From NCBI GenBank assembly GCA_031370005.1, contig JANMPT010000003.1, positions 16,229 through 80,228 on the forward strand: a DNA stretch of 64,000 nt, given 5' to 3'. The notes beneath the pieces are model-generated. The model worked only from the letters and a program-made list of their open reading frames with translations, had not been told where the DNA came from and searched no databases. Origin of the DNA: Bdellovibrionales bacterium (GTDB taxonomy: Bacteria; Bdellovibrionota; Bdellovibrionia; Bdellovibrionales; Bdellovibrionaceae). Each line of letters starts with the position of its first letter. Positions within the stretch are counted from its first letter, which is position 1. Of the stretch, positions 1 through 64,000 are shown piece by piece. The position numbers were made by a program, and so were the translations under genes.

Positions 1-2
1 GT

Positions 3-239
3 GCGGCTGTCACCATCACTGCTTCAACTAAGATCATCGATGTCACAGGCTCACAAGAGAAAATCTATCACGGTCGCATCCCGAAAAACTCTGTGGTGAT
101 CCCTGGCACTGTAATAAAAAAATTTCCTGCGGGGGAATATGGAACTCCCTGCGCTTTAATTATCGGACAAAGAAAAGCAAGTACTGATCTTAAGACGTCT
201 TTGACAGAGGCTTTGAGGGATTTCCAGATTTCAGTTTAG
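3..239 (+). CDS. dapD: tetrahydrodipicolinate N-succinyltransferase, C-terminal fragment (5' end lies outside the window)
   Basis: Frame 3 is open from the window edge to TAG at 237-239. The translation ...IPKNSVVIPGTVIKKFPAGEYGTPCALIIGQRKASTDLKTSLTEALRDFQISV resembles the DapD C-terminal tail. Family resemblance only. Confidence 0.6.
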   Translation, partial: AAVTITASTKIIDVTGSQEKIYHGRIPKNSVVIPGTVIKKFPAGEYGTPCALIIGQRKASTDLKTSLTEALRDFQISV

Positions 240-242
240 ATG

Positions 243-1487
243 TTAGTTTTTAATTCTTAATGCCTGCGCCGGCTGAATTTTACTAGAGGTTCTCGCCGGG
301 TACCAAGCACCACCAAGACAGACTAAAAAGCCCACCACCAAAACACCCCAAATAAGATTTGTATCCACAAGAGCCGGGATCTGGGAGTCATAATAAATAT
401 CTGGCAGGATATTTACTGGGTTTTTTTCAATATAAAAACTAATAGCCGTACCAAAGATCACTCCTGGTATCAGTCCAAAGGCCGCGAGCATCATTCCCAT
501 TTGCGTAAATATTTTCACTGTGCGCTTATCAGAAAGCCCTAGGGTTTTTAAAATCGCGATGTCACGTTTTTTCTGAGACATCAAAAGTGCCAATACTGAT
601 AAAATAGAAGTCGCAGCAATCAGTCCAGCAAGACCTAAAAATATGCCAATGATCAACTTCTCAAGTCTAAGTGCAAAAAATAAAACTGAATTACGATCCA
701 TCCAAGTCTCAGCCGTCACATCACTAAATTTTTCAACTTCTCGCTTAAGGTCATTCAGATTTTTTCCATCCGGAGTCCAAACCTCGATACCAACTTTGCG
801 GCTGGCCGCCGAGTCTAAACTATTCAAAGTTGCTCCTCGCTGGTAAAAAACAAACTGAGAATCTAAATCCGAAAGATTGGTGGTTATGATTTTGCTAACC
901 CTCACCTTTTCAAACTTTGGCGACTCCCCAGGGGGCAACAACAAACCCTCCGGTGGAACAACTGTGAGGTAATCCCCTTCAAAAACTCCCAAAGAACGAG
1001 CCAGATCCACGCCCACGATAACCTCCCCTTTTCCGGGAAGATCCTCAGAGCTCCAGAACTGAACATTATCGCGCTTTTTATGCTCTTCAGTTTGATGGAT
1101 TTGCTCCACCATAAATTTTAAACTCTCTTCACTAACTCCACGAGCGATGGCCCCGTGGAACTGTCCGTCCATGGTGCGCAAAATCACGTCTTGAGTTTCA
1201 TATACATAAGATTTATTTAGTGGATTTTCTTTGAGTCTTTGAAAAACTGGGTGAAGCTCCAGAATGGAGCCCTTGTTAACGCCATTCACACTCACATACA
1301 AGTGAGGCTCAAGCGAGAGAATACGTTTATGAATGCTAGCGTTCATGCCATTCATAACAAACAAAACGACCAAGAAAGCAGTCACACTCAAGGCAATAGC
1401 ACCCACAGAAAGCCAAGCTAGACGTTTAACGAGAGCACCGGCACGTTTGGAAAAAATGAAATGACTAAAAAATTCTCGGACGAGCAT
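243..1487 (-). CDS. LolC/LolE-type (FtsX/MacB-like) ABC transporter permease
   Basis: 414-aa ORF with an N-terminal TM helix, a large periplasmic loop and three C-terminal TM helices. Contains the FtsX-type region SQKKRDIAILKTLGLSDKRTVKIF. Confidence 0.8.
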   Translation of the reverse strand: MLVREFFSHFIFSKRAGALVKRLAWLSVGAIALSVTAFLVVLFVMNGMNASIHKRILSLEPHLYVSVNGVNKGSILELHPVFQRLKENPLNKSYVYETQDVILRTMDGQFHGAIARGVSEESLKFMVEQIHQTEEHKKRDNVQFWSSEDLPGKGEVIVGVDLARSLGVFEGDYLTVVPPEGLLLPPGESPKFEKVRVSKIITTNLSDLDSQFVFYQRGATLNSLDSAASRKVGIEVWTPDGKNLNDLKREVEKFSDVTAETWMDRNSVLFFALRLEKLIIGIFLGLAGLIAATSILSVLALLMSQKKRDIAILKTLGLSDKRTVKIFTQMGMMLAAFGLIPGVIFGTAISFYIEKNPVNILPDIYYDSQIPALVDTNLIWGVLVVGFLVCLGGAWYPARTSSKIQPAQALRIKN

Positions 1488-1529
1488 TGGCCCATTGTCG
1501 TGCGCTAGCTTAGACTTTACAACTGCTTT

Positions 1530-2504
1530 TTAAGGCCTAGATTCTTCTATATTTGCTGGTTTACGTAGTTTAGATTCCTCTTCACGAACTTCCTGAACAC
1601 TACCGCGGATAAACAGACTCTTTTGCATTGCTTTAAGCATGATCACAGTTTCATTCAAGGCTTCCACTGCCCGATGTGTCGCCTGTGGCAGCTCAGGGCC
1701 AATGGATTTGAGCGCCGGGCCTAAAACCTTAAAGTCATTGGTTAAACTCGCTAAATTTTTACTCATTTGCGCCAAGTCTTTTGCAAGCCCCGGGTTCTCT
1801 CGATTCAAATCAGGCAAAATCACATTCAATTCATGGGTTGTCACTGCGAGGTTACTCACCACGTTTTGCAGATTCCCCTTATAGGTAGCTTGACGGCTCA
1901 GTTTCGTCATTTCATTGGCCATCACTTCAATATTTAAAAGTAAAGGATCTAAACGGTCGAAAATACGAACCAAAGACTGAGTTCGATCTTTATTAGTAAG
2001 AGCCTCCACCATTCGAGTTATATTTTCTAATGTGCCGCTAAGCCTTACCAGATGCGTTCCCAAAGACTTCCCACTCAATATGCTCATAATATCTAGGGTC
2101 TCATTCGAGACAATCAGTTGATACTGTAGCGCTTCTGGAGAAGTCTCCGAACCCACCGATACTTCCAGAGCTCGATCGCCAATAATAAAAGGGCGAATCA
2201 GCTGTGCTGTGCTGTCTTGACGAATTCTTAGTTGGAATTTACTTAAAACATAAAAATTTACTTTAATTTTATTATCGGATTGAAGTTCAACATCCTCCAC
2301 TGCACCCGCACGAAGCCCTGCCATTTGCACCAAAGTGCCTGGGTGAATTCCATCAGCATTTTCAAAAATTGCAGAATAATAAACCTTCGTCGCAAACCAA
2401 CCCTGCTTAACTGCCACACTTAAGGCGGTTACCAAAACTCCAATGATTGTAAAAAGGACAAACAAGCCTGCCACTCGTTCAAACTTGTTGAACTTATTTT
2501 TCAT
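1530..2504 (-). CDS. mlaD: MlaD/MCE-domain protein
   Basis: 324-aa ORF with an N-terminal TM anchor, an MCE-like region (YYSAIFENADGIHPGTLVQMAGLRAGAVEDVEL) and a long helical C-terminus. Its start overlaps the stop of the upstream ATPase ORF. Confidence 0.7.
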   Translation of the reverse strand: MKNKFNKFERVAGLFVLFTIIGVLVTALSVAVKQGWFATKVYYSAIFENADGIHPGTLVQMAGLRAGAVEDVELQSDNKIKVNFYVLSKFQLRIRQDSTAQLIRPFIIGDRALEVSVGSETSPEALQYQLIVSNETLDIMSILSGKSLGTHLVRLSGTLENITRMVEALTNKDRTQSLVRIFDRLDPLLLNIEVMANEMTKLSRQATYKGNLQNVVSNLAVTTHELNVILPDLNRENPGLAKDLAQMSKNLASLTNDFKVLGPALKSIGPELPQATHRAVEALNETVIMLKAMQKSLFIRGSVQEVREEESKLRKPANIEESRP

Positions 2505-3244
2505 AGATGAACTACCTTCTTCGCCTGGTCCACCGTTTGTAAGTAAACTTGACCATCATCAACATGAATAATTTGATAGTTAAAAAGGCTCATATATTTT
2601 TCATCATAAGAGCTCATAAAAATATGCTTAAGATAACCGTCCTCTCGCATTTTATGAATATAGTCTACAAAGGTATAAAGAGTTTCTTGACCAAGCCCCA
2701 CAGAAGGATCATCCATCACTAAAACCTCAGGTTGCATCACAAGCGAACGCAACAGACATACTAATTTACGAACTCGTCCAGGAATATGCGCCGGCCTTTC
2801 TTGAGAGAATTTCTCAATATCAAATGCTTTAATAACACCCTCAACACGAGCTTTGGCGTCTTTCATCGAAATTAATTTGTGATAAGCCAATGGCAAAATC
2901 AGGTTATCATAAACTGTTCGATTGCTAATCAGACCGCCATAGTCAAAAGTATAACCGATGGCTAGGCGGTAAGGTAAAAACTCCTCAAAGGACATATCTA
3001 AAACGTTTTTTTCATTGATGTAGTAAAAACCGGATTGTGGCACTAACAGACCTGCAAGGACCTGTAAAAGACTTGATTTGCCTTGGCCTTCAATTCCCTT
3101 CACCCAAACAACCTCGTTCATTGGAAACTCAAAATCGACATTATAAATCAAAGGGGACTGCCCCTCATGAGCAAACGTCAAAGTTTCAAATTTCATGGTT
3201 TCAATTTTTTCGACTGGATTATTTTTTTGGCCATGCTTCGACAT
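2501..3244 (-). CDS. ABC-type ATPase-like protein (MlaF position) with degenerate catalytic motifs
   Basis: 247-aa ORF with an intact Walker A (GIEGQGKS). The Q-loop, signature, Walker B glutamate and H-loop positions look substituted (TFDYGG, HIPGRVRK, VLVMDDPS, FMSSYD). Sits between MlaE-like and MlaD-like ORFs with overlapping stops and starts. Confidence 0.7.
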   Translation of the reverse strand: MSKHGQKNNPVEKIETMKFETLTFAHEGQSPLIYNVDFEFPMNEVVWVKGIEGQGKSSLLQVLAGLLVPQSGFYYINEKNVLDMSFEEFLPYRLAIGYTFDYGGLISNRTVYDNLILPLAYHKLISMKDAKARVEGVIKAFDIEKFSQERPAHIPGRVRKLVCLLRSLVMQPEVLVMDDPSVGLGQETLYTFVDYIHKMREDGYLKHIFMSSYDEKYMSLFNYQIIHVDDGQVYLQTVDQAKKVVHL

Positions 3245-4080
3245 TAGACAACCCCTAAATTTTGCAATTGATTCAAATAAAATAATGCCGTGACGGTCAG
3301 ATTAAAAACCATGACATAGATCACGCTGTTCACCACGGCCTGTGTAGTCACTTGAGGAACTTCATGAGGACTTTTCTTCACTGAAAGACCTTGATAGCAA
3401 GAAACAACAAAAATGATCATGCCGCTAAAGCTATTCTTCGCAAAAAATATAATCACATCTTCTTTGGAAAAAGCGCTCATAAGTGAGTCGAGATAAAACA
3501 AAAATGGCATGTCTTGAAGAAGCCTAGTAATAAAAAAACCACCAATCAAAGCCAACACGTTAAAATAGAAAGCCAAGCAAACAACGCTGATTACCCCACC
3601 CAACACTCGTGGAAAAACGATAAAGCTTAAAGGATTAATCCCCATACTCTCGAGGGCTTCAATTTCACGATTCGCGCGCATGTTTCCTATTTCACTGGCA
3701 ACAGCTGTCCCTGAACGGGCTATCACTACAAGTGCTACAAGCAGCGGACCGGCCTCGCGGACCACCATAACAATTAAGAAGTTCCCTATCATTTGGGTTC
3801 CACCGAGCATACTTAGATTGGCCATTGATTGAAGTACCAGAACGCTTCCAGTCCCCAGAGCCATCACAGAAACAAGTGGCAAGGCCTGCCATCCAGTGAA
3901 GTAAATCTGCGCTGAGATTACGCTCACAACAGTTCGAAAGCCTTGAGCTTGATCAAGGATGGCCGCTCTCATGGAAAGGTACACCATCAATAAGACACGC
4001 AACGTATATTCAATATTTTTTGTAACAAATCGACCTAAAGTGCAAATTTTTGCATCAATGTACGTCCACAAGTTTCCCAT
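3244..4080 (-). CDS. mlaE: MlaE/YrbE-type ABC transporter permease
   Basis: 278-aa polytopic membrane ORF. The motif region REAGPLLVALVVIARSGTAVASEIGNMRANREIEALESMGINP is typical of MlaE permeases. Confidence 0.8.
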   Translation of the reverse strand: MGNLWTYIDAKICTLGRFVTKNIEYTLRVLLMVYLSMRAAILDQAQGFRTVVSVISAQIYFTGWQALPLVSVMALGTGSVLVLQSMANLSMLGGTQMIGNFLIVMVVREAGPLLVALVVIARSGTAVASEIGNMRANREIEALESMGINPLSFIVFPRVLGGVISVVCLAFYFNVLALIGGFFITRLLQDMPFLFYLDSLMSAFSKEDVIIFFAKNSFSGMIIFVVSCYQGLSVKKSPHEVPQVTTQAVVNSVIYVMVFNLTVTALFYLNQLQNLGVV

Positions 4081-4119
4081 ATCTTTTTATCGGCTTTGAG
4101 ACTTAAAAAATATACGGAC

Positions 4120-4650
4120 CTAGGTCGATGAGTATGCCCACAGAGAATAAAAAAGTGATTTCAATGCTTCAAAAGAGGCTTCCCAAAGGCCAACCTCATA
4201 GCGCCCGGAAACAACCGCATGTTTAAATATCTCAATATTCTCCGGGAAGGCCCCTCTAAAAGTCTTGAATGCCCGATGCATATGCAAGCGTGAGGTTACA
4301 AGAATAATATCTCGGCAACGAAGTGCCTCCACTATTGAAAGGCTCTGCTGGGCATTGCCATAAGTGGTCTCTGAGCGCCTCTCAAGAACTACATCATCTT
4401 CCTTGAGATTTCCATAAAAACTCCATACCGGCATAATTTCGCGCAAATGAGAGTTCGGGTTAACCCCAGAAATAATTAATTTTTTTACGTTTTGATTTGC
4501 AAGAAGATCAAAGCCTTCCCGTACTCTACCTGCTCCGCCGGTAAGAACCACCGCGCAGTCCGCATTTTGAGTGTGAGTCCAGGAAGCCATTGGCTCGTCA
4601 ATAACATCACGATACTCAGAGCTAAATCGAAAAAGTACGGCAAGCACCAA
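4120..4650 (-). CDS. DUF218 (YdcF/SanA/ElyC-like) protein
   Basis: 176-aa ORF with VVLTGGAGRVREGFDLL, LIISGVN and TYGNAQ motifs. The TTG start is uncertain. The frame stays open upstream and encodes a hydrophobic KKSFWALLIL segment with no canonical start codon. Confidence 0.6.
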   Translation of the reverse strand: MVLAVLFRFSSEYRDVIDEPMASWTHTQNADCAVVLTGGAGRVREGFDLLANQNVKKLIISGVNPNSHLREIMPVWSFYGNLKEDDVVLERRSETTYGNAQQSLSIVEALRCRDIILVTSRLHMHRAFKTFRGAFPENIEIFKHAVVSGRYEVGLWEASFEALKSLFYSLWAYSST

Positions 4651-4702
4651 GATAAGTAATGCCCAGAAACTTTTTTTTCGAATGAAAGTTTTCAGGATTT
4701 CC

Positions 4703-5080
4703 TTAGCGATGGGCTAAGACCTCGATCTCAATATTCACACCTTTTGGCAAGGCTGCAACCGCCACGGTGGAACGTGCCGGAGGCTCGGATGCAAAAGTCT
4801 TTGCATAAACTTCATTCACCACAACAAAGTCTGCCATGTTTGTTAAAAAGATAGTTGTTTTTACAACGTGGCTAAAGTTCATATCGGCGGCCTTTAGTAC
4901 TCCTTCGATATTTCTAATCACCATCTCAGTTTGAGTTTTAATGTCGCCTGTGAAAACTTCATTTGTTTTAGGATCAATTGGAATCTGGCCAGAGCAAAAT
5001 AAAAACGGACCCATTTGTACTGCTTGTGAATATGGGCCGATGGCTTTAGGTGCCTGTTCCGTAGAAATAATTTTTTTCAT
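4703..5080 (-). CDS. ridA: RidA/YjgF-family reactive-intermediate deaminase
   Basis: 125-aa ORF. GPYSQAV and PARSTVAVAALPKGVNIEIEV are characteristic of the family. Confidence 0.9.
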   Translation of the reverse strand: MKKIISTEQAPKAIGPYSQAVQMGPFLFCSGQIPIDPKTNEVFTGDIKTQTEMVIRNIEGVLKAADMNFSHVVKTTIFLTNMADFVVVNEVYAKTFASEPPARSTVAVAALPKGVNIEIEVLAHR

Positions 5081-5092
5081 AAAAGACTCTCC

Positions 5093-5596
5093 TTAAAAAT
5101 AGAAGGTAACGGCTGCTTGAAGAGGCGAGTCCGCAATTGTCCTGAAGCGCACATCTTTTAAAGATACAACGCCCACTCCGCCTTGAAAGCTGAAGCTGAG
5201 ATTCTCAAGACCAGCAAGGAAAAACTCTGCTCCGAAAAGCCCACTCAGATAAAAACCCGACTGCTTGCTGCCAGCAGCTTCTTTGTTAATTAAACCGAGC
5301 TCTCCGCCCATAAAGAAGTTCATATTGTCCTCTTTAAAAATAATACGACGGACGCCTCCATTCAGAGAAAAACTAGAGTTATCTTTCTCCGTGTTAATCC
5401 CTAAACCACCAGTGAGTGCGATCTCTGTTGTTGGATAATATATAACTGATAAAGATGGGATGTTGATTGAAGTGTCATTCTTCACACCAATTCCCAAACG
5501 ATTCATCATTTCTTTTGCAGAGGCCATATCCGAAAATACGAAAGTGCAAAGTATCGCATAAAACAAAGTGCTTAAAAAACAAGCTGATGAGCGCAT
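5093..5596 (-). CDS. small outer-membrane beta-barrel protein (hypothetical)
   Basis: Start chosen at internal Met11 (ATG 5594-5596), preceded by a GAGGAG RBS. Has a signal-peptide-like N-terminus, alternating beta-strand pattern and a C-terminal aromatic residue (TFYF). Confidence 0.5.
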   Translation of the reverse strand: MRSSACFLSTLFYAILCTFVFSDMASAKEMMNRLGIGVKNDTSINIPSLSVIYYPTTEIALTGGLGINTEKDNSSFSLNGGVRRIIFKEDNMNFFMGGELGLINKEAAGSKQSGFYLSGLFGAEFFLAGLENLSFSFQGGVGVVSLKDVRFRTIADSPLQAAVTFYF

Positions 5597-5622
5597 ATTT
5601 ATCTCCTCTAACAACTCTTGCC

Positions 5623-6315
5623 TCAAAAAAGGCCCGAAGCAATATTAATCGTTAGTGCCAACAGCGTTGTATTGAAAAAAAATGCCAACACACAATGCAA
5701 TAAGCCCGTACGACGCATCCCCCGCGAAGTAAAGCTTATATCCGCCGTTTGGGCGGAGGTGCCAATGATAAATGCAAAATAAAGAAAATCGCCATAGTCT
5801 GGATTTTCTTCACCAGGAAATAGAAGACCGCCAGAAATGCCTTTGTATAGTGAGGCATAGTAGTCGTGAGCATAGTGTATGGCAAACATCATATGGGTGA
5901 ACAGCCATGATGTGACGATGGTCAAGCCTGCAAGCGCGATATGAGTATAACGAGCGCTTCCGTGCAGTTCCTTTACGACCGCTAGCTCCGCAACAATCGC
6001 GGCCAGGGTTGAAATTGCCGCAAGGACCACAAGTAACAGAACCAAAACTTGTCCCTCATCCTCAAGCCTTGCGCGATGATTCATTTTTTCCCTGCTTGAC
6101 CAAAACATCATCCGTACCGCCAGCCCCAGATAAAGGCAAGCGCCGGAGTTCCAGGCAACGATGGAACGTGTAATACCATTGTGCGAAAGGGACTCGGGCA
6201 AAAATATCGCTACCAATATGCCAAAGAGGATCGAGATTGCCAGCCGTGGGCGAGCGACAATAATTCGAATTAAAAAAAACTGATGCTTACGAATTGAATG
6301 CGTGGCCAAAGACAC
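5623..6315 (-). CDS. DUF1345-like integral membrane protein
   Basis: 230-aa polytopic ORF containing the AIHYAHDYY motif typical of DUF1345. Confidence 0.55.
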
Positions 6316-6329
6316 TAGATACCTCTATA

Positions 6330-7472
6330 TTACTGATTTTTTGCCTTAAGCTGCTTAAATTTATTAGCAAAAAGATCGGTGACAGCATCAACATCATTTT
6401 CCCAAGTTTCGCCCTGCACCGGCTGAAGAGTCTGCACCCAACTATTAATGTTTTTCACTGAACGTGAATGGATAACGCCCAACTGATAGGCCTCATAAAG
6501 AATGATATCTCTATTGTCCGAGGCTGATTGCTTATCAAGAGCTACGCCGACATTGCCATCAAAACGGGGCCGAACCATCATAGACATATTATTGATTTGA
6601 ACAACGTTGTAATAAATGGAAATATTCGAGCTTTGGCTCAACTTAAGAGTTGTCATCACCCGATTGGCTGGATCAGGAATAGCCCCGAGCGCAACCGGAT
6701 AAATTGCCGGAGTCACTTCCTCCTTAAATTCCAAATGCACCAGGGACCCTTTGTTGTTTAAAAGAATTTCATATCTTAAAAGACCACCAGAACCACCACC
6801 GACTTTTACTGTTGCAAGCATATCAAGTAGTTTTGTATGCGGATCCACATAGGGCCGCAGGTAGACAAGAGCTTGCTTAATCTGCTTTGCTTCATCAGCA
6901 GTGACCTCTCTCATCGAGGAGTCCCGAATAAGCTTATTGCCACTTACTTTATTATCGCTTGGCCGAGTGCCTTTTTTTTGGCTCTTTTTCATCATGTCTT
7001 GAACTGCTGGCGGCATGTTATAATTTTGCCTTTGAATACCGGCTAGGTATGCAACTAAGATTTTATCAATCTTCGTACTATTGTCATACAGGCGAGAACT
7101 TACCATCAGTCGAAAAATATCCAAAACCACAGGACAAGGCCCTGAGTCGTCAATATCATTCATTGAAAATAAAGAAGCTCCGTTATTTTGTAATAGAACG
7201 CCAAAATTCTCAGGGTGAGCGTCTCCGACACACCAGCCAGGGACCCCCCAAGTTGAGGACAAAGATGGAAGGCTTGATCTGTTGGCTTTAACAATTAAGT
7301 AATAATAATCGACATAGGATCTTAAAAAATGAAATGCATCTTTGGCAGTGCTTAGTTTTTGTTGATCAAAATTATAATTTACATCTTGCAAACTGGCGCT
7401 AGCAACACCCCGTAGCGCAAGACCAAAAATCATAGAGAAGATTAAAATCGCTTTTTTACTTATAGCTATCAT
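6330..7472 (-). CDS. exported DUF2252-like protein
   Basis: 380-aa ORF with a signal peptide (ILIFSMIFGLALRGVASA) and a GDAHPENFG motif. Confidence 0.55.
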   Translation of the reverse strand: MIAISKKAILIFSMIFGLALRGVASASLQDVNYNFDQQKLSTAKDAFHFLRSYVDYYYLIVKANRSSLPSLSSTWGVPGWCVGDAHPENFGVLLQNNGASLFSMNDIDDSGPCPVVLDIFRLMVSSRLYDNSTKIDKILVAYLAGIQRQNYNMPPAVQDMMKKSQKKGTRPSDNKVSGNKLIRDSSMREVTADEAKQIKQALVYLRPYVDPHTKLLDMLATVKVGGGSGGLLRYEILLNNKGSLVHLEFKEEVTPAIYPVALGAIPDPANRVMTTLKLSQSSNISIYYNVVQINNMSMMVRPRFDGNVGVALDKQSASDNRDIILYEAYQLGVIHSRSVKNINSWVQTLQPVQGETWENDVDAVTDLFANKFKQLKAKNQ

Positions 7473-7736
7473 TTGTTTCTCTTATGTTAAGCACTATTGT
7501 AACCACATGTTATGCTGCCAGAAGCATTCCAAGGCAGGATGTCTATGAATTGCTATTAGAACGCTTTGAGCGTCTAGTGCCTTGATATGTAACAAAAATT
7601 GGCATGCTCTATGTGTCATAAAATCCACCTTACCATTTTTTTTTTGCAGACACCTCCATAAAACTCTGACTATTCTCATCAAAGCAAGTCAGGAGACTTG
7701 GTTTCGGAAAATTGACCTCACAAAGGGATTATTAGG

Positions 7737-8585
7737 ATGAAGCTTCTTCTAATTATTTTTTTCCACCTCGCACTCGTTAGCGGTGCATTTGCAAAAGTTG
7801 AAATTGTTCTTGGCAATGTGCCCTTGAATCAAAATACAAATCTACTGGAAACAATTCCAAGCACTGATAATCCAGAGATCATTATCTCTAAAGATCAATA
7901 TGTGATCTCATATAATAAAACTCGCCGCGCTCCGAATTGGGTTGCCTGGAAGCTCGAAGCCAATCAAATGGGGCACACCGGGCGGACCAATAATTTTGCA
8001 CAAGACGCTGAATTAGAACATTATCTGACTCTGTCCTCTAGTGGGCAGCATGCAGTGACCCCCGCAGAGTTTAAAGGTAGTTGTTTTGATCGTGGTCATC
8101 AAGTGCCTTCGGCAGATCGAACCAGCACTCCCGAAGACAATCAAGCGACCTTTTTAATGAGCAATATGATCCCACAAACTCCTTATCTAAATCGAGTAAT
8201 TTGGGAACACTTAGAGCAATACACCCGCGACTTAGTACTGACCCAAGGTAAAAAAGTATACATCATCGCAGGCCCAATTTATGACGAAGACTTTGGAGCT
8301 ATTGGACCACTTAATGACATCCCAGTACCCTCAAAAGACTTTAAAGTGATTCTTGTCCTAGATGCGAATCAAACTCCAAGTGACATTGATCAAAACACGC
8401 CAGTGATTGCCGTGGTAATGCCGAATACATTGCAAGATGGCAGCAAGCCGCTTGTTAACAAAGGCAACCTCTGTAACAGTGCTTTGGTAGAAAAAGGAAG
8501 CGCCGATGACTGGCAGAAATACAAGACCACTGTGTCTGCCATTGAAAAGATGTCAGGAATAAGCATTTCTCAAGTCCCACACTAG
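7737..8585 (+). CDS. secreted DNA/RNA non-specific endonuclease (NucA/EndoG family)
   Basis: 282-aa ORF with a signal peptide, the catalytic DRGHQVP motif and downstream SNMIPQ. Confidence 0.85.
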   Translation: MKLLLIIFFHLALVSGAFAKVEIVLGNVPLNQNTNLLETIPSTDNPEIIISKDQYVISYNKTRRAPNWVAWKLEANQMGHTGRTNNFAQDAELEHYLTLSSSGQHAVTPAEFKGSCFDRGHQVPSADRTSTPEDNQATFLMSNMIPQTPYLNRVIWEHLEQYTRDLVLTQGKKVYIIAGPIYDEDFGAIGPLNDIPVPSKDFKVILVLDANQTPSDIDQNTPVIAVVMPNTLQDGSKPLVNKGNLCNSALVEKGSADDWQKYKTTVSAIEKMSGISISQVPH

Positions 8586-8678
8586 ATTATTCAAATATTT
8601 TTCGTGAATTCGTCACTCGCCCAAATGCCTCTTTAGTGCTCAGATAGGTCCTTAGACTTCCCAAGTCCGGAGGCTTAT

Positions 8679-10547
8679 ATGGCAGCTAAGAAGAACTACT
8701 CTTGGGTTTTTTTCTTTATTTCAATGGCCCTTATTTTTACATTGCAAAGCTTTTGGTTGAACTCAAGACAGCTGGCTGAAATTCCATACAGTGAATTTCA
8801 ATCTCTTTTGAATTCCAAGGAAGTTGATAAGCTGGTCATTAGCGATGAATTAATCCGTGGACAATTCAAAGAAGTCCGTCCTGATAAGAAAACAGAATTT
8901 TACACAGTGCGGGTTCCTGTAGATCTCGCCAAGGACCTAGCCGCATCTGGAGTCACCTATAGCCGTGTGGTCGAAAATAATTTTTTTCGAGATCTCATGT
9001 CATGGACCATCCCTGCATTGATCTTTGTCGGCATCTGGATGTTTTTTACTCGTAAAATGGCTGGCAAGGGAGGCTTCGGCGCAGGGCTTATGTCTATTGG
9101 CAAAAGCCGAGCAAAGCTCTATGTCGAAACTGATGTTAAAACCACTTTTGCAGATGTCGCGGGAGTTGACGAGGCAATTGAGGAGCTTCAAGAGGTTGTG
9201 GAATTTTTGAAAAACCCCGCACAGTATAGCCGCCTAGGTGCCAGAATGCCAAAAGGGGTTCTTCTTATTGGCCCCCCAGGCACAGGCAAAACTCTTCTGG
9301 CAAAAGCCGTCGCAGGGGAAGCAAAAGTTCCTTTTTTTTCTATTAGCGGATCCGAGTTCGTGGAACTTTTTGTCGGCGTCGGCGCCGCTCGAGTCCGGGA
9401 TCTATTTGTCCAGGCCCGTGAAAAAGCTCCTTGCATTATTTTTATTGACGAGCTCGATGCCCTAGGAAAAATACGCTCAAATTTAATGGGCCACGGCGGG
9501 CACGACGAAAAAGAGCAAACTCTGAACCAACTTTTAGCGGAACTTGATGGCTTTGATACCAAATCTGGCATCATCTTGCTTGCTGCTACTAACCGCCCCG
9601 AAATTTTAGATCCTGCCTTGTTGAGAGCCGGACGCTTTGATCGTCAGGTCCTAGTTGACCGTCCTGACAAAAAAGGCCGTGAAGCTATTTTGAAAGTACA
9701 TTTGTCACAAATCAAATACGATCCCAACCTTCAAGTTGAACATTTAGCCGCCCTAACTTCGGGCTTCACCGGCGCCGACCTGGCCAATCTTATTAATGAG
9801 GCAGCTCTGTTTGCAACTCGACACAAAGCAAATATAGTGGATCAAAATGATTTCATGGCAGCCATTGAACGTTCAGTTGCTGGTCTGGAAAAGAAAAGCC
9901 GTATTCTCAATCCTAAAGAAAGAAAAACCGTGGCTTATCACGAAATGGGCCATGCTTTAGTTGCCGGAGCCATTCCTGGTTCAGACAAACCTCAGAAAGT
10001 ATCAATCATTCCGCGCGGAATCGGCTCCTTGGGTTATACCATTCAACGCCCCACCGAAGACCGCTATATTATTACCCGCGAAGAGCTCATGGCAAAAATG
10101 TCTATACTCCTGGGGGGACGTGCAGCTGAAATACTGATATTCAACGAGCTCTCTACAGGGGCCGCCGATGATTTGGTCCGAGTCGCCAACATTGCAGACG
10201 CCCTTGTCAGCAAATATGGAATGAGCCCCGCCGTCGGCACCATTGTTTTTGATCGACAAAGCAGTCCATTTCTACAAGGATCCCTACCAAATTATGAGCA
10301 ACGCCAATATAGCGAGGAAACCGCCAGCCTGATTGATCGGGAAATCAAAAGTGTCGTCGAAGAATCAATGGGACGAGCAAAAAAAATTCTTTTGCGCAAC
10401 CGTCATGTGCTTGAGGAGGGGGCTCAACTGCTTCTTGAAAAGGAAACCCTTTCAGAAAATGAGCTTAAAACTTTGTTCTTAAAAATCACCAGTATTGACT
10501 CTAAAGAAGAATTGATTTTTGAAGAAAGCCCGCTTTTAGAGCTATAG
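8679..10547 (+). CDS. ftsH: ATP-dependent zinc metalloprotease FtsH
   Basis: 622-aa ORF with two N-terminal TM helices, AAA+ Walker A (GPPGTGKT), Walker B (IIFIDELD) and the zinc motif HEMGHA. Confidence 0.97.
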
Positions 10548-10558
10548 TCTATTGGAGA

Positions 10559-11194
10559 TTAAAGACTCGCTAGGGTCTGTGCAATAGCCTTTCGAGCACT
10601 GGCAATCTCGAGCAATACTTCACTGGCCTGCGAAGGTGAAAGCGCATTAGCTACGGCTGCGATGTTGCTCGACATCACCATCAATGGCCCATAGAGACTC
10701 ATTACGACCCCGGCGGCTTGTGAAATAAGGCCGGCAATATAAAGCTGCTTGTTATATTTTTCACTTTCACTATATCTGCCCAAGGAGACTTGAATTAATT
10801 CCAAGGATTTATCTAGTTCCACTAGCAAGGCAACGGTTCTTTCATCTTCAGGTGCAGCACGGGCCGCAAGAATTTCCTGGCGTGCTTTGATCAATGCATT
10901 GTTGGCTGGTATTTCACTACTATCATTTTTTTGAAACCTTACAAGAAGCTCTAATGCGCTGGCAACCAGTCCAGCAGTCGCCGCGCGAACAGACAGGCTC
11001 GAAGTGCTATTTCCAGGATTTTGCCGTCGTAGAATGGCAGCGGCAACTTCGGCCAAAGCCTGATCGAGTTTTTTCAGATCATGACGAATGATTTCTTGCT
11101 CGCTAACCCCATACATACCAGAACTTTGTGCTAAAGCGATATTTTGTGCACTCATCAGACAAACGATTGCCAGTGAAAGAATTCGGGCCTTCAT
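10559..11194 (-). CDS. hypothetical exported helical protein
   Basis: Start moved to Met31 (ATG at 11192-11194, AAGGAG RBS), giving the signal peptide MKARILSLAIVCLMSAQNIALAQ. No recognisable family. Confidence 0.45.
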   Translation of the reverse strand: MKARILSLAIVCLMSAQNIALAQSSGMYGVSEQEIIRHDLKKLDQALAEVAAAILRRQNPGNSTSSLSVRAATAGLVASALELLVRFQKNDSSEIPANNALIKARQEILAARAAPEDERTVALLVELDKSLELIQVSLGRYSESEKYNKQLYIAGLISQAAGVVMSLYGPLMVMSSNIAAVANALSPSQASEVLLEIASARKAIAQTLASL

Positions 11195-11450
11195 ATATGC
11201 TCCTTTAAATGGATGCAGCGATCCAATGAGTTGGAGAGCAAAATCTTTGCCAATTGACCATTGATTTAATTTGATTTGAGTCATTTAAAAACGTCTGAAC
11301 GCTCTTTGAAAGCCCTTTTGGGCCAGCCAGCGTCTAGAGCTTAGCCGCTCTATTTGGGAAAAGGATAAAAAAACAACTTAAACGCAACGCCTTTAGACTT
11401 TCAGTTTTTGTTAAATAATTCTAGTCTTAGCCCACCTCAAGGAGAACCAC

Positions 11451-11867
11451 ATGAAAATACTTATCTCAGCTTTTTTACTAACTATGTCTTTTATCACCGC
11501 AGTAGACGTTCAAGCCGCGGATAAAAAAATTGGAAACCTCATCGCAGTAGAACGCAGCATAGACAATATTTATAATACATGCGCTGATCAGTTCACCGCA
11601 CCAACTACTGACTCAAGTTTTTTTTCATGCAAATTCGACGCTAAAAAAAATAGCGCAGATATCACCCCAGCTGCACAAAGACTTTTGAGCCTATCAACCC
11701 CTACTTGTGAGGTTGATGGATACGTACAAAACTCTGTAGTTCTTGTCCTGATCCAAATTAAATCTACTCACGTAAACCAAGCAAGTGCTAAGGCCTGCCT
11801 TCAGCAAGCCCTCGATGCATCCAAGAATAAAGACAGTTTTAAATTTATAATGTACACAATCGAGTGA
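11451..11867 (+). CDS. hypothetical exported protein
   Basis: 138-aa ORF with a signal peptide (ILISAFLLTMSFITAVDVQA), a GGAG RBS upstream and four Cys residues. Confidence 0.45.
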   Translation: MKILISAFLLTMSFITAVDVQAADKKIGNLIAVERSIDNIYNTCADQFTAPTTDSSFFSCKFDAKKNSADITPAAQRLLSLSTPTCEVDGYVQNSVVLVLIQIKSTHVNQASAKACLQQALDASKNKDSFKFIMYTIE

Positions 11868-11985
11868 ATGCTTGAATCTGTCAGCTAAGTTAAGACTAAA
11901 GTCTATTAAAGACAGCATAAAGCAGTAGCTTCCTAGGCAGAAAGCCCAAGCCAGCTTATTCTTGAGCCCACCAGGGGGCTTTTGA

Positions 11986-13653
11986 ATGAAGTTTTTGGTG
12001 ACCGCACTTTTGCTAATTTTTAGTCTTAAAATTTATGCAGTTTCTCCTGATTGGAGCGAAAAAGCTCCAATCCCCGTGGGTGCCAATCCCTATCAGTTTT
12101 CAGCAGATATCTTTCAACAGGTTCGTGATACCGGAAAAATCCATGCACAGATTTATCCTGTCATTGTAACTGGCATGCTTCCCCCATATGAGCCCACCCG
12201 TCATCTAATTGAAGACTCTTCAGCAAATCCTCTGCGTGAATTCCTGAACGCTCTCGTTCGTGGAGTTTCCGGTTATCATAGTATGGAAGACGTTCTTAAA
12301 GAACTTGGGCTTCATGAATATCCGAAAGCCACCGACCAAGGAGTTTATGCTGTCCCCTATCCTCAAGGAGTTCGCCCTGACCATCGAATGGGTTTCGGGC
12401 TCATTGACACTGAGCTAGGAACTGGATTTAGTTTTAGTTGCGCTGCTTGCCACTCCGCAAATCTCTTTGGAAAAACCGTTCTTGGCATGACAAACCGCTT
12501 TCCCCGAGCTAATGAGTTTTTTATTAAAGCCAAAAAGGCAAGCGAGTTCGTCCAACCAGCATTTTTTAAAGCCTATACAAATGCCACCAGCGGCGAAACT
12601 CAGATGTTAAAACAACTCAAACAAAATATAAAATCCATAGAAGTGAAGAAGCCCATCGCACTTGGCCTAGATACCTCGCTCGTTCAAGTAAGCCTCTCTT
12701 TAAATCACCGCAATAAAGATCCCTTTGCAACATTCAGTGAATTTTATGCATCAAACCCACGCCCTGACGCTATTTTAGATTCCGCTCCTGCAGATTCAAA
12801 ACCTGCCGTCTGGTGGAATTTAAAATATAAAAACCGCTGGCTCTCAGATGGCTCCGTTATCAGCGGCAATCCCATCGTGACCAACATCTTATGGAATGAA
12901 ATTGGCCGTGGTGCAGATCTTATGAAACTCGAATCTTGGTTGTTACAAAATGAAAAAATCATACAAGAAATCACGACGGCTGTTTTCTCTTCAGAAGCTC
13001 CGCGCTTCACGGATTTCTTCACTGCTGACAAAATAGATCTGGTAAAAGCCAAACAGGGTGAAGAGATTTTTAATAATGCATGCGCGCGCTGCCATGGTCA
13101 CTATGACAAGGCCTGGAGTCTTCCAAACGCAAATCAGCTAAGCCCCCTTGAAAAATTACAAACCATTGCAGTTCGCTATAAAACGCAAACTCAGGTTAAG
13201 GATGTGGGAACAGATCCCTACCGCTATCGCGGCATGAAATCACTTGAGCAGCTCAATGATCTTTCGATTCCTAAAAAAAATGGGGTTGTAGTGCGTGCTC
13301 AACAGGGCTATGTGCCTCCGCCCCTGGTGGGAATTTGGGCACGCTGGCCCTACTTTCACAACAACTCGGTGCCGAGTCTTTGCGCAGTCCTGAGTGCACA
13401 GAAAAATCGCCCGCAGTTTTATTATTCTGGCGAAGCTCAAGTACCTGAAACCGATTTTGATATTGACTGTAATGGTTATCCCTTAGGATCGAAGACTCCG
13501 AATAGTTGGAAAAATTCAAAGCATCTCTATGACACCCGCAAGATCGGGATGGGCAACCAAGGACATGATGAAGACATTTTCCTTGAAAAGGGCAGAGAGC
13601 TTCTTTCGCCGCAGCAAAAGAAAGCTCTCATTTACTTCTTACAAACTCTTTAG
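11986..13653 (+). CDS. di-haem cytochrome c peroxidase-like protein
   Basis: 555-aa exported ORF with two CXXCH haem-binding motifs (CAACH, CARCH). Also has a CCP/MauG-like segment PPPLVGIWARWPYFHNNSVPSL. Confidence 0.65.
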   Translation: MKFLVTALLLIFSLKIYAVSPDWSEKAPIPVGANPYQFSADIFQQVRDTGKIHAQIYPVIVTGMLPPYEPTRHLIEDSSANPLREFLNALVRGVSGYHSMEDVLKELGLHEYPKATDQGVYAVPYPQGVRPDHRMGFGLIDTELGTGFSFSCAACHSANLFGKTVLGMTNRFPRANEFFIKAKKASEFVQPAFFKAYTNATSGETQMLKQLKQNIKSIEVKKPIALGLDTSLVQVSLSLNHRNKDPFATFSEFYASNPRPDAILDSAPADSKPAVWWNLKYKNRWLSDGSVISGNPIVTNILWNEIGRGADLMKLESWLLQNEKIIQEITTAVFSSEAPRFTDFFTADKIDLVKAKQGEEIFNNACARCHGHYDKAWSLPNANQLSPLEKLQTIAVRYKTQTQVKDVGTDPYRYRGMKSLEQLNDLSIPKKNGVVVRAQQGYVPPPLVGIWARWPYFHNNSVPSLCAVLSAQKNRPQFYYSGEAQVPETDFDIDCNGYPLGSKTPNSWKNSKHLYDTRKIGMGNQGHDEDIFLEKGRELLSPQQKKALIYFLQTL

Positions 13654-13656
13654 AAT

Positions 13657-14766
13657 CTAAATGCTAGATAATAACTCTTCCAAGGCCGCTTGATCTTTCA
13701 CTCCGTGAAATTTCAAATCCACACGACGATTTTGCTGCATATCCTCTGGTAGCAAAGACTTATAACGCACTCCAGGGGGCTCCTGCCAGCTAGTTTGGAT
13801 TTTCTTCTTATCCAATCCTCCTTGCGTAAGTCGTTTTGAAACCTGTTCAGATCTTGCCTTAGAGATTTTCATGTTGCTTTGATCTGAGCCAGTTTGATCT
13901 GCAAAGCCTACGACTTCAACTTTTTGAAAAAGATCCGGCCTTTGAGAAAGTGCTTTGCCGAGCCTCTCAACATAATCTGCATTTATCCCCGTCAAAGTCA
14001 CACGACCTGGATCAAATTGCATATGCACATCATTTCTCATTGTCATCATGTTATCTTTTGGATCGCCCTCAATCACTCGCTGCGAATTAATTCCATAAGT
14101 CTCATCTGAGGCCATTTCACGTTTGGTTTCAACACTTGCTCTAGCGACCGGCGGCGCCTTCTGCTCGGAGCCAAAGCCCCATTGCAGATCCAGCATCACC
14201 GTACTAATGCTTGTGCTTGGGATACTAAGACTTGTTAAGCCTTTTAGACCCACGCGAAACATATTGGAATTATTTATTGGAATTTCCTTGATCAGTTGCA
14301 AGCCACCAAAAGTAGTAAGGTTCGGATCGCTGGAGCCATAACGGTCACCGCCCCCAATATAGCTATCTGCGGCCACACCGAACTGCCAACGATTCGCCCA
14401 ATTATATCTCCAGGCCAACTCTGCAAGTCCTCCAGAGATAAAATTATTTTGTGTATTACTTTTTTGCGTAAAACTATCACTCATAAAGCCTAATCCCGCA
14501 TCAAAAACATTATGCCTATCTTCGCTGAAATAAGACCCTATGACTTTCAGGTCCCCTGGCATCCCCTCGGTCTTCAAAGTATTATCTGAAGACATATACC
14601 CACTCGACAGTCCTATAAATGGGAACCACCCCACTGGATCATGAACGTTCATGGAGCCCATTTTGAACATGCCCATTGCTGAGGTTTGCGATTCTTCGGC
14701 CATTGTTGTTAGAGAAGCGAACAGACTTACTACAGTAAGAGATGTTGCCATTGTTTTTTTGAACAT
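13657..14766 (-). CDS. OmpA-family outer-membrane protein
   Basis: Start set at the ATG 14764-14766, behind an AAGGAGG RBS. Has a signal peptide, a beta-rich N-terminal part and a C-terminal OmpA-like domain (VEVVGFADQTGSDQSNMKISKARSEQV...NRRVDL). Confidence 0.8.
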   Translation of the reverse strand: MFKKTMATSLTVVSLFASLTTMAEESQTSAMGMFKMGSMNVHDPVGWFPFIGLSSGYMSSDNTLKTEGMPGDLKVIGSYFSEDRHNVFDAGLGFMSDSFTQKSNTQNNFISGGLAELAWRYNWANRWQFGVAADSYIGGGDRYGSSDPNLTTFGGLQLIKEIPINNSNMFRVGLKGLTSLSIPSTSISTVMLDLQWGFGSEQKAPPVARASVETKREMASDETYGINSQRVIEGDPKDNMMTMRNDVHMQFDPGRVTLTGINADYVERLGKALSQRPDLFQKVEVVGFADQTGSDQSNMKISKARSEQVSKRLTQGGLDKKKIQTSWQEPPGVRYKSLLPEDMQQNRRVDLKFHGVKDQAALEELLSSI

Positions 14767-15035
14767 AAAGTCCTCCTTTTGAATGGTCTTACGTATAGCC
14801 AAGTCCTGTGTAAGAACCGTGAAGGAAGTATGACAATTTCGAGATTAATACTAAAAAGGACATAAAAAAGTACTTTCCTTTTTTAAAGAGTGTCTTTGGC
14901 CATAAAAACGACCCAAGACCTCGACCTTGGAAGGAGCCAAATAAGGAGCAAGAGCCCAGCGAATTGAAACTTAATCAATTTTAGTAGGCTGCCGATAAGA
15001 CTCTAGAAGCAAAACCTAACAAAGGGGTATTATTT

Positions 15036-15344
15036 ATGGGTTTTAACCAACAATATGATGTTCCGGGTCTTTTTGACTTCCTCACAAACACTCCCGAGAC
15101 CGGTCTCAGAAAAATGCTGGTTGATAATAAAACTTTCACAGACGTTCATTTTAGTCTCATGATGAAAGTTGTTCGTACATGTGATGAAACAAAATTCTGC
15201 GAACACACCGAAAAAACAGATTTTCCAAAGGTAAAATTTGGAGCAGCTGAAATCAAACTCAAAGAAAAATTCTGGAATGACTGCTTTACTTGTCTTTCAA
15301 GCAAAGGCCTTCTGAATCCAGCTCAGAAAAAGCATGCAGCTTAA
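15036..15344 (+). CDS. hypothetical protein
   Basis: 102-aa ORF with no recognisable family. It is the last ORF before tRNA-Leu. Confidence 0.35.
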   Translation: MGFNQQYDVPGLFDFLTNTPETGLRKMLVDNKTFTDVHFSLMMKVVRTCDETKFCEHTEKTDFPKVKFGAAEIKLKEKFWNDCFTCLSSKGLLNPAQKKHAA

Positions 15345-15365
15345 ACGATCATAAACTCCCATCGC

Positions 15366-15451
15366 GCGCGGGTGGTGAAATGGTAGACACGCAGGTCTCA
15401 GAAGCCTGTGGCCGAAAGGCTGTGGGGGTTCAAGTCCCCCCTCGCGCACCA
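15366..15451 (+). tRNA. tRNA-Leu (anticodon CAG), class II with long variable arm
   Basis: Hand-folded: acceptor GCGCGGG/CTCGCGC (one G-U pair), D-arm GTG-AAATGGTAGA-CAC, anticodon stem CAGGT/GCCTG with loop CTCAGAA. Variable arm is TGGCCGAAAGGCTGT, T-arm is GGGGG-TTCAAGT-CCCCC, discriminator is A and the CCA is encoded. Confidence 0.9.
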
Positions 15452-17127
15452 ATACCTACAGTACTCGAGCCGGCACGGGTTTGAGGAAATGGGATCACAG
15501 AACCTTCTTTTTTCAAATTTATAGAAATTCCATCGGTGCCGGTTGCTTTGAAGGGTGACGAAGTTTCTTCATCTTGTGGAGTTTCTGCGCCCTTTGCGGG
15601 CGCATACATTCCAATTTTGATTTTGGTTGGCTGAATCTCGATAAATTTAATCAGGTTTGCGAAAATCGGTCTTTGATTTTCAGGCTCTGAAATCTCAAGT
15701 CTATTAATAGTCTGCTTAATCCTATCTTTAAGACCATCTTCGTTAATTTGCTCAGACATAATCTGCATCGATTGAGATCTGAGTTTTTCTTTCGCAAATT
15801 TCAAATCGGCGAGCTTCACATTCAATTGTTTGATCTGCTCGTAGAATTGATCGGCGGGAAGATCTGCCGGCAACTCTGAAACTCTTTGCACAAGATTTGT
15901 GATCTTCTTGGCCGTTGTTTGAATTTCCGTGTCCATCACCTTTTGACGTGATTGCATCTCAGGCCAGTCACTTATGGACTTTTCTTTGTAAATGGCAATC
16001 CACTTTTCTATAAGGCCAGGTTCATTGAGAAGTTGTTTTAAGGACTTTAAAACAATCTCCTCTAACCGGTAAGCTCTCACGTTCTTGACCTGGCATTTAG
16101 GTTTTAGCTCCTGGGCCAGCGGATTCTTGATCTGCGAATGCCCATAGTAAAAATGCTTTTCTTTCCGGCCAATGCCGGATTTCCCACCCATAGCTTTGCC
16201 ACACTCACTGCATTGAATGAGTTCCGTCAGTGGAAAGGCATGATTTTTCCAGTCCTCAGGTTTATATTTATTTTTGTTCTTATGAAGGCGCTCTTGTACT
16301 TTGTTAAAAAAGGCTTCCTCGATGATTGGTTTCCAAACGGCAGAGACCAGCTCTCGATTTCCGTCAACATGAGCCACTTCGCGCTTTCCTAGGTAAATGG
16401 GGTTTGTCAAAAGACTTTGCAGAGTGTCCACGGTAAAAACATTACCGCCCTTATCAAGGCCGTGCTTGTTGGTGTACTTTTTGTTAAAGATTCCTTCTTT
16501 AATCAATCTGATTTGGGTCTTTCGGACTGATCCTTCCTCTATAAAAGTCTCAAATATTTTTATAACATCTGCCGATTCAAGATCGTTAATGAGCAGTTCA
16601 CCTTTGTTCTTGGGGTTTCGGTCATATCCTAGGGGGATGCTTCCACCGTTCCAAAGGCCACGTTTTGCCCGGCTAAGCCAGTTGGCAGAAATTCTCTCAG
16701 CGGTTTGTTTGCGCTCGTACTGGGCATAATTTATGAGGTTAAAAACCATCATCTCGCCCGATGCAGTTGTGGTATCAAAAGATTCTCGAAGGGTGATGAA
16801 GCTGGCCTGATGCTTTTTTAACAGATCCCTGATGTCACAAAAATCACGAATATTACGGGATAAACGGGACAGCTCAGTTGCCAAAATCAAATTCACACGG
16901 CCGCCCTGGACGTCGGCTAGCATTCTTCTGAACTCAGGCCGATTCATATCTTTGGCAGATCTACCTTCGTCACAATAGAATTCTACAATGTGACCCCAGT
17001 TGGCCTTGAGCTTGTTTTGATATTCCACATACTCAACAATTCGATTTTTCTGCGAGACCAGGGAGCCATCTACAATTCTGGCCTGCTCTTCCGTCGATAC
17101 CCGAATGTACACTCCGCAACGCTTCAT
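15430..17127 (-). CDS. large serine recombinase (resolvase/invertase catalytic domain, recombinase domain, zinc ribbon, coiled coil)
   Basis: 565-aa ORF with an N-terminal catalytic motif (GVYIRVSTEEQ) and LSRLSRN. Has a recombinase-domain region, a Cys cluster (CSECGKAMGG...C) and a long helical C-terminal part. The last ~7 codons and the stop lie inside the tRNA-Leu gene. Confidence 0.9.
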   Translation of the reverse strand: MKRCGVYIRVSTEEQARIVDGSLVSQKNRIVEYVEYQNKLKANWGHIVEFYCDEGRSAKDMNRPEFRRMLADVQGGRVNLILATELSRLSRNIRDFCDIRDLLKKHQASFITLRESFDTTTASGEMMVFNLINYAQYERKQTAERISANWLSRAKRGLWNGGSIPLGYDRNPKNKGELLINDLESADVIKIFETFIEEGSVRKTQIRLIKEGIFNKKYTNKHGLDKGGNVFTVDTLQSLLTNPIYLGKREVAHVDGNRELVSAVWKPIIEEAFFNKVQERLHKNKNKYKPEDWKNHAFPLTELIQCSECGKAMGGKSGIGRKEKHFYYGHSQIKNPLAQELKPKCQVKNVRAYRLEEIVLKSLKQLLNEPGLIEKWIAIYKEKSISDWPEMQSRQKVMDTEIQTTAKKITNLVQRVSELPADLPADQFYEQIKQLNVKLADLKFAKEKLRSQSMQIMSEQINEDGLKDRIKQTINRLEISEPENQRPIFANLIKFIEIQPTKIKIGMYAPAKGAETPQDEETSSPFKATGTDGISINLKKEGSVIPFPQTRAGSSTVGIGARGGT

Positions 17128-17318
17128 GCGACCTCGCTTTCGATAAAGTCCTTTTGAATGGCCTCAGTTTTATCATGGTCATTGCCCATTTCAAGTAGGC
17201 ATTTTATGACGCGAGCTACGCGCTCGTTATAATCTTCCTCAGTTATTTTAATCTTCACGACCGCCACATTTTCTTCGTAAACGTAATCATTTTTAGAACC
17301 CATTATTTTAATCCCCAC
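17124..17318 (-). CDS. small hypothetical protein translationally coupled to the recombinase
   Basis: 64-aa ORF with a GTG start; an alternative ATG lies at 17301-17303. Its TGA stop overlaps the recombinase ATG (ATGA overlap at 17124-17127). No family recognised. Confidence 0.4.
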   Translation of the reverse strand: MGIKIMGSKNDYVYEENVAVVKIKITEEDYNERVARVIKCLLEMGNDHDKTEAIQKDFIESEVA

Positions 17319-17398
17319 ATACCAATCACCTCCCGGCTCAAGTTTTATTTTTCAAATTTTCATGCCTCCGTTTTTCCTTTCTTCGTTTTCAGTTTTAG

Positions 17399-18388
17399 TT
17401 ATCCACATTTCTCATAACCCCTCTCCGTCACATCTTTATCAGTCCCAGATCCCTCTTCTCCGGCCACAGCTTCTGACCCCAGTCCACCTTTCGTTGGGGG
17501 AGTGGGGTCAGAAGCGATCAGTGGCCGGTTCCCAGGTTCTGTTTTTTCTGAATTTATTTGTGATGGAGAGGGGTTATCTGCAATTTCCGCGTTCAAATTT
17601 TGGTCGGCTTTGTTGCTCACCCCTTGAGTAGCTTTGTTTCCCTCTGATTTCCACACATCAAAGGCCAATTCGCCAAATGAGACAAAGCGGCTATCTTTTA
17701 AAAAGAAAACTTTTGAGTCTCTTTTATTCTTAAAAAAGTCATTAAGGTGGCTCACAAAGATATGCTGCCGATCATTTCTAAAACTTTGCTTTTGCCAACC
17801 GGCTTTAAGTGCATGGACAAGGCCCTTGTCTTTGATGAAGTACCAAATAATATCAATACGGTTTTTGTCAGCGTACTCAGTGAATGTTTCCCGGTATCTC
17901 AAGTGGCTTTTCTGAGTAAGCTCTAGCTCCACCGCAATCACCAAAGCTTTGCCATTCATCATCTCCGCCATGAGCCCATCTGGGATGATTTTGTTACGGG
18001 CTTTTTTATAATCATGTCTGAAAGCTCCTGCCTTCATGACACATTCGGAAGTCCACTCAAGGCCAAGATTCATTGCCTCAAAGGCAAGTCTCAAGTCATT
18101 CAAAAGCACATCATGTTCAATGGTGTTGCGGTTTGAAAATTTAAATGAGTCTTCTAAACCGAGAAGTCTTCGGCCGCCAACATCAAGCCGCCAGGTGTTT
18201 GTGCCATTCTTTAATGTCACTCCGCGAGAGATAAAACGCCCTTCCTCTAAAAGGCGCAGCCGCTTCATGACAGTGGTGTGGGCAACACCCTTAAAAAAGA
18301 GAGCCCCAATTTGACGAGTCGAGAGGACTCCAAATTTATAAATACTGGCAATAATTTCTTTGTCCCTTGCCTGTAACTTCATCCCCAA
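17399..18388 (-). CDS. replication-relaxation (Replic_Relax-like) family protein
   Basis: 329-aa ORF with an N-terminal winged-helix-like segment (RDKEIIASIYKFGVLSTRQIGALFF...TVMKRLRLLEEGRFI). It is followed by IEHD...IPDG...AVELELTQKS, a nuclease-fold-like motif pattern of this family, and has a low-complexity acidic/Pro-rich tail. Confidence 0.65.
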   Translation of the reverse strand: MGMKLQARDKEIIASIYKFGVLSTRQIGALFFKGVAHTTVMKRLRLLEEGRFISRGVTLKNGTNTWRLDVGGRRLLGLEDSFKFSNRNTIEHDVLLNDLRLAFEAMNLGLEWTSECVMKAGAFRHDYKKARNKIIPDGLMAEMMNGKALVIAVELELTQKSHLRYRETFTEYADKNRIDIIWYFIKDKGLVHALKAGWQKQSFRNDRQHIFVSHLNDFFKNKRDSKVFFLKDSRFVSFGELAFDVWKSEGNKATQGVSNKADQNLNAEIADNPSPSQINSEKTEPGNRPLIASDPTPPTKGGLGSEAVAGEEGSGTDKDVTERGYEKCG

Positions 18389-18987
18389 TGTCCTTTGATG
18401 ATTTCATTGATGGCTTTTTTGCTCACGACTTTAAGACTTTTCTCGTGAGCTTGACGGGCCAGCTCCTCGGAAATCTTGCGCTCATATTCAACCTCCTGGG
18501 CCTTCAGAATTTCCAACTGCTTCGCCTCATACTTTTTACGGCGTTCATTGGCCGCAGTGATTTTGGCTTGTTCCATCTGCTGACGCTGTTCTTCCGGCAA
18601 AGCCATATAGGCATTTTCTTTTTCAATTCGCCCCAACTCAATCCGCTGAAGAATAGCCTGGCATTCCAGTTCATCCAGCTCGGCTTGGGTGAGACGCTTT
18701 TCTTCGGCCAATTGCTTTTGCTTGTGGGTCCAATTATTCAAAAAGAATTTCAAGGCAGGGGTAGAAATCAGAAATAGAAAAAATAGGCCAGCGCAGATCA
18801 GGCAAAGGTAAACTGCATTGACCTCCATGCGCCATAGAGGCCCAACAAGACCATCCCAAAGGAAATGGCCCCTGTGATCAAGACCACTGATCCAAAAGCC
18901 CCAACGAAGCACGTTAAAGAGAAATACACACATGCCCAGTTTTATTAAGAGCACTTTCTCAAAATTTTTTATAGGCACCTCCCTCAT
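18379..18987 (-). CDS. hypothetical membrane protein with C-terminal coiled coil
   Basis: 202-aa ORF with two to three hydrophobic helices, then a charged heptad-like region (KQKQLAEEKRLTQAELDELECQAILQRIELGRIEKEN...). Its stop overlaps the next ORF's start by 10 nt. Confidence 0.45.
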   Translation of the reverse strand: MREVPIKNFEKVLLIKLGMCVFLFNVLRWGFWISGLDHRGHFLWDGLVGPLWRMEVNAVYLCLICAGLFFLFLISTPALKFFLNNWTHKQKQLAEEKRLTQAELDELECQAILQRIELGRIEKENAYMALPEEQRQQMEQAKITAANERRKKYEAKQLEILKAQEVEYERKISEELARQAHEKSLKVVSKKAINEIIKGHWG

Positions 18988-18989
18988 TT

Positions 18990-19056
18990 AAAAATCACTC
19001 GCTTCTCATAGGTAATATCAAAAACGATGCCGTATTCGTGTCGCAGAGTGATTTTT
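18990..19056. promoter_or_regulatory. 11-bp inverted repeat (AAAAATCACTC ... GAGTGATTTTT) immediately upstream of the module's first ORF
   Basis: The arms at 18990-19000 and 19046-19056 are exact reverse complements. The proximal arm lies 3 nt from the ATG at 18985-18987. Confidence 0.4.
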
Positions 19057-19112
19057 CTATAAGCCTTTGTTTTCAAGACACAAAAATGATTTCCATACTT
19101 TTTGTGGCCCGC

Positions 19113-19140
19113 TTTAAGTGACGAAACTTCGTCACTTAAA
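19113..19140. repeat. perfect 28-bp palindrome containing TGACGAA-NN-TTCGTCA (copy 1 of 3)
   Basis: TTTAAGTGACGAA-ac-TTCGTCACTTAAA, with 13-bp arms that are exact reverse complements. Confidence 0.9.
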
Positions 19141-19217
19141 ATTTAGGCTCGCCCTCGGTTTTGAACCTCAATTGAATCAATTCACCAACTTAGCAACGAC
19201 GAGACCTCGACACGATT

Positions 19218-19233
19218 TGACGAACATTCGTCG
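19218..19233. repeat. TGACGAA-NN-TTCGTC(g) palindrome (copy 2 of 3)
   Basis: TGACGAA-ca-TTCGTCg has the same half-sites and spacing as copies 1 and 3, with one terminal mismatch. Confidence 0.85.
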
Positions 19234-19308
19234 CACACGACTTTTTAAAATTGCAAGGCCATGCCAGCATGACCGAAAAGTGATTTAAGTTTTGGGAAAC
19301 TCAAACGA

Positions 19309-19330
19309 ATATTGAGATCCATCTCAATAT
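19309..19330. repeat. perfect palindrome ATATTGAGAT-cc-ATCTCAATAT
   Basis: The 10-bp arms are exact reverse complements. Confidence 0.9.
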
Positions 19331-19340
19331 GATAGGGCTG

Positions 19341-19367
19341 AAAAGTTTCAAATAATTTGAAACTTTT
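19341..19367. repeat. perfect 27-bp palindrome AAAAGTTTCAAAT-a-ATTTGAAACTTTT
   Basis: The 13-bp arms are exact reverse complements. The TTTCAAAT core recurs in the next inverted repeat. Confidence 0.9.
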
Positions 19368-19402
19368 TTTTGGGTCTTGAATGAAATCATAGACTTGAGT
19401 CA

Positions 19403-19438
19403 TTTCAAATTTCTTGAAGACTTTCAGGAAATTTGAAA
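19403..19438. repeat. inverted repeat TTTCAAATTTC - 14 nt - GAAATTTGAAA
   Basis: The 11-bp arms at 19403-19413 and 19428-19438 are exact reverse complements. They share the TTTCAAAT core with the 19341-19367 palindrome. Confidence 0.85.
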
Positions 19439-19465
19439 CCTCAAGCTCTGGCTGGGTTTTTCGGG

Positions 19466-19481
19466 TGACGAAATTTCGTCA
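19466..19481. repeat. perfect palindrome TGACGAA-at-TTCGTCA (copy 3 of 3)
   Basis: TGACGAAATTTCGTCA is self-complementary over 16 bp. Confidence 0.9.
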
Positions 19482-19596
19482 TTTCAGAGGTCGACTTTAC
19501 CGGTAATCGCAGTGGGTATAAGTGCTTAAAATTGTTGAGGTAAATCGGCTACGTTTTTAGACTAAAATTTCGATGCCGATGAAATCAATTTATCCG

Positions 19597-19624
19597 TGGG
19601 GTTCGAATCCCTCCCTCTCCGCCA
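19597..19624 (+). pseudogene. orphan tRNA 3' fragment (T-arm, acceptor 3' strand, G discriminator and CCA; tRNA-Ser-like)
   Basis: TGGGG-TTCGAAT-CCCTC-CCTCTCC-G-CCA. The ...CTCTCCGCCA end resembles bacterial tRNA-Ser. No complementary GGAGAGG 5' strand, D-arm or anticodon arm lies within 100 nt upstream. Confidence 0.7.
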
Positions 19625-19718
19625 TTTCCGAAAGTCTGGTTGTGAAAGGCGACCTCAATAAGGACGGTTGGGAATAAACCCTCGGGGGAATAAAGAAGAG
19701 AGCAAGCCCAAACGGCCG

Positions 19719-20585
19719 TCACAATAGTGATGAAAGATTTTCGGTAAGAAATTTTTTAAATGAAATAGCATCTCGCTTCAAAATATCGGAAACCACAGAT
19801 GTTGGTTTAGAGAACTGGCCATTTGCGATGTTCTCACCCAGTTTCGTGAGATCGCTTGCCAACCAAGCGGGATATCCCATAGCAGTTAGCCCCTGCACGA
19901 GTTGTTGAGAAGGCATGTTTACATAATTTATTTCTCTTTTTAAAAGTGAAGTTAGCGCCTCTGCCGCATCGCTGAACGAAATCGCCTCACTTCCCGAGAT
20001 CACATAAGTTTTTCCCGCGTGACCGTTTTCCTGAAGGCAGGCGACGGCTACTGCGGCAATGTCGCGAGCATCAACCATTGCGAGTAAACCATCACTATAA
20101 TTTCCATACACTGCATTCTGTGATTTAATCGCCCCAGCCTGTGCAATGAAGTTCTGCATAAAAAAATAGGGTTGCAGGATTGAAAATGAAATTTCAGAGT
20201 TTTTTAGGTAATCGTCAGCTTTGGCATGCTGTTGTGCTTGTGATATTGGAGAATCCTTACTTGCTCCAGCCCCGGAAAGCATAACGATTCGCCTTACGCC
20301 AACCTTTTTAGCAACATCAATAGCATTTTTCTTCAATTCAGCTTCATTTTGAGTAGGGGGTGCCAACAAAAAAAGCCTTTCAATTCCGGTGAGTGCTTTT
20401 TCCAGGCTAGACAAATCCTCTAAATCCCCAGTTACCGCTTCGATATTGAGTTCCTCCGCCATCTTCGCGGATTTGGAACTGCGAGAAAGCATTTTTGTTT
20501 GAATATGCGATTTAGAAAGTTGTTTGAGAACCTCGATTCCAACTTTGCCCGTACCGCCAATAACGAGAATCATATTACGCTCCAT
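19719..20585 (-). CDS. NmrA-family / atypical SDR NAD(P)-binding oxidoreductase
   Basis: 288-aa ORF with an N-terminal Rossmann motif (ILVIGGTGKVG) and NmrA-like length and layout. Confidence 0.75.
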   Translation of the reverse strand: MERNMILVIGGTGKVGIEVLKQLSKSHIQTKMLSRSSKSAKMAEELNIEAVTGDLEDLSSLEKALTGIERLFLLAPPTQNEAELKKNAIDVAKKVGVRRIVMLSGAGASKDSPISQAQQHAKADDYLKNSEISFSILQPYFFMQNFIAQAGAIKSQNAVYGNYSDGLLAMVDARDIAAVAVACLQENGHAGKTYVISGSEAISFSDAAEALTSLLKREINYVNMPSQQLVQGLTAMGYPAWLASDLTKLGENIANGQFSKPTSVVSDILKRDAISFKKFLTENLSSLL

Positions 20586-20600
20586 CTTGCTAATGTGGGT

Positions 20601-21041
20601 TTAAGTCAGAAGCTTGTGCAACTTCTCAAATGAGCTTTCCCAGCCATGGGTGTGGCCGGAGCAATCCTTTTCATCAATGAATCCAGTTTGACTAAGCGTG
20701 ATTTCAGTCCCATCAGCTACTTTTCGAAATTCAACTGTCACCGTTGTGTGTGGCGCGGGACCTCTCCAAGTACCTGTGCAATCAAATACAAGGCGCTCAT
20801 TTGGAACAATTTCCATGTAGGTGCCAGACATGTTGCCGGTAGTCTGTTGGCCACGCATCTCTCCTTCCATAGAAATAACAAATTTTCCGCCCACTTTAAA
20901 ATCAACTTGGACCTCAGGAATTGATAATGTTCCCGGAGCAAACCAGCTTTTTAGTAAATTTGGGCTTTTCCAAGCATCAAAAACTTTCTCCGGGGACGCC
21001 TTTATCGTCTTTTTCATTTGTACTTTAATGTTTGGGTTCAT
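20601..21041 (-). CDS. SRPBCC (AHSA1/START-like) domain protein
   Basis: Start moved to the ATG 21039-21041, behind a GGAGGAG RBS. The sequence IKASPEKVFDAWKSPNLLKSWFAPG...GGKF...ERLVF...GTEITL is typical of Aha1-like SRPBCC proteins, which are commonly paired with ArsR regulators. Confidence 0.7.
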   Translation of the reverse strand: MNPNIKVQMKKTIKASPEKVFDAWKSPNLLKSWFAPGTLSIPEVQVDFKVGGKFVISMEGEMRGQQTTGNMSGTYMEIVPNERLVFDCTGTWRGPAPHTTVTVEFRKVADGTEITLSQTGFIDEKDCSGHTHGWESSFEKLHKLLT

Positions 21042-21369
21042 GTTTTTTCTCCTCCAAAAGTTCTTGAAGCGCGTCCAAACGATTGCCCCAAAATTGTTGA
21101 TAATATGAAATCCATTGATCTGCCGTCTTAAGAGTCTCGGCATTGAGACTGACAATCTGATAACTGCCCTCTTTTTTCCTGTCGATTAACTTTGCGTTCT
21201 CAAGCACCTTGAGATGCTTCGATACAGCCGCTAAAGACATTGTAAATGGCTTGGCAATTTCGCTCACGGTTTTTTGCTTCTTCGATATGCCTCGCATTAT
21301 GGAGCGACGAGTAGAATCTGCCAAAGCATGAAAAATTAGGTCTAATTGTCCTATTTCAGATTTAACCAT
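21025..21369 (-). CDS. ArsR/SmtB-family transcriptional regulator
   Basis: 114-aa ORF. FHALADSTRRSIMRGISKKQKTVSEIAKPFTMSLAAVSKHLKVLENAKLI is the ArsR winged-helix signature. Confidence 0.85.
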   Translation of the reverse strand: MVKSEIGQLDLIFHALADSTRRSIMRGISKKQKTVSEIAKPFTMSLAAVSKHLKVLENAKLIDRKKEGSYQIVSLNAETLKTADQWISYYQQFWGNRLDALQELLEEKKHEPKH

Positions 21370-21415
21370 ATGGTTTAATGATAACAGATTCTACTATAGA
21401 GTCAACCATTTGGTT
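21361..21415. promoter_or_regulatory. two AACCA/TGGTT-type palindromes at the arsR start (candidate ArsR operators)
   Basis: TTTAACCAT-ATGGTTTAA (21361-21378, one mismatch) overlaps the start codon. AACCA-tt-TGGTT lies at 21404-21415. Confidence 0.35.
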
Positions 21416-21566
21416 AAATCATTGAAAAGGTTCGGAATTAATCGAGCTCTCGGAAATAATCTCAGAATTCAGCATTGGGCATTACCGGACAGAAGTGCCA
21501 CCCAAGTTACTCTTTTAAAGAAAATCGAGAGCGAATTAAGATTTGCGCTTTTTTCCCCAATCGTAC

Positions 21567-22048
21567 ATGGCATCCAATATCGGTCGAAGGCTCCTGCCTG
21601 AATCCGTCTTCTATTTTTATTTGTTTCTCAAGCCTTTGCCCAGAATATCCCGACCGAGTCTCCGGTGCTTGAGGATGTGATCATCAACTCGATGAGCGTC
21701 ACTTACCCTTCTCCTTATAAGATTTCGATGGCAACTTATCTTGGACAAGCTCCGAAATATCGGCAGACGGCTACATATAATTGTGGACTGAGTGCACGCA
21801 ACGGCTATGACCTCTGGTGCTGGGGATTTTCTGGGGGCGGCGCCCAATTGCGTATGTTTCCAGATTTGGGAATCGATTCGAAAAATTTGCGCCTTCCCCC
21901 CGAGTCAGGGAACACCTTTGCCCGTATGAATACGACCAAGACCAATTGCGAGAAAATGCAACAGGATCTTGCAAATGCGAGCTCAGAGAAACAATTTGTT
22001 CTCCGCGTTTATGGCAACAGAAGCTTTACTTTAACTCCACGGCCTTAA
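21567..22048 (+). pseudogene. possible frameshifted gene for a small exported protein
   Basis: ATG at 21567 opens MASNIGRRLLPESVFYFYLF in one frame. The neighbouring frame reads IRLLFLFVSQAFA-QNIPTESPV and continues into the 127-aa ORF 21665-22048. The two frames meet at the T-rich run 21611-21623. Confidence 0.3.
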
Positions 22049-22063
22049 ACGAAGTTGCAACCC

Positions 22064-22306
22064 CTATGCTTTCTTTCTAAAAACGGTCTGCTCAAGCTTT
22101 TCTAGACGGTCCTCTACAGAGTCATGGGACTCAATAGATTTTCTGAGAAACCAATTTAAGAAGGTTTGGTATCCCATTCCTTGTTTCTCGCCCTCAGATT
22201 CCAACCATTCAATGACCTCAGCATCAAGCCGAAAAGTCTTGATGACTTTGATGTCTTTTGCTTTTTTACCCCTTTTTGCCTTTGAGAAATCATATTCATT
22301 TTTCAT
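22064..22306 (-). CDS. brnA: BrnA-family antitoxin
   Basis: 80-aa ORF. KTFRLDAEVIEWLESEGEKQGMGYQTFLNWFLR matches the BrnA pattern. Lies directly downstream of the BrnT-like ORF. Confidence 0.8.
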   Translation of the reverse strand: MKNEYDFSKAKRGKKAKDIKVIKTFRLDAEVIEWLESEGEKQGMGYQTFLNWFLRKSIESHDSVEDRLEKLEQTVFRKKA

Positions 22307-22309
22307 AAC

Positions 22310-22588
22310 TCACCTCGAAAGATATTGGTTTGACTCGGTTTTGGTGGCTGGTCTTGCAGAGATAATTCGGACCCGCTCACCCTCAATTTTTTCACAATAA
22401 ACAACCACTAACAAATTGGCCTTTCGTGATATCCCCAGCCTAAGCCATCTCTCTTCATCATGAGAGTGTTCTGGGTCTGGAGTTTCTAGGGCAGAATTAT
22501 CAAGCCAAATGGTTATTGCCTCAGAAAAGCGAATCCCATGCTTTTTATAGTTGCTGTCTGCCTTGGTGTCGTCCCACTCAAAGTCCAT
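22310..22588 (-). CDS. brnT: BrnT-family (DUF497) toxin
   Basis: 92-aa ORF. FEWDDTKADSNYKKHGIRFSEA...DEERW...VRIISARPATKTE is the BrnT signature. Confidence 0.85.
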   Translation of the reverse strand: MDFEWDDTKADSNYKKHGIRFSEAITIWLDNSALETPDPEHSHDEERWLRLGISRKANLLVVVYCEKIEGERVRIISARPATKTESNQYLSR

Positions 22589-22637
22589 AATTCACTATAT
22601 TATATTGTTATTACTTTGTAAATACATTTTTAAAATC

Positions 22638-22877
22638 TCATATAGTTGGTTTTAAAGCGTTTTGCCGCACAAAGGCCTCTGAAGCCCCAATGGCCCTCGC
22701 TGTTTTCCCGGAATTCCCATATTTCTTGATAAGCGTCAGCAGGTCGGCCGGCAAAAGGGCCTTCGGCTCCGCAACAACCTCAAATTCAGCTTGAAACACC
22801 GGCTCAGATCGAAATAAAGTGCTCGCAGAGATGGCGAGCGGTTCGTCTACTTCGGTGACTTTGGCACCATTTAACAT
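22638..22877 (-). CDS. small hypothetical protein with C-terminal HTH-like segment
   Basis: 79-aa ORF. The C-terminus LIKKYGNSGKTARAIGASEAFVRQN looks like a Fis/resolvase-type HTH. A degenerate second copy of its 3' end lies at 24443-24489. Confidence 0.35.
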   Translation of the reverse strand: MLNGAKVTEVDEPLAISASTLFRSEPVFQAEFEVVAEPKALLPADLLTLIKKYGNSGKTARAIGASEAFVRQNALKPTI

Positions 22878-22892
22878 TTTCAGTCACTTGTA

Positions 22893-22934
22893 CCAATACG
22901 GCGAATGGCTTTTTCAATTCAAATTCAATACTTA
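22893..22934. repeat. 42-bp perfect direct repeat, copy 1
   Basis: CCAATACGGCGAATGGCTTTTTCAATTCAAATTCAATACTTA is identical to 24490-24531. Confidence 0.95.
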
Positions 22935-23027
22935 CACCCTTCTAGCCCCTGATATACGTTGGACATATTTACGACGGCTTTCGAAGTGCCGAGGGGCAAA
23001 TGGCTAAGAAAGGCAGTGTAATTGATT

Positions 23028-23225
23028 TTAACGCCATTCATAGTGTCCCATGTGAGGTGTTTTTTTCAAATGTAATTTAAGGCCGTTGATATCTTGCTCA
23101 AGTTCAAGAAACTTTCGGTCCGCGAACTCTTGAGACTGCTCAAGGTTGTGAGTGTAAAGCCAGAATGCAGCCTCTTCTAGCTCAGCTTTGAACTTGTCGG
23201 ATTCGAGGATTTCAAATGCTTGCAT
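23028..23225 (-). CDS. ParE/RelE-like toxin, apparently only the N-terminal helical hairpin (possibly truncated)
   Basis: 65-aa ORF that starts directly after the stop of the Phd/YefM-like ORF. The helical N-terminus (KFKAELEEAAFWLYTHN...FLELEQDINGL...PHMG) resembles ParE-type toxins, but the beta-sheet core is missing. Confidence 0.45.
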   Translation of the reverse strand: MQAFEILESDKFKAELEEAAFWLYTHNLEQSQEFADRKFLELEQDINGLKLHLKKTPHMGHYEWR

Positions 23226-23528
23226 TTAGCCGACGGCTTTCTTCGTTCTCTTTGCATTGAGGGCTCGTGTTTTGGCGCGATTCAAAGTGTCCTTTGTCGA
23301 TTGGTCCGTGACACGACTCACTCGTCCTTGAGCAATATCAACAAGGCCAACAGTCAGCCCATGCAGCCTAGCAAGATCGAGCTGCATTTTCTCAAAAACG
23401 TCGGCATTAAGAAGAACGAAGGCTTCCCCAGATTTTCGAGTGATTTTAACAGGCTCAACCCTTGCGGCTTCCATCCACTCTTTCATATTTGATCTGAAGT
23501 CATTGGCATTTGTTCTGTCCATAGACAC
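23226..23528 (-). CDS. Phd/YefM-family antitoxin
   Basis: 100-aa ORF. The N-terminus NANDFRSNMKEWMEAARVEPVKITRKSGEAFVLLNADVFEKM is typical of Phd/YefM. AGGAGG RBS upstream. Confidence 0.8.
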   Translation of the reverse strand: MSMDRTNANDFRSNMKEWMEAARVEPVKITRKSGEAFVLLNADVFEKMQLDLARLHGLTVGLVDIAQGRVSRVTDQSTKDTLNRAKTRALNAKRTKKAVG

Positions 23529-23543
23529 CTCCTATTCTTAAAT

Positions 23544-23561
23544 AGTACACTTAACCGTACT
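23544..23561. promoter_or_regulatory. AGTAC-N8-GTACT inverted repeat upstream of the Phd/YefM-like gene (candidate operator)
   Basis: AGTACacttaaccGTACT lies 16-33 nt upstream of the ATG. GTAC-containing palindromes are the known operator type for YefM-class antitoxins. Confidence 0.4.
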
Positions 23562-23751
23562 GTTAGCCAAGATGCTATTTTATCAGAAAAGTACCGTGTC
23601 TTGACTGGTAAAGCGAATACAACGTGATTGCATCCACTGTATAGGATACGTTTTATCCATTGCCAGAGGTTCTTCTAGCCTACGGCCGTGGGCACCACTG
23701 ATTTTCGGGTCCACCCCGAAGACATAGGGAACACTTTTCGGTATCTGCGGT

Positions 23752-24063
23752 TTAGCTCGCCTTAGAAAAACTAAAACCAAACTCAAAGTGACCACCACAA
23801 GCGGCCGCTATGCGAGCCAACAGCGGAATAGACGGCACTCGCTTATCAGAACCACCCTCAAGTCTTGCAATCACACTTTGAGTCGTTCCAATCAGTTTAG
23901 CTAATTGAGCCTGAGTTAAGTCAGCTTTCATGCGCGCAGCTCTAACCGCATGCGCGATTTCAGTTTTAGATTTTTCTTCTTCAAACTGAATACGAACTTC
24001 TTTGTCTTTTAATATTTTTTGAAAAAATGGCTTTGCTGATTTGTATGATTTTTTATTTTTCAT
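23752..24063 (-). CDS. higA: XRE-family HTH antitoxin (HigA-like)
   Basis: 103-aa ORF with an HTH (LTQAQLAKLIGTTQSVIARLEGG). Its start overlaps the stop of the upstream toxin ORF by 4 nt. Confidence 0.8.
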   Translation of the reverse strand: MKNKKSYKSAKPFFQKILKDKEVRIQFEEEKSKTEIAHAVRAARMKADLTQAQLAKLIGTTQSVIARLEGGSDKRVPSIPLLARIAAACGGHFEFGFSFSKAS

Positions 24064-24395
24064 AATCCTAAAACCTCTTTCATTCTTTTTTCAGCGATTT
24101 CAAGATCGCCCGTTGGTGTTTTCTGAGTTTTCTTTTTAAAAGCATGAAGCCAAACCATCGTATTTGTTTCAACAACAACATAGGCTATGCGGTAGCTGCC
24201 GCTTGGTGTATTAAACTTTACTTCCCAGAGTTTACCGCGAAGCTGCCTAAACTGAACACGCGGACAACCTAATCCATATTTTTCAATACCTTCAAAGACA
24301 TCAGCAAAACGTGCTTGATCTGCTTTTGGCAGATCACTGATAAAATCTTCGATTGGGCTTCGTCCTGACGACGTTTCGTAAAGAGCTACTTTCAC
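24060..24395 (-). CDS. higB: HigB / phage Gp49-like RelE-superfamily toxin
   Basis: 111-aa ORF. GKLWEVKF...YRIAYVV...VWLHAFKKKTQKTPTGDLEIAEKRMKE is the Gp49/HigB pattern. The toxin-first gene order is typical of HigBA. Confidence 0.8.
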   Translation of the reverse strand: MKVALYETSSGRSPIEDFISDLPKADQARFADVFEGIEKYGLGCPRVQFRQLRGKLWEVKFNTPSGSYRIAYVVVETNTMVWLHAFKKKTQKTPTGDLEIAEKRMKEVLGL

Positions 24396-24397
24396 AC

Positions 24398-24427
24398 CCT
24401 TAATATAGCCAAAAGGCTATATTAAGG
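24398..24427. promoter_or_regulatory. perfect 13-bp-arm palindrome directly upstream of higB (candidate operator)
   Basis: CCTTAATATAGCC-aaaa-GGCTATATTAAGG begins 3 nt upstream of the higB ATG. Confidence 0.55.
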
Positions 24428-24489
24428 CAAGATTTTTTTAATTTAGCTATTCTGCCCTACAAAGGCCTGACTAGCGCCGACCGTGTCAG

Positions 24490-24531
24490 CCAATACGGCG
24501 AATGGCTTTTTCAATTCAAATTCAATACTTA
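24490..24531. repeat. 42-bp perfect direct repeat, copy 2
   Basis: Identical to 22893-22934. It is preceded (24453-24489) by a shortened relative of the 3' end of ORF 22638-22877. Confidence 0.95.
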
Positions 24532-24884
24532 AGCCATTTAATATTGGGTTAGGAGAGTACATTATCACCCTCGACAATTTCTCGGAGCACATTTTGGGCA
24601 GCAATGACGTCGGACTCTGGGGTCCAATAGTCTTCGTAGCAGAGACAGTTCGCGCAGTGCGAATTTGCAAAACAGCTGCTGATACAATCAAGGCATTTTA
24701 AGTGGCTATTTTGCTATGAATAGTTGTGAATTTGTATAGACAATAAATATCAAGTAAAATCATATGGTTATATTATAACTGTATAATATAACATTCAAAA
24801 TATCGTTAATTGGCCATTATATTAGTCATTATTTAGTTAGCTTATTTTGATGTGAATAATATAGTTGCCAAAACGCCAGTAATT

Positions 24885-24900
24885 GGATACTATATTATCC
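24885..24900. promoter_or_regulatory. GGATA-N6-TATCC inverted repeat just upstream of the hipB-like ATG
   Basis: GGATActatatTATCC. The region 24760-24900 also carries several TATAATATAAC-like repeats. Confidence 0.35.
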
Positions 24901-24903
24901 ATT

Positions 24904-25242
24904 ATGGGAAAGAAGACAGCTACACAGACACCAAAGCTAATAGCCCTTCTTAAAGCACTGGGTGAAAACATCCACCTAGCACGTCGTCGTCGTCGCCTCT
25001 CGTCCACAATGCTTGCTGAAAGGGCCGGAATGACTCGAATGACCTTGCGGGCAGTTGAAAGAGGCGAGCCAACAGCAAGCCTTGGTGCGTATGCAAATGT
25101 ACTTTTTAGCCTCGGACTTGAAAAAGATCTGTCGACTGTTGCGAAAGACGATGAGCTGGGTCGAAGACTTCAGGATGCAAGCTTAGTCAGAAGCAAAAAA
25201 ACTAAGTCAAAAAAAGATCCCTCAAAAACAGAGCTAGAGTAA
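24904..25242 (+). CDS. hipB: XRE-family HTH protein (HipB-like antitoxin)
   Basis: Start taken at ATG 24904 (the track's TTG is at 24883). HTH segment LSSTMLAERAGMTRMTLRAVERGEP. Lies directly upstream of a HipA N-terminal fragment. Confidence 0.7.
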   Translation: MGKKTATQTPKLIALLKALGENIHLARRRRRLSSTMLAERAGMTRMTLRAVERGEPTASLGAYANVLFSLGLEKDLSTVAKDDELGRRLQDASLVRSKKTKSKKDPSKTELE

Positions 25243-25246
25243 AATT

Positions 25247-25520
25247 ATGGGAAAGAGCAAGACTGGGCAAAAAATAGTTTATATTTATGCCAATTGGGAG
25301 ACGCTAGAAACTCCTCAGCTTACGGGATCTCTATTTGTAACCCTCTCACGCGGTAAAGAAATTTTTTCATTTGAGTATGATCCAAAATGGCTGAAGTCAA
25401 ATTACGCCCACGATCTTGATCCAAATTTAAAATTTTTTGGCGGTCCTCAGTATCCTAAATCCGATCACGCAAACTTTGGTCTTTTTCTTGATTCGTCTCC
25501 AGATCGTTGGGGGTTGATAA
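25247..25520 (+). pseudogene. hipA: hipA-like toxin gene retaining only the N-terminal domain
   Basis: The first ~88 codons (IVYIYANWE...GSLFVTLSRGKEIFSFEYDPKWL...FLDSSPDRWG) match the HipA N-terminal domain. Resemblance stops at ~25512 and the rest of the 148-aa ORF is antisense read-through of tRNA-Ala. No kinase core is present. Confidence 0.7.
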
Positions 25521-25521
25521 A

Positions 25522-25596
25522 TGGTGGACCCAACCAGAGTCGAACTGGTGACTTATCCATGCCATGGACATATAATCCCAACTTCACCATGGGCCC
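25522..25596 (-). tRNA. tRNA-Ala (anticodon GGC)
   Basis: Hand-folded from the reverse complement: GGGCCCA-TG-GTGA-AGTTGGGA-TTAT-A-TGTCC-ATGGCAT-GGATA-AGTC-ACCAG-TTCGACT-CTGGT-TGGGTCC-A-CCA. It has a G3-U70 pair, T8, A14, G18G19, T33 and a TTCGA T-loop. The D-stem consists only of A-U and G-U pairs, which lowers confidence. Confidence 0.65.
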
Positions 25597-25860
25597 GTTT
25601 TTCATTCTACCTATAGTCACTCCGCAGACGACTAACAATGGTTTTAATATAGACTCTTGCAGCGGCAACATACGTTATAACTATCGCCCCTAGCGCTCCG
25701 AAAAAAGTCAAAACTACCTGCACCAAAAATGTACTCAATATTCAGCAAAACCTTGGCGTAGATGTCGCGCGCGCGAGTAAATAGGACTTCCCTTTCAAAA
25801 AAATGAGTCAACTGTCTGGCTTAGCTTGCTCCTTCAGAGGTGAAGAGGTAGATTTACCTG

Positions 25861-27108
25861 ATGAGTACGAAATTCCAAAGAGTCCGTGGGACTCGTGATT
25901 TGCTGCCAGAGGATAATATTAAATTCCGATTCGTGGAGGCTACAGCCCACGCGCTTTCACTCTTATATGGCTATGGCGAAATTGAAACCCCTATCTTTGA
26001 GTTTTCAGAGATCTTTCATCGCACACTTGGCGAGACTTCAGATGTCGTCAGTAAAGAAAGCTACACCTTCCAAGATCGTGGCGGCGATAGTATTACCTTG
26101 CGCCCTGAGGGCACCGCCGGAGTCGCCCGTGCTTTTGTCTCTGAGGGCATGGCTCAGAGCTTGCCATTAAAATTTTATTACTATGGGCCCATGTTTCGCT
26201 ATGAGCGACCTCAAAAAGGCCGCTATCGTCAGTTCAAACAATTAGGCGTTGAATATTTGGGCGTCGAATCGCCACTGGCCGATGTCGAGTGTATCACTAT
26301 GGCTTGGGATCTACTTAATAAAATTGGTATTGCTGGAAAATGCCACCTTGAGATTAATACTTTGGGTGATGCTGAAAGCCGTGCTAATTACCGAAAAGCT
26401 CTTGTGACTTACTTCACTCAACACCAGGAGAAACTTTCTGCCGATAGTAAAATTCGGTTAAATAAGAATCCCCTTCGCATTCTTGACTCTAAGGACGATG
26501 GCGATCGCGCTCTGATTGCCAATGCTCCAGCATTGCATGAGCATCTAAATGAGGCCTCGAAAAAATTCTTTGATGACCTTTTAAAGGGAATCAAAATTTT
26601 GGGGATTCCTTACGAGATCAATCAAAAGCTTGTGCGCGGCTTGGATTACTATTGCCACACTGTTTTTGAATTCGTGACCACCGAGCTAGGCGCGCAAGGC
26701 TCAGTGCTTGGTGGTGGGCGCTACGATGGGCTTATTGAAATAATGGGGGGACCAAAAACTCCAGGCATCGGCTGGGCCGCCGGCGTTGATCGTCTATCTG
26801 ATTTAGTTCCCTTAGAAAAATATCAAAAACACGAAGTTTTTCTCGCCATTATTCCCGCTGATGATATTGGAGAAACAGAGGCCCTCAAGATCGCTCACAA
26901 ATTGCGTCTTAATGGCTTCAAATCAGAGATTTTAATTTCAGGAAAAATGAGTAAACGCTTTCAAAGAGCTGATAAAATCGGAGCCACTCATGCTCTGATT
27001 CTTGGTGAAAACGAAGTCAGCGCCCATTCCATCGCAGTAAAGAATTTAAAATCTGGCCTGCAAGAGAATTTGTCCTTGGATGAGCTCATGAAAAAAATTA
27101 AAATCTAA
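25861..27108 (+). CDS. hisS: histidine--tRNA ligase
   Basis: 415-aa [28 protein letters not shown] and [14 protein letters not shown] are class II HisRS motifs. Confidence 0.95.
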
Positions 27109-27109
27109 G

Positions 27110-28171
27110 CTATTTCCTGCCCAACTTAATACTATGCCCACGACTCCAGCCTGGAATATTGAGTGAGTTGGATCTCATCCACAGGAACATCATCGAAATG
27201 CCAATCATAAGCATCCCCCCACTCAACCACTGGCCACGTGTCAAACCCAGCCATTGGTAACCAATCTGCACATCGGGCATGCGGAAGTACTCATCACTAA
27301 TGCGAACAATGGCATATAGAATAATAAACGATGCAGCAATAAATCCTGGCTTACGGCCCTTTCTCCATAAAAAAAATAGAAACAAGAAAAGAAAAAGGCC
27401 CTCCCCTACGGCACCAAAAAGCTGTGACGGATAGCGAGCGGTCAGAAGGGGAGCTAAAGCATCTCTGACCCCATGATTTCCAGATTGAATTTCAGTAATT
27501 ATTTTTTGAAGTGCTTCATAAACCTGAACACGAGACAAGGTATCAACTTGGTATTTTTCAAGCATGCTATGCCATTGCCCCTGATTGATGCTGATCTTAT
27601 CCACCACATCAGCTAACCCATTGAGCTTTGAGAAATCCATAGTCGGCCAATTCAAAATATCTTGAGGAAATTTCACAGAATAGGGAAAGTCAGCCGGAGC
27701 TGGGCGCCCAACAAGTTCCCCATTAATGAAATTCGCAATACGCCCAAAAAACACCCCGATGGGTCCAGACACGGAAACTAAATCCAGTAAATACAAAAAA
27801 TTCACACCATATCGACGAGCAAATATCAGGCAGGCAATAACTATCCCGATCATACCACCATGACTAGCCATGCCTCCCTCATTCACTGCAAAGACCCCCC
27901 AAAAAGGAAAGTCTGCTTTGAATTTTAAAAGCAAATCGGGAGCATAAAAAAACACGTAACCAAGACGGCCACCAACTAAGGTGCCAATAGCAACATAGGT
28001 AACAAAATCCCCCACTAAGTTCGGAGTGAGCCCTACCCGCTGGCGTTGGATCAGCCAACGAATAAGCAAATAGGCACAAATAAAGCCCACCATGTACGAC
28101 AAGCCATACCAGCGAATACCAAAATTCTCAGAAAACTGTATAGCAAATGGATTTAAATCATGAACATACAT
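27110..28171 (-). CDS. lgt: prolipoprotein diacylglyceryl transferase
   Basis: 353-aa polytopic ORF with IRWYGLSYMVGF, GGRLGYV and GRIANFINGEL(V)GR motifs. Carries a ~70-aa insertion relative to short Lgt proteins. Confidence 0.9.
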   Translation of the reverse strand: MYVHDLNPFAIQFSENFGIRWYGLSYMVGFICAYLLIRWLIQRQRVGLTPNLVGDFVTYVAIGTLVGGRLGYVFFYAPDLLLKFKADFPFWGVFAVNEGGMASHGGMIGIVIACLIFARRYGVNFLYLLDLVSVSGPIGVFFGRIANFINGELVGRPAPADFPYSVKFPQDILNWPTMDFSKLNGLADVVDKISINQGQWHSMLEKYQVDTLSRVQVYEALQKIITEIQSGNHGVRDALAPLLTARYPSQLFGAVGEGLFLFLFLFFLWRKGRKPGFIAASFIILYAIVRISDEYFRMPDVQIGYQWLGLTRGQWLSGGMLMIGISMMFLWMRSNSLNIPGWSRGHSIKLGRK

Positions 28172-28257
28172 AAAACCTCAGTCTCAATCTTGGACGAATA
28201 GATAAAATCTTAGACCCAAGTGACCCTAAAGTGCAAAATTAAAAATGGAGGACTCTA

Positions 28258-29025
28258 ATGATTCACTTCAGATCACTTCTGACACTCAGTGTGGTATTCC
28301 TTTCACTTAACAGCCATGCACAGTCCTCCTCCCAAGGAGGTGGAAATAGCAACTTTTTCCAAAGAGCTGAGCGCCGCGAAAGCAAGCGCTGGACCCTACA
28401 GGAATGGATGGCCCAAAAAGATAAAAATCACATGATGGATGTATGGCTCTCTATGAACTCACCCTCGCCCTATGAATTGATGCTTGGCATCTCATATAAT
28501 AGTTACAGCTTAGAAAGCACCGGCAACGCCAGTTCAAACAATCACACCTCCTATCAGGGAAGCTTTTCTGCCTATGCTCAACTTGTAGGCCTTACTGCAG
28601 AATATGAAAACAACAGCCAAGAAAACTTTAATGACCTGAGTGGGCTCTTTAACCTTCGGCTTTTAGGAAATACAATCCAAGGCTCCTATTTAACTCTGCA
28701 CTACGGCTTGCGCACGCGAACACAAGAGGCACTCCAAGCAGTTCCTCAGGTGCGCTATAGTCAGCAATTTGCGCAAGCGAGTATTCAAATATATGTAATC
28801 AAGAACTTTGGTATGGATGGACTCTATCGGCTTTATTCGCCGGTAACCGATAACACTCTAGGCGAAATTAAGGGCAACCTGGTTGAAATAGGAAGTTTTA
28901 TTGATTTCAAAAACTTTCGAGTTTTTGGTTCCTGGTACAAAGAATCTCAAAGTAACGAAATCAATGCACTCATCACCAATAATACCCGAACGGGTATTCG
29001 CAGTGGTCTAAAAATCTTCTTCTAA
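28258..29025 (+). CDS. hypothetical outer-membrane beta-barrel protein
   Basis: 255-aa ORF with a signal peptide (LTLSVVFLSLNSHAQS), alternating strand pattern and a C-terminal ...LKIFF. Confidence 0.45.
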   Translation: MIHFRSLLTLSVVFLSLNSHAQSSSQGGGNSNFFQRAERRESKRWTLQEWMAQKDKNHMMDVWLSMNSPSPYELMLGISYNSYSLESTGNASSNNHTSYQGSFSAYAQLVGLTAEYENNSQENFNDLSGLFNLRLLGNTIQGSYLTLHYGLRTRTQEALQAVPQVRYSQQFAQASIQIYVIKNFGMDGLYRLYSPVTDNTLGEIKGNLVEIGSFIDFKNFRVFGSWYKESQSNEINALITNNTRTGIRSGLKIFF

Positions 29026-30386
29026 AATTCTTCCACTCCATAAAGATGATGACTCAAAATATACTGAACTACAACGGGGTGCAGGATGCTGGCCTCAGGG
29101 CGTTCGCCTTGCTTTAGAGCATTGCGAATACCTGTGGAGCTAACTCCAAAATAAAGAGCTTTCCCAATCTCAACCTTGTCGCGAATGTCGTCAGGCACAG
29201 GAATTACTTCCGAAAGTTCTCGCGGAAATACAATGTACGAACGATTGGAATCCTTGATCTTGTTTTCTTTAACCAAGTTCCCGAAGGAGTCTGATCCAAT
29301 CACTTGATAAATACTTTTCGTTCCATAAATTTGCGAAATACGTTCAAAAATTGGATCTCGGCCAAACTGATCAACAATTTGCTTCGCATCCCCAACATAA
29401 AGATTCACTCCCTCTTCGAGAGCCAATCGTTCCTTCAGCATCGCTGTGCGAGTGTTTTCACTCGAGGCACTCGGCTTGTGCGGCGTCGAGGGGTTCGCAA
29501 TGAGGATAACCTCATCGAGACCAAATTGTTGTTTTGCACTTTTCGCCGTGCTGATATGTCCTTCGTGAACAGGATCGAATGTTCCAAATAGAATACCAAT
29601 CTTTGGCTGACGTGAACTAAATGTATTCGTAAACAACTGCCCAATGGTATTACGAGAGCCGAGTTCAAAATTCGTCAGACGGCCATCCACAGAGACCGTC
29701 CCCGGCCTGATGTCTCCGCCAACTGGAACTGTCGAATAGTCCTTCATCATCGCAGGGTCTAAAGCAGCAATTGACAAGAAGTGCCCCCACATCTCACCAT
29801 TTTCGCTGACACCATTGATCAGAATTTTTAAATTTTCTGCCGGAATCTGGCTAAGGGTCAGATAGCCCGCCTTCATATAAGCCACCAGCCTGTGGTGAGC
29901 ATTCCATAGGTCAACAGTACGAATACGACCATCTATACCAGTCACCACATTTAGCAATAAGGGATCGTGCTGAAAATTGCCGCCTGCCGAACTAGAAATA
30001 TATTGAACGAGTCCATCGATTTGCTTCGGATTCCGCAACAAACGGTGCCCAGGGGCGGCAATAACCGCACCAATTTTGAGCACTCCAAGTGTGCGGCGAC
30101 GCTCTTGGCTCGAGCTTCCAGATGTCAGTATCACCTTCCGAAAGGCTGTAAATTCTGGTTGGCTTCCAAGGTTACTCAGGGGGTCCGTGACCCCACGATT
30201 TTGCAAAGGTGCTTTCATTAGATCTTGAAAAAGAGGCGAGCTTACCAGCTGCGTACTAGAAAAAACCTGTGCGCAAGAGAGGACCACCGAGGCCGATGCT
30301 CGCTCCGATAATAAAAAAATCGAAGTCGGCAGCAAGATAAGACTCAATAAAATAGATCGAATAATACTAGACATAAAACTCTCCAA
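29022..30386 (-). CDS. exported two-domain protein: ParB/Srx-like N-terminal region fused to a NadD-like nucleotidyltransferase
   Basis: 454-aa ORF with a signal-peptide-like N-terminus (ILLSLILLPTSIFLLSERASA). DLWNAHHRLVAYMKAG resembles the ParB/sulfiredoxin-fold motif. The C-terminal GTFDPVHEGH (HxGH) and VSSTGIR (ISSTxxR-like) are cytidylyltransferase/NadD motifs. Confidence 0.55.
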   Translation of the reverse strand: MESFMSSIIRSILLSLILLPTSIFLLSERASASVVLSCAQVFSSTQLVSSPLFQDLMKAPLQNRGVTDPLSNLGSQPEFTAFRKVILTSGSSSQERRRTLGVLKIGAVIAAPGHRLLRNPKQIDGLVQYISSSAGGNFQHDPLLLNVVTGIDGRIRTVDLWNAHHRLVAYMKAGYLTLSQIPAENLKILINGVSENGEMWGHFLSIAALDPAMMKDYSTVPVGGDIRPGTVSVDGRLTNFELGSRNTIGQLFTNTFSSRQPKIGILFGTFDPVHEGHISTAKSAKQQFGLDEVILIANPSTPHKPSASSENTRTAMLKERLALEEGVNLYVGDAKQIVDQFGRDPIFERISQIYGTKSIYQVIGSDSFGNLVKENKIKDSNRSYIVFPRELSEVIPVPDDIRDKVEIGKALYFGVSSTGIRNALKQGERPEASILHPVVVQYILSHHLYGVEEF

Positions 30387-30731
30387 GCCTAAGTATTATG
30401 CGACAATCATGCCGCCCCAGAGGCGATCAATCCTTAGTTAATAACAAAAGCCTGTCTAAGTTTTTCACAATATGCCGCAAAATCGGTTTGGCATCTGGGC
30501 CTTGCTGTATCCAGGATGCGGAGAATCTATATGGTTTTCCATTGAGTTTTCATCAGCTCAGAAGAGCCATTAAAAATATTTTTAGCGAAGGACATGACTT
30601 TGTCGAGACCAAAGTGAATGCGCGAATCCAAGCCCCTGCCTTTGAAGACAGGGTTCATTATGAACTGATTCAAACAAAAAAGATCATGGCTCAGAATCGC
30701 TGCGAGATGGTTTTCTAACTTAGCTAGAAAA

Positions 30732-31454
30732 CTATTCTAAGTGTTTCATCGTGTTATCGCCACCCACGTAGAAGGTCTCTGCCCGCTCAATGTGACTCAT
30801 GACCGTGTCAACCGACCATTTCATTAACAATTGCATTCCAGCAATTGGCTGCTCTTTTGTTCCAGTGTTGAATACGCTTGGCACTTCGGCATGGGCGTTG
30901 AAGGTAAAGCCCCATGAAACGTTCATGTTTGCTGGCATGATGGTCGCATTCGTTATGTATTTCCCTTGGCCATTCACAGAACCACCAGCGGTGAAAACAA
31001 CGCGGTAAGCGAAATCAACCACATTCATGCCATAGGCATTCTCATATTGTACGCGGTAAACTCTTGATTGAGGAATTTGCCAGCCAGTAATATCGGACCA
31101 ACTTCGCAAACCTTGTGGAAGAGCGTTTGCTGTATTTGTTTGAACATTCACAACAGGACGTCCCATTTCAATAACAGCCCAAATCTTTTGACCAATATTG
31201 ATAATCTTATCAAGGCTAATATTTACTTGATCTAAAGGGTCTAAACTCAAGTTCGGAACTATTTTATTATCAAGTGAAACCATATTATCCTGAATTTGAC
31301 TTGAATTATCGGCTTTAATCAGACCAACATATTGTTCAGTCACGTCAGTCATTTTAACTTTTGTTAATTCAAAGTATTTCGCATCAACTTTTTCCATGGC
31401 TTGAACATTGATTGCCAAGGAAGTTATAAACACTAAAGAAAGAATTTTTATCAT
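30732..31454 (-). CDS. hypothetical exported protein
   Basis: 240-aa ORF with a signal peptide (ILSLVFITSLAINVQA). No family recognised. Confidence 0.45.
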   Translation of the reverse strand: MIKILSLVFITSLAINVQAMEKVDAKYFELTKVKMTDVTEQYVGLIKADNSSQIQDNMVSLDNKIVPNLSLDPLDQVNISLDKIINIGQKIWAVIEMGRPVVNVQTNTANALPQGLRSWSDITGWQIPQSRVYRVQYENAYGMNVVDFAYRVVFTAGGSVNGQGKYITNATIMPANMNVSWGFTFNAHAEVPSVFNTGTKEQPIAGMQLLMKWSVDTVMSHIERAETFYVGGDNTMKHLE

Positions 31455-31633
31455 AAGCGCCCCCTATTTGTTTGATTGGCGCTGTTCTAGCAGGGACCAT
31501 TGTTTTTTCAATCATTTTTAGTTTTTATATTTTAATGCTTCGTATTAAAATATCTCGAAAGAAGTCTCCATAGACGCTGTCGTATTTAGGCTACGAACTC
31601 TGTAAAATTTATCATCGCAAACCAAACCCAGAG

Positions 31634-32872
31634 TTAGCTCCTGCGAGCCAAAAGTGCTCCATAAAATCCATCAAAACCTTCGCGATGTGGAAGGACATGC
31701 ATCTGCTGGACTAAGCTCCAATCTTGACCATTATGAGCGAGAAACCTCTCGATTTGGAGTTGGTTTTCTCCAGGCAATATACTGCAAGTCGCATAAACCA
31801 TCATGCCGCCTGGCTTTACCATTTTAGAATAGCTCTCAAGGATCTCAGCCTGGAGTTCCTGAAGTTTTTTAATTTCATCTAAAGAAATTTTCCACTTAGT
31901 ATCTGGATTGCGGCGAAGGACTCCTAATCCGGAGCATGGGACGTCCAAAAGCAAACGATCCACATCTGATTCCAGTCGCTTGATCGCCTTCGTGGATTCA
32001 ATCTCTCGAGTTTCAATAATCTCGACGCGATTGCGATTAGCACGCTCTTTCAAATCATTGAGCTTCCAGTCATGAATATCCATGCAGATAAGCTTTCCCT
32101 TGTTTTCCATAAGAGCTGCCAGATGAAGACTCTTGCCTCCTCCACCTGCACAGGCGTCGACAACCTTCATTCCTGGTTCTACTCGAAGCATCGGAGCCAC
32201 AAGTTGCGAAGCTGCGTCTTGAACTTCGAAATATCCCTGTTTGAAGGCTTCCGTAACCACAACATTTTTTCTATCTGAAAGCATCACTGCGGACTCGACC
32301 CCTGGAACTGCAACAGCATCAACGCCTTCGGCCTGAAGCTTTTTAATCAAGTCGTCACGAGTGCCGCGAAGAGTATTTGCACGCAAAAAAACTTCCGCCG
32401 GCTTATTAAGAGATTTAATAATTTCATCCCACTCGGGACCTAACTCCTGAAGGCCATAATCATATAGCCACTGGGGAACCGACTCTAAGAGTGCGACGGA
32501 TGTAATGCTCTTTTTTCGTTGCTCAAAGACAGTCTTGTCGAAGGATTTGAATTCATCCCAGTCGGGCAGAGTGTGGTAATTATCAAAGCACCAGACGGCC
32601 CATAGTTGCCAAACATCGGCTCTGGTCACAGCTCTTTCTGTGGGATCAAAACCAGCAAGCGCACCAAGGTATCTCCACCAGCGAACCATCTCGTAAACAC
32701 TTTCAGCGACGAAACGACGATCACGAGCACCCCATTTTTTTTGAGATTTCAAAACACGCTCAATGACCTTATCTGCATAACGGGATTGATTGAAAATTTC
32801 ATCTACGGCACCGACCACATTTTCGACTAAGTGACGGTGAAACTTTAATTGTGAATCTGTTTTATCTATCAA
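31634..32872 (-). CDS. RsmB/NOP2/Sun-family RNA m5C methyltransferase
   Basis: 412-aa ORF with SAM motif VVDACAGGGGKSLHLA and catalytic Cys motifs DVPCSGLGVLRRNPD and YATCSILPGEN. Confidence 0.8.
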   Translation of the reverse strand: MIDKTDSQLKFHRHLVENVVGAVDEIFNQSRYADKVIERVLKSQKKWGARDRRFVAESVYEMVRWWRYLGALAGFDPTERAVTRADVWQLWAVWCFDNYHTLPDWDEFKSFDKTVFEQRKKSITSVALLESVPQWLYDYGLQELGPEWDEIIKSLNKPAEVFLRANTLRGTRDDLIKKLQAEGVDAVAVPGVESAVMLSDRKNVVVTEAFKQGYFEVQDAASQLVAPMLRVEPGMKVVDACAGGGGKSLHLAALMENKGKLICMDIHDWKLNDLKERANRNRVEIIETREIESTKAIKRLESDVDRLLLDVPCSGLGVLRRNPDTKWKISLDEIKKLQELQAEILESYSKMVKPGGMMVYATCSILPGENQLQIERFLAHNGQDWSLVQQMHVLPHREGFDGFYGALLARRS

Positions 32873-33567
32873 AACGTGAACACCACTCCTGCGGAAAGGA
32901 AGGTGCCATTAAATTGACCCGAATTCCACAACTGCAAATGATTTTTTAAACCAGTCTCGATGAAAAAGCCAGCATTCTCAAAAACATCGAAAAAACGAGC
33001 ACCTGCAATTAACTGATAATCCAAAGACAAAGAGGCCTCTCCGTCTGTTTGGCGAAAAAAAACTCCAGGGCCAGCGCCAAAACCAAAGTACAAAGGAAAC
33101 TTAGAGGCCGCATCGGGAAAAGTGATGAGCGGCACAATAGACATTTTTAGAGGCTTAGGCTCTCCATCGCCAACAATATTGAATTGAATAAAATCAATAC
33201 GGACGTTTAGGTCCATTGAATTTCGCCACTCACCCACTCGGTAGGTCAGACCCGCAGTAAAGTCGCCAACATTAGTTTGTTTGCTTTGTGTGCCCCACTC
33301 ATAAGCCGTAGAGTTCATCATTTTACCAAAATGCAAGGCGAGGTAGTGATCACTAGTTCCTGAGTTAACATGTGAGCTGGCATTGCTTAGATCTTCTTCG
33401 CTGGAATCTTGATTGTGTTTTTCAAAATACTTCGACGCGGCCCCTCGGCCCACGCGCGGGGCCTCGTCCGCCAGTGCAATATCCAGGAGGCCTAATGTAA
33501 AAAGCAAAAGTGGCAGAAATAATCTCATGGATCCATAGTAATCAAAAAGATGCTGCAATGTAAGCAA
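32869..33567 (-). CDS. hypothetical outer-membrane beta-barrel protein
   Basis: 232-aa ORF with a signal peptide, beta-strand periodicity and a C-terminal ...AGVVFTF. Confidence 0.45.
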   Translation of the reverse strand: MLTLQHLFDYYGSMRLFLPLLLFTLGLLDIALADEAPRVGRGAASKYFEKHNQDSSEEDLSNASSHVNSGTSDHYLALHFGKMMNSTAYEWGTQSKQTNVGDFTAGLTYRVGEWRNSMDLNVRIDFIQFNIVGDGEPKPLKMSIVPLITFPDAASKFPLYFGFGAGPGVFFRQTDGEASLSLDYQLIAGARFFDVFENAGFFIETGLKNHLQLWNSGQFNGTFLSAGVVFTF

Positions 33568-33670
33568 ATGACCCGATCCGTCATAGCTTAGCTTTTATTA
33601 GGGTCTGATTGACGCCCGTATCGAGGCCTTTGTACTCTATAAACTAGCCCAAGGAACGAGACTTTAGACT

Positions 33671-34237
33671 ATGAAATGTCCTTATTGCAGTCACAGTGAA
33701 GATAGAGTTTTAGATACTCGAGTCCAAAAAGACGGTTCTACCCGCCGCCGCCGCGAGTGCCTTGAGTGCAAAGCTCGTTTCTCAACATTGGAAACCCTGA
33801 TGTTGAGCTTCCCCTTTATTATCAAAAAAGATGGACGCCGCGAGCCCTTCAGTAAAGAAAAAATTCTCAAAGGACTTCAAGCCTCTTGTCAAAAGCGACC
33901 TGTCAGCCTTGCTCAACTTGAAACCGTTGTTGAGCGCATCGCCTCTTGGATCATTAGCTGTGGTGAAAATGAAATCCCAGCACGCCTATTGGGGCTTCGG
34001 GTTATGGCAGAGCTCAAACAACTCGATGATGTGGCCTACATTCGTTTTGCAAGTGTCTATCGCGCCTTCAAAGACGTTCAAGAATTCGTTGAGACTCTGG
34101 AGGACATGGAGCTGGTCGAGCTCACGGATCCAAATAGCCCACAATTAACATTAACCTCTGTTAACCATTCTGGAAAGCCTGAAGACAATGCGAAGACAAT
34201 CCCGGGAACTAGCGCTCCAAGTCCTCTTTCAAATTGA
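33671..34237 (+). CDS. nrdR: transcriptional repressor NrdR
   Basis: N-terminal zinc ribbon (MKCPYCSHSEDRVLDTR...CLECKARFST) followed by an ATP-cone. The 188-aa ORF has a ~35-aa tail that overlaps nusB. Confidence 0.9.
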   Translation: MKCPYCSHSEDRVLDTRVQKDGSTRRRRECLECKARFSTLETLMLSFPFIIKKDGRREPFSKEKILKGLQASCQKRPVSLAQLETVVERIASWIISCGENEIPARLLGLRVMAELKQLDDVAYIRFASVYRAFKDVQEFVETLEDMELVELTDPNSPQLTLTSVNHSGKPEDNAKTIPGTSAPSPLSN

Positions 34238-34586
34238 ATTTGCTCCACAGATTTCCAATGTTGATCTTATGGATGTACTCGGTGCATCTATGGAGCCAGA
34301 AATCACAAAATTCGCTGAAGACCTAATTCGCGGAGTGCAATCCCAAAAGAATGCTATCGATGCTAAAATTCAATCTGCCAGCTCTCATTGGAAGCTTGAG
34401 CGCATGGCCACCATTGATCGCAATATCCTTCGAGTGGCGGTTTATGAAATGCACTTTGGCCCAAATCCCTTAAAAGAAAACATCGTTATTAATGAAGCTG
34501 TTGAAATCGCAAAAAAATTTGGGACCACTGAGTCTGCAAGCTTTGTAAATGGGCTTCTTGATCAGATTGCAAAGGCGCATGGATGA
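34188..34586 (+). CDS. nusB: transcription antitermination factor NusB
   Basis: 132-aa ORF. RRQSRELALQVLFQIEF and the IDRNILRVAVYE...NEAVEIAKKFG pattern match NusB. Confidence 0.9.
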   Translation: MRRQSRELALQVLFQIEFAPQISNVDLMDVLGASMEPEITKFAEDLIRGVQSQKNAIDAKIQSASSHWKLERMATIDRNILRVAVYEMHFGPNPLKENIVINEAVEIAKKFGTTESASFVNGLLDQIAKAHG

Positions 34587-35029
34587 ACGTTTTATCTTTG
34601 GCCAGTGCTTTCAACCCCGGTTCTGATCTCTGGATTGTTCCTGATTCAAACAACTGCCGCTGGACGCATAAACTCGATTGGTATTTAAATTTTCAAATAA
34701 TAAAAAACCAAAGGCATCTCAGCCCTGAAACTCGCAACTTTACAAAGCTTATTCAAAAAGATACTGGACTTGAAGTGTATGAGCACACTATACCCAAAAA
34801 TACTCCTTTAATGATAACATCTGAACCCTTCTTTCCTAATAAATGGGTGGTCGTAGTGCCTATGGCTGCAAGTTTTTCGACTTGGGTGCACGAAGCATCA
34901 AATATCTGGGAGAATCTGAAACACCCTTCTTTAAGAGTTTTTCTTCCAACTGGACAAAATGCTGGGTCCTTCAACAAAGAGTGGCAGAATCACCATAGCT
35001 TCGAAGATTTCACACTCGTGCTTGATTAA
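34583..35029 (+). CDS. hypothetical protein
   Basis: 148-aa ORF whose start overlaps the nusB stop (ATGA). No family recognised. Confidence 0.45.
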   Translation: MNVLSLASAFNPGSDLWIVPDSNNCRWTHKLDWYLNFQIIKNQRHLSPETRNFTKLIQKDTGLEVYEHTIPKNTPLMITSEPFFPNKWVVVVPMAASFSTWVHEASNIWENLKHPSLRVFLPTGQNAGSFNKEWQNHHSFEDFTLVLD

Positions 35030-35056
35030 TCTCCTCAAACTTGAGGAAATAATTAA

Positions 35057-35593
35057 ATGAACATCATTACACACCTCCAAAAGCGCATTGAGTCCATCCT
35101 TGATCACGACCCTGACGTACCCCGTGACGAAGTTCTTCTTGCAATGAAAAGCTTTGAAGCTCTCACTGACCCCCACTTACTTCGTGGACTTTCGGAAGGT
35201 CTACCACAAAACAGCACTGACAAAGCCGTCATTCTTTTTTCGCGTTTGGCTCTTTTTTTCGATGCCGGCGTCTTTCTTGAATCTGATAAAAATCTTTGGG
35301 AGCCTCAGGCTCACTTTCATCGCGGACACATATACATCCCTAAAAGCTCGCAAAAAAAGTCAATCTCACTTCCAAATATAGATTTGATGACTGTTCTTCG
35401 TACTGACGCCAAACCTATTTTTCAGAAATTGAACTTACAACACTTTGATACAGAAACCGGAACGGCTTGTTTATTCTTAAGGCCTGGGACGGATTTTTCT
35501 TTTTTACTTTTCTCTTCCTTGCCTGATCTTTGGTTAAAAGAACATATCCGCCTTGTGACTGAGACGATTCGCCGCGGAATTAACAACGAATGA
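35057..35593 (+). CDS. hypothetical protein
   Basis: 178-aa ORF whose stop overlaps the next ORF's start. No family recognised. Confidence 0.45.
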   Translation: MNIITHLQKRIESILDHDPDVPRDEVLLAMKSFEALTDPHLLRGLSEGLPQNSTDKAVILFSRLALFFDAGVFLESDKNLWEPQAHFHRGHIYIPKSSQKKSISLPNIDLMTVLRTDAKPIFQKLNLQHFDTETGTACLFLRPGTDFSFLLFSSLPDLWLKEHIRLVTETIRRGINNE

Positions 35594-36423
35594 CAACATG
35601 GACAATTTATATTCTTTCTGACGGAACTGGCGAAACAGCCGCAACCATGATTCGCGCTGCTCTGGTTCAATATACCAATAAAGATATCAATATCATCCGC
35701 TGCAAAAATGTTCGTAGCGATGCTCAAGTCGAAGCCATTATTGAAGAATGCTTCGAACTCCGTGGTTTTATTGTCTATACAGTCGCGGGCCCAAGCATGC
35801 GTAAGAAAATTCATGAGCTTTCCAGCGCTAAGGGCCTTCCCTCTTTTGATCTACTTGGACCCTTGCTAAATACTCTTGATAATTTCTTTGGTGACGCAAA
35901 CACCAGCACCGTAAATGTTCTTCGCACCGTTGATGAAACTTATTTCAAACGCATTGAAGCCATCGAGTATACTGTAAAACATGATGATGGCAAAACCTTG
36001 AGTCATCTTGACAAAGCGGACATCGTATTGGTGGGCATTAGCCGCACAAGTAAAACACCGCTTTCAATTTTTCTCAGTCACAAGGGTTGGAAAGTCGCCA
36101 ATGTCCCAATGGTATTAAATACCCCTCTCCCAGAAGAACTTTTCAAAATCGATCAGCGACGCGTTGTAGGATTAATTATCGACATCGAAAGCCTTCATCG
36201 AATTCGTAAAAACAGACTTGAAAAATTCGGTCAGGATCCCGGCGGTGAATACGCCTCGATCTCTCACATCATGAAAGAGATCGAATATGCGCACGAAATT
36301 TTTAAGCAAAACAAGCGCTGGCCCGTTTTTAATGTCACAGAACGTGCTCTTGAGGAAACCGCCGGCGAGATTGTCAGAATTATTTCGGCACGTTTAGGGC
36401 TTCCGGACTCAGTGCTGTTTTAG
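35590..36423 (+). CDS. bifunctional kinase/pyrophosphorylase (DUF299; PEP synthase / PPDK regulatory protein family)
   Basis: 277-aa ORF. IYILSDGTGETA and the P-loop-like VLVGISRTSKTPLS are hallmarks of PpsR/PDRP proteins. Confidence 0.85.
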   Translation: MTTWTIYILSDGTGETAATMIRAALVQYTNKDINIIRCKNVRSDAQVEAIIEECFELRGFIVYTVAGPSMRKKIHELSSAKGLPSFDLLGPLLNTLDNFFGDANTSTVNVLRTVDETYFKRIEAIEYTVKHDDGKTLSHLDKADIVLVGISRTSKTPLSIFLSHKGWKVANVPMVLNTPLPEELFKIDQRRVVGLIIDIESLHRIRKNRLEKFGQDPGGEYASISHIMKEIEYAHEIFKQNKRWPVFNVTERALEETAGEIVRIISARLGLPDSVLF

Positions 36424-36877
36424 AAAAACAAATTTGAGCTACGCTATATGCATCACTAAAAACTTCTGGATGGACAAAGCTGGTGCGCATGGGCCAGAAA
36501 ATCTGAAGCTTATCCTTGGCGCTGAGATCACAAAACCCTGTGGAAACATAGCAGTCAACATGACTGCTAAATGATTTTTTTTTGATTTCACCGCAGGTCC
36601 TTGCAGCAGTGTCATTGATTGCCTCAAGCTTCTTCATCAAGCAAACTCGAACTTTGCGAAGCCATGCGTGAGCTTCTGGTGAATAACTCTGCTCAGTATT
36701 TAGATAAACTTGACAGAATTTAAAACCAAAACCCAATGGATACCCCTTAGGTCCGCACCGATAATTCTTCTCTTCGCAAAGATAGTAGCCGCAGGACTCA
36801 ACTTGTGGAGTGCATCTCTCAGCAAATGAAAGTATTGGAGCAAAAATAAATAAGATAAAATAAATAAAAAAATTCAC
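36380..36877 (-). CDS. hypothetical exported Cys-rich protein
   Basis: 165-aa ORF with a signal peptide (FIYFILFIFAPILSFA) and more than 10 Cys. Its 3' end overlaps the convergent 35590-36423 ORF by 44 nt. Confidence 0.45.
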   Translation of the reverse strand: MNFFIYFILFIFAPILSFAERCTPQVESCGYYLCEEKNYRCGPKGYPLGFGFKFCQVYLNTEQSYSPEAHAWLRKVRVCLMKKLEAINDTAARTCGEIKKKSFSSHVDCYVSTGFCDLSAKDKLQIFWPMRTSFVHPEVFSDAYSVAQICFSKTALSPEALNVPK

Positions 36878-36935
36878 AGCGTCTTTTTAATCAACTTTGC
36901 TTGCGCTGTCGAGAGGATATTCGGGCCTTAAGGAC

Positions 36936-37841
36936 CTAAGCCTTCTCCTGTGTCGCAATAGTTTGATAGAGGATCTCTGCCAACTGACGAGCCTCAGAAG
37001 TCTTACGAAAGTAGTAAGTCATATCGATTTCATAGTGAAATTCTTTCACATGGACGTGATGTAAGCGCCCCGAACGCACTTGTTTGCGGATAGAGTGGGC
37101 CGGTAAAAATCCCCAGCCAAGGCCCGACTCGATGACGCGTTTAAGTGTACCAACATTTGAGGATTCAAAAATCAACTTTGGACTAACTCCTGAATTGCTC
37201 AATAATTTTTGTAATTTTGCATTAAAGCCAGGAAACTCATCAACAAAATTTACTAGTGGAAAGCGGCTAAGTTCTTTTGCTGCAATTTGTGATGGCACAT
37301 CCGTTTCTTTGCCGGAGACCACTAACCACATCTCTTCTTTTAAAAGAAACTTTTCTTCAATATTATCAAGCTCAATCCCAAACTCTTCTTGCAGCTGAGG
37401 CAAAATTAGAACATCGAAATTACCTTTTTTAAAGCTCTTCACTAAGTCTTCACCCGGCTTGTAGTCAACTTTGATTTGTAAATCAGGATTATGACGCATT
37501 AAACGTCCCATTATCGGACTCATGATATGAAGACCTATAGAGTTCAGGGTTCCAATACGAATTTGACCCTTAAGCTCTGCGCCAATAGATTTAATTGCAA
37601 TCTCGGTCTGCTGAGCAAGCTGAAGAATTTTACGTGCCTGTTCATACAGGACCTCGCCTTGAGGACTGGCTTTAATTTGTCTGACTCCGCGAACTAAGAG
37701 TTCGACTCCTAGATCTTCCTCCAGATTTCGAATCTGCTGACTTACGGCTGGTTGAGTCAGGTAAAGCTTATCTGCTGCGGCAGTCATGCTGCCTTCGCTA
37801 ATAACAGTTACGAAAGTCGTCAGCTGATAAAGGTTCATCAT
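36936..37841 (-). CDS. LysR-family transcriptional regulator
   Basis: 301-aa ORF with an N-terminal HTH (LTTFVTVISEGSMTAAADKLYLTQPAVSQQIRNLEEDLG) and a substrate-binding domain layout. Confidence 0.9.
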   Translation of the reverse strand: MMNLYQLTTFVTVISEGSMTAAADKLYLTQPAVSQQIRNLEEDLGVELLVRGVRQIKASPQGEVLYEQARKILQLAQQTEIAIKSIGAELKGQIRIGTLNSIGLHIMSPIMGRLMRHNPDLQIKVDYKPGEDLVKSFKKGNFDVLILPQLQEEFGIELDNIEEKFLLKEEMWLVVSGKETDVPSQIAAKELSRFPLVNFVDEFPGFNAKLQKLLSNSGVSPKLIFESSNVGTLKRVIESGLGWGFLPAHSIRKQVRSGRLHHVHVKEFHYEIDMTYYFRKTSEARQLAEILYQTIATQEKA

Positions 37842-37912
37842 GGGTTTTTCTCCTTTGATCAGAAGAAATTAATTAACTATACTATGCTATAACCACAAAT
37901 GAGGTTCCAAAC

Positions 37913-38650
37913 ATGAAATGTCAATTTCTCAAATATCCTCTGATTACTTTGCTATCCATCCTACTCACAAGTTTTGCCAACGCCAAATCTTTTCGTAATG
38001 CTTATATCTCCTTTGAACTTCCTCAATCCTGGAATTGCAACCTCGAACAAACCGAATGGGTCTGTCGTAGCGAAAGCACAAAGGAGTCCAAGGAAGCAAT
38101 TATCATTTTAACTGCTAAGGAAATTGGTCCGACAGATTCTCTACAGTCATATGAATCCCACTTAAATAACCCCATCACTTTGAATTTGAAAACCGGCGGG
38201 ACATCAGAGTCAAAAATAGTATACAAAGCCAAAACAGTTCAAATCAACGACCAGGCTTGGATCGATGGCCTACATATGGGCAGCGAAGTCCCAAACTACT
38301 TCACTCGTTATCTTGCCACTCTCAAAGGTCGCATTGCTGTTCTTGTGACCTTTAGTGCGCACAAACAGTTTTATACAAAATATAGTCAGGATTTCTTTAA
38401 AGCTGTCATGAGCCTACGAGCGATTGAAACTAAAAATCTCATTAATAATCCTGAAATCCGTCCTGGCAATGGCACACTAGGACCTGGCAGCTTTCAGGAC
38501 AAAATGCCCATAGATATGATCAATTCAGATGACCTCCAAGCAAATGGAGGCGGGGGCCGGGGCTCCAGTAAGATGATGCTTTTAGGGATCGCATTAATCT
38601 TGGCCGCAGCCGGTTTATATATCTTCCTCAAGAAGAAACAAAAAAAATAG
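37913..38650 (+). CDS. hypothetical exported protein with C-terminal membrane anchor
   Basis: 245-aa ORF with a signal peptide and a C-terminal GGGGRG linker, followed by a TM helix (MMLLGIALILAAAGLYIF) and a KKKQKK tail. Confidence 0.45.
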   Translation: MKCQFLKYPLITLLSILLTSFANAKSFRNAYISFELPQSWNCNLEQTEWVCRSESTKESKEAIIILTAKEIGPTDSLQSYESHLNNPITLNLKTGGTSESKIVYKAKTVQINDQAWIDGLHMGSEVPNYFTRYLATLKGRIAVLVTFSAHKQFYTKYSQDFFKAVMSLRAIETKNLINNPEIRPGNGTLGPGSFQDKMPIDMINSDDLQANGGGGRGSSKMMLLGIALILAAAGLYIFLKKKQKK

Positions 38651-38667
38651 ACAGAAAAAGGTCCCGT

Positions 38668-40101
38668 TTACTTTAATTTTTCTATGACCAGATTGTATTT
38701 GCTCAACTGATCAGCGACCTTCTTTTCGTCAGCGTAAACTAGCACTCGCAGGTTTTTCGCATCAAGGTGTTTTTGGATCGCTAGATTGACGTCACTTAAT
38801 GATAGGGCTTCAACATTTTTCATGAAATCTTGCAAATAACTAAGCGAAACTCCATAAAAATTCAAAACTAAAATATTGTATGCCAGGAGATCCGCAGTTT
38901 CGATCGCCCGAGGAAATTGGCCCATCATTTGCTCTTTCGAGGCCTTCAATTCTGCTTCTGTTATTCCTTTTTTCACAAAATCAGTGAAGATTTTTAGGCT
39001 CTCATCCACGGTTTTCCCCACAGTATCATTTTTTGTGAAGGTACTGATCACAAAGGGGCCACGATCTATACGGGAATCAAAGTAAGAATATATGGAATAG
39101 GTGAGCCCTAAGTTGTCGCGAATGTGCTGATTCAAACGACTTCCAAACTCCCCACCCAGAGCCACGTTTGCAAGGCGTAGCTTTAAAAAATCTGGATCAA
39201 TGCGGCGAATTCCGTACTCGCCAATACGAATTTGAGCCTGCTGCAAACCTGGCTTACTAACAAGCTTCACCTCTATGCCTTGAATAGGCTTTAGCTCGCG
39301 AACTGCAAATTCTTTAATTGGTTTTTCCGTCCACTTTTTAAAAATATCAGATACTTTCGCTTCAAAATCTTTGTTAAATCGCCCCACAACCGCCAATTCA
39401 GCATTATTTGGGCGGTAATTATTCAAGTAATGACGAATAGCATCTTGTTTCCTGATTTTTTTAATAGAGACAGGGGTTCCCATAATGTCATTTGCATAAG
39501 GATGACCTTTGTAAAGGAACTCATCAAAAGCATCATTGGCAAAGCTTGAAGGATTATCGATTTTCTTTTGCAGCTGTGCGATCACCTGAGATTTCGTACG
39601 GACCACCTCAACGTCCAAAAAGGCTGGATTCATAATGATATCAGAGTATAAATCTAAAAGCTTAACTGCAGAGTTCGACAAAGAATCCATGGAAATAATG
39701 GTAAAATCATTTCCAGGATCAATCCCAATCTCCGTCCCCAAATTGCCCAGTTCATCCGCCAATACTGTTGCACTTTTGGACTGAGTGCCTTCCGCAAGAA
39801 GCCGGGAGGTTAAACCATTAACTCCCTCTTTCCCCTTGGGATCTTGGCGAGCTCCCACCTTCACAAGCATCGTCATGCTCACTCGTGGCAAAGAATTGTC
39901 AGTAATAAAAATAATCTTAAGACCATTTTCTAATTGCACCTCACGCATTGGGCGAAGTTTAAACTGACTTGTCGTCACGACGGGGGCTGCAGAAACTTTA
40001 TCTGCTTTCACGATTTCTGTTTTCTTTCCTGGGGCGATACAACCCGCTAAAAAAACACCAACAAGTAAACTCAATATGATTCTCATTTGAAACTTTCCCA
40101 T
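38668..40101 (-). CDS. M16-family peptidase-like lipoprotein (non-catalytic subunit type)
   Basis: 477-aa ORF with a lipobox-like LAGC and the insulinase fold pattern. It has no HxxEH motif and is paired with the adjacent active-type M16 ORF. Confidence 0.75.
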   Translation of the reverse strand: MGKFQMRIILSLLVGVFLAGCIAPGKKTEIVKADKVSAAPVVTTSQFKLRPMREVQLENGLKIIFITDNSLPRVSMTMLVKVGARQDPKGKEGVNGLTSRLLAEGTQSKSATVLADELGNLGTEIGIDPGNDFTIISMDSLSNSAVKLLDLYSDIIMNPAFLDVEVVRTKSQVIAQLQKKIDNPSSFANDAFDEFLYKGHPYANDIMGTPVSIKKIRKQDAIRHYLNNYRPNNAELAVVGRFNKDFEAKVSDIFKKWTEKPIKEFAVRELKPIQGIEVKLVSKPGLQQAQIRIGEYGIRRIDPDFLKLRLANVALGGEFGSRLNQHIRDNLGLTYSIYSYFDSRIDRGPFVISTFTKNDTVGKTVDESLKIFTDFVKKGITEAELKASKEQMMGQFPRAIETADLLAYNILVLNFYGVSLSYLQDFMKNVEALSLSDVNLAIQKHLDAKNLRVLVYADEKKVADQLSKYNLVIEKLK

Positions 40102-40103
40102 GG

Positions 40104-41438
40104 TTATTCCTTTTTCCCTTTGGGCTCTAAAACAACAATCGATCTTTGATTTTGATTCAGATATTTATTCGAGACGTCTTTAATCTGCTCCGCCGTCACC
40201 GCATTGTATTTATCAAGATCTTTAAAGAGGTTCTCATAGGAACCCGTCATTATCTCATTTACGGCCAAGGCACGAGCCTTCCCATCAATAGTGGCTAAAC
40301 CATCAACCAACTCTTTCATCACTTGAGTCTTTGCTTTCATAAGCTCTTCACTTGTCACAAGCTTGTTACGCATCTTCCAGATTTCTTGATAAACCAAATC
40401 CAGACTTTCCTGCATTGGCATATGGGGCTTCAAATTCACACCTACAGCAAAAACACCTTGATCTTGCATTGTTGTATCATAGGCATAGGCCGAAGTTGCA
40501 GATTGCTTGGTATAGACCAAATGTTTGTAAAGGCGGCTTGATGAACCATTGCCAAGAATATTTGCTGCAAGATCCAAAGCATACATATCAGGATGAGCGT
40601 TTGGCACCCCGTCATAAGCTACCGTAAAAGAAATCCCCTGAACGTCCTTTCTAACTGTGGCATTCCGTTGAACGTCCTGAGTCGCTTCACGGGGATATTC
40701 GCGGCGAGGCAAGGGTCTGGAGGCAATCGGGCCATAATACTTTTCAATCAATCGCTTAGCCTCAGGTATTTTAAAATCACCTACCAAAACGAGGACCGCA
40801 TTGTTCGGCACATAATAAATACTATGAAAATTCCTAAGTGTTTCTATCTTGTAATCAGAAATGTCCTTCATTGTACCAATAACAGGCCAGCGGTAATTCG
40901 AGGTCTTAAAAACCGTCCCCATCACTGTTTCCATTAAAAGTCCCATTGGATTGTTATCAACCCGCCATCTGCGCTCTTCCTTCACCACTTCTCGCTCACT
41001 CTGAAGATCCCCAGGGTTTAGATTGAGGTTGCTCATTCGATCAACCTCAATCTCCATCATCATCTCGAGCTTTGAACTTGGTAAACTTTCATAGAAACCC
41101 GTATAGTCATAGGTGGTAAAGGCATTATTAACAATTCCATTTTCATGAAGAATACGATCAAACAATTTACCTGGATATTTCTTTGATCCCTTAAACATCA
41201 TATGCTCTAGCATATGGGCCGAACCAGTGATCCCAGGTGACTCATCGCGAGAGCCGACTTTATACCAGGTATGGTAGGAAATCAGAGGAACTGAGTGATC
41301 TTCATATAGCAAAACAGTCAGGCCATTTTGCAACTTATACTTGGTCACGGGAAAATTGATTTTTAGACTGTCCCTCTCTTGGCCGTGAGCTAGAGATGTT
41401 ATAAACAGAAACAAAACGGAAAAAATAAGTTGTTTCAT
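40104..41438 (-). CDS. M16-family zinc peptidase (insulinase/pitrilysin type)
   Basis: 444-aa ORF with a signal peptide and the inverted zinc motif HMLEH followed by MFKGS. Confidence 0.85.
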   Translation of the reverse strand: MKQLIFSVLFLFITSLAHGQERDSLKINFPVTKYKLQNGLTVLLYEDHSVPLISYHTWYKVGSRDESPGITGSAHMLEHMMFKGSKKYPGKLFDRILHENGIVNNAFTTYDYTGFYESLPSSKLEMMMEIEVDRMSNLNLNPGDLQSEREVVKEERRWRVDNNPMGLLMETVMGTVFKTSNYRWPVIGTMKDISDYKIETLRNFHSIYYVPNNAVLVLVGDFKIPEAKRLIEKYYGPIASRPLPRREYPREATQDVQRNATVRKDVQGISFTVAYDGVPNAHPDMYALDLAANILGNGSSSRLYKHLVYTKQSATSAYAYDTTMQDQGVFAVGVNLKPHMPMQESLDLVYQEIWKMRNKLVTSEELMKAKTQVMKELVDGLATIDGKARALAVNEIMTGSYENLFKDLDKYNAVTAEQIKDVSNKYLNQNQRSIVVLEPKGKKE

Positions 41439-41504
41439 AGATGAACTCCCAATAATCCACTTATTGTAGGAGGTCCCCTATTAAAGGCAATATATTTAGT
41501 CAGT

Positions 41505-42017
41505 CTATTGAACAATAAAATCCGAAAAGAAAACGTCTTTCACAATACCATCACTGAGCACACTGTTCACTTCCATTGCGATTGTATCCTTCAAAAAAAG
41601 CTTCCCCTGGATGCTCTCAAGCTCCGAAAAAGTTTTATCATTTAATACGCGCACAATCTTATCACGAGCTTTGGCTCGGCTATCTGGACTCATAATCTCT
41701 TCATAGCCCTCTTTGCCGAGCATTTGTAAACTAACCTCAAGGCGGATGGTTCTCTTAGGCTCTCCCCCTAAGTTCACGGTAAATTTGTCCATTGTGAAAA
41801 TATATGGAGCATAGCGCTCATCCTCGGACTTTGACGCCATATCGGACTGCAACATATCTTCGGTAATCTTTGGACTCTGCCAAGCTATAGTTGAAGCATA
41901 GACTAAATAGGCACCCCCGCCAATGACCCCTAGGTTCAGAAGGGCAAAGACCGCAGTTAAAATTAGGCCTAGGTTTTTTGGCTTTGCTGGAGGCTGTTCT
42001 TGTTTATCACTTGCCAT
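41505..42017 (-). CDS. fliL: flagellar basal-body-associated protein FliL
   Basis: 170-aa ORF with a single N-terminal TM helix. FTVNLGGEPKRTIRLEVSLQM...KIVRVLNDKTFSEL...LKDTIAMEVN matches the FliL pattern. Confidence 0.8.
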   Translation of the reverse strand: MASDKQEQPPAKPKNLGLILTAVFALLNLGVIGGGAYLVYASTIAWQSPKITEDMLQSDMASKSEDERYAPYIFTMDKFTVNLGGEPKRTIRLEVSLQMLGKEGYEEIMSPDSRAKARDKIVRVLNDKTFSELESIQGKLFLKDTIAMEVNSVLSDGIVKDVFFSDFIVQ

Positions 42018-42186
42018 AAAATCCTCGTTTCATATGACTCTATCGGCTTTCGTGACCTTGGTCTTAAGAACCTTAGGCCTGTTTTATTAAAAAAATTTGA
42101 TATATTTTGTCGAAGCCTTAAACAGTCCTGGTTCTTTACTGCTGAGTATTGACAAGATGGAGCAGAATTCTTTCTAATAGAGATAT

Positions 42187-43212
42187 ATGATCAGAAAACT
42201 CTACGCCGGGATTATCTCCCGCATTGCTGTCAGTGCTTTTTTGGGACTCACCACTTCATTGGCTTTTGCTATTGATGAGCAACCCGCATCTCAAAATACA
42301 TCTCAAAATAAGACAGGAACCGAGCTCCTCCCCTCTGATCTTTTGCAAATTTCTAATACGGACGCTTTTAGTAAATACGTTTTTTTGGTCGACAAAACAG
42401 AACGCCATCTCCAAGTTTTTGAGCGCAAAGGCGAGACCATTGAAAAAATCCTCGACGTGCCGTCCGATATGGGAAAAAATGTCGGCAACAAAATCAAACG
42501 TGACGACGCCCGCACCCCTGAGGGAATTTACTTTTTTGAGAAAAAATTAAATCAGCCAGAAATTCCATTCCGCTTATATGGTGAATTGGCCTTCACCACA
42601 GATTACCCAAATATCTTTGATCGCCGTGAAAGCAAAACAGGATCTGGGATCTGGCTTCATGCCGTTCCAGATACTGTGCCATTAACTCGAGGCTCACGTG
42701 GTTGCGTTGTGGTTCGCAACAACGTCATTAAAAAACTCAAAGAGTACATTAAGCTCAAAGAAACACCGATTTTGATTTTTGATAAGGTCAGCTATGTCCC
42801 TAAGGAGGAGCACGACAAGCGACGCATTGCTCTAAATACTTTTATCGAGGGCTGGAGAAACGCATGGCAGTCACAAAATATCGATGAGTACATGGCTTAT
42901 TATGATCAAAATTTTAAAGCTCCTGGATATAATTACTCAAGCTGGCGGGAGCACAAAAACAAGCTCAAAGATCAATATGAGTTTATCAAAGTTCAGCTTT
43001 CACAGCCTTTTTTACTTCTACATAAGGATCAATTGATCGTAAAAACTTTCCAAAAATACCAATCAAACAACCATACGGACTTTGGAATAAAAACGCTATA
43101 TGCGGTAAAGTCCGATTCAGGTTATAAAATTATTCGTGAGGAGTGGGTGCCGGTCCATGAAAACCTAAGCTCTACCTCTACTACTGCCTCTGCCACCCCT
43201 AATGCTGACTAG
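42187..43212 (+). CDS. L,D-transpeptidase (YkuD) family protein with C-terminal SnoaL/NTF2-like region
   Basis: 341-aa exported ORF. GIWLHAVPDTVPLTRGSRGCVVV contains the catalytic His...Gly-Cys motif. Confidence 0.8.
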   Translation: MIRKLYAGIISRIAVSAFLGLTTSLAFAIDEQPASQNTSQNKTGTELLPSDLLQISNTDAFSKYVFLVDKTERHLQVFERKGETIEKILDVPSDMGKNVGNKIKRDDARTPEGIYFFEKKLNQPEIPFRLYGELAFTTDYPNIFDRRESKTGSGIWLHAVPDTVPLTRGSRGCVVVRNNVIKKLKEYIKLKETPILIFDKVSYVPKEEHDKRRIALNTFIEGWRNAWQSQNIDEYMAYYDQNFKAPGYNYSSWREHKNKLKDQYEFIKVQLSQPFLLLHKDQLIVKTFQKYQSNNHTDFGIKTLYAVKSDSGYKIIREEWVPVHENLSSTSTTASATPNAD

Positions 43213-43384
43213 GCTCTTTATCAGAATCATCTTCAGAACCGGCAAGGTCAATATTGTGGCCCATGTCGGGAAGAGTTTTAAGGTGAGCCTCAAGCTCTTC
43301 TTTAGTGAGCTGTCCGTTGTCGATGTACCATTCGGTCAATCGCTTATCGAACTTCAGGTTTTTCATTGCTTTGTCTAAAGACAT
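43199..43384 (-). CDS. small hypothetical acidic protein
   Basis: 61-aa ORF behind a GGAG-type RBS. No family recognised. Confidence 0.35.
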   Translation of the reverse strand: MSLDKAMKNLKFDKRLTEWYIDNGQLTKEELEAHLKTLPDMGHNIDLAGSEDDSDKEPSQH

Positions 43385-43423
43385 GAGAAGACTCCTTTTG
43401 AAGAATCACTTATATATAAGAAA

Positions 43424-44182
43424 TTAGTTCCAATATCTAGGACCATTATCTGATTTTTTCGAATTTTCATTATCCACTACTAGACGCAAATTGCGTCCCT
43501 TCTTCTTGCTCTTTTTAAGATTCTCATAGTTTTTCCAACGACTCATTAGTAATAGTGCCACATAACCTGATGCTAAGCCTCCAATATGAGCCAAGTAAGC
43601 GACCTCGCCACCGCTAATACCCGAGGTCAGCATCGAAGCGATCTGAATGCCCCCCATGATCATAACGAAGTAGCGGGTTTTCATCGGAAAAAGCATGAAG
43701 AAGTAAATAATACGGTCTCCGAAAAGAATCCCCTGCGCCAGCATCAGGCCAAAAATAGCTCCCGAGGCACCAATTACTGGAATAATCAGACCTGTCTGCG
43801 ATCCCGTGGCCACCGCATACCCGGCCATACCTAGGCAATAAAGCACAGCAGCACCCACTCCGGTAAAGAGGTAGTAAAATAAAAAATATTTCCCACCCCA
43901 GCGCTGCTCGAGCTCAGCTCCAAAGAACCAAAGCATCAACATATTAAACAAAATATGCGTGATCTGCATGGAGTGCAGAAACATGTAGGTGAAGAGCTCC
44001 CAAATCTGAAACTGAAAAATCACTCGTGAGGGCACAAGGCTTAGAAAATTTGTGAACGGGACTTTAAAAAAGCCTTCCAATAAAACCTGGAAAGCAAACC
44101 AAATTGCAACATTGACTATAATTAACCATTTTACCACAGGAGTAAATGGAACTGCCATGCTCATTTGTGATCCACGATTCAC
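43424..44182 (-). CDS. rhomboid-family intramembrane serine protease
   Basis: 252-aa polytopic ORF with the catalytic GASGAIFG motif and AHIGGLASG. Confidence 0.85.
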   Translation of the reverse strand: MNRGSQMSMAVPFTPVVKWLIIVNVAIWFAFQVLLEGFFKVPFTNFLSLVPSRVIFQFQIWELFTYMFLHSMQITHILFNMLMLWFFGAELEQRWGGKYFLFYYLFTGVGAAVLYCLGMAGYAVATGSQTGLIIPVIGASGAIFGLMLAQGILFGDRIIYFFMLFPMKTRYFVMIMGGIQIASMLTSGISGGEVAYLAHIGGLASGYVALLLMSRWKNYENLKKSKKKGRNLRLVVDNENSKKSDNGPRYWN

Positions 44183-44194
44183 AGTGATTCTCCT

Positions 44195-44710
44195 CTAAAA
44201 CTTCCTACTAAAATACCCCAAAAAGCGATCGTACGTCTGCTCTAGACTTTCAACAACGACTTTGGTCTCGGCGATAAGCGGAAAAAAGTTCAAGTCACCG
44301 GACCAACGGGGAATCACGTGATAGTGAAGGTGATTGGGAATCCCAGCTCCCGCCACTGCCCCGTGATTCAGCCCCACGTTCACCCCACCGGGCTGATAAA
44401 TGTCCTGCAGGGCTTTCATTGCCAAACGCAAAGTATCGTGCAAGTCATAATGCGCCTCTTTACTAAGTGCCAAGAGATCCCCCTGATGCTTAAGTGGAAT
44501 CACCAATAAGTGACCGCTATTATATGGGTATTTATTTAAAACAATCATACAGTGCTTTGTTTTATAAACACAAAGGGTGTCAAATGAAGTCTCGTTTTTA
44601 GCCGCTTTACAAAAGACACATGCTTCGGGCTTAATCAGCTTGCGAACATACTTGAAGCGATCCGGGCGAAATAAAACATCTCTTTCGAGGGGCCAAAGAT
44701 CCTTCGACAT
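44195..44710 (-). CDS. HIT-family nucleotide hydrolase/transferase
   Basis: Histidine triad HLHYHVIPRW and NKYPYNSGHLLV. Start placed at Met29 (MSKDLWPLERD) because the longer ORF would overlap sppA. Start is uncertain. Confidence 0.75.
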   Translation of the reverse strand: MSKDLWPLERDVLFRPDRFKYVRKLIKPEACVFCKAAKNETSFDTLCVYKTKHCMIVLNKYPYNSGHLLVIPLKHQGDLLALSKEAHYDLHDTLRLAMKALQDIYQPGGVNVGLNHGAVAGAGIPNHLHYHVIPRWSGDLNFFPLIAETKVVVESLEQTYDRFLGYFSRKF

Positions 44711-44784
44711 CTTCAAAAACAACTCCGGCTCTTTGGCTTTCTTTTTCTTTTTTTGAGGGAGCTTCTTCTCTGCCAAAAAAACCC

Positions 44785-45756
44785 CTACTCCCAAAAACCT
44801 GGCATAATTAGCATTGGCTGATTCAAATATTGAGCTCTGAAAACTTTGCGCAGGGTACCTTCAATAGCTTTGTCACCGGTATGCTTAGAAAACAATTGGG
44901 CAATTTCATCAATCGAATTCAAATCGTCCTCGTCCTGTTTTTCAAAAAAATCCCAGATCCCTGAACGCTTCTTTGGGACCTCAAAAAGCTTATAGTCATC
45001 CCCCAGGTTCGCCACTTTGGCAGCCACCTTAACCGCATCATCTAATGTTCCTAAGGAATCCGCAAAACCCAATTGTACAGCTTGCCTGCCGGTCATCACA
45101 CGTCCGTCAGCGTATCGACCGACAACCTCAGGACTCAACTTACGACCTTCAACAACAGCCTGCTTAAACTGGTCATAGACATCATTGATCAAGTCTTGGA
45201 ACAAGACCTTTTCATCCGGACGCATTGATCTGTACTCCGCACCAGAGTCTTTGAATTTTCCAGAGTTAATCGAGAAGCGAGAAACCTTTGCCCAATCGTA
45301 GAGTTTCTCGAGATTTGCAAACTCCATGATCACACCAATAGAGCCAACTAGAGCACCTGGCGCAACGACGATTTTATCACAAGCCACCGCAGAGTAGTAA
45401 GCACCACTGGCAAGTAGACCTGAAGAGGAGCAGATGATTGGTTTTTTAGTTTGTTCTTTTACTGCCTTAATTGCTGCATAGATTTCTTGAGAGGGCCCAA
45501 CCGCCCCACCTGGAGAATTGATATTAATAACAATTGCCTTGATCTTATCCTCATCTTTGTACTTTTTAAGTTTCTTCATGAACTTTTTGCCGTTCATAAT
45601 TACACCTTCAAGGTCCAACTGAAGAATACTATTTTTAGAAACTAGAGTCGTTTGTTCAGCTTTTTCACCAACGAAACTGCTGCCCCACTTCACCACGCTA
45701 AAAAGACCAACAATAACTAAAACAACGATAATAAAACGAATAAAAGGATTTTTCAT
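44785..45756 (-). CDS. sppA: signal peptide peptidase SppA (36K type)
   Basis: Start at ATG 45754-45756 (GGAG RBS). Has an N-terminal TM helix. INSPGGAVGPS and SSGLLASGAYY...GSIGV are ClpP/SppA-fold motifs. Confidence 0.85.
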   Translation of the reverse strand: MKNPFIRFIIVVLVIVGLFSVVKWGSSFVGEKAEQTTLVSKNSILQLDLEGVIMNGKKFMKKLKKYKDEDKIKAIVININSPGGAVGPSQEIYAAIKAVKEQTKKPIICSSSGLLASGAYYSAVACDKIVVAPGALVGSIGVIMEFANLEKLYDWAKVSRFSINSGKFKDSGAEYRSMRPDEKVLFQDLINDVYDQFKQAVVEGRKLSPEVVGRYADGRVMTGRQAVQLGFADSLGTLDDAVKVAAKVANLGDDYKLFEVPKKRSGIWDFFEKQDEDDLNSIDEIAQLFSKHTGDKAIEGTLRKVFRAQYLNQPMLIMPGFWE

Positions 45757-45790
45757 TTGTACTCCATTAAGATTGTTAATCTTAACAGGC

Positions 45791-45824
45791 AAAAAAAAAG
45801 GGAGTCTATGAGACTCCCTTTTTT
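45791..45824. terminator. bidirectional intrinsic terminator between rpsA and sppA
   Basis: A9 tract, then the 8-bp GC-rich stem GGGAGTCT-atg-AGACTCCC, then a T6 tract. Read on the minus strand, it sits ~25 nt after the rpsA stop and is followed by T9. Confidence 0.75.
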
Positions 45825-45845
45825 GCGCCTTGCGCCTTAATAGAA

Positions 45846-47648
45846 TTAATTCTTACCTTCTGGTTTTTGCATATTTTTAAGCTGCTCAGCAAACAAATCG
45901 CCAAGTGTTGACTTTGAAGTTGCTGTTGCCTTCTTCACATAGTCTTCAACATCCGATTTTGACTCTCTCAACTTGATCAACTTTGAAGAAAGACCGATTT
46001 TACGAGCGTCTTTATCAATAGAGATTACTTCAGCCTTCAACACAGTACCTATCTTAACAAAGTCTTCAGTCGTATTGATTTTATCAGTTGTTAGTTCAGA
46101 AATATGGATCAGACCTTCAATATCAGACTCAAGCTCAACAAAAGCTCCAAAATCAGCAATTTTAGTTACTTTTACTTCGTGTTGGGTACCAATAGTGTAT
46201 TTGTTCTCGATATTTGACCAAGGGTCAGACTCAAGCTGCTTGATGCCTAAAGAGAATCTCTCGTTTTCGATGTCTACACCTAAAACAACCGCACGAATTT
46301 TTTGCCCTTTAGCATAAAGCTCATTTGGATGATTAACGCGCTTAGTCCAAGAGAAGTCAGAGATATGCACAAGTCCATCAATCCCCTCTTCAATACCAAC
46401 AAAGATACCAAAATCAGTTACTGACTTAACCTCGCCCTCAATAATAGTCCCAGGAGCATAAGACTCTTTCAACTCAACCCAAGGGTTAGATTGAAGCTGC
46501 TTCATCCCCAAACTAATACGGCGGTTTTCAGTGTCAACTTCAAGAACCACTACTTCAACTTCTTGATCAACTGTAACGACCTGAGAAGGATGTTTTACTC
46601 GCTTAGTCCAAGACATCTCTGAAACATGTATAAGACCCTCAATGCCTTCACCAAGTTCTACGAACGCCCCGTACTCAGCCAAAGACACAACTTTGCCCTT
46701 AAGCTTAGTTCCCGGAGGATAAGAAGCCTTAACAGACTCCCAAGGATCAGGATGCAATTGTTTCATCCCCAAAGACACACGTTCTTTTTCTTGATCGTAT
46801 TTAAGAATTTTAACTTGAATTTCATCACTCACTTTTAATAGCTCTGAAGGGTGCTTTACGCGGCCCCAAGACATATCAGTGATATGAAGAAGTCCATCCA
46901 TGCCGCCCAAGTCAATAAACGCACCGTAATCGGTAATGTTTTTAACTAGGCCAGTAACAATAGAACCCTCTTTCATAGTGTCCAAAGTTTCGGCTCTGAG
47001 ACTGTCACGTTCCTCTTCAAGAAGGGCGCGACGAGAAAGAACAATGTTGCCACGTTTTTTATTAAATTTGATGACTTTGAATTTATACTTCTTACCAATG
47101 TACACGTCCATATTTCGGACGGGGCGAAGGTCAATTTGCGAGCCAGGCAAAAAGGCTTTAACACCGATATCAACACTCAAGCCGCCTTTAACTTTTGCGA
47201 CAACAGTTCCTTCGATAACCTCTTCGTTTTCTGCTGCTTTAGAGATGTCAGACCAAGCACGAAGCATATCAGCTTTGTCTTTGGAGAGAACGATCATGCC
47301 ATTTTCATTTTCGATGCGATCAATCAATACTTCCACAGTGTCGCCGGCTCTTACATCACGTGCGCCATCTACAAAGCGAAACTCATTAATTGGAATCAAA
47401 CCTTCCGACTTGTAGTTAATATCTACAAGTACGTAGTCCGACTGTACTTCAACCACTTTTCCAGTAACAACGTCACCAAGGTTGAAGTCTTGATCTTTAA
47501 CAGATGCCTCAAATAGCGAATCAAAATCGCCTTTTTCAGCTCTATTTCCATAAATTCCAGGATTAGATGGAACCTTGGAGTCTTCTGCGTCCAAGAAAGC
47601 GAGAACTTTCTGCTTTTCAAGAGCGGCTTTGTTTAAGTTTTTACCCAT
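45846..47648 (-). CDS. rpsA: 30S ribosomal protein S1
   Basis: 600-aa ORF with six tandem S1/OB repeats (G.VV.G.V..I.DFGAFV..G..GL.HISE pattern recurs). Confidence 0.95.
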   Translation of the reverse strand: MGKNLNKAALEKQKVLAFLDAEDSKVPSNPGIYGNRAEKGDFDSLFEASVKDQDFNLGDVVTGKVVEVQSDYVLVDINYKSEGLIPINEFRFVDGARDVRAGDTVEVLIDRIENENGMIVLSKDKADMLRAWSDISKAAENEEVIEGTVVAKVKGGLSVDIGVKAFLPGSQIDLRPVRNMDVYIGKKYKFKVIKFNKKRGNIVLSRRALLEEERDSLRAETLDTMKEGSIVTGLVKNITDYGAFIDLGGMDGLLHITDMSWGRVKHPSELLKVSDEIQVKILKYDQEKERVSLGMKQLHPDPWESVKASYPPGTKLKGKVVSLAEYGAFVELGEGIEGLIHVSEMSWTKRVKHPSQVVTVDQEVEVVVLEVDTENRRISLGMKQLQSNPWVELKESYAPGTIIEGEVKSVTDFGIFVGIEEGIDGLVHISDFSWTKRVNHPNELYAKGQKIRAVVLGVDIENERFSLGIKQLESDPWSNIENKYTIGTQHEVKVTKIADFGAFVELESDIEGLIHISELTTDKINTTEDFVKIGTVLKAEVISIDKDARKIGLSSKLIKLRESKSDVEDYVKKATATSKSTLGDLFAEQLKNMQKPEGKN

Positions 47649-47849
47649 AGTAATAATATATACCTCCCACGTGATAGATCCTCTAGATGGCTAGCCCTGG
47701 GTTGTTAAAGGTATTCGCCGGGCTCTATCCGTTTATAAATTATGAAGATTGGTTGTATAAGCCCGTTTTCACTGAGTCAATATAGAAAGCGCTACCTTAG
47801 GAGATCTTTTACCTCAATGGATCGAGAAGCATAGTCAGGAGTGGTGATT

Positions 47850-48506
47850 TTAGGGGAGTTTTGTGCGAATAAACTTTTCTACTTTACTCACAACCTCGTC
47901 CAAAGCCATGTCGGTCGTATCCACGACAAATGCATTCTCAGGGATACTTAAGGGAGCCGCCTTGCGGGTAGAGTCCTGTCGATCGCGCACTTTTTGCGCC
48001 TCTTGAGTTTGCTCCTGATCAAGCCCTAACTCGGCTGCACGGCGAGCCGCACGATGCTCACTGGAAGCTGTTAAGTAGATTTTTACTTGGGCTTGCGGAA
48101 ACACAACTGTCCCGCAATCACGCCCTTCCGCAACCAAGCCCTGAGGCCCTACGCTGCAATTGCGCTGAGCCTCGAGTAGGGCTCTTCTAACATCAGGATA
48201 ATGAGAAATTTTACTTGCGATATTACCCACATCTTCGTGAAAAATATCATCTGTCACTTCGTGATTTTTGAAGAAAACTTGAGTGCGGGCCATGCCGATT
48301 CTCACGCTCCAAACGGAAGAGCGAGCAAGCTCAGTTAAAGCCTTAACATCGGTAATATCAATATTAGAGTGAAGAGCCGCATAGCTCAAGCCACGATAAA
48401 AAGCACCTGTTGAAACCCATTGCCAGCCCAATCGCATTGCTAATTCACGGCTTACTGTGGACTTCCCAGAGGCTGCGGGGCCATCAATTGTAATTACCAT
48501 TCCCAT
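47850..48506 (-). CDS. cmk: cytidylate kinase
   Basis: 218-aa ORF with P-loop ITIDGPAASGKST and GRDCGTVVFP. The cmk-rpsA adjacency is common. Confidence 0.9.
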   Translation of the reverse strand: MGMVITIDGPAASGKSTVSRELAMRLGWQWVSTGAFYRGLSYAALHSNIDITDVKALTELARSSVWSVRIGMARTQVFFKNHEVTDDIFHEDVGNIASKISHYPDVRRALLEAQRNCSVGPQGLVAEGRDCGTVVFPQAQVKIYLTASSEHRAARRAAELGLDQEQTQEAQKVRDRQDSTRKAAPLSIPENAFVVDTTDMALDEVVSKVEKFIRTKLP

Positions 48507-48543
48507 TTCATTCCTAAACTCTAAGTCGTCTAATTTTTACCTG

Positions 48544-49665
48544 TTATTTCAGTTTTGGAATTTGCACCAAAACTTCTTCCAAGGCTTTCATCGCGCTGAT
48601 GTTCTCTTCTTCACGTCCGACACTCAAGCGTAACTGCGTTGGGAAGCCGTAGTTTTTAATCGGCCTCATAATGATCCCCTTACGCAACAACGCCTCATTC
48701 ACCTGGGCCGCGTCACGAAGAGTGTCAAACATTACAAAGTTGCCTTGCGATTCAACAAATGGCAGCCCCATTTTGTGTAGTTTCTCATAGAAGTAATCAA
48801 GCCCTTTCCACACAGTTTGTTGCGATGCCGCAATGAATTGATAATCTTGCAAAGCGGCAATAGCCGCAACTTGTACTAAATTATTGACATTAAATGGCTT
48901 ACGCACTCGATTGAAAACTTCAATGACCGTCTGTGGGGCAACCATGGCTCCTAAACGAAGTCCAGCTAAGCCATAGATTTTTGAAAACGTACGAAGCGCA
49001 ATGACGTTTGAGTACTTTCGCATAAATTCATCCGCATTTACATAGTCCTTAGCTCTAACAAATTCATTATAAGCTTCATCAAAGACAATCAGAACTTCAT
49101 TGCGATTACCAAGTTTAGTTAAAAATTCAGCAACCTCATCGCGAGTTGCATAGGTACCCGTCGGATTGTTTGGATTTGCAATGAAAATCAAACGAATTTT
49201 AGCAGCTGGGTGAGCGAAAAAATAGTCCGATATAGCCTTAAGATCAAATTTATAATTGGCCTTTAATGGAAGGGTATGAATCTTTGCACGATTGGCTTGA
49301 GCACTGATTTCATAAGCCGAAAATGCTCCTTGTGAAGTTAAAACGCCGTCACCAGCTTCGCAATAAATACGCACAAGAATATCAATAAGCTCATCTGAGC
49401 CATTCCCAAGTCCCAATTGTTGAGTGGGAAAACCCCATTTCTTTGAAAGCACTTGAAGCAAATCGTATGCAGAAGAATCTGGATAGCGATGCAATTGTTG
49501 TAAAAGATTCTTAATTGCGATCAGGGCCATGGGGCTCGGACCCAATGGATTTTCATTGCTAGCCAGTTTAGCTACTTTCGTAAGTCCGTATTCTCTCTGC
49601 GTTTCTGCGATGGGCTTGCCTGGTATGTAGGGAATCAAATTATCAATTTCTGGTGAAACTTTCAC
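48544..49665 (-). CDS. hisC: histidinol-phosphate aminotransferase
   Basis: 373-aa ORF. KLASNENPLGPSP, NPNNPTG and the PLP-lysine context RTFSKIYGLAGLRLG match HisC. Confidence 0.9.
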   Translation of the reverse strand: MKVSPEIDNLIPYIPGKPIAETQREYGLTKVAKLASNENPLGPSPMALIAIKNLLQQLHRYPDSSAYDLLQVLSKKWGFPTQQLGLGNGSDELIDILVRIYCEAGDGVLTSQGAFSAYEISAQANRAKIHTLPLKANYKFDLKAISDYFFAHPAAKIRLIFIANPNNPTGTYATRDEVAEFLTKLGNRNEVLIVFDEAYNEFVRAKDYVNADEFMRKYSNVIALRTFSKIYGLAGLRLGAMVAPQTVIEVFNRVRKPFNVNNLVQVAAIAALQDYQFIAASQQTVWKGLDYFYEKLHKMGLPFVESQGNFVMFDTLRDAAQVNEALLRKGIIMRPIKNYGFPTQLRLSVGREEENISAMKALEEVLVQIPKLK

Positions 49666-49769
49666 AGGGGGCCCCTTTCGGACTACCTTTTAAGAACTCT
49701 TTTAGTTATATTGGTCCTCAGCTTTTTACAACTTGCATTAACAATAATCTCGCAGATACTCAAGGACAC

Positions 49770-51164
49770 ATGGCTCAAGCGAAAACGGATGTTAATTTAG
49801 CACTCTACATTGGCGAATCCTTTGTGGAAGCCCACCTCTTCCATAATCAAAAATCACTTCACTTTAATCGATGGCATCTCGATAAAGAAGGCTTTAAGAG
49901 TGGTCTGCAAAAGTTTTTTCTAGAATCCGGAGTTAAAACAATAAGTAAAGCCATTGTAGCCTCTCGTTTTATTGAAAAAATCTTCTCCTATCGTCTTGGT
50001 GGCAGCGTTGCAACTCTAACAACCAAAGGCTTTGAAAGTTGGCCAAGTGCCCGCCAACCAATCAATCTGGCAATAAATCAGAAGGTGGGACCTCTTTCTT
50101 CTATAGAGCTAGTTTTTGCCGTAGACGAACGCTGCACAGCACAGGGCGAAATATCCAAAGAGGTCTCGGACGAGGAGATCGCAGAGCTTGTGGAAAAACT
50201 CCGTCAGAAGCAGGCCAAACGCATTTGTATACACCTTTTAAATGCCCATAAAAATCCACACAATCAAAACAAGCTCAAAGAAGCTTTGTTGAAAGAAAAT
50301 TTTGAAATTTTTGTTCCAACATTTGACTCAGAAAATACAGATGAAGTTTCTCGGTGGCGAAAAAATATTCTTAACGCGTCTTTGAGCGGCACTTTTGAAG
50401 AAGTCCAAGCTGAACTCAATGAAGGTCTGAAGGATTTTTTACCTGAAGGACAAAGGGCTTCCTTTATATCCGCGGAGGCCGCCGCATTTGACAAAGAGAG
50501 TGATCAACGTCTTAGTTCTCTTTGGGGTTCCTATAGCGTTTGGGCTCATAATCTCAAAAGACAATACTCTGATAAAATTGATATCCTCTATTTGGGCCTT
50601 GAACAATTTTGTCTTCTAAATCCTGAAAAAAAAATTCAAATATGGAAGAGCCCCTGGGGCGAGGTCCATGCTCCTCAGGTGCAAAACCATTTGCTTTGTT
50701 TGCAGCCGACCACGGCTATCGAGATCAGCCCCTGGGGAGAACTCTCATTTTCGCAAGCAGCCTTGGGCTATGAGCCCGGGCCAATGTTTATGGGACGGGG
50801 ACAGATCCCTACGCTCTTAGATCTTTGGGAAGATAAAACAAGCACTATAAAAGGCATTGCCGAAAGATATTCAGCCCAAGGTGTTCAAAAGTTTAGGAAT
50901 CAACTTTTGGCATTAAATAAAACCTCTTCTCAGCAACTGGATTCTGTGGAAAGTACTCTTCCGCATCTCCGCCAACTCGCCCTACATAAGCTAACGGTGG
51001 ATATCGCTCTTCGTGCAGAAAATACAAAAATTATTTGTATGGGAGCCTTAGCGCCACTCTTTGCACCTGAACTCAAAAAAAGAATCCCTCAACTTCAGTT
51101 TGAACTGACGCTGGAAACAGAAACTTCCTTTTTATTTAGTAAGGAATATGATCATGTTATCTAG
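49770..51164 (+). CDS. divergent hydantoinase/oxoprolinase A-like protein
   Basis: Start moved to ATG 49770. VATLTTKGFESW resembles the HyuA ...TTKGF.D motif. The position of the DxGGTFTD phosphate loop reads ALYIGESFVEA. Shorter than canonical HyuA proteins. Confidence 0.45.
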   Translation: MAQAKTDVNLALYIGESFVEAHLFHNQKSLHFNRWHLDKEGFKSGLQKFFLESGVKTISKAIVASRFIEKIFSYRLGGSVATLTTKGFESWPSARQPINLAINQKVGPLSSIELVFAVDERCTAQGEISKEVSDEEIAELVEKLRQKQAKRICIHLLNAHKNPHNQNKLKEALLKENFEIFVPTFDSENTDEVSRWRKNILNASLSGTFEEVQAELNEGLKDFLPEGQRASFISAEAAAFDKESDQRLSSLWGSYSVWAHNLKRQYSDKIDILYLGLEQFCLLNPEKKIQIWKSPWGEVHAPQVQNHLLCLQPTTAIEISPWGELSFSQAALGYEPGPMFMGRGQIPTLLDLWEDKTSTIKGIAERYSAQGVQKFRNQLLALNKTSSQQLDSVESTLPHLRQLALHKLTVDIALRAENTKIICMGALAPLFAPELKKRIPQLQFELTLETETSFLFSKEYDHVI

Positions 51165-52500
51165 TTGGATCCACGAGTTCGCCGAATTATTTTTGAGGAC
51201 CGAAAAATGTGCAGCATTGGTCTCAAGTGATGGAGATATCATTCATGCTAAATCCGATCTTGCTTTTGAGGTCACTGGTTTTAAAAACATCGTTGACACC
51301 TCTCTTAAATACATTGCCTTACTGCCAGGCGAAATTTTAATAACTAATGATCCTTATGGCGGCGGCAGTTTCCTCCATCGCTATGCTTTCTTAGTTCCTC
51401 TCACTCAAGCCGAAGGCAGTCAACCTGGCTTGCTGCTTTGTGTGCGCCGTGAATTTACGCCAGGACTCAACATCAGTGACAAACTCGATTACGAAGGCCT
51501 TCGCATTCCACCGACTCCCATTTTTCAAAATGGACAACTCATCACACCTATTGTTGAAGCTATGTCGATGCACCCGTTGTGCCCTCAGGGCTTTAATCTT
51601 TGGTTACAAAAAATAGTAAGCGATCTTAATCGACTTTATGCCAAATGGAATCAGACTGAAAAAAACTGTAAACCTCAAATTAGCGCCATGGAGCTTAAGA
51701 AGTTTTTAGCTTTTTCCAGGAGGTTCACCACAGAGAGAATTCTAGAAAAGGCTCAAGGTGAAGCTCGGCATGAGGTGCGTTTAGATAGCCACGAGGTTCT
51801 CAAACTTCATCTTGAAATCAACAATGGGCTCATCAGGGCAGATTTTAGTGGCACTTCTGCTGGAATTAAAAATCACCTCCCTGATCTTGCGACTTTTGGA
51901 GCTTGCTATGAAGCACTCGCTAGTTTTTATAATCTTAACTGCCTTAAAAATTCAGGAAGTTTCTCGGTTCTACAGGTAACAAAGCCTTTAAGCTGCTTTC
52001 TAAATGCCAAGTATCCTGCCCCCACTTACCAGGGTTTTCAAATCGGCGTGGCTGCTGTACGGATGGCAATGACTTTGGCACTTCACCAAATAGTTAAAAG
52101 TACTCAAGCCATTTTAACCGAGACGGACTTAAAAATGGAAATGTCATTTCCTGGAGGCGCACGATGGTTCAGCTCTTGGTCCGCCCAGTCATTCAATGAA
52201 GATCTCTCACTAGAAAGAATCGAATCGCAATATCCTATTCAGTTTATACGACTAGAAAAAAATATCGATAAAGCGCATCTGGAATTAGAGTTTAAAACTC
52301 TTGCAGCTTGCCAAATTCGTTGGCTTTCAGATTTCACCAAATATCCCTTGAAGGCACCCCGAGGATCAAAGGCCCCAGAGCCTACCCTGATTGAAACTAT
52401 GAGTGACAAGGGCGAGTGGACTTCACTGCTCTCTCAAGGAAACACAGACTTGGCCCCGGGCACAAGCCTGCGCATAAATCTTTGGGGACTTTTCGCCTAA
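51148..52500 (+). CDS. divergent hydantoinase B/oxoprolinase-like protein
   Basis: 450-aa ORF overlapping the previous one by 17 nt. ILITNDPYGGGSFLHRY resembles the HyuB NDPY.GGTHLPD motif with substitutions. Confidence 0.5.
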   Translation: MIMLSSWIHEFAELFLRTEKCAALVSSDGDIIHAKSDLAFEVTGFKNIVDTSLKYIALLPGEILITNDPYGGGSFLHRYAFLVPLTQAEGSQPGLLLCVRREFTPGLNISDKLDYEGLRIPPTPIFQNGQLITPIVEAMSMHPLCPQGFNLWLQKIVSDLNRLYAKWNQTEKNCKPQISAMELKKFLAFSRRFTTERILEKAQGEARHEVRLDSHEVLKLHLEINNGLIRADFSGTSAGIKNHLPDLATFGACYEALASFYNLNCLKNSGSFSVLQVTKPLSCFLNAKYPAPTYQGFQIGVAAVRMAMTLALHQIVKSTQAILTETDLKMEMSFPGGARWFSSWSAQSFNEDLSLERIESQYPIQFIRLEKNIDKAHLELEFKTLAACQIRWLSDFTKYPLKAPRGSKAPEPTLIETMSDKGEWTSLLSQGNTDLAPGTSLRINLWGLFA

Positions 52501-52503
52501 GCA

Positions 52504-53706
52504 CTAAAGAATTTTACCGCCGGCAAGAATCAAAGATTCTTTAATTTTTTCGATATGCTCTGGGCTGCTAGTCTCAAGAACAAAATCAATCCGCGTTTCA
52601 CGCAAGAAAAGCCCTTGAGAAATACGGTCATGATGAACTTCGAGAATATTGGCCTTTTGCTCAGCAATCGCTTTCGTCAAGCGATGAAGATTTCCAGGAA
52701 GATCATCGACGACGACTGAAAGCTCTACCAAACGACCGCGCTTGGTCTGGCCTTTTTCAATAATTTTTGAAATAATGTTAAGATCGACGTTACCACCACT
52801 TAGGATCACACAGGTTTTTTTACCGAGATCTAGTTTTTTATTCATAATAGCTGCCATAGCGGCAGCCCCTGAACCTTCCGTCATGGTTTTTGCTCGTTCC
52901 AGCAAAAAAACAATTGCCTCAGCAAGCTCATCATCACTCACCGTCACGACTTCGTCGACATTCTTAGAAATAAAGGTGTCATAGATATACTTAGAAGGAT
53001 GTTTGATCGCAATCCCATCTGCAATCGTTGAGATCCGCTTTTTAGCATTCAGGGCTTGCTTATAAAAAAGTTGCGACATCCCAGGCGCTTGGTCAGATTG
53101 TACACCGATGATTTTAATTTTTGGATTTAGGGCTTTGAGTGCCACGGAAATACCACTAATCAGGCCGCCACCACCAATAGGAATCACTACAGAGTCTAAG
53201 TCTGGCAAATACTCGTGAAGCTCTAGACCAATCGTCCCTTGGCCGGCAATGATATGAGGATCTTCATAGGGATGAACAAAAACAAAGCCCTTTTCTTTTT
53301 CGAGCAAGCGCGCATACTCGTAGGCGTCATCATAGATTTCGCCTTTTAAAATAACATTGGCACCATAGCCTTTAGTGGCATTAACTTTAGTGAGTGATGC
53401 ATTCTCCGGCATGACAATAGTGGCTTGAACTCCAGCAAGGGAGGCACTCAAAGCCACTCCCTGAGCATGGTTCCCAGCAGAGCTGGCAACGACACCGCGT
53501 TTTTTCTCCTCAGACGTTAAATTGGCAATCTTATTATATGCGCCACGAATTTTAAAACTTCCGGTACGCTGTGTATTTTCAAATTTCAAATACACACTGC
53601 AACCAATAAGTCTACTGGCACTGGTTGATAAATCAATTTCCGTATTTTGCGAAACATTTTTTAAGGTTTCGCGAGCTCTGCGGATATCATCCAACGTGAC
53701 CTTCAT
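52504..53706 (-). CDS. ilvA: threonine ammonia-lyase (threonine dehydratase), single ACT-like domain form
   Basis: 400-aa ORF with PLP-lysine motif ENTQRTGSFKIRGA and glycine loop PIGGGGLISG, plus a C-terminal regulatory domain. Confidence 0.9.
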   Translation of the reverse strand: MKVTLDDIRRARETLKNVSQNTEIDLSTSASRLIGCSVYLKFENTQRTGSFKIRGAYNKIANLTSEEKKRGVVASSAGNHAQGVALSASLAGVQATIVMPENASLTKVNATKGYGANVILKGEIYDDAYEYARLLEKEKGFVFVHPYEDPHIIAGQGTIGLELHEYLPDLDSVVIPIGGGGLISGISVALKALNPKIKIIGVQSDQAPGMSQLFYKQALNAKKRISTIADGIAIKHPSKYIYDTFISKNVDEVVTVSDDELAEAIVFLLERAKTMTEGSGAAAMAAIMNKKLDLGKKTCVILSGGNVDLNIISKIIEKGQTKRGRLVELSVVVDDLPGNLHRLTKAIAEQKANILEVHHDRISQGLFLRETRIDFVLETSSPEHIEKIKESLILAGGKIL

Positions 53707-53728
53707 GAAAAAAAACCTTTAACACTTT

Positions 53729-53962
53729 CTACCAGTAGGCTGTCAGTCCCCAAATCGGCGGGTATGATTTATAGGGGAGTATCGATTTTGTGTTTGGCCT
53801 AATCGCGCTCCTTAGGGGTAACCCCATGAAGATACTTTCATCGAAATAATGAAAAGGTGCAAGGTACTTCCCACAGCTCGTACAATTGGAAACCAACTGT
53901 CCTGGAGCCTCATTAAGGGTTCCGCAGATATGGCAGCGCCTAAAATGAATTTTTGATTCCAT
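53729..53962 (-). CDS. small zinc-ribbon-like hypothetical protein
   Basis: 77-aa ORF with CHICG...CTSCGK (CxxC-N15-CxxC). Confidence 0.35.
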   Translation of the reverse strand: MESKIHFRRCHICGTLNEAPGQLVSNCTSCGKYLAPFHYFDESIFMGLPLRSAIRPNTKSILPYKSYPPIWGLTAYW

Positions 53963-54274
53963 AGTGTTTTTCCTTCCCTATGATATTCGCCTTTAGCTTT
54001 TGGTCTTGCAAGTTTGATGGCCAAATCTAACTTATTGAAATCTCACAAAATAGCGTTCGATGACTTTACGCGTTAGACACAATTTGCTGAAGTTACAGTT
54101 GCTTGATCAAAGGCCCTGGGGAGATGTAAATATGCAAAAATAAACCTCTTTACATCCCTGGCTGATACGATGAATGGGCTTAGGTCCTGAGAGCGTGACT
54201 AATTCTATGGAAATCAGCCGGAAGGCTTTAAAATAAAACCCATAGAAATGAATTTTTACTGAAAGGTTAGAACG

Positions 54275-55750
54275 ATGAAAATTTGGGTTCTTGCTCCCCT
54301 TCTTGTATTTCTGTTTTCTTTTCAAACATATGCGGCGGCAATAGTGGAAGAAGCGGAGACTCCAATTCTGCTAACCTACGAGCAGTTCTCCCATCTAACA
54401 AATGCTGAACAAAAAACCTATGTTAAAAAATTGCGCGAAATCATGGAAGAAATGAGTGCGGCTTTCCCCGAGCTTGCCCGAGAGATTTCAGCCCGCTCTA
54501 GCTTCTTTGCGCAGATGTGGAGTCTGAACTTTCAAACTGCTTTGGGCGAAGAGACAGATAGCATCCCAATTGAGGCTATTGAAAGCTACGTCAAGTACGC
54601 CAACGGGGAGGCTAGAAAATACTCTCAAAATATAACTCAGACAAAAATCTCAAATCTCTCTGAAAAAGAAAAAGGCCTCTTGGTTGAGCAATATCGTCAA
54701 TCCCTTTACTGGTCTGCCTCAGCAGCAGCACAGACTTACAATATCACTGATAAGAACATACGCGAGCAGTTACTTAAAAACTATGTTAATCCAACTAAGA
54801 AAAAAATCGAAGACACCGAAGAACGCGTGAAACAATTTGCAAATGAAGCAGAGTATTCTGAAGCCCGAGATCAATACTTTAAAAAAGCACACCGAGGCGA
54901 ACTTCTTCCCGGCCAAGACGGCTTCCCCTCAGGCGCACTTTTGGCCTATGGCGAACGCTTAAATCCTCATTCTAACTTAGCCAACACTCCCGATAAAATA
55001 GAAGTGCCTAAGGCTGCTAAGGCCGATGATGAAAAAAAGATTCCACCAGTAGAAAACAAAGTAGAAAACAAAAAAACAGAGAATAAAGATGAAAAAAAAA
55101 TAGAGAAAAAAATATCTGCTAAGAAAAATACTGCTACCGAGATATTGAACACTTCCAACAGCTCCTATTATCGCTGTATGTATGCAGGCTTTATCCTTAA
55201 AAATGGTCCTGTGTGTATGGCGCCAAGCACTCTTCCATGGGATCTCGATGGTCTTGATAAGAAAACATTTATCTGTGAAAATGGAACTATTATGTGCAAC
55301 CCATTTCTCTTTGGGTTTAAAACAAACTGTGACTGGGGCGATGCCATTGAAAAAAATAAAACGGATGCTTGTATGAAGTCTGCAACTCCTTACTGCGTAA
55401 AAACGGGACTCTATGCAACGAAAAATTGTGGTTCCATCAGCAATAACGAAAGTGCACTTCAAGCTGCTGTTCAGCTCATTAATAGAAATATCGCGGCATT
55501 CAACCAATTCGGTGTCAGCTTTGGAGAACTTTGCAACAAGGGTCTGATCGACTTTAATAGCTATAAGGGAAAACGAACCCCGATAAACATCAAAAAAACC
55601 AAAAATGATATCAAAAGAACTTGTGACAGCGCCCGCGTCCGCATGGCTGAAATTGAAAAACGTTTCCTCGTCACTAAGGGCTCAAAAACCAAAAAGAACA
55701 GCCCTAGCCCTGCTGCCGAAAAGGCTTCAAAAAATAAAGCCGTTCAATAA
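54275..55750 (+). CDS. hypothetical exported protein with Lys/Glu-rich linker and Cys-rich C-terminal domain
   Basis: 491-aa ORF with a signal peptide (LAPLLVFLFSFQTYAAA), a low-complexity stretch (KAAKADDEKKIPPVENKVENKKTENKDEKKIEKKISAKK) and then ~12 Cys. Confidence 0.5.
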   Translation: MKIWVLAPLLVFLFSFQTYAAAIVEEAETPILLTYEQFSHLTNAEQKTYVKKLREIMEEMSAAFPELAREISARSSFFAQMWSLNFQTALGEETDSIPIEAIESYVKYANGEARKYSQNITQTKISNLSEKEKGLLVEQYRQSLYWSASAAAQTYNITDKNIREQLLKNYVNPTKKKIEDTEERVKQFANEAEYSEARDQYFKKAHRGELLPGQDGFPSGALLAYGERLNPHSNLANTPDKIEVPKAAKADDEKKIPPVENKVENKKTENKDEKKIEKKISAKKNTATEILNTSNSSYYRCMYAGFILKNGPVCMAPSTLPWDLDGLDKKTFICENGTIMCNPFLFGFKTNCDWGDAIEKNKTDACMKSATPYCVKTGLYATKNCGSISNNESALQAAVQLINRNIAAFNQFGVSFGELCNKGLIDFNSYKGKRTPINIKKTKNDIKRTCDSARVRMAEIEKRFLVTKGSKTKKNSPSPAAEKASKNKAVQ

Positions 55751-55751
55751 T

Positions 55752-57119
55752 CTATTGGCCTTCAATAAATTTCTGATGAAGTTTTTGAACGGCCAACACC
55801 CCCTGCTCTTCATTCACAATAAAACAAAAGTTGTGCTTGCTGGCTCCTAGGCAAATCATACGAACGTTGATGTCCGAAATGGCTTCAAAAACCAGCTTTC
55901 CAAGTCCAGGCGTATGATTAATATTATTGCCAATTAATGATACCAAAGCCAAATTTTCCTCCACCTGCACGTCCGCAATAACCGAGAGGTCCGAGATTAA
56001 CCTCTTGTTCAGTAAGGTCGAATCATCCAAGGTAACGCTGATTGAAATCTCAGACGTAGTAATGGCATCAATACTGATTTTATGATCATTGAAAATTTTA
56101 AATATTTGAAACAAGAAGCCGTGAGCATGCAACATCTCCGGAGTTGAAAGCGTTACCAGGATCTGCTTCTTACGAAGGGCAATAGCACGAATCAAAGGGT
56201 GGGTACGGACTTCTTTACGTACCCAGGTCCCACCAGCTTCTGCGTTAAAACTTGAACCAACGAAAACGGGAATATTCTTGCGAATAGCCGGTAAAAGAGT
56301 TGCTGGGTGCAAAACCTTTGCGCCAAAAGTAGCAAGTTCGGAAGCTTCTTTAAATGAAATCTCATCAATAGCTTTTGCTTTCGGGCAAAGTCGAGGATCG
56401 GTGGTTGCAATACCCGCCACATCCGTCCAAATCTCAAGAATGTCCGCACCAAGAGCCTCTGCCAAAATGGCTGCAGAATAGTCGCTACCGCCTCTTCCCA
56501 AGGTCGTCGTCATACCGTCTTCCGTGCGCCCTATATATCCTTGAGTAACCGTGATTTTTTTACTGTTACGAATATCGCCGAAATGTCTCTCACAAAGGAT
56601 TTTAATCTCAGAAATCAAAGGTCTTGCCTTGCCGAAGGCATCATCGGTACGAAGAACCTCACGAATGTCAAAAAGCTCAGCCTCTAAGTCTAAGCTGTGT
56701 TTTTGTAAAATCTGCTTAATAGCTTCAGCAAATAAAACTGAAGACATACGTTCACCAAGACTCATCAATGCATCCTGAGCCTTCACGGAGCAGTCTTTCA
56801 GGAGGTAAATGCCCCGAGACAAAGACTCCATCTCTTCGAACAAATATTTTAGTTGAATGTTAAGCTGGGAGGAAAGTTTTAAATCATCGGCAATCTTGAC
56901 ATGTCTTTGATAAATTTTCGATAAAATTATCTCGGCCTCAGGCCAAGACTTCGTTTGAGAGGTCTTTCCCAGCTCAATCAAATCATTAGTTGTACCTGAG
57001 CTTGCAGAAACCAACACAACTTTCGCTTTTTGTTTAAGGGATAACTCTGCACTGCGAAGCATGCAAGAGGCATCTCCCATAGAGGTTCCACCAAATTTAG
57101 AAACGATGATTTTATTCAA
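55752..57119 (-). CDS. lysC: aspartate kinase
   Basis: 455-aa ORF. IVSKFGGTSMGD, TLGRGGSDYSAAILA and C-terminal ACT repeats. Confidence 0.9.
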   Translation of the reverse strand: MNKIIVSKFGGTSMGDASCMLRSAELSLKQKAKVVLVSASSGTTNDLIELGKTSQTKSWPEAEIILSKIYQRHVKIADDLKLSSQLNIQLKYLFEEMESLSRGIYLLKDCSVKAQDALMSLGERMSSVLFAEAIKQILQKHSLDLEAELFDIREVLRTDDAFGKARPLISEIKILCERHFGDIRNSKKITVTQGYIGRTEDGMTTTLGRGGSDYSAAILAEALGADILEIWTDVAGIATTDPRLCPKAKAIDEISFKEASELATFGAKVLHPATLLPAIRKNIPVFVGSSFNAEAGGTWVRKEVRTHPLIRAIALRKKQILVTLSTPEMLHAHGFLFQIFKIFNDHKISIDAITTSEISISVTLDDSTLLNKRLISDLSVIADVQVEENLALVSLIGNNINHTPGLGKLVFEAISDINVRMICLGASKHNFCFIVNEEQGVLAVQKLHQKFIEGQ

Positions 57120-57176
57120 TTTTGCTCACCGCCCTTCCTGAAAGGCCGCCATGATTGTCGAAAGTAAAAAAGACGA

Positions 57177-57908
57177 CTAAACGCTGCAGATCTTTTGAAA
57201 TGAAGCGACCTCAAGTGAGGCGCCTCCGACGAGAAAGCCATCCACATGGGGGATACGAATCAAAGCCGCAGCGTTGTCAGGTTTCACACTCCCGCCATAC
57301 AAAATCGGTGCAGTGAAGCCTAGACTCTGCAAAATTTCAAAAACATCTTTATGGGTTTCTTGAACTTGCTCTGACGTCGCCACCTTGCCTGTGCCAATCG
57401 CCCAAACAGGTTCATAAGCCACCACCAAGGGTTTTAGTTTATCCGCTTTTAAAAGGCCTTCCGTCAGTTGCACTCTCAAAATATCTTTAGTCTTTCCACT
57501 TTCGCGCTCTTCCAGGGTCTCGCCCACACATAGCATTGGCACAAGCCCAAGACTGTGCGTGTAGTTGACTTTATTTGCCAGCAATTCATTTTTTTCAGCA
57601 AACAACTGACGACGTTCACTGTGGCCAATTAGAACGTACTTCCCCCCAAGTTGCTGCAACATAGCGGCCGAGTTTTCACCCGTAAACGCCCCTTGAGCTT
57701 GGAAGTAAGAATTTTGCATACCAAAGTGAAGTGCATATTTTACTTTTAGATTTTGAATTGCAAGACTGGCAGCTTCCAAAGAAATTGCTGATGGAAAAAA
57801 AATCACTTCATTTTCACTTGCTTGAAAGACCTCTCCCCAATGAACAAGGAACTCACGAGTTTCTTTTGGAGATTTAAAAAGCTTCCAGTTGGCAGCAAAA
57901 ATTTTCAC
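57177..57908 (-). CDS. tpiA: triose-phosphate isomerase
   Basis: 243-aa ORF. AANWKLF, IGHSERR and AYEPVWAIGTG. Confidence 0.92.
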   Translation of the reverse strand: MKIFAANWKLFKSPKETREFLVHWGEVFQASENEVIFFPSAISLEAASLAIQNLKVKYALHFGMQNSYFQAQGAFTGENSAAMLQQLGGKYVLIGHSERRQLFAEKNELLANKVNYTHSLGLVPMLCVGETLEERESGKTKDILRVQLTEGLLKADKLKPLVVAYEPVWAIGTGKVATSEQVQETHKDVFEILQSLGFTAPILYGGSVKPDNAAALIRIPHVDGFLVGGASLEVASFQKICSV

Positions 57909-57909
57909 G

Positions 57910-59121
57910 TTAGCTCCTGATTTTAGTTCGGAGGATTTCTAGACCTGGCAATTTTTCGCCTTGAAGATACTCAAGGCTAGCCCCGCCTCCAGTAGAAATA
58001 TGAGTCATTTTATCAGCGTAACCTGAAGCTTCAGCCGCCGCAGCAGAATCACCACCACCAACAATTTTCTCACCCTTGCTTTCTGCCAGAGCCTTTGCAA
58101 TAGCAAAAGTACCTTTAGAAAACTCTGGAGTTTCAAAAATTCCCATAGGGCCATTCCAAAAGACCATTGCAGCTTGGCTTAAAGCCGCCGTGTATGCTCT
58201 TATCGTTTTAGGGCCAATATCTACGCCTAGCTCACTATCACCGATATTCACATCCGACGTAATACGGGCAGAAGCTATGTCGCTGATTGAGGTCGTTACA
58301 ATGTGATCCACCGGCAATAATAGACTCTTGTTCCGCGCCTCAATACGCTCGATCATTTGGCGTGCATAGTTTAGCTTATCTGCTTCTACCAAGGACTTAC
58401 CAACACTATGACCTCTCGCCTTCAAGAAGGTATAAGCCATTGCTCCGCCGATAACGAAGCCATCCACAATATCAAGAAATTTTTCAATTACGGCAATCTT
58501 ATCTGAAACTTTTGCTCCACCAAGAACCGCCAAATAAGGGCGTTTTGGATTTTCCAAAAGACCATCAAGCACGGTGACCTCTTTTTCAATCAAAAGCCCA
58601 ATGGCCTTTTCCTTCATCAGGTTCGGAAGGGCGTGTATGCTTGCATGAGCACGATGGGAAGCGCCAAAGGCGTCATTTACATAGACATCTGAATAGTTCG
58701 CCCATACCTGTGCAAGCTCTTCACTGTCCTTCGTTTCACCAGAAGCAAAACGTACATTTTCTAGCAACAACAACTGCGTCTTTTTCATATTCAACAAAAG
58801 CGCCTTGATGCCATCGCTCGTGATGTCTTCCCACAGAATCACCTCTGCACTGAGAAGCTCACTTAAGCGTTTTGCCACAGGCTCGAGTGAGAATTGTCTA
58901 TCATCTTCGTGCTTGGGCCGGCCCAAGTGCGAGCACATCACAATCTTTGCGCCTTTTTCCATCAAATACTGAATTGTCGGAAGGCTGGCCTTGATACGTG
59001 TCTCGTCAGTGATTTTCCCATCTTGTAATGGCACATTGAGATCAAGTCTTAAAAAAACAACTTTCCCCGCCACTTCAAGATCGCGAACTGTCTTAATGCC
59101 TTTAAGTCCCTTGGTAGCCAT
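57910..59121 (-). CDS. pgk: phosphoglycerate kinase
   Basis: 403-aa ORF. FLRLDLNVP, SHLGRP and GGGDSAAA. Confidence 0.95.
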   Translation of the reverse strand: MATKGLKGIKTVRDLEVAGKVVFLRLDLNVPLQDGKITDETRIKASLPTIQYLMEKGAKIVMCSHLGRPKHEDDRQFSLEPVAKRLSELLSAEVILWEDITSDGIKALLLNMKKTQLLLLENVRFASGETKDSEELAQVWANYSDVYVNDAFGASHRAHASIHALPNLMKEKAIGLLIEKEVTVLDGLLENPKRPYLAVLGGAKVSDKIAVIEKFLDIVDGFVIGGAMAYTFLKARGHSVGKSLVEADKLNYARQMIERIEARNKSLLLPVDHIVTTSISDIASARITSDVNIGDSELGVDIGPKTIRAYTAALSQAAMVFWNGPMGIFETPEFSKGTFAIAKALAESKGEKIVGGGDSAAAAEASGYADKMTHISTGGGASLEYLQGEKLPGLEILRTKIRS

Positions 59122-59269
59122 GATTAAAGTCCTAGATTATATAGGTTTAGATGCCCCCAATTTGAAGCACAGCCCCCCGGAAATCAAGAGGTACGGCCTT
59201 CTTTTTAGTATTGCAGCGCAGTGTTGAGTGTATTATAACGCATAATTTTAAATCAGGAGTTACTCATCC

Positions 59270-59926
59270 GTGAACTGCCTACTCTGTGAGTCCCCAAAAA
59301 CTAGTGCATTTGCAGTTAAAATGAACCCCGCCTGCGATTATTTCCATTGTGTGCAGTGTGATCTTATTTTTATGGATACCAACATGAGAATGTTACCGGA
59401 AGAAGAAAAGATCCGTTATGACCTACACCAAAATCAAGATAGTTCGGGCTATCGCCAATTCCTACAGCCCCTCATTCATGATATCCAAAACTACAGCTCA
59501 AAGGTTTCCAAACCCTTGTCAAAGCTCAAAATTTTAGACTATGGATGCGGACCCACTGCTTTTTTAAGTAAGCTCCTCCTGGAGTACTCCAACGATACTA
59601 TTAATTATGATCCCTTCTATTTCCCTGATAAACACACGCTACAGGCCACTTATGACGTGATCACTAGCACTGAGGTTTGGGAGCACTTCTGCAATCCACG
59701 CAAGGAGATCGCAAGAATGGCAAAACTTTTAAAGAATTTTGGGCTTCTCGCTATCATGACAGCAAGTCACCCAGGCGTGGGCCCCTTTCATAATTGGCAA
59801 TATCGTCGTGACATGACCCATGTAGTTTTTTTTTCCGAAATAACAATGAAATGGATAAGTGATCATTTTAATTTCGATCTTGTAAAAGCACAAACTCCTT
59901 ACTGGATCTTCCAAAAAAGGGCGTAA
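59270..59926 (+). CDS. class I SAM-dependent methyltransferase with N-terminal zinc-ribbon-like Cys pairs
   Basis: 218-aa ORF. CLLC...CVQC, then ILDYGCGPT (motif I) and a Methyltransf_23-like layout. GTG start. Confidence 0.65.
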   Translation: MNCLLCESPKTSAFAVKMNPACDYFHCVQCDLIFMDTNMRMLPEEEKIRYDLHQNQDSSGYRQFLQPLIHDIQNYSSKVSKPLSKLKILDYGCGPTAFLSKLLLEYSNDTINYDPFYFPDKHTLQATYDVITSTEVWEHFCNPRKEIARMAKLLKNFGLLAIMTASHPGVGPFHNWQYRRDMTHVVFFSEITMKWISDHFNFDLVKAQTPYWIFQKRA

Positions 59927-59929
59927 CCA

Positions 59930-60331
59930 ATGTCTCTACGAACCCATGCTTTTCGTTTAATCCCCAACCAAGATTTAAAAATAGAGCTGACAAAGTACTG
60001 CGTAGATCACAGACTTGAAGCCGCCACAATAATTTCCGGAGTGGGCAGTCTAAAGGTAGCAGCACTTCGCCTTGCTGATGAAAAAGTAAAAAGCGAGTTA
60101 CATGGACCTTTAGAAATCGTTTCCCTTATTGGAACCTTGGGGTTGCAAGGCCTTCATCTTCATATATCGATTGCCGATCGTGACGGCAAAGTCCTAGGTG
60201 GGCATTTGCTTGATGGCTGCATTATTCACACTACGGCCGAGATTGTACTTTTAGAAATTACAAATTTAGAATTTGCACGAGAGCTTGACCAACAGACAGG
60301 ATTTAAAGAGTTGGTCATTAGCCGCCGTTAA
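59930..60331 (+). CDS. PPC (DUF296) domain protein
   Basis: 133-aa ORF. ISGVGSL...LEIVSLIGT...HLHISIAD..G.V.GGHL is the PPC/DUF296 pattern. Confidence 0.7.
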   Translation: MSLRTHAFRLIPNQDLKIELTKYCVDHRLEAATIISGVGSLKVAALRLADEKVKSELHGPLEIVSLIGTLGLQGLHLHISIADRDGKVLGGHLLDGCIIHTTAEIVLLEITNLEFARELDQQTGFKELVISRR

Positions 60332-61025
60332 CATAACCAAAAAGATTATAGATCCTCTTCCACTTTTCGCAGTGAGATGCTTCTATCTTTAACGTCTTAT
60401 CTAACCAAGGGTGAGTAAATTCTAAGCTCTGGGCTTTCAAACAAAGCCCTAAGACTCCTAAGTCGTTTTTGAAAAAACGATTTTGCCGGCAATCACCATG
60501 ATCCGCATCGCCGATCAAAGGGTGTGATATTCTGTTGAAATGCCGACGCAATTGGTGCCAACGTCCTGTTAAAGGCTTGGCCTCTACTAAAGAATATCTT
60601 GCCGTCGAAAATCTTTTAATCACTGCTACTGGAAACTCCACCGTAGCCATTCTAGAATAAGTTGTCTTTGCTTCAACTAAGTCTCCGGTTGAATCCAGCT
60701 CCAAAGGCAATTCAATGTCGCCATTTTCAGGAGTATAACCACGAGCCACTGCATGATAGGTTTTCAGCATGGATTTCTCAGCAAAAAGTTTACACAAAAT
60801 GCTCGCCGATGCTGACGAAAGAGCGAAAAGCAAAACTCCGCTTGTTCCCGCATCCAAACGATGTACTGGATAAACATATTTACCCATCATATTTCGAGCT
60901 AAGTAAAGACAAGTTTTATCTCTTGAAATGCGGTTTCTTTTGTCTTCATGGGGGTGAACATGAAAGCCCGAGGGCTTATCGACCGCAATAAAATGCTCAT
61001 CTTGATAAAGAAGTTTCAGGCTCAT
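60318..61025 (-). CDS. RluA-family pseudouridine synthase (TruC-like)
   Basis: 235-aa ORF with catalytic motif HRLDAGTSGVLLFA and HQLRRH. Confidence 0.85.
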   Translation of the reverse strand: MSLKLLYQDEHFIAVDKPSGFHVHPHEDKRNRISRDKTCLYLARNMMGKYVYPVHRLDAGTSGVLLFALSSASASILCKLFAEKSMLKTYHAVARGYTPENGDIELPLELDSTGDLVEAKTTYSRMATVEFPVAVIKRFSTARYSLVEAKPLTGRWHQLRRHFNRISHPLIGDADHGDCRQNRFFKNDLGVLGLCLKAQSLEFTHPWLDKTLKIEASHCEKWKRIYNLFGYVNGG

Positions 61026-61477
61026 TAAATCTCTAAGCGACAGATAAGATCCATGACAAAAGAATCTTTGTCGTCTTTGATCTCAACGTGATTCTGAGCC
61101 TCTGGAAATCTTTGCGAACAGCTTGCCGACGATATTGATTGAATACCATGGTTTTTGCACTCAAGACTTAAAACTCCTAAGGTCTCTCCCTGATAAACTG
61201 AGTCCTTTTTAGATTGAATTTTCATATGGCAAACAGAATCAGCTAATGTGAATTCAAAATCAGCGGCCTTCTGGTTGACAAGTACTGTGTCCTCTCCATT
61301 TTTTGTCACTACAAGAATAAACTTAAAGCCGCGAGATATTAAGACATCAGCATCTGCGGCTGGTGTTAACAAAGCATTAACGATTGATGCAAGTGAACTA
61401 TCCTTGCCTGCACCACGCTCAACACTACAGCCAATAAAAAATAAAATCGCTGAAAAAACTATGATGATTTGTTTCAA
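61025..61477 (-). CDS. hypothetical lipoprotein
   Basis: 150-aa ORF with a lipobox (ILFFIGCS). Its stop overlaps the downstream ORF's start. Confidence 0.45.
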   Translation of the reverse strand: MKQIIIVFSAILFFIGCSVERGAGKDSSLASIVNALLTPAADADVLISRGFKFILVVTKNGEDTVLVNQKAADFEFTLADSVCHMKIQSKKDSVYQGETLGVLSLECKNHGIQSISSASCSQRFPEAQNHVEIKDDKDSFVMDLICRLEI

Positions 61478-61486
61478 TTTATTCCT

Positions 61487-62260
61487 CTACCATTTAATTT
61501 TAGGAAACATCTTCATTGCATTTTCCCGAGTTACTTTTGAAAGTTCCTGAAGAGTAACACCCTTCAGCTCCGCAACGACTTTTGCCGTGTGAACAACGAA
61601 GGCCGGTGTGTTTTTCCGACCACGCATTGGAATCGGCGCCAAAAAAGGCGAATCTGTTTCAACATGAATACGATCTATTGGCAAAGTGCGAACCACATCA
61701 CGCAAAGACTCTGCGCTTTTAAAAGTCACAACTCCACTAATGGAGATATTATAACCAAGTTTCAAAGCTTGTTCAGCCAACCAAGGGGTGCCGGTAAAAC
61801 AATGAATAATGCCTTTAACTTGGTCATTGAACTCTTTCATGATTTCAATGGTATCCACATCTGCATCACGGGTATGAATTTGCACCGGCATGCTGGTGCG
61901 AGCAGCAATCTCCATCTGAGCACGGAATGCACGCTTCTGCTCTTCGCTTGATGAGTGTTCGTAGTAATAATCGAGACCGATTTCACCGACAGCAATTACC
62001 CACGGCTTAGAGACATTGGTTGCAATAAATCGACCGATTTCATCAGTGTAAATCTGACCTTCGTGGGGATGGATACCCAAAGTACAAAAAACGTCTGGAT
62101 AGTTTTTTTCAGCAAGCTCTAGGACTAAAGGCAAATCCTTGGGCTCTGTCCCGATCGTAGCAACCTTTACGACTCCAACTTCACGCGCACGTCGCAAAGC
62201 CTCTTCTGGTCCTTCTTCCAAGATATTAAGATGAGCATGTAAATCCATCCATTCCAACAT
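61487..62260 (-). CDS. tatD: TatD-family metal-dependent hydrolase
   Basis: 257-aa ORF. DLHAHLN, GEIGLDYYY, PVQIHTRDA and ETDSPFLAP. Confidence 0.9.
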   Translation of the reverse strand: MLEWMDLHAHLNILEEGPEEALRRAREVGVVKVATIGTEPKDLPLVLELAEKNYPDVFCTLGIHPHEGQIYTDEIGRFIATNVSKPWVIAVGEIGLDYYYEHSSSEEQKRAFRAQMEIAARTSMPVQIHTRDADVDTIEIMKEFNDQVKGIIHCFTGTPWLAEQALKLGYNISISGVVTFKSAESLRDVVRTLPIDRIHVETDSPFLAPIPMRGRKNTPAFVVHTAKVVAELKGVTLQELSKVTRENAMKMFPKIKW

Positions 62261-62261
62261 T

Positions 62262-63233
62262 TTAAGCTCCGCTTTCGGAATTTTTTTCGTGATTTTGGCG
62301 AATCCAGAGCTCCTCCATCAAAAGCTGAACATCACGATTCTGATTAATTTCTTTTTCAACTGCCAATAATTTATCAAGAAGCTCCAAAATCAAATATCGA
62401 CTATAGCAGGATAATGTATTTAGAAGCCCCAGCTGATCCACGCACATAATCAAGTTCTTCTGATCTTCTTGATAATATAAAACGTCACGTAAGACTGAAA
62501 TCCAGTAGAAAAGAACTCTTTGAGACTTCCCTCTTTCTTTAAAGCTGTCTCGCCAAGAATTATCAGTCAGGAACTCCTTGTCCTCGAAAAATTGCTGCAA
62601 CAGGGACAAAGCCACCTTGCGAATTTCTTGCTCTGGCCCCTCTTGTAACTGTGCTAACTTTTCAAAACTTCCTTGGCTTGCTCGAATTGCCCACTCCGGA
62701 GCTGAGCCTGCACCACGAGCAATGTCCTCAACAGCAAGAGGTTTAAAACTTACTATCCGCGAACGCGAACGAATTGTCGCTAAAACCCCCGCAACACTTG
62801 GAGCGATCAAGAAGAAATACGTTTCCGCTGGCGGCTCCTCAAGTGTTTTTAGCAGAGAGTTCGCCGCCTGCAAATTCAAGAACTGGACCTGATCAATGAT
62901 AACTGCGCGACGTGTAGTGAGCCCTCTCAAGCTCAAAAACTGAATTAGCTCACGACTTTCCTCAATTTTAATTTGCGATCCTTCAGCAGCAATAAGCTTA
63001 AGCGACTCGTGAGCGCCAGCTGCGACTCTGCGACAAGAACTGCAAAGTCCGCAACCCATACGTGTAGTTTCACAAAGCAAAGCTTGAGCAAGACCAAGAG
63101 TGACTTTTTTTTTGCCAATCCCACTGGGGCCCACTAACAAAAAAGTCTGCCCAGGCCTCTGACTGGCGAAAACCCCAAGAAGTTTTGTAATCACATCCTG
63201 GTGGCCGAAAACTTGATCTAAAAGTCGAGCCAC
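62262..63233 (-). CDS. holB: DNA polymerase III subunit delta'
   Basis: 323-aa ORF with P-loop-like GPSGIGKK, zinc module CGLCSSCRR and LKTLEEPP. Confidence 0.85.
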   Translation of the reverse strand: MARLLDQVFGHQDVITKLLGVFASQRPGQTFLLVGPSGIGKKKVTLGLAQALLCETTRMGCGLCSSCRRVAAGAHESLKLIAAEGSQIKIEESRELIQFLSLRGLTTRRAVIIDQVQFLNLQAANSLLKTLEEPPAETYFFLIAPSVAGVLATIRSRSRIVSFKPLAVEDIARGAGSAPEWAIRASQGSFEKLAQLQEGPEQEIRKVALSLLQQFFEDKEFLTDNSWRDSFKERGKSQRVLFYWISVLRDVLYYQEDQKNLIMCVDQLGLLNTLSCYSRYLILELLDKLLAVEKEINQNRDVQLLMEELWIRQNHEKNSESGA

Positions 63234-63859
63234 TTTCGCTCCTTCAGAGTTTTTAAAAGAATTTTTAACATCTCTTCAGTTGCAAAGCGCGCATCCAAAA
63301 CCAACCAGCTTTGCGCATTTTCCCGAGCTTGTTTTAAAAAACTAGCCCGCACCTGCTCATGAAAAAAATCATTCTCTGACTCAATACGGTCTGCGGCCTC
63401 CCCGGTTTGAGATGTTCGAAGCGCTTGACGCTTCCGTGATTCCTCAACGCTGAGATCTAATAAAATCGTAAGATCTGCCTTGAGTCCATCCGTGGCAAAG
63501 TGATTCAGCATCTCCACATCTTTCTCATTGATCTTGCGGCCCCCTGCTTGAAAAGCTATTGAACTTGCCGAAAAGCGATCGCTTAGTACCCACTCACCTT
63601 TAGCGAGCTTCGGTTTAATAGTCTCATGTACATGTTGAGCGCGCCCGGCCTCGTACAGTAAGAGCTCAGCACTGGGAACAGGGGCCATGCCCTCTTGTTT
63701 TCGTAAAATAATATTGCGAATTTCATCGCCTAAAAGAGTCCCACCCGGCTCGCGAGTGCGGTGAAATAAAATGCCCTGTTTTGAAAGCTCTACTTCCAAT
63801 GCTCGCATCAATGAACTTTTTCCAGAGCCATCAAGACCCTCAAATACAAGAAATGCCAT
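63218..63859 (-). CDS. tmk: thymidylate kinase
   Basis: 213-aa ORF with P-loop FEGLDGSGKSS, plus TREPGGT and DRF.SS.AFQ. Confidence 0.9.
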   Translation of the reverse strand: MAFLVFEGLDGSGKSSLMRALEVELSKQGILFHRTREPGGTLLGDEIRNIILRKQEGMAPVPSAELLLYEAGRAQHVHETIKPKLAKGEWVLSDRFSASSIAFQAGGRKINEKDVEMLNHFATDGLKADLTILLDLSVEESRKRQALRTSQTGEAADRIESENDFFHEQVRASFLKQARENAQSWLVLDARFATEEMLKILLKTLKERKWLDF

Positions 63860-64000
63860 GAGAGTCTTATGGCAGGCACCCTATCTGAGTGTCAAAACTA
63901 ATAATATTGCTCTGCATTATATTAAGCGCGACCCATTTTCAGTGGACTTCCCCCGGGGGTTTTCTGTAGAGTGGCCACCTTTAGGAGATCAGTAAACTAT

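Follow-up and report, generated by a model that had tools for sequence, protein, structure and literature searches.

A probable integrative mobilizable element with a MOBC-like putative relaxase and a serine recombinase at the 3' end of a tRNA-Leu gene in a Bdellovibrionales bacterium

A module of four genes adjoins the 3' end of a tRNA-Leu(CAG) gene in the stretch of Bdellovibrionales DNA analysed here (the window, 64,000 nucleotides), which raises the question of what kind of element, if any, these genes make up and how it could move between cells. The original prediction described a small integrative element or integrated mini-plasmid of an undescribed architecture, carrying a replication-relaxation protein and no relaxase. 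The locus (Table 1) is interpreted here, with a probability of roughly 60%, as an integrative mobilizable element (IME) of approximately 4.0-4.2 kb in the 3' end of the tRNA gene. Its gene content is that by which IMEs are recognised, namely an integration/excision module of its own and a relaxase (assigned by homology) without a type IV secretion system (T4SS) gene set.

Table 1. Features of the element and its target gene (positions in the window)
Feature	Position	Strand	Basis or remark
tRNA-Leu(CAG), integration target	15366-15451	+	ARAGORN; Rfam tRNA 55.7 bits
Large serine recombinase ORF, 565 aa, integrase	15430-17127	-	Pfam, PHROG
attL junction	15446-15477	.	tRNA end GCACCA, then element-side P' arm ATACCTACAGTACTCGAGCCGGCACG
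64-aa acidic ORF, candidate recombination directionality factor	17124-17318	-	Positional
329-aa Replic_Relax/MOBC-like putative relaxase ORF	17399-18388	-	PF13814 match
Conserved hairpin, candidate oriT	17460-17528	-	Inside 3' end of putative relaxase gene, tail-coding part
202-aa protein ORF	18379-18987	-	Two hydrophobic segments and charged tail
Probable upstream control region	18988-19490	.	Perfect/near-perfect palindromes
Interval holding right end (attR)	19439-19625	.	Homology and contig breaks

The four ORFs (202, 329, 64 and 565 aa) all lie on the minus strand, read in one direction and are packed as predicted: the first two overlap by 10 nt, the stop codon of the 64-aa ORF overlaps the recombinase start codon (ATGA), and one gap of 80 nt (17319-17398) separates the 329-aa and 64-aa ORFs. 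In public gene calls the 329-aa protein begins two codons later and has 327 aa. Comparison with the copy in contig L002 (86% identical) gave dN/dS values of 0.11 for the 202-aa ORF, 0.15 for the 329-aa ORF and 0.04 for the recombinase, while the value for the 64-aa ORF (0.32) derives from 7 differences only. Because dN/dS is low and relatives with 36-40% identity have their genes in the same order, all four ORFs are, by these comparisons, real genes under purifying selection and not chance ORFs. In the source sample the element assembles as a separate contig of 4157 bp. Phage structural genes are lacking in the element, as are genes for a helicase, a primase or partition. The 64-kb window showed no homologue of a type IV coupling protein (T4CP) or of TrbI and no helper T4SS; the stated lack of coupling protein and capsid genes was thus supported. 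No PADLOC defence family matched the 202-, 329- or 64-aa proteins.

A search for the same synteny, as had been proposed, recovered the four genes in L002/L003, L005, L009, L014 and the P0004/P0005 contigs; the module is present in five other contigs, with protein identity down to about 36-40%. In these relatives it abuts, in the same geometry, the 3' end of tRNA-Arg(ACG), tRNA-Leu(TAA), tRNA-Ser(GGA) or tRNA-Ser(GCT), and the recombinase ORF reads into the tRNA in every insertion found. At the present locus the recombinase ORF ends within the tRNA-Leu gene, its stop codon (15430-15432) being 22 nt inside the 3' end; the last 7 codons and the stop are encoded on the strand complementary to the tRNA 3' end. 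Since it occurs beside five different tRNA genes, Leu-CAG included, and not at one chromosomal place as housekeeping genes would, the module is, on this comparison, mobile, which agrees with the small integrative element predicted. Copies 86-94% identical occupy different insertion sites, and recombinases sharing 94% identity were found at Leu-CAG and Arg-ACG.

The 3' end of tRNA-Leu(CAG) forms the chromosomal (B) arm of attL. Homology between independent insertions starts at or within the terminal CCA of the tRNA, and the crossover lies somewhere in or next to GCACCA. The adjoining P' arm is kept in the relatives (L002, CTCCCTACAGTACTCGAACCGGCACG; L005, CTCCCAACAGTACTCGAACCGGCACG; L009, ACTTTGAAAGTACACGAACC; L014, ATTTTGATAGTAGTCGAACC) and also codes for the conserved recombinase C-terminus AGSSTVG. 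Large serine integrases use short att sites with a 2-bp crossover, and no long repeat is shared by their attL and attR. At the far side of the element, L005 and L014 showed no long direct copy of the tRNA end, and L002 and L009 showed partial matches at chance level only. The interval holding the right end is delimited by the point at which homology with L002 stops (19439), by the end of Logan contig L001 (19576), by the beginning of L007 (19600) and by an orphan tRNA-Ser-like 3' fragment (19598-19625). The neighbouring region (19.7-25.7 kb) was observed to be rich in toxin-antitoxin genes and repeats.

The 565-aa protein is identified by its domains as a large serine recombinase and the integrase of the element. 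In this family a resolvase catalytic domain with the nucleophile serine stands at the N-terminus, ahead of the Recombinase domain and a zinc-ribbon domain in which a coiled coil is embedded. It matched the Pfam families Resolvase (2.9e-30), Recombinase (8.4e-12) and Zn_ribbon_recom (7.1e-8), all above cut-offs, as well as the PHROG 95 integrase (3.6e-95); a CcrB-like match (6.9e-53) was below cut-off and the only PADLOC match, to LmuB, was marginal (E 0.0029, 14 bits). All three domains are intact, and in an alignment of four orthologues the conserved serine-recombinase N-terminal motif (YIRVSTEEQ) and a cysteine cluster (C306/C309, with C345) were invariant. What the enzyme recognises appears to be shared by several tRNAs (T-loop plus GCACCA/CGCCA). 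A serine recombinase with a tRNA gene as attB has been called rare (Ghinet et al. 2011, PMC3218068); the combination is shared with phage phiRSM1 (tRNA-Ser 3' end) and the Mycobacterium AICEs (tRNA-Leu) (PMC3218068). However, the enzyme of phiRSM1, a filamentous phage, is small and resolvase-like, and the AICEs are actinomycete elements with FtsK-type transfer; each uses one tRNA gene, whereas recombinases of 94% identity are found here at two.

The acidic 64-aa protein (pI 4.7) had no family match in Pfam, PHROG or NCBIfam searches. All serine-recombinase relatives examined have a small ORF (45-71 aa) in this slot, and in the four for which DNA was available it aligns with the 64-aa ORF around a shared core, EEDYNxRxxRLIxxLLEI. 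In tyrosine-integrase relatives the slot is taken by an HTH_17 excisionase, so that its content co-varies with the integrase (small acidic ORF with serine recombinase, HTH_17 excisionase with tyrosine integrase). Because of this replacement the 64-aa ORF is likely, on positional evidence, to encode a directionality factor, as had reasonably been suggested; the ATGA overlap is consistent with translational coupling to the recombinase. Directionality factors of serine integrases bind the second DNA-binding (zinc-ribbon/coiled-coil) domain of their cognate enzyme and switch it to attL x attR. Recombination directionality factors are without a common fold (PMC12286644), and none has so far been proposed for IMEs with serine integrases (PMC5704250).

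Profile searches supported the predicted Replic_Relax-like nature of the 329-aa protein: a modest match to PF13814 (E 1.4e-8, 35.5 bits) exceeded the cut-off of 25.3 and spanned positions 2-174 of the 191 in the profile. The NCBIfam model NF041423 ('MobC family replication-relaxation protein') matched residues 88-198 only (5.3e-8), and since its score of 32.4 bits is far below the cut-off of 200, the protein is by this measure a distant relative of the curated MobC subfamily and not a member. PHROG matches were to 'replication initiation protein' (3.3e-7) and 'replication initiation by nicking' (2.1e-4), and tblastn found no plasmid relative. The predicted domains are an N-terminal winged helix (~1-76), a PD-(D/E)XK-type domain (~87-250) and a disordered tail (249-329). 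Among 14 sequences H92, P136, D137, G138, E154, E156 and K160 were invariant and D93 nearly so, giving the nuclease motif pattern H-D / P-D-G / E-x-E-x3-K. In the PD-(D/E)XK superfamily the conserved acidic and lysine catalytic residues are placed on an alpha-beta-beta-beta-alpha-beta core. AF2 models were obtained with pLDDT of 74 and 87, in which the catalytic-type residues fall on a helix (87-105) and two strands (138-144 and 147-156). Using Foldseek, residues 7-76 were matched to the MarR-type winged helix (probability about 1.0 for many MarR structures), while the best matches for the core were the PD-(D/E)XK proteins YaeQ, BamHI, BsaWI and EcoO109I, all weak (E > 1e-3). Sequence and model thus indicate a winged-helix plus PD-(D/E)XK protein of the Replic_Relax/MOBC superfamily.

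MOBC relaxases cut their cognate oriT at a specific site and strand and are required for transfer. PF13814/Replic_Relax is the family called MobC/MOBC by CONJscan (PMC5357655), and MOBC relaxases are PD-(D/E)XK enzymes, the prototype TraX (pAD1) having an N-terminal winged helix (PMC12857230). TraX and MobC (CloDF13) have, like the 329-aa protein, a winged helix and a PD-(D/E)XK restriction-endonuclease-like catalytic domain (PMC12857230); the present protein differs in being distant (32-35 bits), in having no BLAST-level plasmid match and in its long disordered tail, which encodes the hairpin described below. A homologue (29% identity, E 2e-13) was found in L010 (CAYHPW010000005), a conjugative element of a Bacteriovoracaceae MAG of which only the 5' part is on the contig, where it is flanked by genes for a TrbI/VirB10-like protein and a T4CP, next to genes for an HTH_17 protein, a tyrosine integrase and tRNA-Pro. 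On the basis of family, architecture and this homologue beside a T4CP, the claim that the locus lacks a relaxase has to be revised, and the 329-aa protein is assigned by homology as a MOBC-like putative relaxase.

The hairpin (inverted repeat I6) has a main stem of 17469-17488 paired with 17496-17515, with the core CTGACCCCAC...GTGGGGTCAG and a conserved loop start, CCCCCAAC; its DNA fold has an energy of -24.4 kcal/mol (z = -6.8). Covariation analysis found 89.5% of cells paired and both sides changed in 9 of 18 pairs, a level reached by none of 500 shuffles, while slid controls paired at 30-42%. It is non-coding in Bacteriovorax stolpii L004, and held-out covariance-model matches were obtained in L010 (37 bits) and L014 (36 bits). 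In L010 it lies between the mating-pair formation (MPF) genes and the relaxase gene, just upstream of the latter, whereas here it is within the gene; MOBC systems carry oriT between MPF and relaxase genes (preprint 10.64898/2026.01.13.699239). From these occurrences the hairpin travels with the Replic_Relax/MOBC gene and is the best oriT candidate, although its role could be that of an origin of replication, a single-strand origin or a regulator at the RNA level instead.

The 202-aa protein contains hydrophobic segments at 9-31 and 53-83 followed by a highly charged tail (hydropathy and charge analysis), probably corresponding to two membrane segments and a coiled-coil. Its single Pfam match, DUF3350, scored 21 bits, short of the cut-off of 25. 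A search of 1.84 billion representative proteins found only 12 relatives, ten with lengths of 169-233 aa and the other two with 121 and 961 aa; the conserved motifs are NVLVWGFW..GIDN..FLW..LVGPYW..E, ALPEEER and NSP..RKKAL. Similarity to the T4CP of L010 was not found. Upstream of this ORF, inverted-repeat analysis confirmed the predicted palindrome-rich region (palindromes at 19113-19140, 19341-19367, 19403-19438 and 19463-19484), which is 83% identical to L002 as far as 19439. Two 8-mers, TTTCAAAT and GTGACGAA, show strong enrichment within the element. The region probably comprises a promoter and operator sites; the single, weak sigma-70-like match within it was no better than chance.

Three other readings of the locus were weighed. 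It could be an integrated mini-plasmid or replicative island, in which the Replic_Relax protein would be a replication initiator nicking the hairpin as a double-strand origin, the excised circle would replicate, and spread would occur by another route. The best PHROG matches of the protein are indeed to replication initiation families. A hairpin beside the initiator gene is also typical of rolling-circle origins. The name Replic_Relax refers to plasmid replication besides relaxation, and so does the original literature (PMC3424549, Table 1); the relaxases of some integrative elements also act as replication initiators (PMC5357655), the two roles not being mutually exclusive for the 329-aa protein. 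Nevertheless, the L010 homologue is placed as a relaxase would be, with a T4CP and a VirB10-like gene as neighbours, and the present element has neither helicase, primase or partition gene nor a plasmid homologue, which makes this reading unlikely; of the two possibilities originally offered, the mini-plasmid is thus the less likely.

It was also considered that the 329-aa protein might be a winged-helix regulator or a nuclease without a transfer role (an excision regulator, or a maintenance/exclusion nuclease) on a non-mobilizable island spread by transformation or transduction. Replic_Relax has been called 'a predicted transcriptional regulator' for its HTH fusion (Steczkiewicz et al., PMC3424549), the N-terminus matches MarR-type repressors, and the upstream palindromes could be its operators. 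This is nonetheless quite improbable, as the nuclease-type residues are invariant over 14 sequences, the homologue in L010 is linked to T4CP/T4SS genes, the hairpin is structured with widely spaced arms that are not typical of an operator, and the PADLOC families gave no match to the protein. Very improbable indeed is decay from a larger conjugative element or prophage, with loss of the transfer genes and of mobility. The very small size of the element and the orphan tRNA-Ser fragment would fit, and the adjoining toxin-antitoxin and repeat region resembles that of eroded islands; against this, five tRNA sites carry these four genes and no others at 36-40% identity, dN/dS is low in the three larger genes and the recombinase retains its N-terminal motif and every domain.

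In the favoured IME reading, the recombinase together with the 64-aa protein as directionality factor would excise the element as a circle, and the MOBC-like protein would bind through its winged helix and cut at or near the hairpin acting as oriT. A conjugative element of the L010 type in the same cell would then take over the DNA with its coupling protein and T4SS, possibly with the 202-aa protein as a membrane adaptor replacing an own coupling protein, and in the recipient the recombinase alone would integrate the circle into a tRNA 3' end. L010 resembles the present element in its homologous relaxase-like protein, its hairpin of the same family and its integration beside a tRNA gene, and differs in possessing its own T4CP, VirB10/TrbI-like gene, HTH_17 excisionase and tyrosine integrase.

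The architecture is not undescribed, as had been proposed: accessory protein, relaxase, small protein and integrase form the standard compact IME layout, and a MobC relaxase with a serine integrase is already known from streptococcal IME_Class_8 (PMC5357655), in the order VirD4 coupling protein, PF13814/MobC relaxase, serine integrase (Coluzzi et al. 2017, PMC5357655). Both have the same relaxase Pfam family and integrase class, the same compact order (accessory or coupling gene, relaxase, and the integrase at the element end) and no T4SS of their own. The hosts of IME_Class_8, however, are Bacillota and here Bdellovibrionota, and the slot of its VirD4 coupling protein is filled here by the 202-aa two-TM/coiled-coil protein. 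For IMEs with serine recombinases, insertion is described as occurring inside genes (PMC5704250), whereas tRNA 3' ends are used here. Comparably minimal are the Tn5520/NBU-type Bacteroides elements (about 4.7 kb, one integrase and one mobilization gene), Tn5520-type being cited as the smallest mobilizable transposon (PMC5704250), but these combine a tyrosine integrase with an HUH-type Mob protein and their proteins are unrelated to those here. Known MOBC mobilizable plasmids and IMEs encode their own VirD4-type coupling protein (PMC5704250), which is absent here. The element is thus a compact variant of an already known kind, without its own coupling protein, for which an L010-type conjugative element could act as helper.

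The window was found to contain the four ORFs of the original prediction, all on the minus strand; the 202-aa and 329-aa ORFs overlap by 10 nt and the 64-aa and 565-aa ORFs by an ATGA, with an 80-nt gap between the 329-aa and 64-aa ORFs. The 329-aa protein matched its Pfam family with 35.5 bits (cut-off 25.3). Compared with the 86%-identical copy on L002, a contig with a related serine-recombinase element, dN/dS was 0.11 for the 202-aa, 0.15 for the 329-aa and 0.32 for the 64-aa protein and 0.04 for the recombinase, and the four ORFs are, as judged from sequence, genes. The element was not distinguishable from its surroundings by base composition. A defence system was rejected, as the 202-, 329- and 64-aa proteins match no PADLOC family; the only PADLOC match of the recombinase was a marginal one to LmuB (E 0.0029).

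Features of the four-gene element and its right-hand surroundings (window positions)
Feature	Position	Strand	Assignment or remark
tRNA-Leu(CAG)	15366-15451	+	Target of the window element
565-aa recombinase	15430-17127	-	Resolvase, Recombinase and Zn_ribbon_recom (Pfam)
64-aa protein	17124-17318	-	No family match at all (Pfam, PHROGs, NCBIfam)
329-aa protein	17399-18388	-	Replic_Relax (PF13814)
Inverted-repeat arms	17469-17488 / 17496-17515		Inside the coding sequence of the 329-aa protein's disordered tail
202-aa protein	18379-18987	-	No above-threshold family match (Pfam, PHROGs, NCBIfam)
Four palindromes	18988-19490		Probable operators
Orphan tRNA 3' fragment	19598-19625	+	tRNA-Ser 3' end; flank to 19640
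Accessory region	19700-25700		Rich in toxin-antitoxin genes
Related small ORFs	22638-22877 and 24443-24691		
30-nt repeat	22893-22922 and 24490-24519		
tRNA-Ala(GGC)	25522-25596		Overlapped by an unassigned 148-aa ORF

The search for the same synteny that had been proposed was carried out, and the same order (a protein of ~150-200 aa, Replic_Relax, small ORF, large serine recombinase) was observed wherever DNA or gene calls existed, namely in the element's own Logan contig (L001) and in the related contigs L002/L003, P0004, P0005, L005, L009 and L014. Only 15 relatives of the 329-aa protein were identified among 5.8 billion protein clusters, and the loci named to organism belong to Pseudobdellovibrionaceae, Bacteriovoracaceae and Bacteriovorax stolpii, from which the window probably comes from a Bdellovibrionota host as well. 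A scan of the genome collection gave two loci only, scans of viral contigs by protein and by motif gave no match, and a metagenome scan with the motif of the P' arm (the element-side half of attL at the tRNA end) gave a single high-GC contig, which was unrelated.

At every locus with a readable recombinase end and flank, the recombinase gene was found to run into an oppositely oriented tRNA gene and to terminate within its 3' end: tRNA-Leu(CAG) in the window, where the stop codon lies 22 nt within the tRNA 3' end, tRNA-Arg(ACG) in L002/L003, tRNA-Leu(TAA) in L005, tRNA-Ser(GGA) in L009 and tRNA-Ser(GCT) in L014. The window and L002 recombinases are 94% identical, yet their target tRNAs differ. 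The sequence that independent insertions share starts at the tRNA CCA end with a conserved arm (ATACCTACAGTACTCGAGCCGGCACG in the window, closely related sequences in the other loci). This arm doubles as coding sequence for the conserved recombinase C-terminus AGSSTVG, and whichever tRNA is targeted supplies the residues beyond it. This comparison indicates that the module is mobile. Because five tRNA sites are occupied and homology runs from the CCA end, the alternative that these are conserved chromosomal genes is refuted and the left end of the element is fixed, within a few bases, at the tRNA CCA.

No relaxase had been recognised in the module originally, a view that must be revised: the 329-aa protein is itself a relaxase candidate, PF13814 proteins forming the MobC relaxase superfamily in CONJscan terms (Coluzzi et al., PMC5357655). 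MOBC relaxases are members of the PD-(D/E)XK restriction-endonuclease superfamily, and their prototype, TraX of pAD1, has a winged helix at its N-terminus (PMC12857230); Replic_Relax has been assigned to the PD-(D/E)XK fold (PMC3424549). In the AlphaFold models (pLDDT 74 for the whole protein, 87 for the core domain), a MarR-type winged helix spans residues 7-76 (Foldseek probability about 1.0), followed by an alpha/beta core and, at residues 249-329, by a disordered tail. Alignment of 14 family members showed H92, P136-D137-G138, E154, E156 and K160 to be invariant and D93 nearly so, and the invariant residues lie on the expected helix and two strands of the modelled core. The core's best structural neighbours were the PD-(D/E)XK proteins YaeQ, BamHI, BsaWI and EcoO109I; as none reached E = 1e-3 (Foldseek), this fold evidence is supportive, not decisive. 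The NCBIfam model 'MobC family replication-relaxation protein' matched residues 88-198 (E 5.3e-8; far below the cut-off), and tblastn of the protein against PLSDB plasmids gave no match. Profile comparison places the 329-aa protein as a distant member of the superfamily, outside the curated MobC subfamily. It was also observed that, after the disordered tail, ..(E/K)KCG closes the sequence in half of the 14 family members (seven), with a related K-x-x ending in two more; this C-terminal motif (window residues 320-329) could be a secretion or docking signal.

The gene context of relatives supports a putative transfer role for the 329-aa protein. L010, a Bacteriovoracaceae MAG contig (CAYHPW010000005), encodes a homologue of 29% identity (E 2e-13) that has the HD, IPDG and ExE..K motifs too, in a row consisting of a TrbI/VirB10-like gene, the relaxase homologue, a VirD4-type coupling protein (domains TraG-D_C, TrwB_AAD_bind and T4SS-DNA_transf), an HTH_17 excisionase, a tyrosine integrase and tRNA-Pro. 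As predicted from its genes, this row is arranged like an integrative conjugative element in which the homologue takes the place of the relaxase. The element is partial (L010 1-7200), the rest of the T4SS lying beyond the contig end, and its tyrosine integrase of 495 aa is encoded by an ORF overlapping tRNA-Pro(GGG) by 58 nt. In two further tyrosine-integrase relatives, L004 (B. stolpii CP030035, 1.40 Mb) and ENA contig L012, the small membrane protein and Replic_Relax precede an HTH_17 protein and a tyrosine integrase, and the L004 module adjoins a tRNA. This gene content indicates that the membrane protein and Replic_Relax form one mobilization module, and the small protein and integrase a second, exchangeable one. 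Upstream of the L004 module, a defence-like block (1000-8300; SNF2/DEAD helicase, NOV_C, DUF2130, HATPase_c_3 and N6_N4 methyltransferase) was observed, which a larger island at tRNA-Leu(TAA) may carry as cargo.

The candidate relaxase gene also carries an inverted repeat, and the 'conserved protein motif' of the tail, DPTPPT...GGLGS, was found to be its two hairpin arms. The same hairpin is present in the related loci L002, L005, L009, L011 and L012, and in B. stolpii it lies 20 nt past the stop codon, outside any ORF. In an alignment of seven sequences, 89.5% of cells pair and 9 of 18 pairs have changed on both sides; the observed values were reached in 0 of 500 shuffles, and sliding the partner columns brought pairing down to 30-42%. 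Little or no variation was seen in the core CTGACC...GGTCAG and in the first loop bases CCCCCAAC, and the window hairpin folds as single-stranded DNA with -24.4 kcal/mol (z = -6.8). A covariance model (R1) was built on the seven aligned sequences, with L014 and L010 held out. In the window it had exactly one match; its matches in the held-out loci were at the 3' end of the L014 Replic_Relax gene (36 bits) and at L010 3091-3166 (37 bits, E about 1e-8). The L010 hairpin has 22-bp arms. It is flanked by the MPF genes on one side and on the other by the relaxase-like gene, whose probable start lies ~70 nt downstream, a position matching that of oriT in MOBC systems (preprint 10.64898/2026.01.13.699239).

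Because the hairpin is conserved, covaries and occupies this position in L010, it is probably an origin of transfer, common in kind to the small elements and to the conjugative element of the same group. It is possible that the hairpin is instead a replication origin, a single-strand origin or a signal acting at the RNA level. An intrinsic terminator was rejected, since no T-run follows the hairpin.

The 202-aa protein has hydrophobic segments at residues 9-31 and 53-83 and a 113-residue tail which is 39% charged. A word-based search returned itself and the L002 copy, nothing else, and an exhaustive HMMER search of 1.84 billion representatives returned 12 relatives, 10 of them of 169-233 aa, which have in common the motifs NVLVWGFW..GIDN..FLW..LVGPYW..E, ALPEEER and NSP..RKKAL. 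The slot it fills is taken in streptococcal IME_Class_8 by a VirD4 coupling protein. A truncated coupling protein was rejected, given no similarity to the L010 T4CP; that it serves the relaxosome as an anchor in the membrane or as an adaptor is a guess.

Among the relatives examined, a small ORF of 45-71 aa was always paired with the serine recombinase and HTH_17 always with the tyrosine integrase; by this positional argument only, the 64-aa protein (acidic, pI 4.7 in the window copy) is a likely candidate recombination directionality factor (RDF). Its homologue search returned itself alone. There is no fold that all serine-integrase RDFs share (PMC12286644), and no RDF has been put forward for any serine-integrase integrative mobilizable element (IME) (PMC5704250). 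The DNA of this ORF is 96.4% identical to L002 4545-4739, with 85-87% in the neighbouring genes, and dS is 0.08 as against 0.5-0.85 there, which suggests either an extra nucleic-acid constraint or recent gene conversion.

On the right, homology to L002 ends at 19439, and L001, a 4157-bp contig of 100% identity with exactly the four genes, covers 15421-19576; of the neighbouring Logan contigs from that run, L008 stops at 15410 and L007 begins at 19600. These SRR20217173 contigs break at both element ends, leaving patches of 10 nt (15410-15421) and 23 nt (19576-19600), and position 15420 is G in the element contig and C in the window. The short gaps imply local haplotype differences in the sample. 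A simple excision product would not account for them, since an acceptor stem could not form between the 5' half of tRNA-Leu and the 19600 fragment. That orphan fragment (GGGTTCGAATCCCTCCCTCTCCGCCA), with no 5' half within the window, matches the 3' end of the L014 target tRNA-Ser(GCT) almost perfectly, and TTTCCGAAAGTCTGG after it resembles the relatives' P' att arm; an earlier insertion may have left it as a relic attL. The fragment was rejected as the element's own attP arm, and is not a family feature, because it has no counterpart at the far ends of L002, L005, L009 and L014. An element splitting a tRNA and displacing its 3' half to 19600 was likewise rejected, as the fragment's acceptor strand CCTCTCC cannot pair with the tRNA-Leu 5' GCGCGGG; the present tRNA-Leu acceptor stem pairs 7/7. 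Inverted copies of the P' arm, sought to locate attR (the right-end junction), gave chance-level matches only, and TTTCGA..CCGATRAAATCAA, common to window 19568-19588 and L005, scored no better than other random pairs.

The four strong palindromes upstream of the genes are made of two 8-mers, whose enrichment within the element is 10- to 50-fold. This upstream region yielded no convincing sigma-70 promoter or intrinsic terminator, and Rfam returned only the tRNA. The 8-mers TTTCAAAT, with 7 of its 20 window copies, and GTGACGAA, with 5 of 7, are concentrated in the element (15511-19472), and near-identical 20-mers GGGTGACGAA(G/A)TTTC(T/G)TCAT lie at 15553 (~100 nt inside the left end) and 19463. 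The accessory region beyond encodes NmrA-like, AHSA1/SRPBCC, ArsR, BrnT/BrnA and Phd/YefM antitoxin proteins, a Gp49(HigB-like)/HTH pair and an HTH protein whose gene is followed by the ORF overlapping tRNA-Ala(GGC). The first of its two related small ORFs has a 76%-identical counterpart adjoining the related element in L002.

The architecture had been taken as undescribed; IMEs that combine a serine integrase with a MobC/PF13814 relaxase are in fact already known (PMC5357655, PMC5704250), and streptococcal IME_Class_8 is a compact element of VirD4, MobC relaxase and serine integrase (PMC5357655). Unlike known MOBC mobilizable plasmids and IMEs, the window element has no coupling protein, and a family-specific membrane protein stands in its place. 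It further differs from known IMEs of its kind in its candidate RDF, in a candidate oriT dual-coded in the relaxase gene and in its host phylum. In this family the large serine recombinase integrates at the 3' ends of at least five tRNA species, its ORF reading into the target; serine-recombinase integration at tRNA genes is rare, with precedents in phiRSM1 and Mycobacterium AICEs (PMC3218068). Four genes in ~4 kb put the element at the lower extreme of IME size (preprint 10.64898/2026.01.13.699239; Tn5520 in PMC5704250); in a recent survey, IMEs of fewer than five genes made up only 0.5%, and serine recombinases occurred in <1% of att-delimited islands (preprint 10.64898/2026.01.13.699239). 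No description of such an element in predatory Bdellovibrionota was found in the literature searched.

Our most far-reaching reading, to which we give a probability of roughly 0.3 as a whole, is that one minimal family restricted to Bdellovibrionota combines three unusual properties. Its large serine recombinase would read generic features of tRNA 3' ends, so that several tRNA genes can be used, and would have its own C-terminus rewritten by each target. An oriT hairpin dual-coded in the relaxase gene would be shared with a resident conjugative element, so that the small element would imitate the transfer origin of its helper and supply a PD-(D/E)XK relaxase of its own. A two-TM coiled-coil protein would replace the coupling protein needed by other MOBC mobilizable elements.

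The dual-coded hairpin offers a clean case of a nucleic-acid signal that looks like a protein 'motif', and a serine integrase that targets tRNA genes and comes with a small putative RDF could serve genome engineering. The family would be a compact system for how serine integrases use tRNA genes, for the role of small partner proteins in relaxosome docking, and for how oriT is recognised and processed by MOBC (restriction-endonuclease-type) relaxases, a class in which no covalent intermediate has been seen (PMC12857230). As a mechanism we infer that the element would excise, be nicked at the hairpin, use a helper T4SS and choose among tRNA targets. If this mechanism is true, it would be among the smallest self-contained integrative mobilizable elements.

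Follow-up and report, generated by a model that had tools for sequence, protein, structure and literature searches.

The large serine integrases that phages and integrative elements encode, such as phiC31, Bxb1, A118/LI, TP901-1 and SprA of SPbeta, are major genome-engineering tools, and their directionality is thought to depend on separate directionality factors. Mycobacteriophages such as BPs show integration-dependent immunity, in which attP lies in a coding region and integration alters the C-terminus of the protein; the gene split in these phages encodes the repressor, and their integrase belongs to the tyrosine enzymes.

Previous studies, as far as their available excerpts extend, do not know serine integrases to target tRNA genes; the attB sites that overlap tRNA genes in Mycobacterium belong, in the excerpt, to tyrosine integrases only (PMC10654092), and an attP within the integrase gene is described in such excerpts only for tyrosine enzymes, those of Mx8 and SSV, both of which extend across attP (PMC4383910). 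In Mx8 (IntP/IntX), attP lies in the integrase coding sequence and integration yields a recombinant gene whose 3' end is new, and the modified integrase is still active with changed properties according to the excerpted text (PMC6070905). The 'suicidal' SSV-type integrases of archaeal viruses and plasmids have the site inside their own gene, which is fragmented on integration (PMC8371274, PMC7253208), and the excerpted review presents such gene-disrupting recombinases as exclusive to archaea. Our literature search returned no account of a serine integrase that targets tRNA genes or splits its own gene.

In the window analysed here (the whole stretch of 64,000 nt), the region 15430-15460 is very probably the attL junction of a 7,418-bp integrative element whose attP sits inside its own large serine recombinase (LSR) gene. 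Like the large serine integrases, the enzyme has Resolvase, Recombinase and Zn ribbon domains, and its short att sites combine a small common core with dyad-like P and P' arms; unlike them, the element goes into a tRNA gene at its 3' end, carries its attP within the integrase ORF and is predicted to encode an additional HTH-like C-terminal domain that only the unintegrated gene would contain. An attP inside the integrase gene and a new 3' end upon integration are shared with Mx8 IntP/IntX, whereas the Mx8 Int is a tyrosine recombinase of unrelated fold and chemistry. The SSV-type integrases likewise have the recombination site inside the gene that encodes them, but they are tyrosine recombinases and the present enzyme is a bacterial serine recombinase, in which the cut removes only a C-terminal accessory domain and leaves the catalytic and DNA-binding domains in one piece. 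As in the BPs-type immunity with which the initial annotation drew an analogy, integration changes a protein C-terminus, but the split gene here is the serine integrase itself.

The recombinase frame ends within tRNA-Leu

15366-15451, plus strand: tRNA-Leu(CAG), the putative integration target (ARAGORN; Rfam RF00005, 55.7 bits)
15430-17127, minus strand: large serine recombinase, integrated-state (truncated) form, 565 aa (ORF list and Pfam)

Three Pfam domains, all with scores above their cut-offs, give the LSR the domain set of a large serine recombinase: PF00239 (Resolvase, E 2.9e-30, residues 6-158), PF07508 (Recombinase, E 8.4e-12, residues 188-284) and PF13408 (Zn_ribbon_recom, E 7.1e-08, residues 299-363). 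Only serine-recombinase domains were found by Pfam, and no tyrosine recombinase fold.

The recombinase ORF crosses the junction between element and chromosome and stops inside tRNA-Leu, just as the initial annotation had described. The two genes overlap by 22 nt (15430-15451), which hold the stop codon, the six codons for T, G, G, R, A and G, and a single base of an Ile codon. Read from the sequence, the T-loop of the tRNA lies at 15429-15435, the 3' T-stem at 15436-15440, the 3' acceptor strand at 15441-15447, A73 at 15448 and CCA at 15449-15451 (the RF00005 match spans 15366-15448), and the TGA of the LSR is the reverse complement of TCA at 15430-15432 in the T-loop. In the integrated state the protein ends in ...STVGIGARGGT; the residues through ...GIGA are encoded by the element, while the tRNA, still intact after integration, supplies the last four (RGGT) and the stop. 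The T-arm and 3' acceptor end of tRNA-Leu(CAG) are identical in the same-genus genomes G001, G003, G004 and G006.

The overlap is not due to chance. Of 58 homologous loci in public genomes, 15 have a recombinase frame that stops exactly 22 nt into a convergent tRNA, and in 10 more the frame runs 58-241 nt into or through one; the other 33 loci have no overlapping tRNA, a broken frame or a contig end. The recombinase end tracks the tRNA sequence (GARGGT in Leu-CAG, GAPRGT in Leu-TAG and GAPEWI in Leu-GAG). The STVGIGARGGT tail in unrelated contexts, which had been set beforehand as evidence against a junction-derived end, was not seen where the context could be checked: the locus with the identical GARGGT tail (L039) also has it in tRNA-Leu(CAG), and three more database proteins, outside this comparison of contexts, end in GARGGT.

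Ends of the element and attachment sites

15406-15489, no strand: attL (B half-site to 15445, predicted central GC 15446-15447, P' from 15448)
22824-22907, no strand: attR (P half-site, central GC 22864-22865, B')

The element spans 15446-22865 of the window. In attL, the B half-site is the T-arm and acceptor of the tRNA, the central GC is tRNA nt 71-72, and the P' half-site falls within the recombinase coding sequence. In attR, the P half-site carries the motif GGTTCGTCTACT with GTTC 19 nt from the GC, and B' is ACCA followed by the native downstream flank of the tRNA. The only sequence common to attL and attR is GCACCA (tRNA nt 71-76). Large serine recombinases recombine attP with attB by strand exchange with a 2-bp stagger. 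The crossover can be placed only within these six bases, most likely at the GC of tRNA nt 71-72; this dinucleotide was chosen because of symmetry, and the exact position is predicted from symmetry only.

The P arm, 7,412 nt from the tRNA end, consists of GGTTCG(T/C)(C/T)TACT, 12 nt, GC and ACCA, and the same motif and spacing were found at the far ends of four other loci (L025, L039, L047 and L053). Thus 5 of the 11 Leu-tRNA loci examined, the window included, have a P arm, and six have none at the criteria used. Three more P arms (L041, L045 and L055) came from a set of 21 loci, of which 17 have none at the criteria used and one (L062) is ambiguous. The distance from GTTC to GC was 14 nt in the B half-site (5/5 elements), 19 nt in the P half-site (5/5) and 19 nt in the P' half-site (4/5, the window having GCTC there); the B' half-sites of the five elements had no recognisable motif. 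This geometry fits LSR att sites, with the outer motif of the P-type half-sites placed 5 bp further out than that of the B half-site; as a rule, P-type half-sites are about 5 bp longer than B-type ones, and a 5-bp offset between attP and attB half-sites of LSRs was reportedly described by Rutherford et al. in 2013.

An empty site is present in the same-genus genome G006, where the tRNA-Leu(CAG) 3' end and its flank match window positions 22864-22934 at 82%, the alignment beginning at GCACCA. In the rebuilt attB of L025 and L047, a hairpin and a T-run seem, by eye, to follow directly after the tRNA.

The initial annotation had placed the right end at about 19.5-19.6 kb, which was not borne out: the right end is at 22864-22865 and the 19.6-kb piece lies inside the element. 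Two candidates in that region were rejected, namely a tRNA-Ser-like 3' fragment with B-type 14-nt spacing at about 19.6 kb, which is internal to the element, and a hand-found match (12/16) at 19510-19525, whose flank lacks an initial ACCA. A search for the P' arm in inverted orientation, allowing up to 7 mismatches, gave nothing. Local alignment of the 3' 45 nt of each tRNA with the element side in 16 loci (the window and 15 others) gave mostly noise; only an 11-nt repeat in L039 held up, and the best match of the window was the tRNA-Ser-like fragment.

The probable severed 3' part of the recombinase gene

22641-22865, minus strand: severed 3' part of the LSR gene, 75 codons (the shared Ala and 74 more; in-silico joining of ends)

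When the element ends are joined in silico, this tail is in frame with ...GIGA and adds 74 codons. After integration it sits at attR and faces inward, with about 5.5 kb between it and the LSR gene start, and is contained in an ORF (22638-22877) with an ATG start in the chromosomal flank. The suggestion of the initial annotation that the C-terminus differs between the integrated and excised states agrees with the junctions and the frame, but the size of the difference had been understated, with four tRNA-derived residues standing against a conserved domain of 74 residues.

In-frame continuation after joining was found in every element with a far junction (8/8), with extensions of 66-76 residues in the first five and then in frame in three more; these reconstructions and the natural fused ORFs described below place attP inside the integrase ORF, the trait of a self-splitting integrase. 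A tail piece is present in 23 of the 58 homologous loci, always upstream of the recombinase and on the same strand except in L029, which has a second, reversed piece, and L030, where the piece is downstream of a truncated recombinase; none was found within 5.7-9.6 kb of element-side sequence in L033, L034 and L036. TGGT directly before the piece and a GC start in the frame of the recombinase Gly-Ala were seen in 20/25 pieces, and 20 sequences align at 51% mean column identity. L026 and L052 have a P-type arm at the recombinase end and stop 1 and 12 codons past the Ala, respectively; L026 was considered as a free attP-state contig and rejected, as it has no terminal overlap and a context of toxin-antitoxin and IS genes.

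The tail domain is conserved and is predicted to contain a tri-helical HTH. Its AF2 model has three helices, at residues 39-49, 52-59 and 63-70 (pLDDT about 90). HTH DNA-binding domains made up the top Foldseek matches (N15 Cro, Aca1 and KorB, none at E<=0.001) and most of the 50 VIA matches listed (best Z 3.8; Tn3 resolvase DNA-binding domain Z 3.1), all of them weak. No family was found in Pfam or PHROGs beyond weak Pfam matches in single members, and the viral contig set held no relative of the tail.

Natural uninterrupted ORFs show that the fused gene exists, none of them at full length: P0042 combines Recombinase and Zn_ribbon domains with a tail that occupies residues 364-424, P0001 corresponds to residues 502-561 of the LSR and then runs on into the tail, and P0029 joins the LSR C-terminus to the tail (by eye only). 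The close homologues retrieved with the LSR C-terminal region as query (n=10) are 323-565 aa long, with no protein of the fused length (about 640 aa) among them, and a search for longer proteins with the tail yielded only two, of 139 and 163 aa. The tail profile gave 250 matches at E<=0.001, the 150 listed being mostly ORFs of 44-130 aa that stand alone.

The attR piece could instead be an independent small gene, encoding a regulator or directionality factor, that adjoins the att site, with the LSR ending in the core and the continuity of frame being incidental. We consider this improbable: the small ORF calls among the listed relatives, the ATG four codons outside the core that opens the ORF 22638-22877 and the lack of a fused-length protein among the ten close homologues would fit it, but conservation begins exactly at the core with no conserved start codon or upstream region evident, the sequence before TGGT-GC differs in every locus, all eight reconstructions keep a continuous frame, and natural ORFs pass from LSR domains directly into the tail. 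Because most of the listed relatives stand alone, the tail severed from the LSR may also be expressed on its own.

Proposed integration mechanism and its alternatives

We propose that the element would insert at the 3' end of tRNA-Leu(CAG) through its own LSR. The P' half-site would double as coding sequence for ...GSSTVGIG, the crossover core GCACCA would encode the Gly-Ala codons, and the P half-site would double as coding sequence for ...EVDEP.... Strand exchange within GCACCA would link the tRNA body to the element-borne ACCA, so that the tRNA would stay whole. The same exchange would cut the recombinase gene: all LSR domains would stay in the integrated gene, which would end after four tRNA-encoded residues with a TGA from the T-loop, and the last 74 codons would be stranded at attR. 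Excision would restore the full gene of about 640 aa, and the element may be active at present.

Less probable still than an independent tail gene is the alternative of the initial annotation, that the LSR gene no longer has its native 3' end and the element is a decaying remnant locked in place. Other decayed copies occur (a relic tail near the element and relics on C5 and C114), and the assembled contigs of this genome contain no excised-circle or empty-site joints, although contigs alone give no evidence either way; against this, the recombinase ORF is unbroken and has all three domains, the severed 3' part survives as an uninterrupted frame of 75 codons at attR, the P, P' and B arms retain motifs, spacing and GC at both junctions, and the depth across the element is even (about 11 in the assembled contigs). 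Contig breaks fall on the tRNA, the tRNA-Ser-like fragment and a 42-bp repeat.

The classical tRNA-island mode, in which the element brings its own tRNA 3' end and the tail codons are element DNA unchanged by excision, is scarcely credible: the tRNA is intact after integration and its 3' end is the same in element-free genomes, so the last 22 nt are not assignable from sequence alone, but no second copy of the 25-nt tRNA-Leu 3' end occurs in the window even at <=3 mismatches, attL and attR share six bases, the P arm is unlike the B arm with its motif 5 bp further out, and close recombinases in different tRNAs end in different tails. By the criteria for Islander-type tRNA islands, too, the element falls outside, with a serine integrase, no displaced tRNA-Leu fragment and only 6 bp shared.

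Given a cut of the LSR gene at its own attP, the enzyme may have changed properties, by analogy with Mx8. It is conceivable, at somewhat short of an even chance, that a state-dependent isoform switch like that of Mx8 IntP/IntX operates here, with full-length enzyme made only from the free circle and truncated enzyme of altered activity or directionality when integrated; the tethered HTH would then assist or regulate integration, or repress the element. A broader and more doubtful extension is that gene topology sets the enzyme state across the tRNA-targeting LSR clade in Bdellovibrionota: the circle would give a full-length enzyme, integration-proficient or self-repressing, and the integrated element only a truncated one of other directionality or activity, perhaps with the tail as a separate protein expressed from the chromosomal flank.

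By the proposed mechanism, this LSR clade takes as its attB the T-arm and acceptor end that tRNAs conserve, leaving the tRNA intact, and rewrites its own C-terminus at each integration and excision, which would mean a new target class for serine integrases and a possible built-in state switch. The topology reading, if correct, would be the serine-recombinase counterpart of Mx8 IntP/IntX, with directionality control not resting on a separate directionality factor alone. For annotation, tools that search for displaced tRNA fragments would be expected to miss such islands, and the severed tail gets called as an orphan small ORF.

Other genes of the element and relics

17124-17318, minus strand: 64-aa ORF, sharing 4 nt with the recombinase start (ORF list)
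17399-18388, minus strand: Replic_Relax protein (PF13814, E 1.4e-08, above cut-off; phrog_2190)
18379-18987, minus strand: 202-aa ORF (no Pfam or PHROG match reaching the family cut-off)
18988-19718, no strand: non-coding palindrome-rich region, including the tRNA-Ser-like 3' fragment (about 19590-19625)
19719-20585, minus strand: cargo, NmrA-like (Pfam)
20601-21155, minus strand: cargo, AHSA1/SRPBCC (Pfam)
21025-21369, minus strand: cargo, ArsR-type HTH (Pfam)
22064-22306, minus strand: cargo, BrnA antitoxin (Pfam)
22310-22588, minus strand: cargo, BrnT toxin (Pfam)

The cargo block as a whole covers 19719-22588 on the minus strand. The 64-aa ORF matches no Pfam or PHROG family; in 6 other loci, tblastn matches to it lie immediately upstream of the recombinase, and it is a candidate accessory or directionality factor. 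The Replic_Relax protein, which probably serves in mobilisation or replication, has homologues upstream of the recombinase in 18 other loci. The element is integrative and probably mobilisable. The tRNA-Ser-like fragment matches the tRNA-Ser(TGA) on contig C3 at 28/29 positions (97% identity over 29 nt).

Most of the metagenome loci (n=18) are attR-type junctions. In L090-L093, a P'-like coding relic is joined to the tail without a detectable recombinase, which we read as decayed or serial insertions. In the present genome, a relic tail lies near the element at 24446-24490, and contigs C5 and C114 carry a relic of attL and a tail piece that contains a stop.

Recombinase frames ending inside tRNA genes

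Two convergent genes meet at the left junction of the element (attL, the B arm of the tRNA joined to the P' arm of the element):

15366-15451, + strand: tRNA-Leu(CAG), also an Rfam tRNA match
17127 down to 15430, - strand: 565-aa ORF of a large serine recombinase (LSR) with Resolvase, Recombinase and Zn_ribbon_recom domains, ending ...STVGIGARGGT

They overlap by 22 nt in the sequence. On the minus strand, the T-loop bases TCA (15430-15432) are read as the TGA stop codon of the LSR, and the six codons before it span the 3' T-stem, the 3' acceptor strand, A73 and CC, exactly the overlap described in the initial annotation. In G002, a genome of the same genus, a recombinase with 65% identity stops 22 nt into tRNA-Leu(TAG) and has the tail GAPRGT; in G040, from another family, a recombinase stops 22 nt into tRNA-Leu(GAG) and has the tail GAPEWI. 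These three recombinases were aligned and used to scan public genomes, which gave 58 loci, nearly all with titles naming Bdellovibrionota or one of its subgroups. The frame stopped exactly 22 nt into a convergent tRNA in 15 loci (Leu 10, Met 2, His 2, Pro 1) and read 58-241 nt into or past the tRNA in 10 (Leu 5, Pro 2, Ser 1, Phe 1, Ala 1), the T-loops of these 10 having no in-frame stop; in the remaining 33 no tRNA overlapped, the frame was broken or it ran off the contig. The stop is supplied by a TTCAA-type T-loop, and with a TTCGA T-loop the frame runs on. The C-terminal residues track the sequence of the particular tRNA, and among the homologues whose genomic context could be checked, the one with the identical GARGGT tail (locus L039) also occupies tRNA-Leu(CAG), not an unrelated site of the kind that the initial annotation had considered as a sign of coincidence. 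By these comparisons, the overlap of recombinase and tRNA characterises the family and did not arise by chance.

At the same tRNA-Leu(CAG), locus L016 (genome G003, 4033-5734) carries a 43%-identical recombinase broken into 310-aa and 182-aa ORFs, the latter ending again 22 nt inside the tRNA. In L016, L017 and L010, all of the same genus, the conserved 102-aa ORF and tRNA-Leu(CAG) are kept apart by a gene (295-297 aa ORF, about 0.95 kb), whereas in the window only a 21-nt gap (15345-15365) separates the two.

Element ends and empty site

The T-arm and 3' acceptor end of tRNA-Leu(CAG) were identical in four same-genus genomes, with complete divergence after CCA, and no second copy of the 3' 25 nt of tRNA-Leu was found in the window at <=3 mismatches. 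The right junction (attR, P arm of the element plus B' flank) was located with a search pattern in which an arm similar to the inverted P' arm is followed by GC+ACCA, and lies at 22830-22869: GGTTCGTCTACT, 12 nt, GC (22864-22865), ACCA. A motif of this type with the same spacing is present at the far ends of L025, L039, L047 and L053, making five of the 11 Leu-tRNA loci examined when the window is included; among 21 loci examined, a far P arm was present in L041, L045 and L055, was ambiguous in L062 and was not found in the others at the criteria used. The element extends from 15446 to 22865 (7,418 bp), because the unoccupied site of same-genus genome G006, its tRNA-Leu(CAG) 3' end and flank, aligns to 22864-22934 (82%) from GCACCA onwards. 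In the rebuilt attB of L025 and L047, a hairpin and T-run, the expected native 3' flank of a tRNA, were seen by eye directly 3' of the tRNA. The assembled contigs of the probable source run were evenly covered and showed no alternative joints, a pattern that is uninformative about excision.

The right end had initially been placed at about 19.5-19.6 kb, a position that the junction at 22864-22865 and the G006 empty site replace. The tRNA-like piece near 19.6 kb is a tRNA-Ser-like 3' fragment inside the element (T-arm, acceptor and CCA, 19590-19625), matching the genome's tRNA-Ser(TGA) at 28/29 positions by hand alignment and at 97% over 29 nt by search. The TTTCC... that follows it resembles the start of a P' arm, and the fragment may be a relic attL of an element once in tRNA-Ser. 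Elsewhere, the frame of L048 reads into tRNA-Ser, and in L050 a tRNA-Ser-type core precedes the tail piece (the severed 3' part of the recombinase gene at attR).

Attachment-site geometry

In the window, attL and attR have no more than GCACCA in common; in other elements the common stretch is 6-12 bp long. Reading each half-site towards the centre, we measured the distance from GTTC, a T-loop-like motif, to GC. This spacing was 14 nt in the tRNA (B) arm of all five elements and 19 nt in the P arm of all five and the P' arm of four, the P' arm of the window having GCTC at the 19-nt position; the motif was not found in the B' arms of the elements compared. An outer motif 5 bp further out in attP-type half-sites is reportedly a hallmark of LSR sites (so Rutherford et al. 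2013 are said to have described it). By symmetry, strand exchange would occur at the GC of tRNA nt 71-72, the sequence alone limiting the crossover to the six shared bases; exchange there would mean that the element supplies A73-CCA and the tRNA stays intact.

The split recombinase gene

When the ends were joined in silico, the recombinase frame stayed open for a further 66-76 residues in all five elements, and it was also open in three more (L041, L045, L055). In the window the continuation is:

22641-22865, - strand: severed tail, 74 codons after the shared Ala

Twenty tail pieces align with 51% mean column identity and (near-)invariant positions around ...IGASEAFVRQN, and are homologous. 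An HMM of the piece found it in 23 of the 58 loci, always on the recombinase strand and upstream of the recombinase, as expected of a severed 3' end, except for two pieces (the second of L029 is reversed, and that of L030 lies downstream of a truncated recombinase). The first codon is GCN directly after TGGT, the frame of the recombinase Gly-Ala, in 20 of 25 pieces. GSSTV and EVDEP, the conserved peptides on its two sides, are what the P' and P DNA motifs at the joint encode, and therefore the whole attP lies inside coding sequence. The tail piece was not found in L033, L034 and L036, Leu-tRNA loci with 5.7-9.6 kb of element-side sequence, and L026 and L052 have P-type arms with early stops; therefore, the tail domain is not universal in the clade.

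The proposal that the recombinase C-terminus differs between the integrated and excised states is thus supported and extended by the 74-codon continuation, and the alternative offered with it, an element locked in place by loss of the native 3' end, is rejected because the severed part persists as an open frame at attR. The overlap itself is confirmed, and the element can be described as one whose serine integrase uses tRNA genes as targets and whose insertion divides the integrase gene.

A tail-piece search of a 1.84-billion-protein library returned 250 matching proteins, and most of those listed are ORFs of 44-130 aa, which is how a split gene looks after gene calling. In P0042 (427 aa) the Recombinase and Zn-ribbon domains are accompanied by the tail piece at residues 364-424, P0001 has sequence like LSR residues 502-561 of the window followed directly by the tail piece, P0029 by eye has an LSR C-terminus running into it, and P0006 is a deletion derivative. 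These examples, none of them full length, show that the uninterrupted gene exists in nature; no fused-length protein was found among the 10 proteins (323-565 aa) matched by a search with the recombinase C-terminal region.

Nature of the tail and proposed mechanism

Pfam and PHROGs searches matched the tail domain to no family. In an AlphaFold2 model from a 20-sequence alignment, a poorly ordered linker leads into three helices (39-49, 52-59 and 63-70; pLDDT about 90). No Foldseek match reached E<=0.001; the highest-ranked Foldseek matches and the majority of the 50 listed by VIA (best Z 3.8) were HTH DNA-binding domains, including N15 Cro, a mycobacteriophage repressor, LysR, sigma region 4 and the Tn3 resolvase DNA-binding domain (Z 3.1). 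We describe the domain as HTH-like, and no more specifically than that. The tail of the window lies inside an ORF (22638..22877) whose ATG start falls in the chromosomal flank, four codons out; separate expression of the severed tail is therefore possible, but this start codon is not kept in other loci.

We propose that the free circular element would express a full-length enzyme of about 640 aa, which would recognise the T-arm and acceptor end of the tRNA as B half-site and, by strand exchange at GC, truncate its own gene. The integrated gene retains every LSR domain and ends in four tRNA-derived residues and the T-loop stop. The HTH of the tail could bind element DNA, assisting integration or repressing transcription, and the 64-aa ORF at the recombinase start is a candidate accessory factor. 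In Mx8, the integrase acquires a new 3' end on integration and its properties change (PMC6070905); by analogy, the full-length and truncated forms may differ in activity or directionality. Mx8 is a bacterial tyrosine example with attP inside int (PMC6070905, PMC4383910), whereas the window element has a serine integrase. A Mycobacterium prophage survey gives attB sites overlapping tRNA for tyrosine integrases only (PMC10654092). A serine counterpart of this design was not found in the literature searched, which covers few subscription journals, and this is not proof of absence.

Element content and signs of earlier insertions

Content of the element, from left to right.
1: LSR recombinase
2: 64-aa ORF overlapping the recombinase start, recurring in 6 other loci
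3: Replic_Relax (PF13814) protein, accompanying the recombinase in 18 other loci
4: 202-aa ORF
5: palindrome-rich non-coding region
6: tRNA-Ser-like fragment
7: NmrA-like, AHSA1-like and ArsR-type genes
8: BrnT/BrnA toxin-antitoxin pair
9: severed tail

Part of the palindrome-rich region (19097-19465) recurs in identical contigs from two runs of another study (X2, X3), which contain almost nothing else of the element.

To the right of the element, a perfect 42-bp direct repeat (22892-22933 and 24489-24530) flanks a 1.55-kb segment missing from G006, and native flank sequence continues beyond its second copy. The segment contains toxin-antitoxin-like pairs:

23226-23528: Phd/YefM-type
23752-24063 and 24060-24395: HTH_3 and Gp49/HigB-like

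Just left of the second flank copy, 24446-24490 (- strand) is a relic of the C-terminal end of the tail domain (...ADTVGASQAFVGQNS), and the 'native' flank itself looks, on its minus strand, like a decayed tail piece, suggesting that tRNA-Leu(CAG) has repeatedly been a target of insertion. In the same genome, contig C5, which has no recombinase, carries tRNA-Leu(TAG) followed by a P'-like relic of the recombinase tail (60834-60946), and contig C114 (6162-6367) carries a tail piece of 72% identity that is interrupted by a stop; together they look like a second, decayed element. In L053 (G002, about 5675-6334) and the metagenome loci L090-L093, the in-frame partner of the tail piece is a P'-like relic and not chromosomal flank; such attP-like hybrid joints inside chromosomes would fit serial insertion beside decayed resident copies.

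Follow-up and report, generated by a model that had tools for sequence, protein, structure and literature searches.

Streptococcal IMEs that combine a MOB_C (PF13814) relaxase with a serine recombinase have been catalogued (Coluzzi et al. 2017, PMC5357655; see also the review PMC5704250), and the PF13814 family is counted among the MOB_C relaxases in current classifications (PMC5357655; PMC12857230), its Pfam name referring to roles in plasmid replication as well as in relaxation (PMC3424549). MOB_C relaxases form no covalent adduct, and the way in which the DNA is handed over to the secretion system is unresolved (PMC12857230). For pAD1 TraX and CloDF13 MobC, the oriT is described as inverted-repeat DNA, and the repeats bound by the relaxase lie apart from it, at a distance of tens of bp (PMC12857230; PMC6736028). 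On the integrase side, a literature rule holds that the distal motif is offset by 5 bp between attP and attB half-sites (Rutherford 2013, PMC3783163), and SSV-type archaeal tyrosine integrases carry their attP within the integrase ORF, integration placing parts of the gene at both ends (PMC7253208; PMC8371274).

Here, we analysed a window of 64,000 nucleotides (the whole stretch of DNA under consideration), in which positions 15452-22869 are occupied by a 7,418-bp integrated element that abuts the 3' end of tRNA-Leu(CAG) and carries genes for a large serine recombinase and for a relaxase-like protein of MOB_C type (Replic_Relax). The palindrome-rich gap at 18988-19596 is internal to this element (ends at 15452 and 22869), as the sequence-only reading had supposed in assigning the stretch to a recombinase element. 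The account we lean towards is that the gap serves as the internal non-coding leader of an integrative, probably mobilizable element, in which promoter/operator sequences and an oriT would lie together. All genes of the element share one orientation, and the core operon runs in the order p202, relaxase, 64-aa protein and recombinase, with the leader directly upstream:

15366-15451, plus strand: tRNA-Leu(CAG) (ARAGORN, Rfam), whose 3' end (T-arm through CCA) forms the B arm of attB/attL
15430-17127, minus strand: large serine recombinase, integrated and C-terminally truncated form of 565 aa (Pfam Resolvase, Recombinase and Zn_ribbon_recom)
15452-15475, plus strand: P' arm of attP (element side of attL), ATACCTACAGTACTCGAGCCGGCACG, conserved beside the tRNA CCA
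17124-17318, minus strand: 64-aa acidic protein, candidate recombination directionality factor by position (no Pfam match)
17399-18388, minus strand: Replic_Relax/MOB_C-type relaxase-like protein (PF13814), with an N-terminal winged HTH and a PD-(D/E)xK-like domain
18379-18987, minus strand: 202-aa membrane/coiled-coil protein (p202), first gene of the core operon (synteny; dN/dS 0.11 relative to L001)
19719-22588, minus strand: cargo, comprising an NmrA-like reductase, SRPBCC/AHSA1, ArsR and a BrnA/BrnT toxin-antitoxin (Pfam)
22638-22877, minus strand: detached recombinase C-terminus, ~76 codons, HTH-like, ...EPKALLP...IGASEAFVRQ (in-frame continuation; dN/dS 0.26)
22842-22869, plus strand: P arm of attP, the part of attR contributed by the element, TTCGTCTACTTCGGTGACTTTGGCACCA, marking the element's right end (unique perfect match in the window)

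With its own integrase and relaxase, defined att ends and no mating-pore or coupling-protein genes (gene annotation and Pfam revealed no T4SS or coupling-protein gene within the 7.4 kb), the element has the make-up of an IME. Like the streptococcal IMEs, it is small, encodes its own integrase and a PF13814-type protein, lacks mating-pore genes, bears a variable cargo and has non-coding DNA beside its mobilisation genes, the expected home of an oriT. In its closest relative (L001), an 85-94% identical element sitting at tRNA-Arg, the window cargo genes are indeed replaced by RHH/PIN genes and a 224-aa ORF. In contrast to the streptococcal IMEs, mobilisation of the element is putative, its host is of Bdellovibrionota type rather than a member of the Firmicutes (relatives of the element likewise occur in Bdellovibrionota-type genomes and MAGs), its relaxase-like protein is only a profile-level relative, it integrates at the CCA end of many tRNA genes, and its attP lies inside the recombinase ORF. 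A search via flanking host proteins found neither a circular contig nor an empty site, the flanking Phd-like protein returned no record, and Logan contigs break at 15410, 19600, and 22922, giving no empty-site or circle junction.

The relaxase-like protein scores 35.5 bits against PF13814 (gathering cut-off 25.3) over residues 14-174, and 32.4 bits, against a cut-off of 200, with the NCBIfam MobC replication-relaxation model NF041423; tblastn returned no match to it in 72,556 PLSDB plasmids at E <= 1e-3. The shortfall on NF041423 and the lack of PLSDB matches together place the protein in a distant branch rather than in the characterised MobC subfamily. As in TraX of pAD1 and MobC of CloDF13, an N-terminal winged HTH is combined with a restriction-endonuclease-like domain in which acidic residues for metal binding and a conserved tyrosine occur (PMC12857230; PMC6736028), although, unlike in these systems, the DNA here resembles no plasmid and the protein has no BLAST-level similarity to plasmid proteins. 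Across 12 homologues, the invariant residues are P136-D137-G138, E154, E156, K160, Y165, Y172, and Y183, and the D-E-E acidic metal site and conserved tyrosine by which MOB_C is recognized are present at the residue level. In an AF2 model (pLDDT about 90 over residues 1-247), residues 1-75 superpose on MarR/PadR/HpaR winged HTHs at an rmsd of 2-3 Å with a Foldseek probability of 1.00; Foldseek gave no confirmation of the nuclease fold, the best nuclease match being a weak one to FokI. The synteny of p202 with the relaxase gene holds in all relatives. As for the 64-aa gene, it falls within the 330-bp stretch where core conservation is highest (96% nucleotide identity and pS 0.08 relative to L001), the strongest nucleotide conservation of the core lying around it at 17090-17420, and in L008 its slot is taken by an HTH_17 protein beside a tyrosine integrase.

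The recombinase carries PF00239, PF07508, and PF13408, all above cut-off, as expected of a large serine recombinase, and its last few codons come from the complement of the tRNA. The P' arm is kept next to the tRNA CCA in the window, L001, L004, L006, L011, L013, L017, and L021, and the relatives lie directly beside the CCA end of tRNA-Arg, Leu(TAA), Ser(GCT), and Phe(GAA). The P arm, with its 28-nt geometry, has one match per related locus, always distal to the core; the identity break between L017 and L019 falls exactly at this arm, and L024 holds a natural contiguous attP. Both attP half-sites read GG(T/C)TCG(T/A)(C/G)TAC, the TCG beginning 23 nt from the centre (the CTCG/TTCG motif of the P' arm is placed 23 nt from the inferred centre), and the TTCA/TTCG motif of the tRNA (attB) lies 18 nt from it. 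attP is accordingly an imperfect dyad whose distal motif is 5 bp closer to the centre in attB, an arrangement typical of large serine recombinases. The Listeria A118/LI integrase model (PMC3783163) similarly has an imperfect inverted repeat as attP, a ZD-type motif 5 bp closer in attB, no long flanking direct repeats, and a small adjacent gene that may encode the RDF. Neither a direct repeat of the tRNA 3' end nor a long flanking target duplication was found here, and a Hamming-distance search for an inverted copy of the P' arm yielded nothing useful. Unlike in A118/LI, the distal attB motif is the tRNA T-loop/T-stem, the crossover falls at the acceptor end and attP lies within the integrase CDS. 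Since this distal motif is universally conserved among tRNAs, the relatives use Leu, Arg, Ser, and Phe tRNA genes, and the crossover at the acceptor end leaves the tRNA intact. A crossover inside the tRNA, with a new 3' end supplied by the element, was also considered and set aside, the distal fragments mismatching the target tRNA. The predicted attP junction reads ...GACTTTGGCACCA+ATACCTACAGTAC..., and the predicted empty attB junction at tRNA-Leu reads ...GCGCACCA+TTTAACATTTTCAG....

Because attP lies within the recombinase ORF, integration splits off a C-terminal HTH-like domain of ~75 aa, and comparison of the related loci shows that every integration event divides the recombinase gene into two parts. 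Indeed, the frame runs on across the reconstructed attP in 4 elements, the window ORF is restored in frame only by joining the 15452 and 22869 ends, and natural unsplit recombinase proteins exist (P0018, P0023, and P0030); unsplit C-termini and contiguous attP are thus both represented in databases, the attP carrier L024 being a decayed copy. Mechanical annotation had rendered the detached C-terminus as a 79-aa ORF. The likeness to SSV-type elements lies in this placement of attP and in the parting of the gene between both ends; here, however, the enzyme belongs to the serine rather than the tyrosine superfamily and to another domain of life, and only the last ~75 codons are detached, leaving the catalytic and DNA-binding domains intact.

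Turning to the gap itself, all the palindromes and repeats listed by the sequence-only reading are present at the positions it gave, and the longest ORF has 56 aa, in keeping with its statement that none reaches 60 aa. Two of the inverted repeats are longer than described: the one at 19403-19438, credited with 11-bp arms, has 16-nt arms with 1 mismatch and a 4-nt loop (hairpin B2), and the one at 18990-19000/19046-19056 runs on to a length of 18 nt, with 83% complementarity. A fourth dyad at 15556-15571 and a tRNA-Ser-like 3' end at 19596-19624, at the right edge of the interval, had escaped that reading. The features of the gap, together with this additional dyad, are as follows:

18988-19441, unstranded: conserved AT-rich leader of the core operon (36.8% GC), candidate promoter/operator and oriT
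19113-19140, unstranded: dyad A1, perfect 28-bp palindrome (13-2-13), TTTAAGTGACGAA-AC-TTCGTCACTTAAA, one arm of which is degenerate in L001
19198-19256, unstranded: near-invariant block with dyad A2 (19218-19233), with runs identical to L001 at 19198-19223 and 19227-19256
19309-19330, unstranded: perfect 10-2-10 palindrome, ATATTGAGAT-CC-ATCTCAATAT, not kept in L001
19341-19367, unstranded: palindrome B1, perfect 13-1-13 with a TTTCAAAT core and, after it on the plus strand, a T8 run
19379-19439, unstranded: 61-nt invariant block with hairpin B2 (19403-19438) at the core/cargo boundary, best candidate for the oriT (nic region)
19442-19595, unstranded: segment absent from L001, with dyad A3 (19466-19481)
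19596-19635, plus strand: orphan tRNA-Ser 3' end (T-arm, acceptor and CCA, ending at 19624), then 11 nt similar to the beginning of a P' arm
15556-15571, unstranded: fourth dyad, TGACGAA-NN-TTC(T)TCA, within the 3' part of the recombinase ORF and some 105 bp away from attL

The three TGACGAA-NN-TTCGTCA dyads of the gap (19119-19134 and 19466-19481, both perfect, and 19218-19233, with 1 mismatch) are spaced by 99 and 248 bp and form its sole direct-repeat family, and the fourth dyad is a perfect palindrome in L001. At up to 2 mismatches, the dyad pattern is found 5 times in 64 kb against 0.30 expected, a count reached by 0 of 100 shuffles. Perfect palindromes with arms of at least 9 and a loop of at most 4 number 7 in the whole window, 3 of which fall within 255 bp (19113-19367), when shuffled 64-kb sequences give 0-4. 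The palindrome cluster is thus far beyond chance. We give very little credence to the idea that it reflects nothing specific, whether REP-like repeats scattered along the chromosome or a conserved gene for a small protein or an RNA; scattered repeats and a small coding gene were the outcomes that the sequence-only reading had named as fatal to its proposal. Two small ORFs (56 aa on the plus strand, 52 aa on the minus strand) do remain open in L001 over 56 and 37 codons, but their differences by codon position (11/10/9 and 11/9/5) show no third-position bias and their dN/dS values are 0.95 and 2.4, against 0.04-0.26 for real genes, which argues that they are non-coding, as the gap had been described. 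Dispersal of the REP type is refuted within the 64 kb, where all good dyad copies and the long palindromes lie inside the element, and plasmid and phage collections lack these palindromes. More generally, the gap DNA has no similarity to plasmid or phage records except for the tRNA fragment, and an Rfam scan at a permissive threshold returned only spurious miRNA-type hairpins besides this tRNA-like fragment.

The gap had been treated as one unit, a view that comparison with L001 overturns: homology reaches no further than 19441, the very edge of hairpin B2, and the third dyad and the DNA rightward of it are absent from this closest relative. Left of this limit, the leader is 80% identical to that of L001, a divergence of 20% against 37-51% at synonymous sites of the flanking genes (pS 0.37-0.51), and these ~450 bp are under purifying selection at the DNA level. 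Constraint peaks in the B2 hairpin block and in the block of the middle dyad (19198-19256), where differences from L001 fall only in the dyad spacer. The B2 block (19379-19439), identical at 61 of 61 positions, is the most constrained stretch of the leader, and its single-stranded form folds at -15.1 kcal/mol (z = -4.1). The most conspicuous of the perfect palindromes, A1, the ATATTGAGAT dyad and B1, are not maintained as palindromes in L001, where only the 9-1-9 core of B1 is retained and the outer arms of its 27 bp are lost. Every relative has a non-coding stretch of ~230 bp or more ahead of the operon for the small protein and the relaxase, and several carry there a single, lineage-specific palindrome of their own (9-13-bp arms, about 100-270 bp upstream of the small gene); no comparable palindrome was found in the L004, L017, L003, and L008 leaders, and the only motif common to the leaders of ten lineages consists of A/T tracts, within the shuffled range. 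At the same position as the B2 block, the L017/L021 pair shares a 193-nt block that is 100% identical and holds a classic GC hairpin with a T-run.

With their 7-2-7 geometry, the TGACGAA dyads would be operators for a dimeric, lineage-specific DNA-binding protein controlling the core operon. The relaxase HTH is nearly invariant across lineages, whereas the dyads are lineage-specific, and the Replic_Relax winged helix is therefore not favoured as the binder of this family. Two other candidates are likewise disfavoured: the cargo ArsR, as L001 keeps the dyads without that cargo, and the recombinase C-terminal HTH, as L004 has the same recognition helix without such dyads.

On the reading we lean towards, the B2 hairpin block is a candidate origin of transfer: once the element has excised, the relaxase, with its winged HTH and PD-(D/E)xK domain, would gather on the hairpin and nick there, and a helper conjugative system would then export the circle. 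The leader does provide conserved non-coding cis DNA with an inverted repeat adjoining the relaxase operon, and inverted-repeat DNA is also what the TraX/MobC oriTs contain; TraX, a characterised MOB_C relaxase, nevertheless binds five direct repeats (PMC12857230), whereas the repeats here are dyads, and no similarity of the leader to a known oriT was found among plasmid and phage records. Also weighing against this reading, no motif is common to the leaders of different lineages despite the near-invariance of the relaxase HTH, the L004, L017, L003, and L008 leaders lack comparable palindromes, the protein is related to MOB_C at profile level only, its nuclease fold found no confirmation, and a sigma-70 promoter scan, uninformative overall, returned nothing on the operon strand. 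Given that core conservation is strongest at 17090-17420, the oriT could lie there instead. This conservation outside the leader also speaks for purely transcriptional control, in which the dyads would be operators, the AT-rich hairpins terminators or insulators between the cargo and core operons and any oriT would lie elsewhere, a possibility that we consider rather unlikely. In its favour, the single gene orientation requires the gap to end cargo transcription and to initiate or regulate that of the core, a T8 run comes after B1, the invariant L017/L021 block includes a GC hairpin and T-run, and lineage-specific palindromes upstream of the small gene are what autoregulatory operators would look like. 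However, B2 has no T-run on the operon strand and yet forms the most constrained 61 nt of the leader, a terminator scan of the gap returned nothing, and a relaxase element needs an oriT in cis, for which the leader is the largest conserved non-coding DNA adjoining the relaxase operon. A sigma-54-like TGGCAT-N-TTGCA at about 19255-19270 was discarded on hand check, its spacing being 1 nt too short.

The sequence-only reading had spoken of a control, replication, or transfer region. Selection on the left 450 bp and the adjacent relaxase operon agree with the general proposal, but iterons and other origin features were not found. A vegetative replication origin, with the excised circle behaving as a plasmid on which the Replic_Relax protein would initiate at the dyads and hairpins, is for us improbable. 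The replication role in the Pfam family name (PMC3424549), the AT-richness of the leader (36.8% GC) and its several repeated dyads resembling binding sites would fit such an origin, but the gap has no tandem iterons and no direct-repeat family beyond the dyads, no DnaA-box-like or other origin features were noted, partition and copy-control genes are absent, the short contigs of relatives represent linear pieces of integrated copies and not closed circles, and PF13814 is now classed with the MOB_C relaxases (PMC5357655; PMC12857230).

Right of 19441, the segment at 19442-19595 weakly resembles an inverted A2-to-A1 leader segment (local alignment z = 4.4), and comparison of 19442-19720 with recombinase 3' ends returned only the dyad itself, with no extended similarity. 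The orphan 3' end that follows matches tRNA-Ser genes and is the sole orphan T-arm module in any locus, and the adjoining 11 nt match the P' arms of five lineages at 7-8 of 11 positions (background rate 1.1%). We tentatively regard this orphan tRNA-Ser 3' end as an internal attL-like scar: the right part would be the scar left by fusion with another element, one residing at a tRNA-Ser, from which the present cargo came, a reading that rests on the 8/11 match (p about 0.01) and the z = 4.4 alignment. RSM-type filamentous phages of Ralstonia reportedly integrate at tRNA-Ser with a small serine recombinase, as described by Askora et al. in 2011, and the orphan fragment matches the tRNA-Ser-like stretch in 77 RSM-type phage records. 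Both systems thus have a serine recombinase that uses the 3' end of a tRNA gene; their enzyme is, however, a small resolvase-type one, a filamentous phage differs from a relaxase-bearing island, and the likeness is one of tRNA sequence alone.

The abrupt end of L001 homology at 19441, at the B2 edge, the tRNA 3' fragment at 19596-19624 and the dyad about 105 bp from attL could also be taken to mean that the palindromes are attachment or accessory sites of the recombinase, with an element end in or beside the interval. We hold this to be highly improbable, since attL and attR lie at 15452 and 22869 with arms conserved across lineages and correct half-site geometry, an in-frame recombinase is obtained only by joining these two positions, as unsplit natural proteins confirm, and the distal HTH fragment is common to L001, L003, and L016 past different cargos. 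With the recombinase sites at 15452 and 22869, the palindrome region is not a recombination site. An element end at 19441, the limit of L001 homology, was ruled out by the P arm and the distal HTH ORF at 22.6-22.9 kb, the latter common to the window and these three relatives beyond their differing cargos. The tRNA-Ser-like fragment was likewise rejected as a P arm, its geometry being of the 23-nt attB (tRNA) type and not of the 28-nt P-arm type.

Beyond the leader, we tentatively put forward, while holding it doubtful as a whole, that three features jointly make up a new design: T-arm targeting of almost any tRNA gene, an attP-in-ORF reporter of state with two isoforms, and a leader hairpin that is both nic site and shuffling breakpoint. 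The recombinase would read the universal tRNA T-arm as distal attB motif and could thereby insert beside the CCA of nearly every tRNA gene. Each integration would detach the ~75-aa C-terminal HTH-like domain and each excision would restore it, a cycle from which we propose that two recombinase isoforms report the integrated and excised states. The hairpin at the core/cargo boundary, finally, might serve both as nic site of the relaxase and as breakpoint for the shuffling of cores and cargos between co-resident elements, a double role that would account for the sharp end of homology at 19441 and for the tRNA-Ser/attL scar inside the element.

By itself, the gap with its palindromes is a rather common kind of object, the regulatory or transfer leader of a small integrative element, and its value is to offer footprinting and nic-mapping a defined target within a relaxase branch about which little is known. 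Its context is of more interest: a compact serine-integrase family, in genomes of the predatory-bacteria type, whose target includes the invariant T-arm of tRNAs, which allows insertion at many tRNA genes without damage, and whose integrase gene would be split and re-joined by its own reaction. As natural examples with a well-defined and broadly available target motif, these integrases are relevant to integrase engineering, and if the two isoforms were to differ in directionality, the element would contain a self-contained switch of its integration state.

The 0.6-kb interval is internal to an integrated element, between its cargo and its core operon, and is composite, with a leader (18988-19441) followed by a right part (19442-19624), as laid out below.

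Features of the element region (window positions)
15366-15451, tRNA-Leu(CAG), converging on and overlapping the recombinase gene
15430-17127, minus strand, large serine recombinase, 565 aa (Resolvase, Recombinase, Zn ribbon)
17124-17318, minus strand, acidic protein, 64 aa
17399-18388, minus strand, Replic_Relax protein, 329 aa (PF13814)
18379-18987, minus strand, membrane/coiled-coil protein, 202 aa (p202)
18988-19718, gap between the p202 gene and the cargo
19113-19140, perfect 28-bp palindrome enclosing the first dyad copy (A1)
19119, 19218 (one mismatch) and 19466, dyad TGACGAA-NN-TTCGTCA (A1 to A3)
19309-19330, perfect 10-2-10 palindrome
19341-19367, perfect 27-bp palindrome (B1)
19719-22588, minus strand, NmrA-like, SRPBCC and ArsR genes, then a BrnT/BrnA toxin-antitoxin pair

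All repeats listed by the sequence-only reading were recovered at the positions it gave, and the gap indeed holds no ORF of 60 aa or more (longest, 56 aa); the inverted repeat at 19403-19438 (hairpin B2) is present too, but its arms, described as 11 nt long, actually span 16 nt with one mismatch. With up to two mismatches, the dyad occurs five times in the 64-kb window against 0.30 copies expected, and three of the window's seven perfect palindromes with arms of at least 9 nt fall inside 255 bp of the gap, when shuffled sequence yields 0-4 such palindromes per 64 kb: the repeat pattern is well beyond chance expectation. Two features had been overlooked, namely a fourth dyad at 15556-15571, within the 3' end of the recombinase ORF, and a tRNA-like 3' end (...GGTTCGAATCCCTCCCTCTCCGCCA) that terminates at 19624 and is near-identical to that of a genuine tRNA-Ser(GCT) in a related locus. 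A scan of dyads and long palindromes in the window, its relatives, and plasmid and phage collections led us to reject, within the evidence at hand, dispersed REP-like repeats. Just beyond the element lie further long perfect palindromes, at 24398-24427 (13-4-13), adjoining the start of a Gp49/HigB-like toxin gene (24395), and at 24767-24792 (11-4-11); both are probably toxin-antitoxin operators, and the stretch 22870-24700, dense in toxin-antitoxin genes, may be another island remnant.

Among 5.8 billion proteins, just 15 could be detected as relatives of the Replic_Relax protein, one of them from Bacteriovorax stolpii; a scan of genome DNA found more copies in Bdellovibrionales-type MAGs, and a metagenome scan ten further loci. 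Relatives keep the gene order small protein, relaxase, small protein, serine recombinase, the last two slots being filled in B. stolpii by an HTH_17 protein and a tyrosine integrase. The coupling of these two genes to the small-protein/relaxase core in the latter locus (CP030035.1, 7527-10682 of locus L008, at tRNA-Leu(TAA), with a defence-type cargo of SNF2 helicase, methyltransferase and HATPase) indicates that the integration module has been swapped within the family. All serine-recombinase copies end 0-3 nt past the CCA of a tRNA gene, be it Leu(CAG), Arg(ACG), Leu(TAA), Ser(GCT) or Phe(GAA), and each carries at this end a conserved arm, CC(T/A)ACAGTACTCGA(A/G)CCGGCACG or a recognisable variant.

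In the closest relative, L001 (85-94% protein identity, at tRNA-Arg), homology runs from the tRNA junction to 19441, where it breaks abruptly at the outer edge of B2. This break, at first read as the element end, was overturned as such by homologues of a distal ORF and by a distal att arm (P arm). Indeed, a 79-aa ORF at 22638-22877 has homologues past the differing cargos of L001 and two other relatives (L003, L016), and between the related loci L017 and L019, identity drops at one precise point, from 99.7% on the side reaching through tRNA-Phe to only 89% on the other. The 28-nt arm at that point reads, in tRNA orientation, TTCGCCTAC...CCCACCA; the window has a single occurrence of the pattern TTCGnCTAC-N14-CnCCA, which spans 22842-22869 (about 0.14 expected at up to one mismatch), and each sufficiently long relative also has exactly one, always core-distal and in the same orientation. 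The tRNA-side arm and this unique P arm thus delimit an element of 7,418 bp (15452-22869), whose att ends rule out the gap as attachment site. Together, the arms make up an imperfect inverted repeat, GG(T/C)TCG(T/A)(C/G)TAC, whose centre falls in the GC of GCACCA with TCG 23 nt away, whereas the equivalent T-loop motif of the tRNA (attB arm) stands 18 nt from this centre. In serine-integrase sites, the zinc-ribbon motif is offset by 5 bp between attP and attB (Rutherford et al. 2013, PMC3783163), exactly the offset seen here.

The ends are also fixed by a split recombinase gene. Joining both ends in silico restored a single ORF in four independent elements (the window, L001, L004 and L017/19), in which the ~565-aa recombinase continues for 70-84 residues with a conserved HTH-like motif (...EPKALLPxDL...IGASEAFVRQ). 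This C-terminal domain of ~75 aa, detached as the separate 79-aa ORF at the opposite end, evolves as coding sequence (dN/dS 0.26; codon-position differences 18/16/32). Three database proteins (P0018, P0023, P0030) are uninterrupted across the junction, most others stop, like the window copy, 3-5 residues past ...GIGA, and in two loci (L024, L025) attP occurs naturally in one piece, both arms included; L024 (3147-4426) is a decayed copy whose recombinase is reduced to its last 202 aa, the intact attP lying within, with a 224-aa small resolvase gene next to it. Restored ORFs, unsplit proteins and natural attP together place attP inside the recombinase ORF, integration removing the C-terminal domain. 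An attP within the integrase gene has been described for archaeal SSV-type tyrosine integrases (PMC7253208); our limited literature search found no description of one within a serine recombinase ORF.

Within these bounds, the leader (36.8% GC, against 43% for the window) is common to L001 at 80% identity (363/454), when synonymous sites of the flanking genes diverge by 37-51%, so that the leader DNA itself is under purifying selection. A hidden small gene could be invoked, as two gap ORFs remain open in L001, but substitutions are spread evenly over codon positions and dN/dS values of 0.95 and 2.4, against 0.04-0.26 in real genes, reject it; no known RNA family matched in the gap. Conservation is partial, and the constrained blocks are not the most conspicuous palindromes: 19379-19439, spanning B2 and its left flank, is identical at 61/61 positions and 19198-19256 differs from L001 only in the A2 spacer, whereas palindromy is not kept in L001 by A1, by the 10-2-10 repeat at 19309 or by the outer B1 arms. 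As single-stranded DNA, the B1-B2 region is predicted to fold at -24.7 kcal/mol (z = -5.7). The L017/L021 pair repeats this picture: 193 nt lying upstream of the small-protein gene are 100% identical, against only ~85% for the genes, and the L021 contig stops at the outer edge of this block. The equivalent position bears an own palindrome in L014 (perfect 13-2-13), L007 (9-2-9), and L006 and L015 (related type) and none in L004, L017, L003 and L008; across the leaders of ten lineages, a motif search returned A/T tracts and no other common motif.

The right part, absent from L001, contains A3, shows weak similarity to the A2-to-A1 segment in inverted orientation (z = 4.4), and closes with the orphan tRNA-Ser 3' end. 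Of the 11 nt beyond it, 7-8 agree with the beginning of the recombinase-side arm in five lineages (background rate 1.1%), and we tentatively read this end as an internal attL-like scar, possibly left when a former tRNA-Ser-resident element fused to the present core, bringing the present cargo. Comparable tandem or remnant arrangements are known in three other loci. In L017, two ~80% identical P-arm copies (2519-2548, 3769-3796) surround an extra 1.2-kb module with a 330-aa ORF, missing from L019, in what looks like tandem accretion at the distal end; in L012 (1667-1995), a decayed insertion whose tRNA end is duplicated, a full tRNA-Leu(TAG) and 180 nt precede another copy of that tRNA's 3' end, joined to the recombinase-side arm with no recombinase gene beyond; and the L001 flank past the P arm resembles a degenerate recombinase-side arm. 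GTTGAGGT (19536-19543), some 90 nt before the orphan CCA, matches the tRNA-Ser 5' acceptor start GGAGAGGT at 6/8 positions and at roughly the right distance, probably by chance since the intervening sequence is not tRNA-like. The same organism has also been assembled independently (SRR20217173, Logan contigs L009 and L010, equivalent to 19600-22922 and ~9760-15410), with breaks inside tRNA-Leu (15410), exactly at the orphan T-loop (19600) and 53 nt past attR (22922) that suggest repeats or population heterogeneity there.

PF13814 is the domain of MOB_C relaxases such as pAD1 TraX and CloDF13 MobC, restriction-endonuclease-like enzymes with an N-terminal winged HTH that form no covalent adduct (PMC5357655, PMC12857230, PMC6736028). 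Twelve aligned homologues of the 329-aa protein share invariant H92-D93, P136-D137-G138, E154, E156, K160 and three tyrosines, and in its AlphaFold model (confident for residues 1-247) the first ~75 residues superpose on MarR/PadR winged-HTH domains; a fold search with the model did not confirm the nuclease fold, the protein scores 32 bits on the NCBIfam model, where 200 are required, and tblastn against PLSDB gave no match. At the profile level, it is best described as a distant MOB_C relative. These relaxase-like proteins also have a disordered tail (17399-17560 in the window) with a conserved (A/S)xDPxPPT...GG...KKCG at the extreme C-terminus, conceivably a secretion or recruitment signal.

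On the established position of the interval, selection on its DNA, lineage specificity of the dyads and gene content, a scenario can be proposed in which the recombinase, possibly helped by the 64-aa protein, would excise the element, the relaxase-like protein would then assemble on the leader and nick at or near the invariant hairpin block, and a helper conjugative system would export the circle. The TGACGAA dyads would be operators for a dimeric protein governing the core operon; the HTH of the relaxase and that at the recombinase C-terminus show almost no variation between lineages without these dyads, which disfavours simply assigning dyad binding to either, and among other candidates, the 64-aa protein is acidic and the ArsR gene is cargo missing from L001. 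A replication origin is less likely, as iterons were looked for in the gap and none found. A serious rival is a pure promoter/operator/terminator region without oriT: a promoter scan of the gap was uninformative, and core conservation peaks around the 64-aa gene (17090-17420), where a cis site could equally hide. That stretch, which takes in this gene, the beginning of the recombinase gene and the 80-nt spacer behind the relaxase gene, is 93-98% identical to L001 (pS 0.08 against 0.37-0.51 in neighbouring genes) and devoid of palindromes; it may hold a hidden cis-acting site or be a recent recombination tract. Of the control region originally proposed for the recombinase element, what stands is a cis-acting leader of a recombinase/relaxase element, conserved in part only and distinct from the recombination site. 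By targeting tRNA T-arms and splitting its own serine recombinase gene, the element family appears to be new among integrative mobilizable elements.
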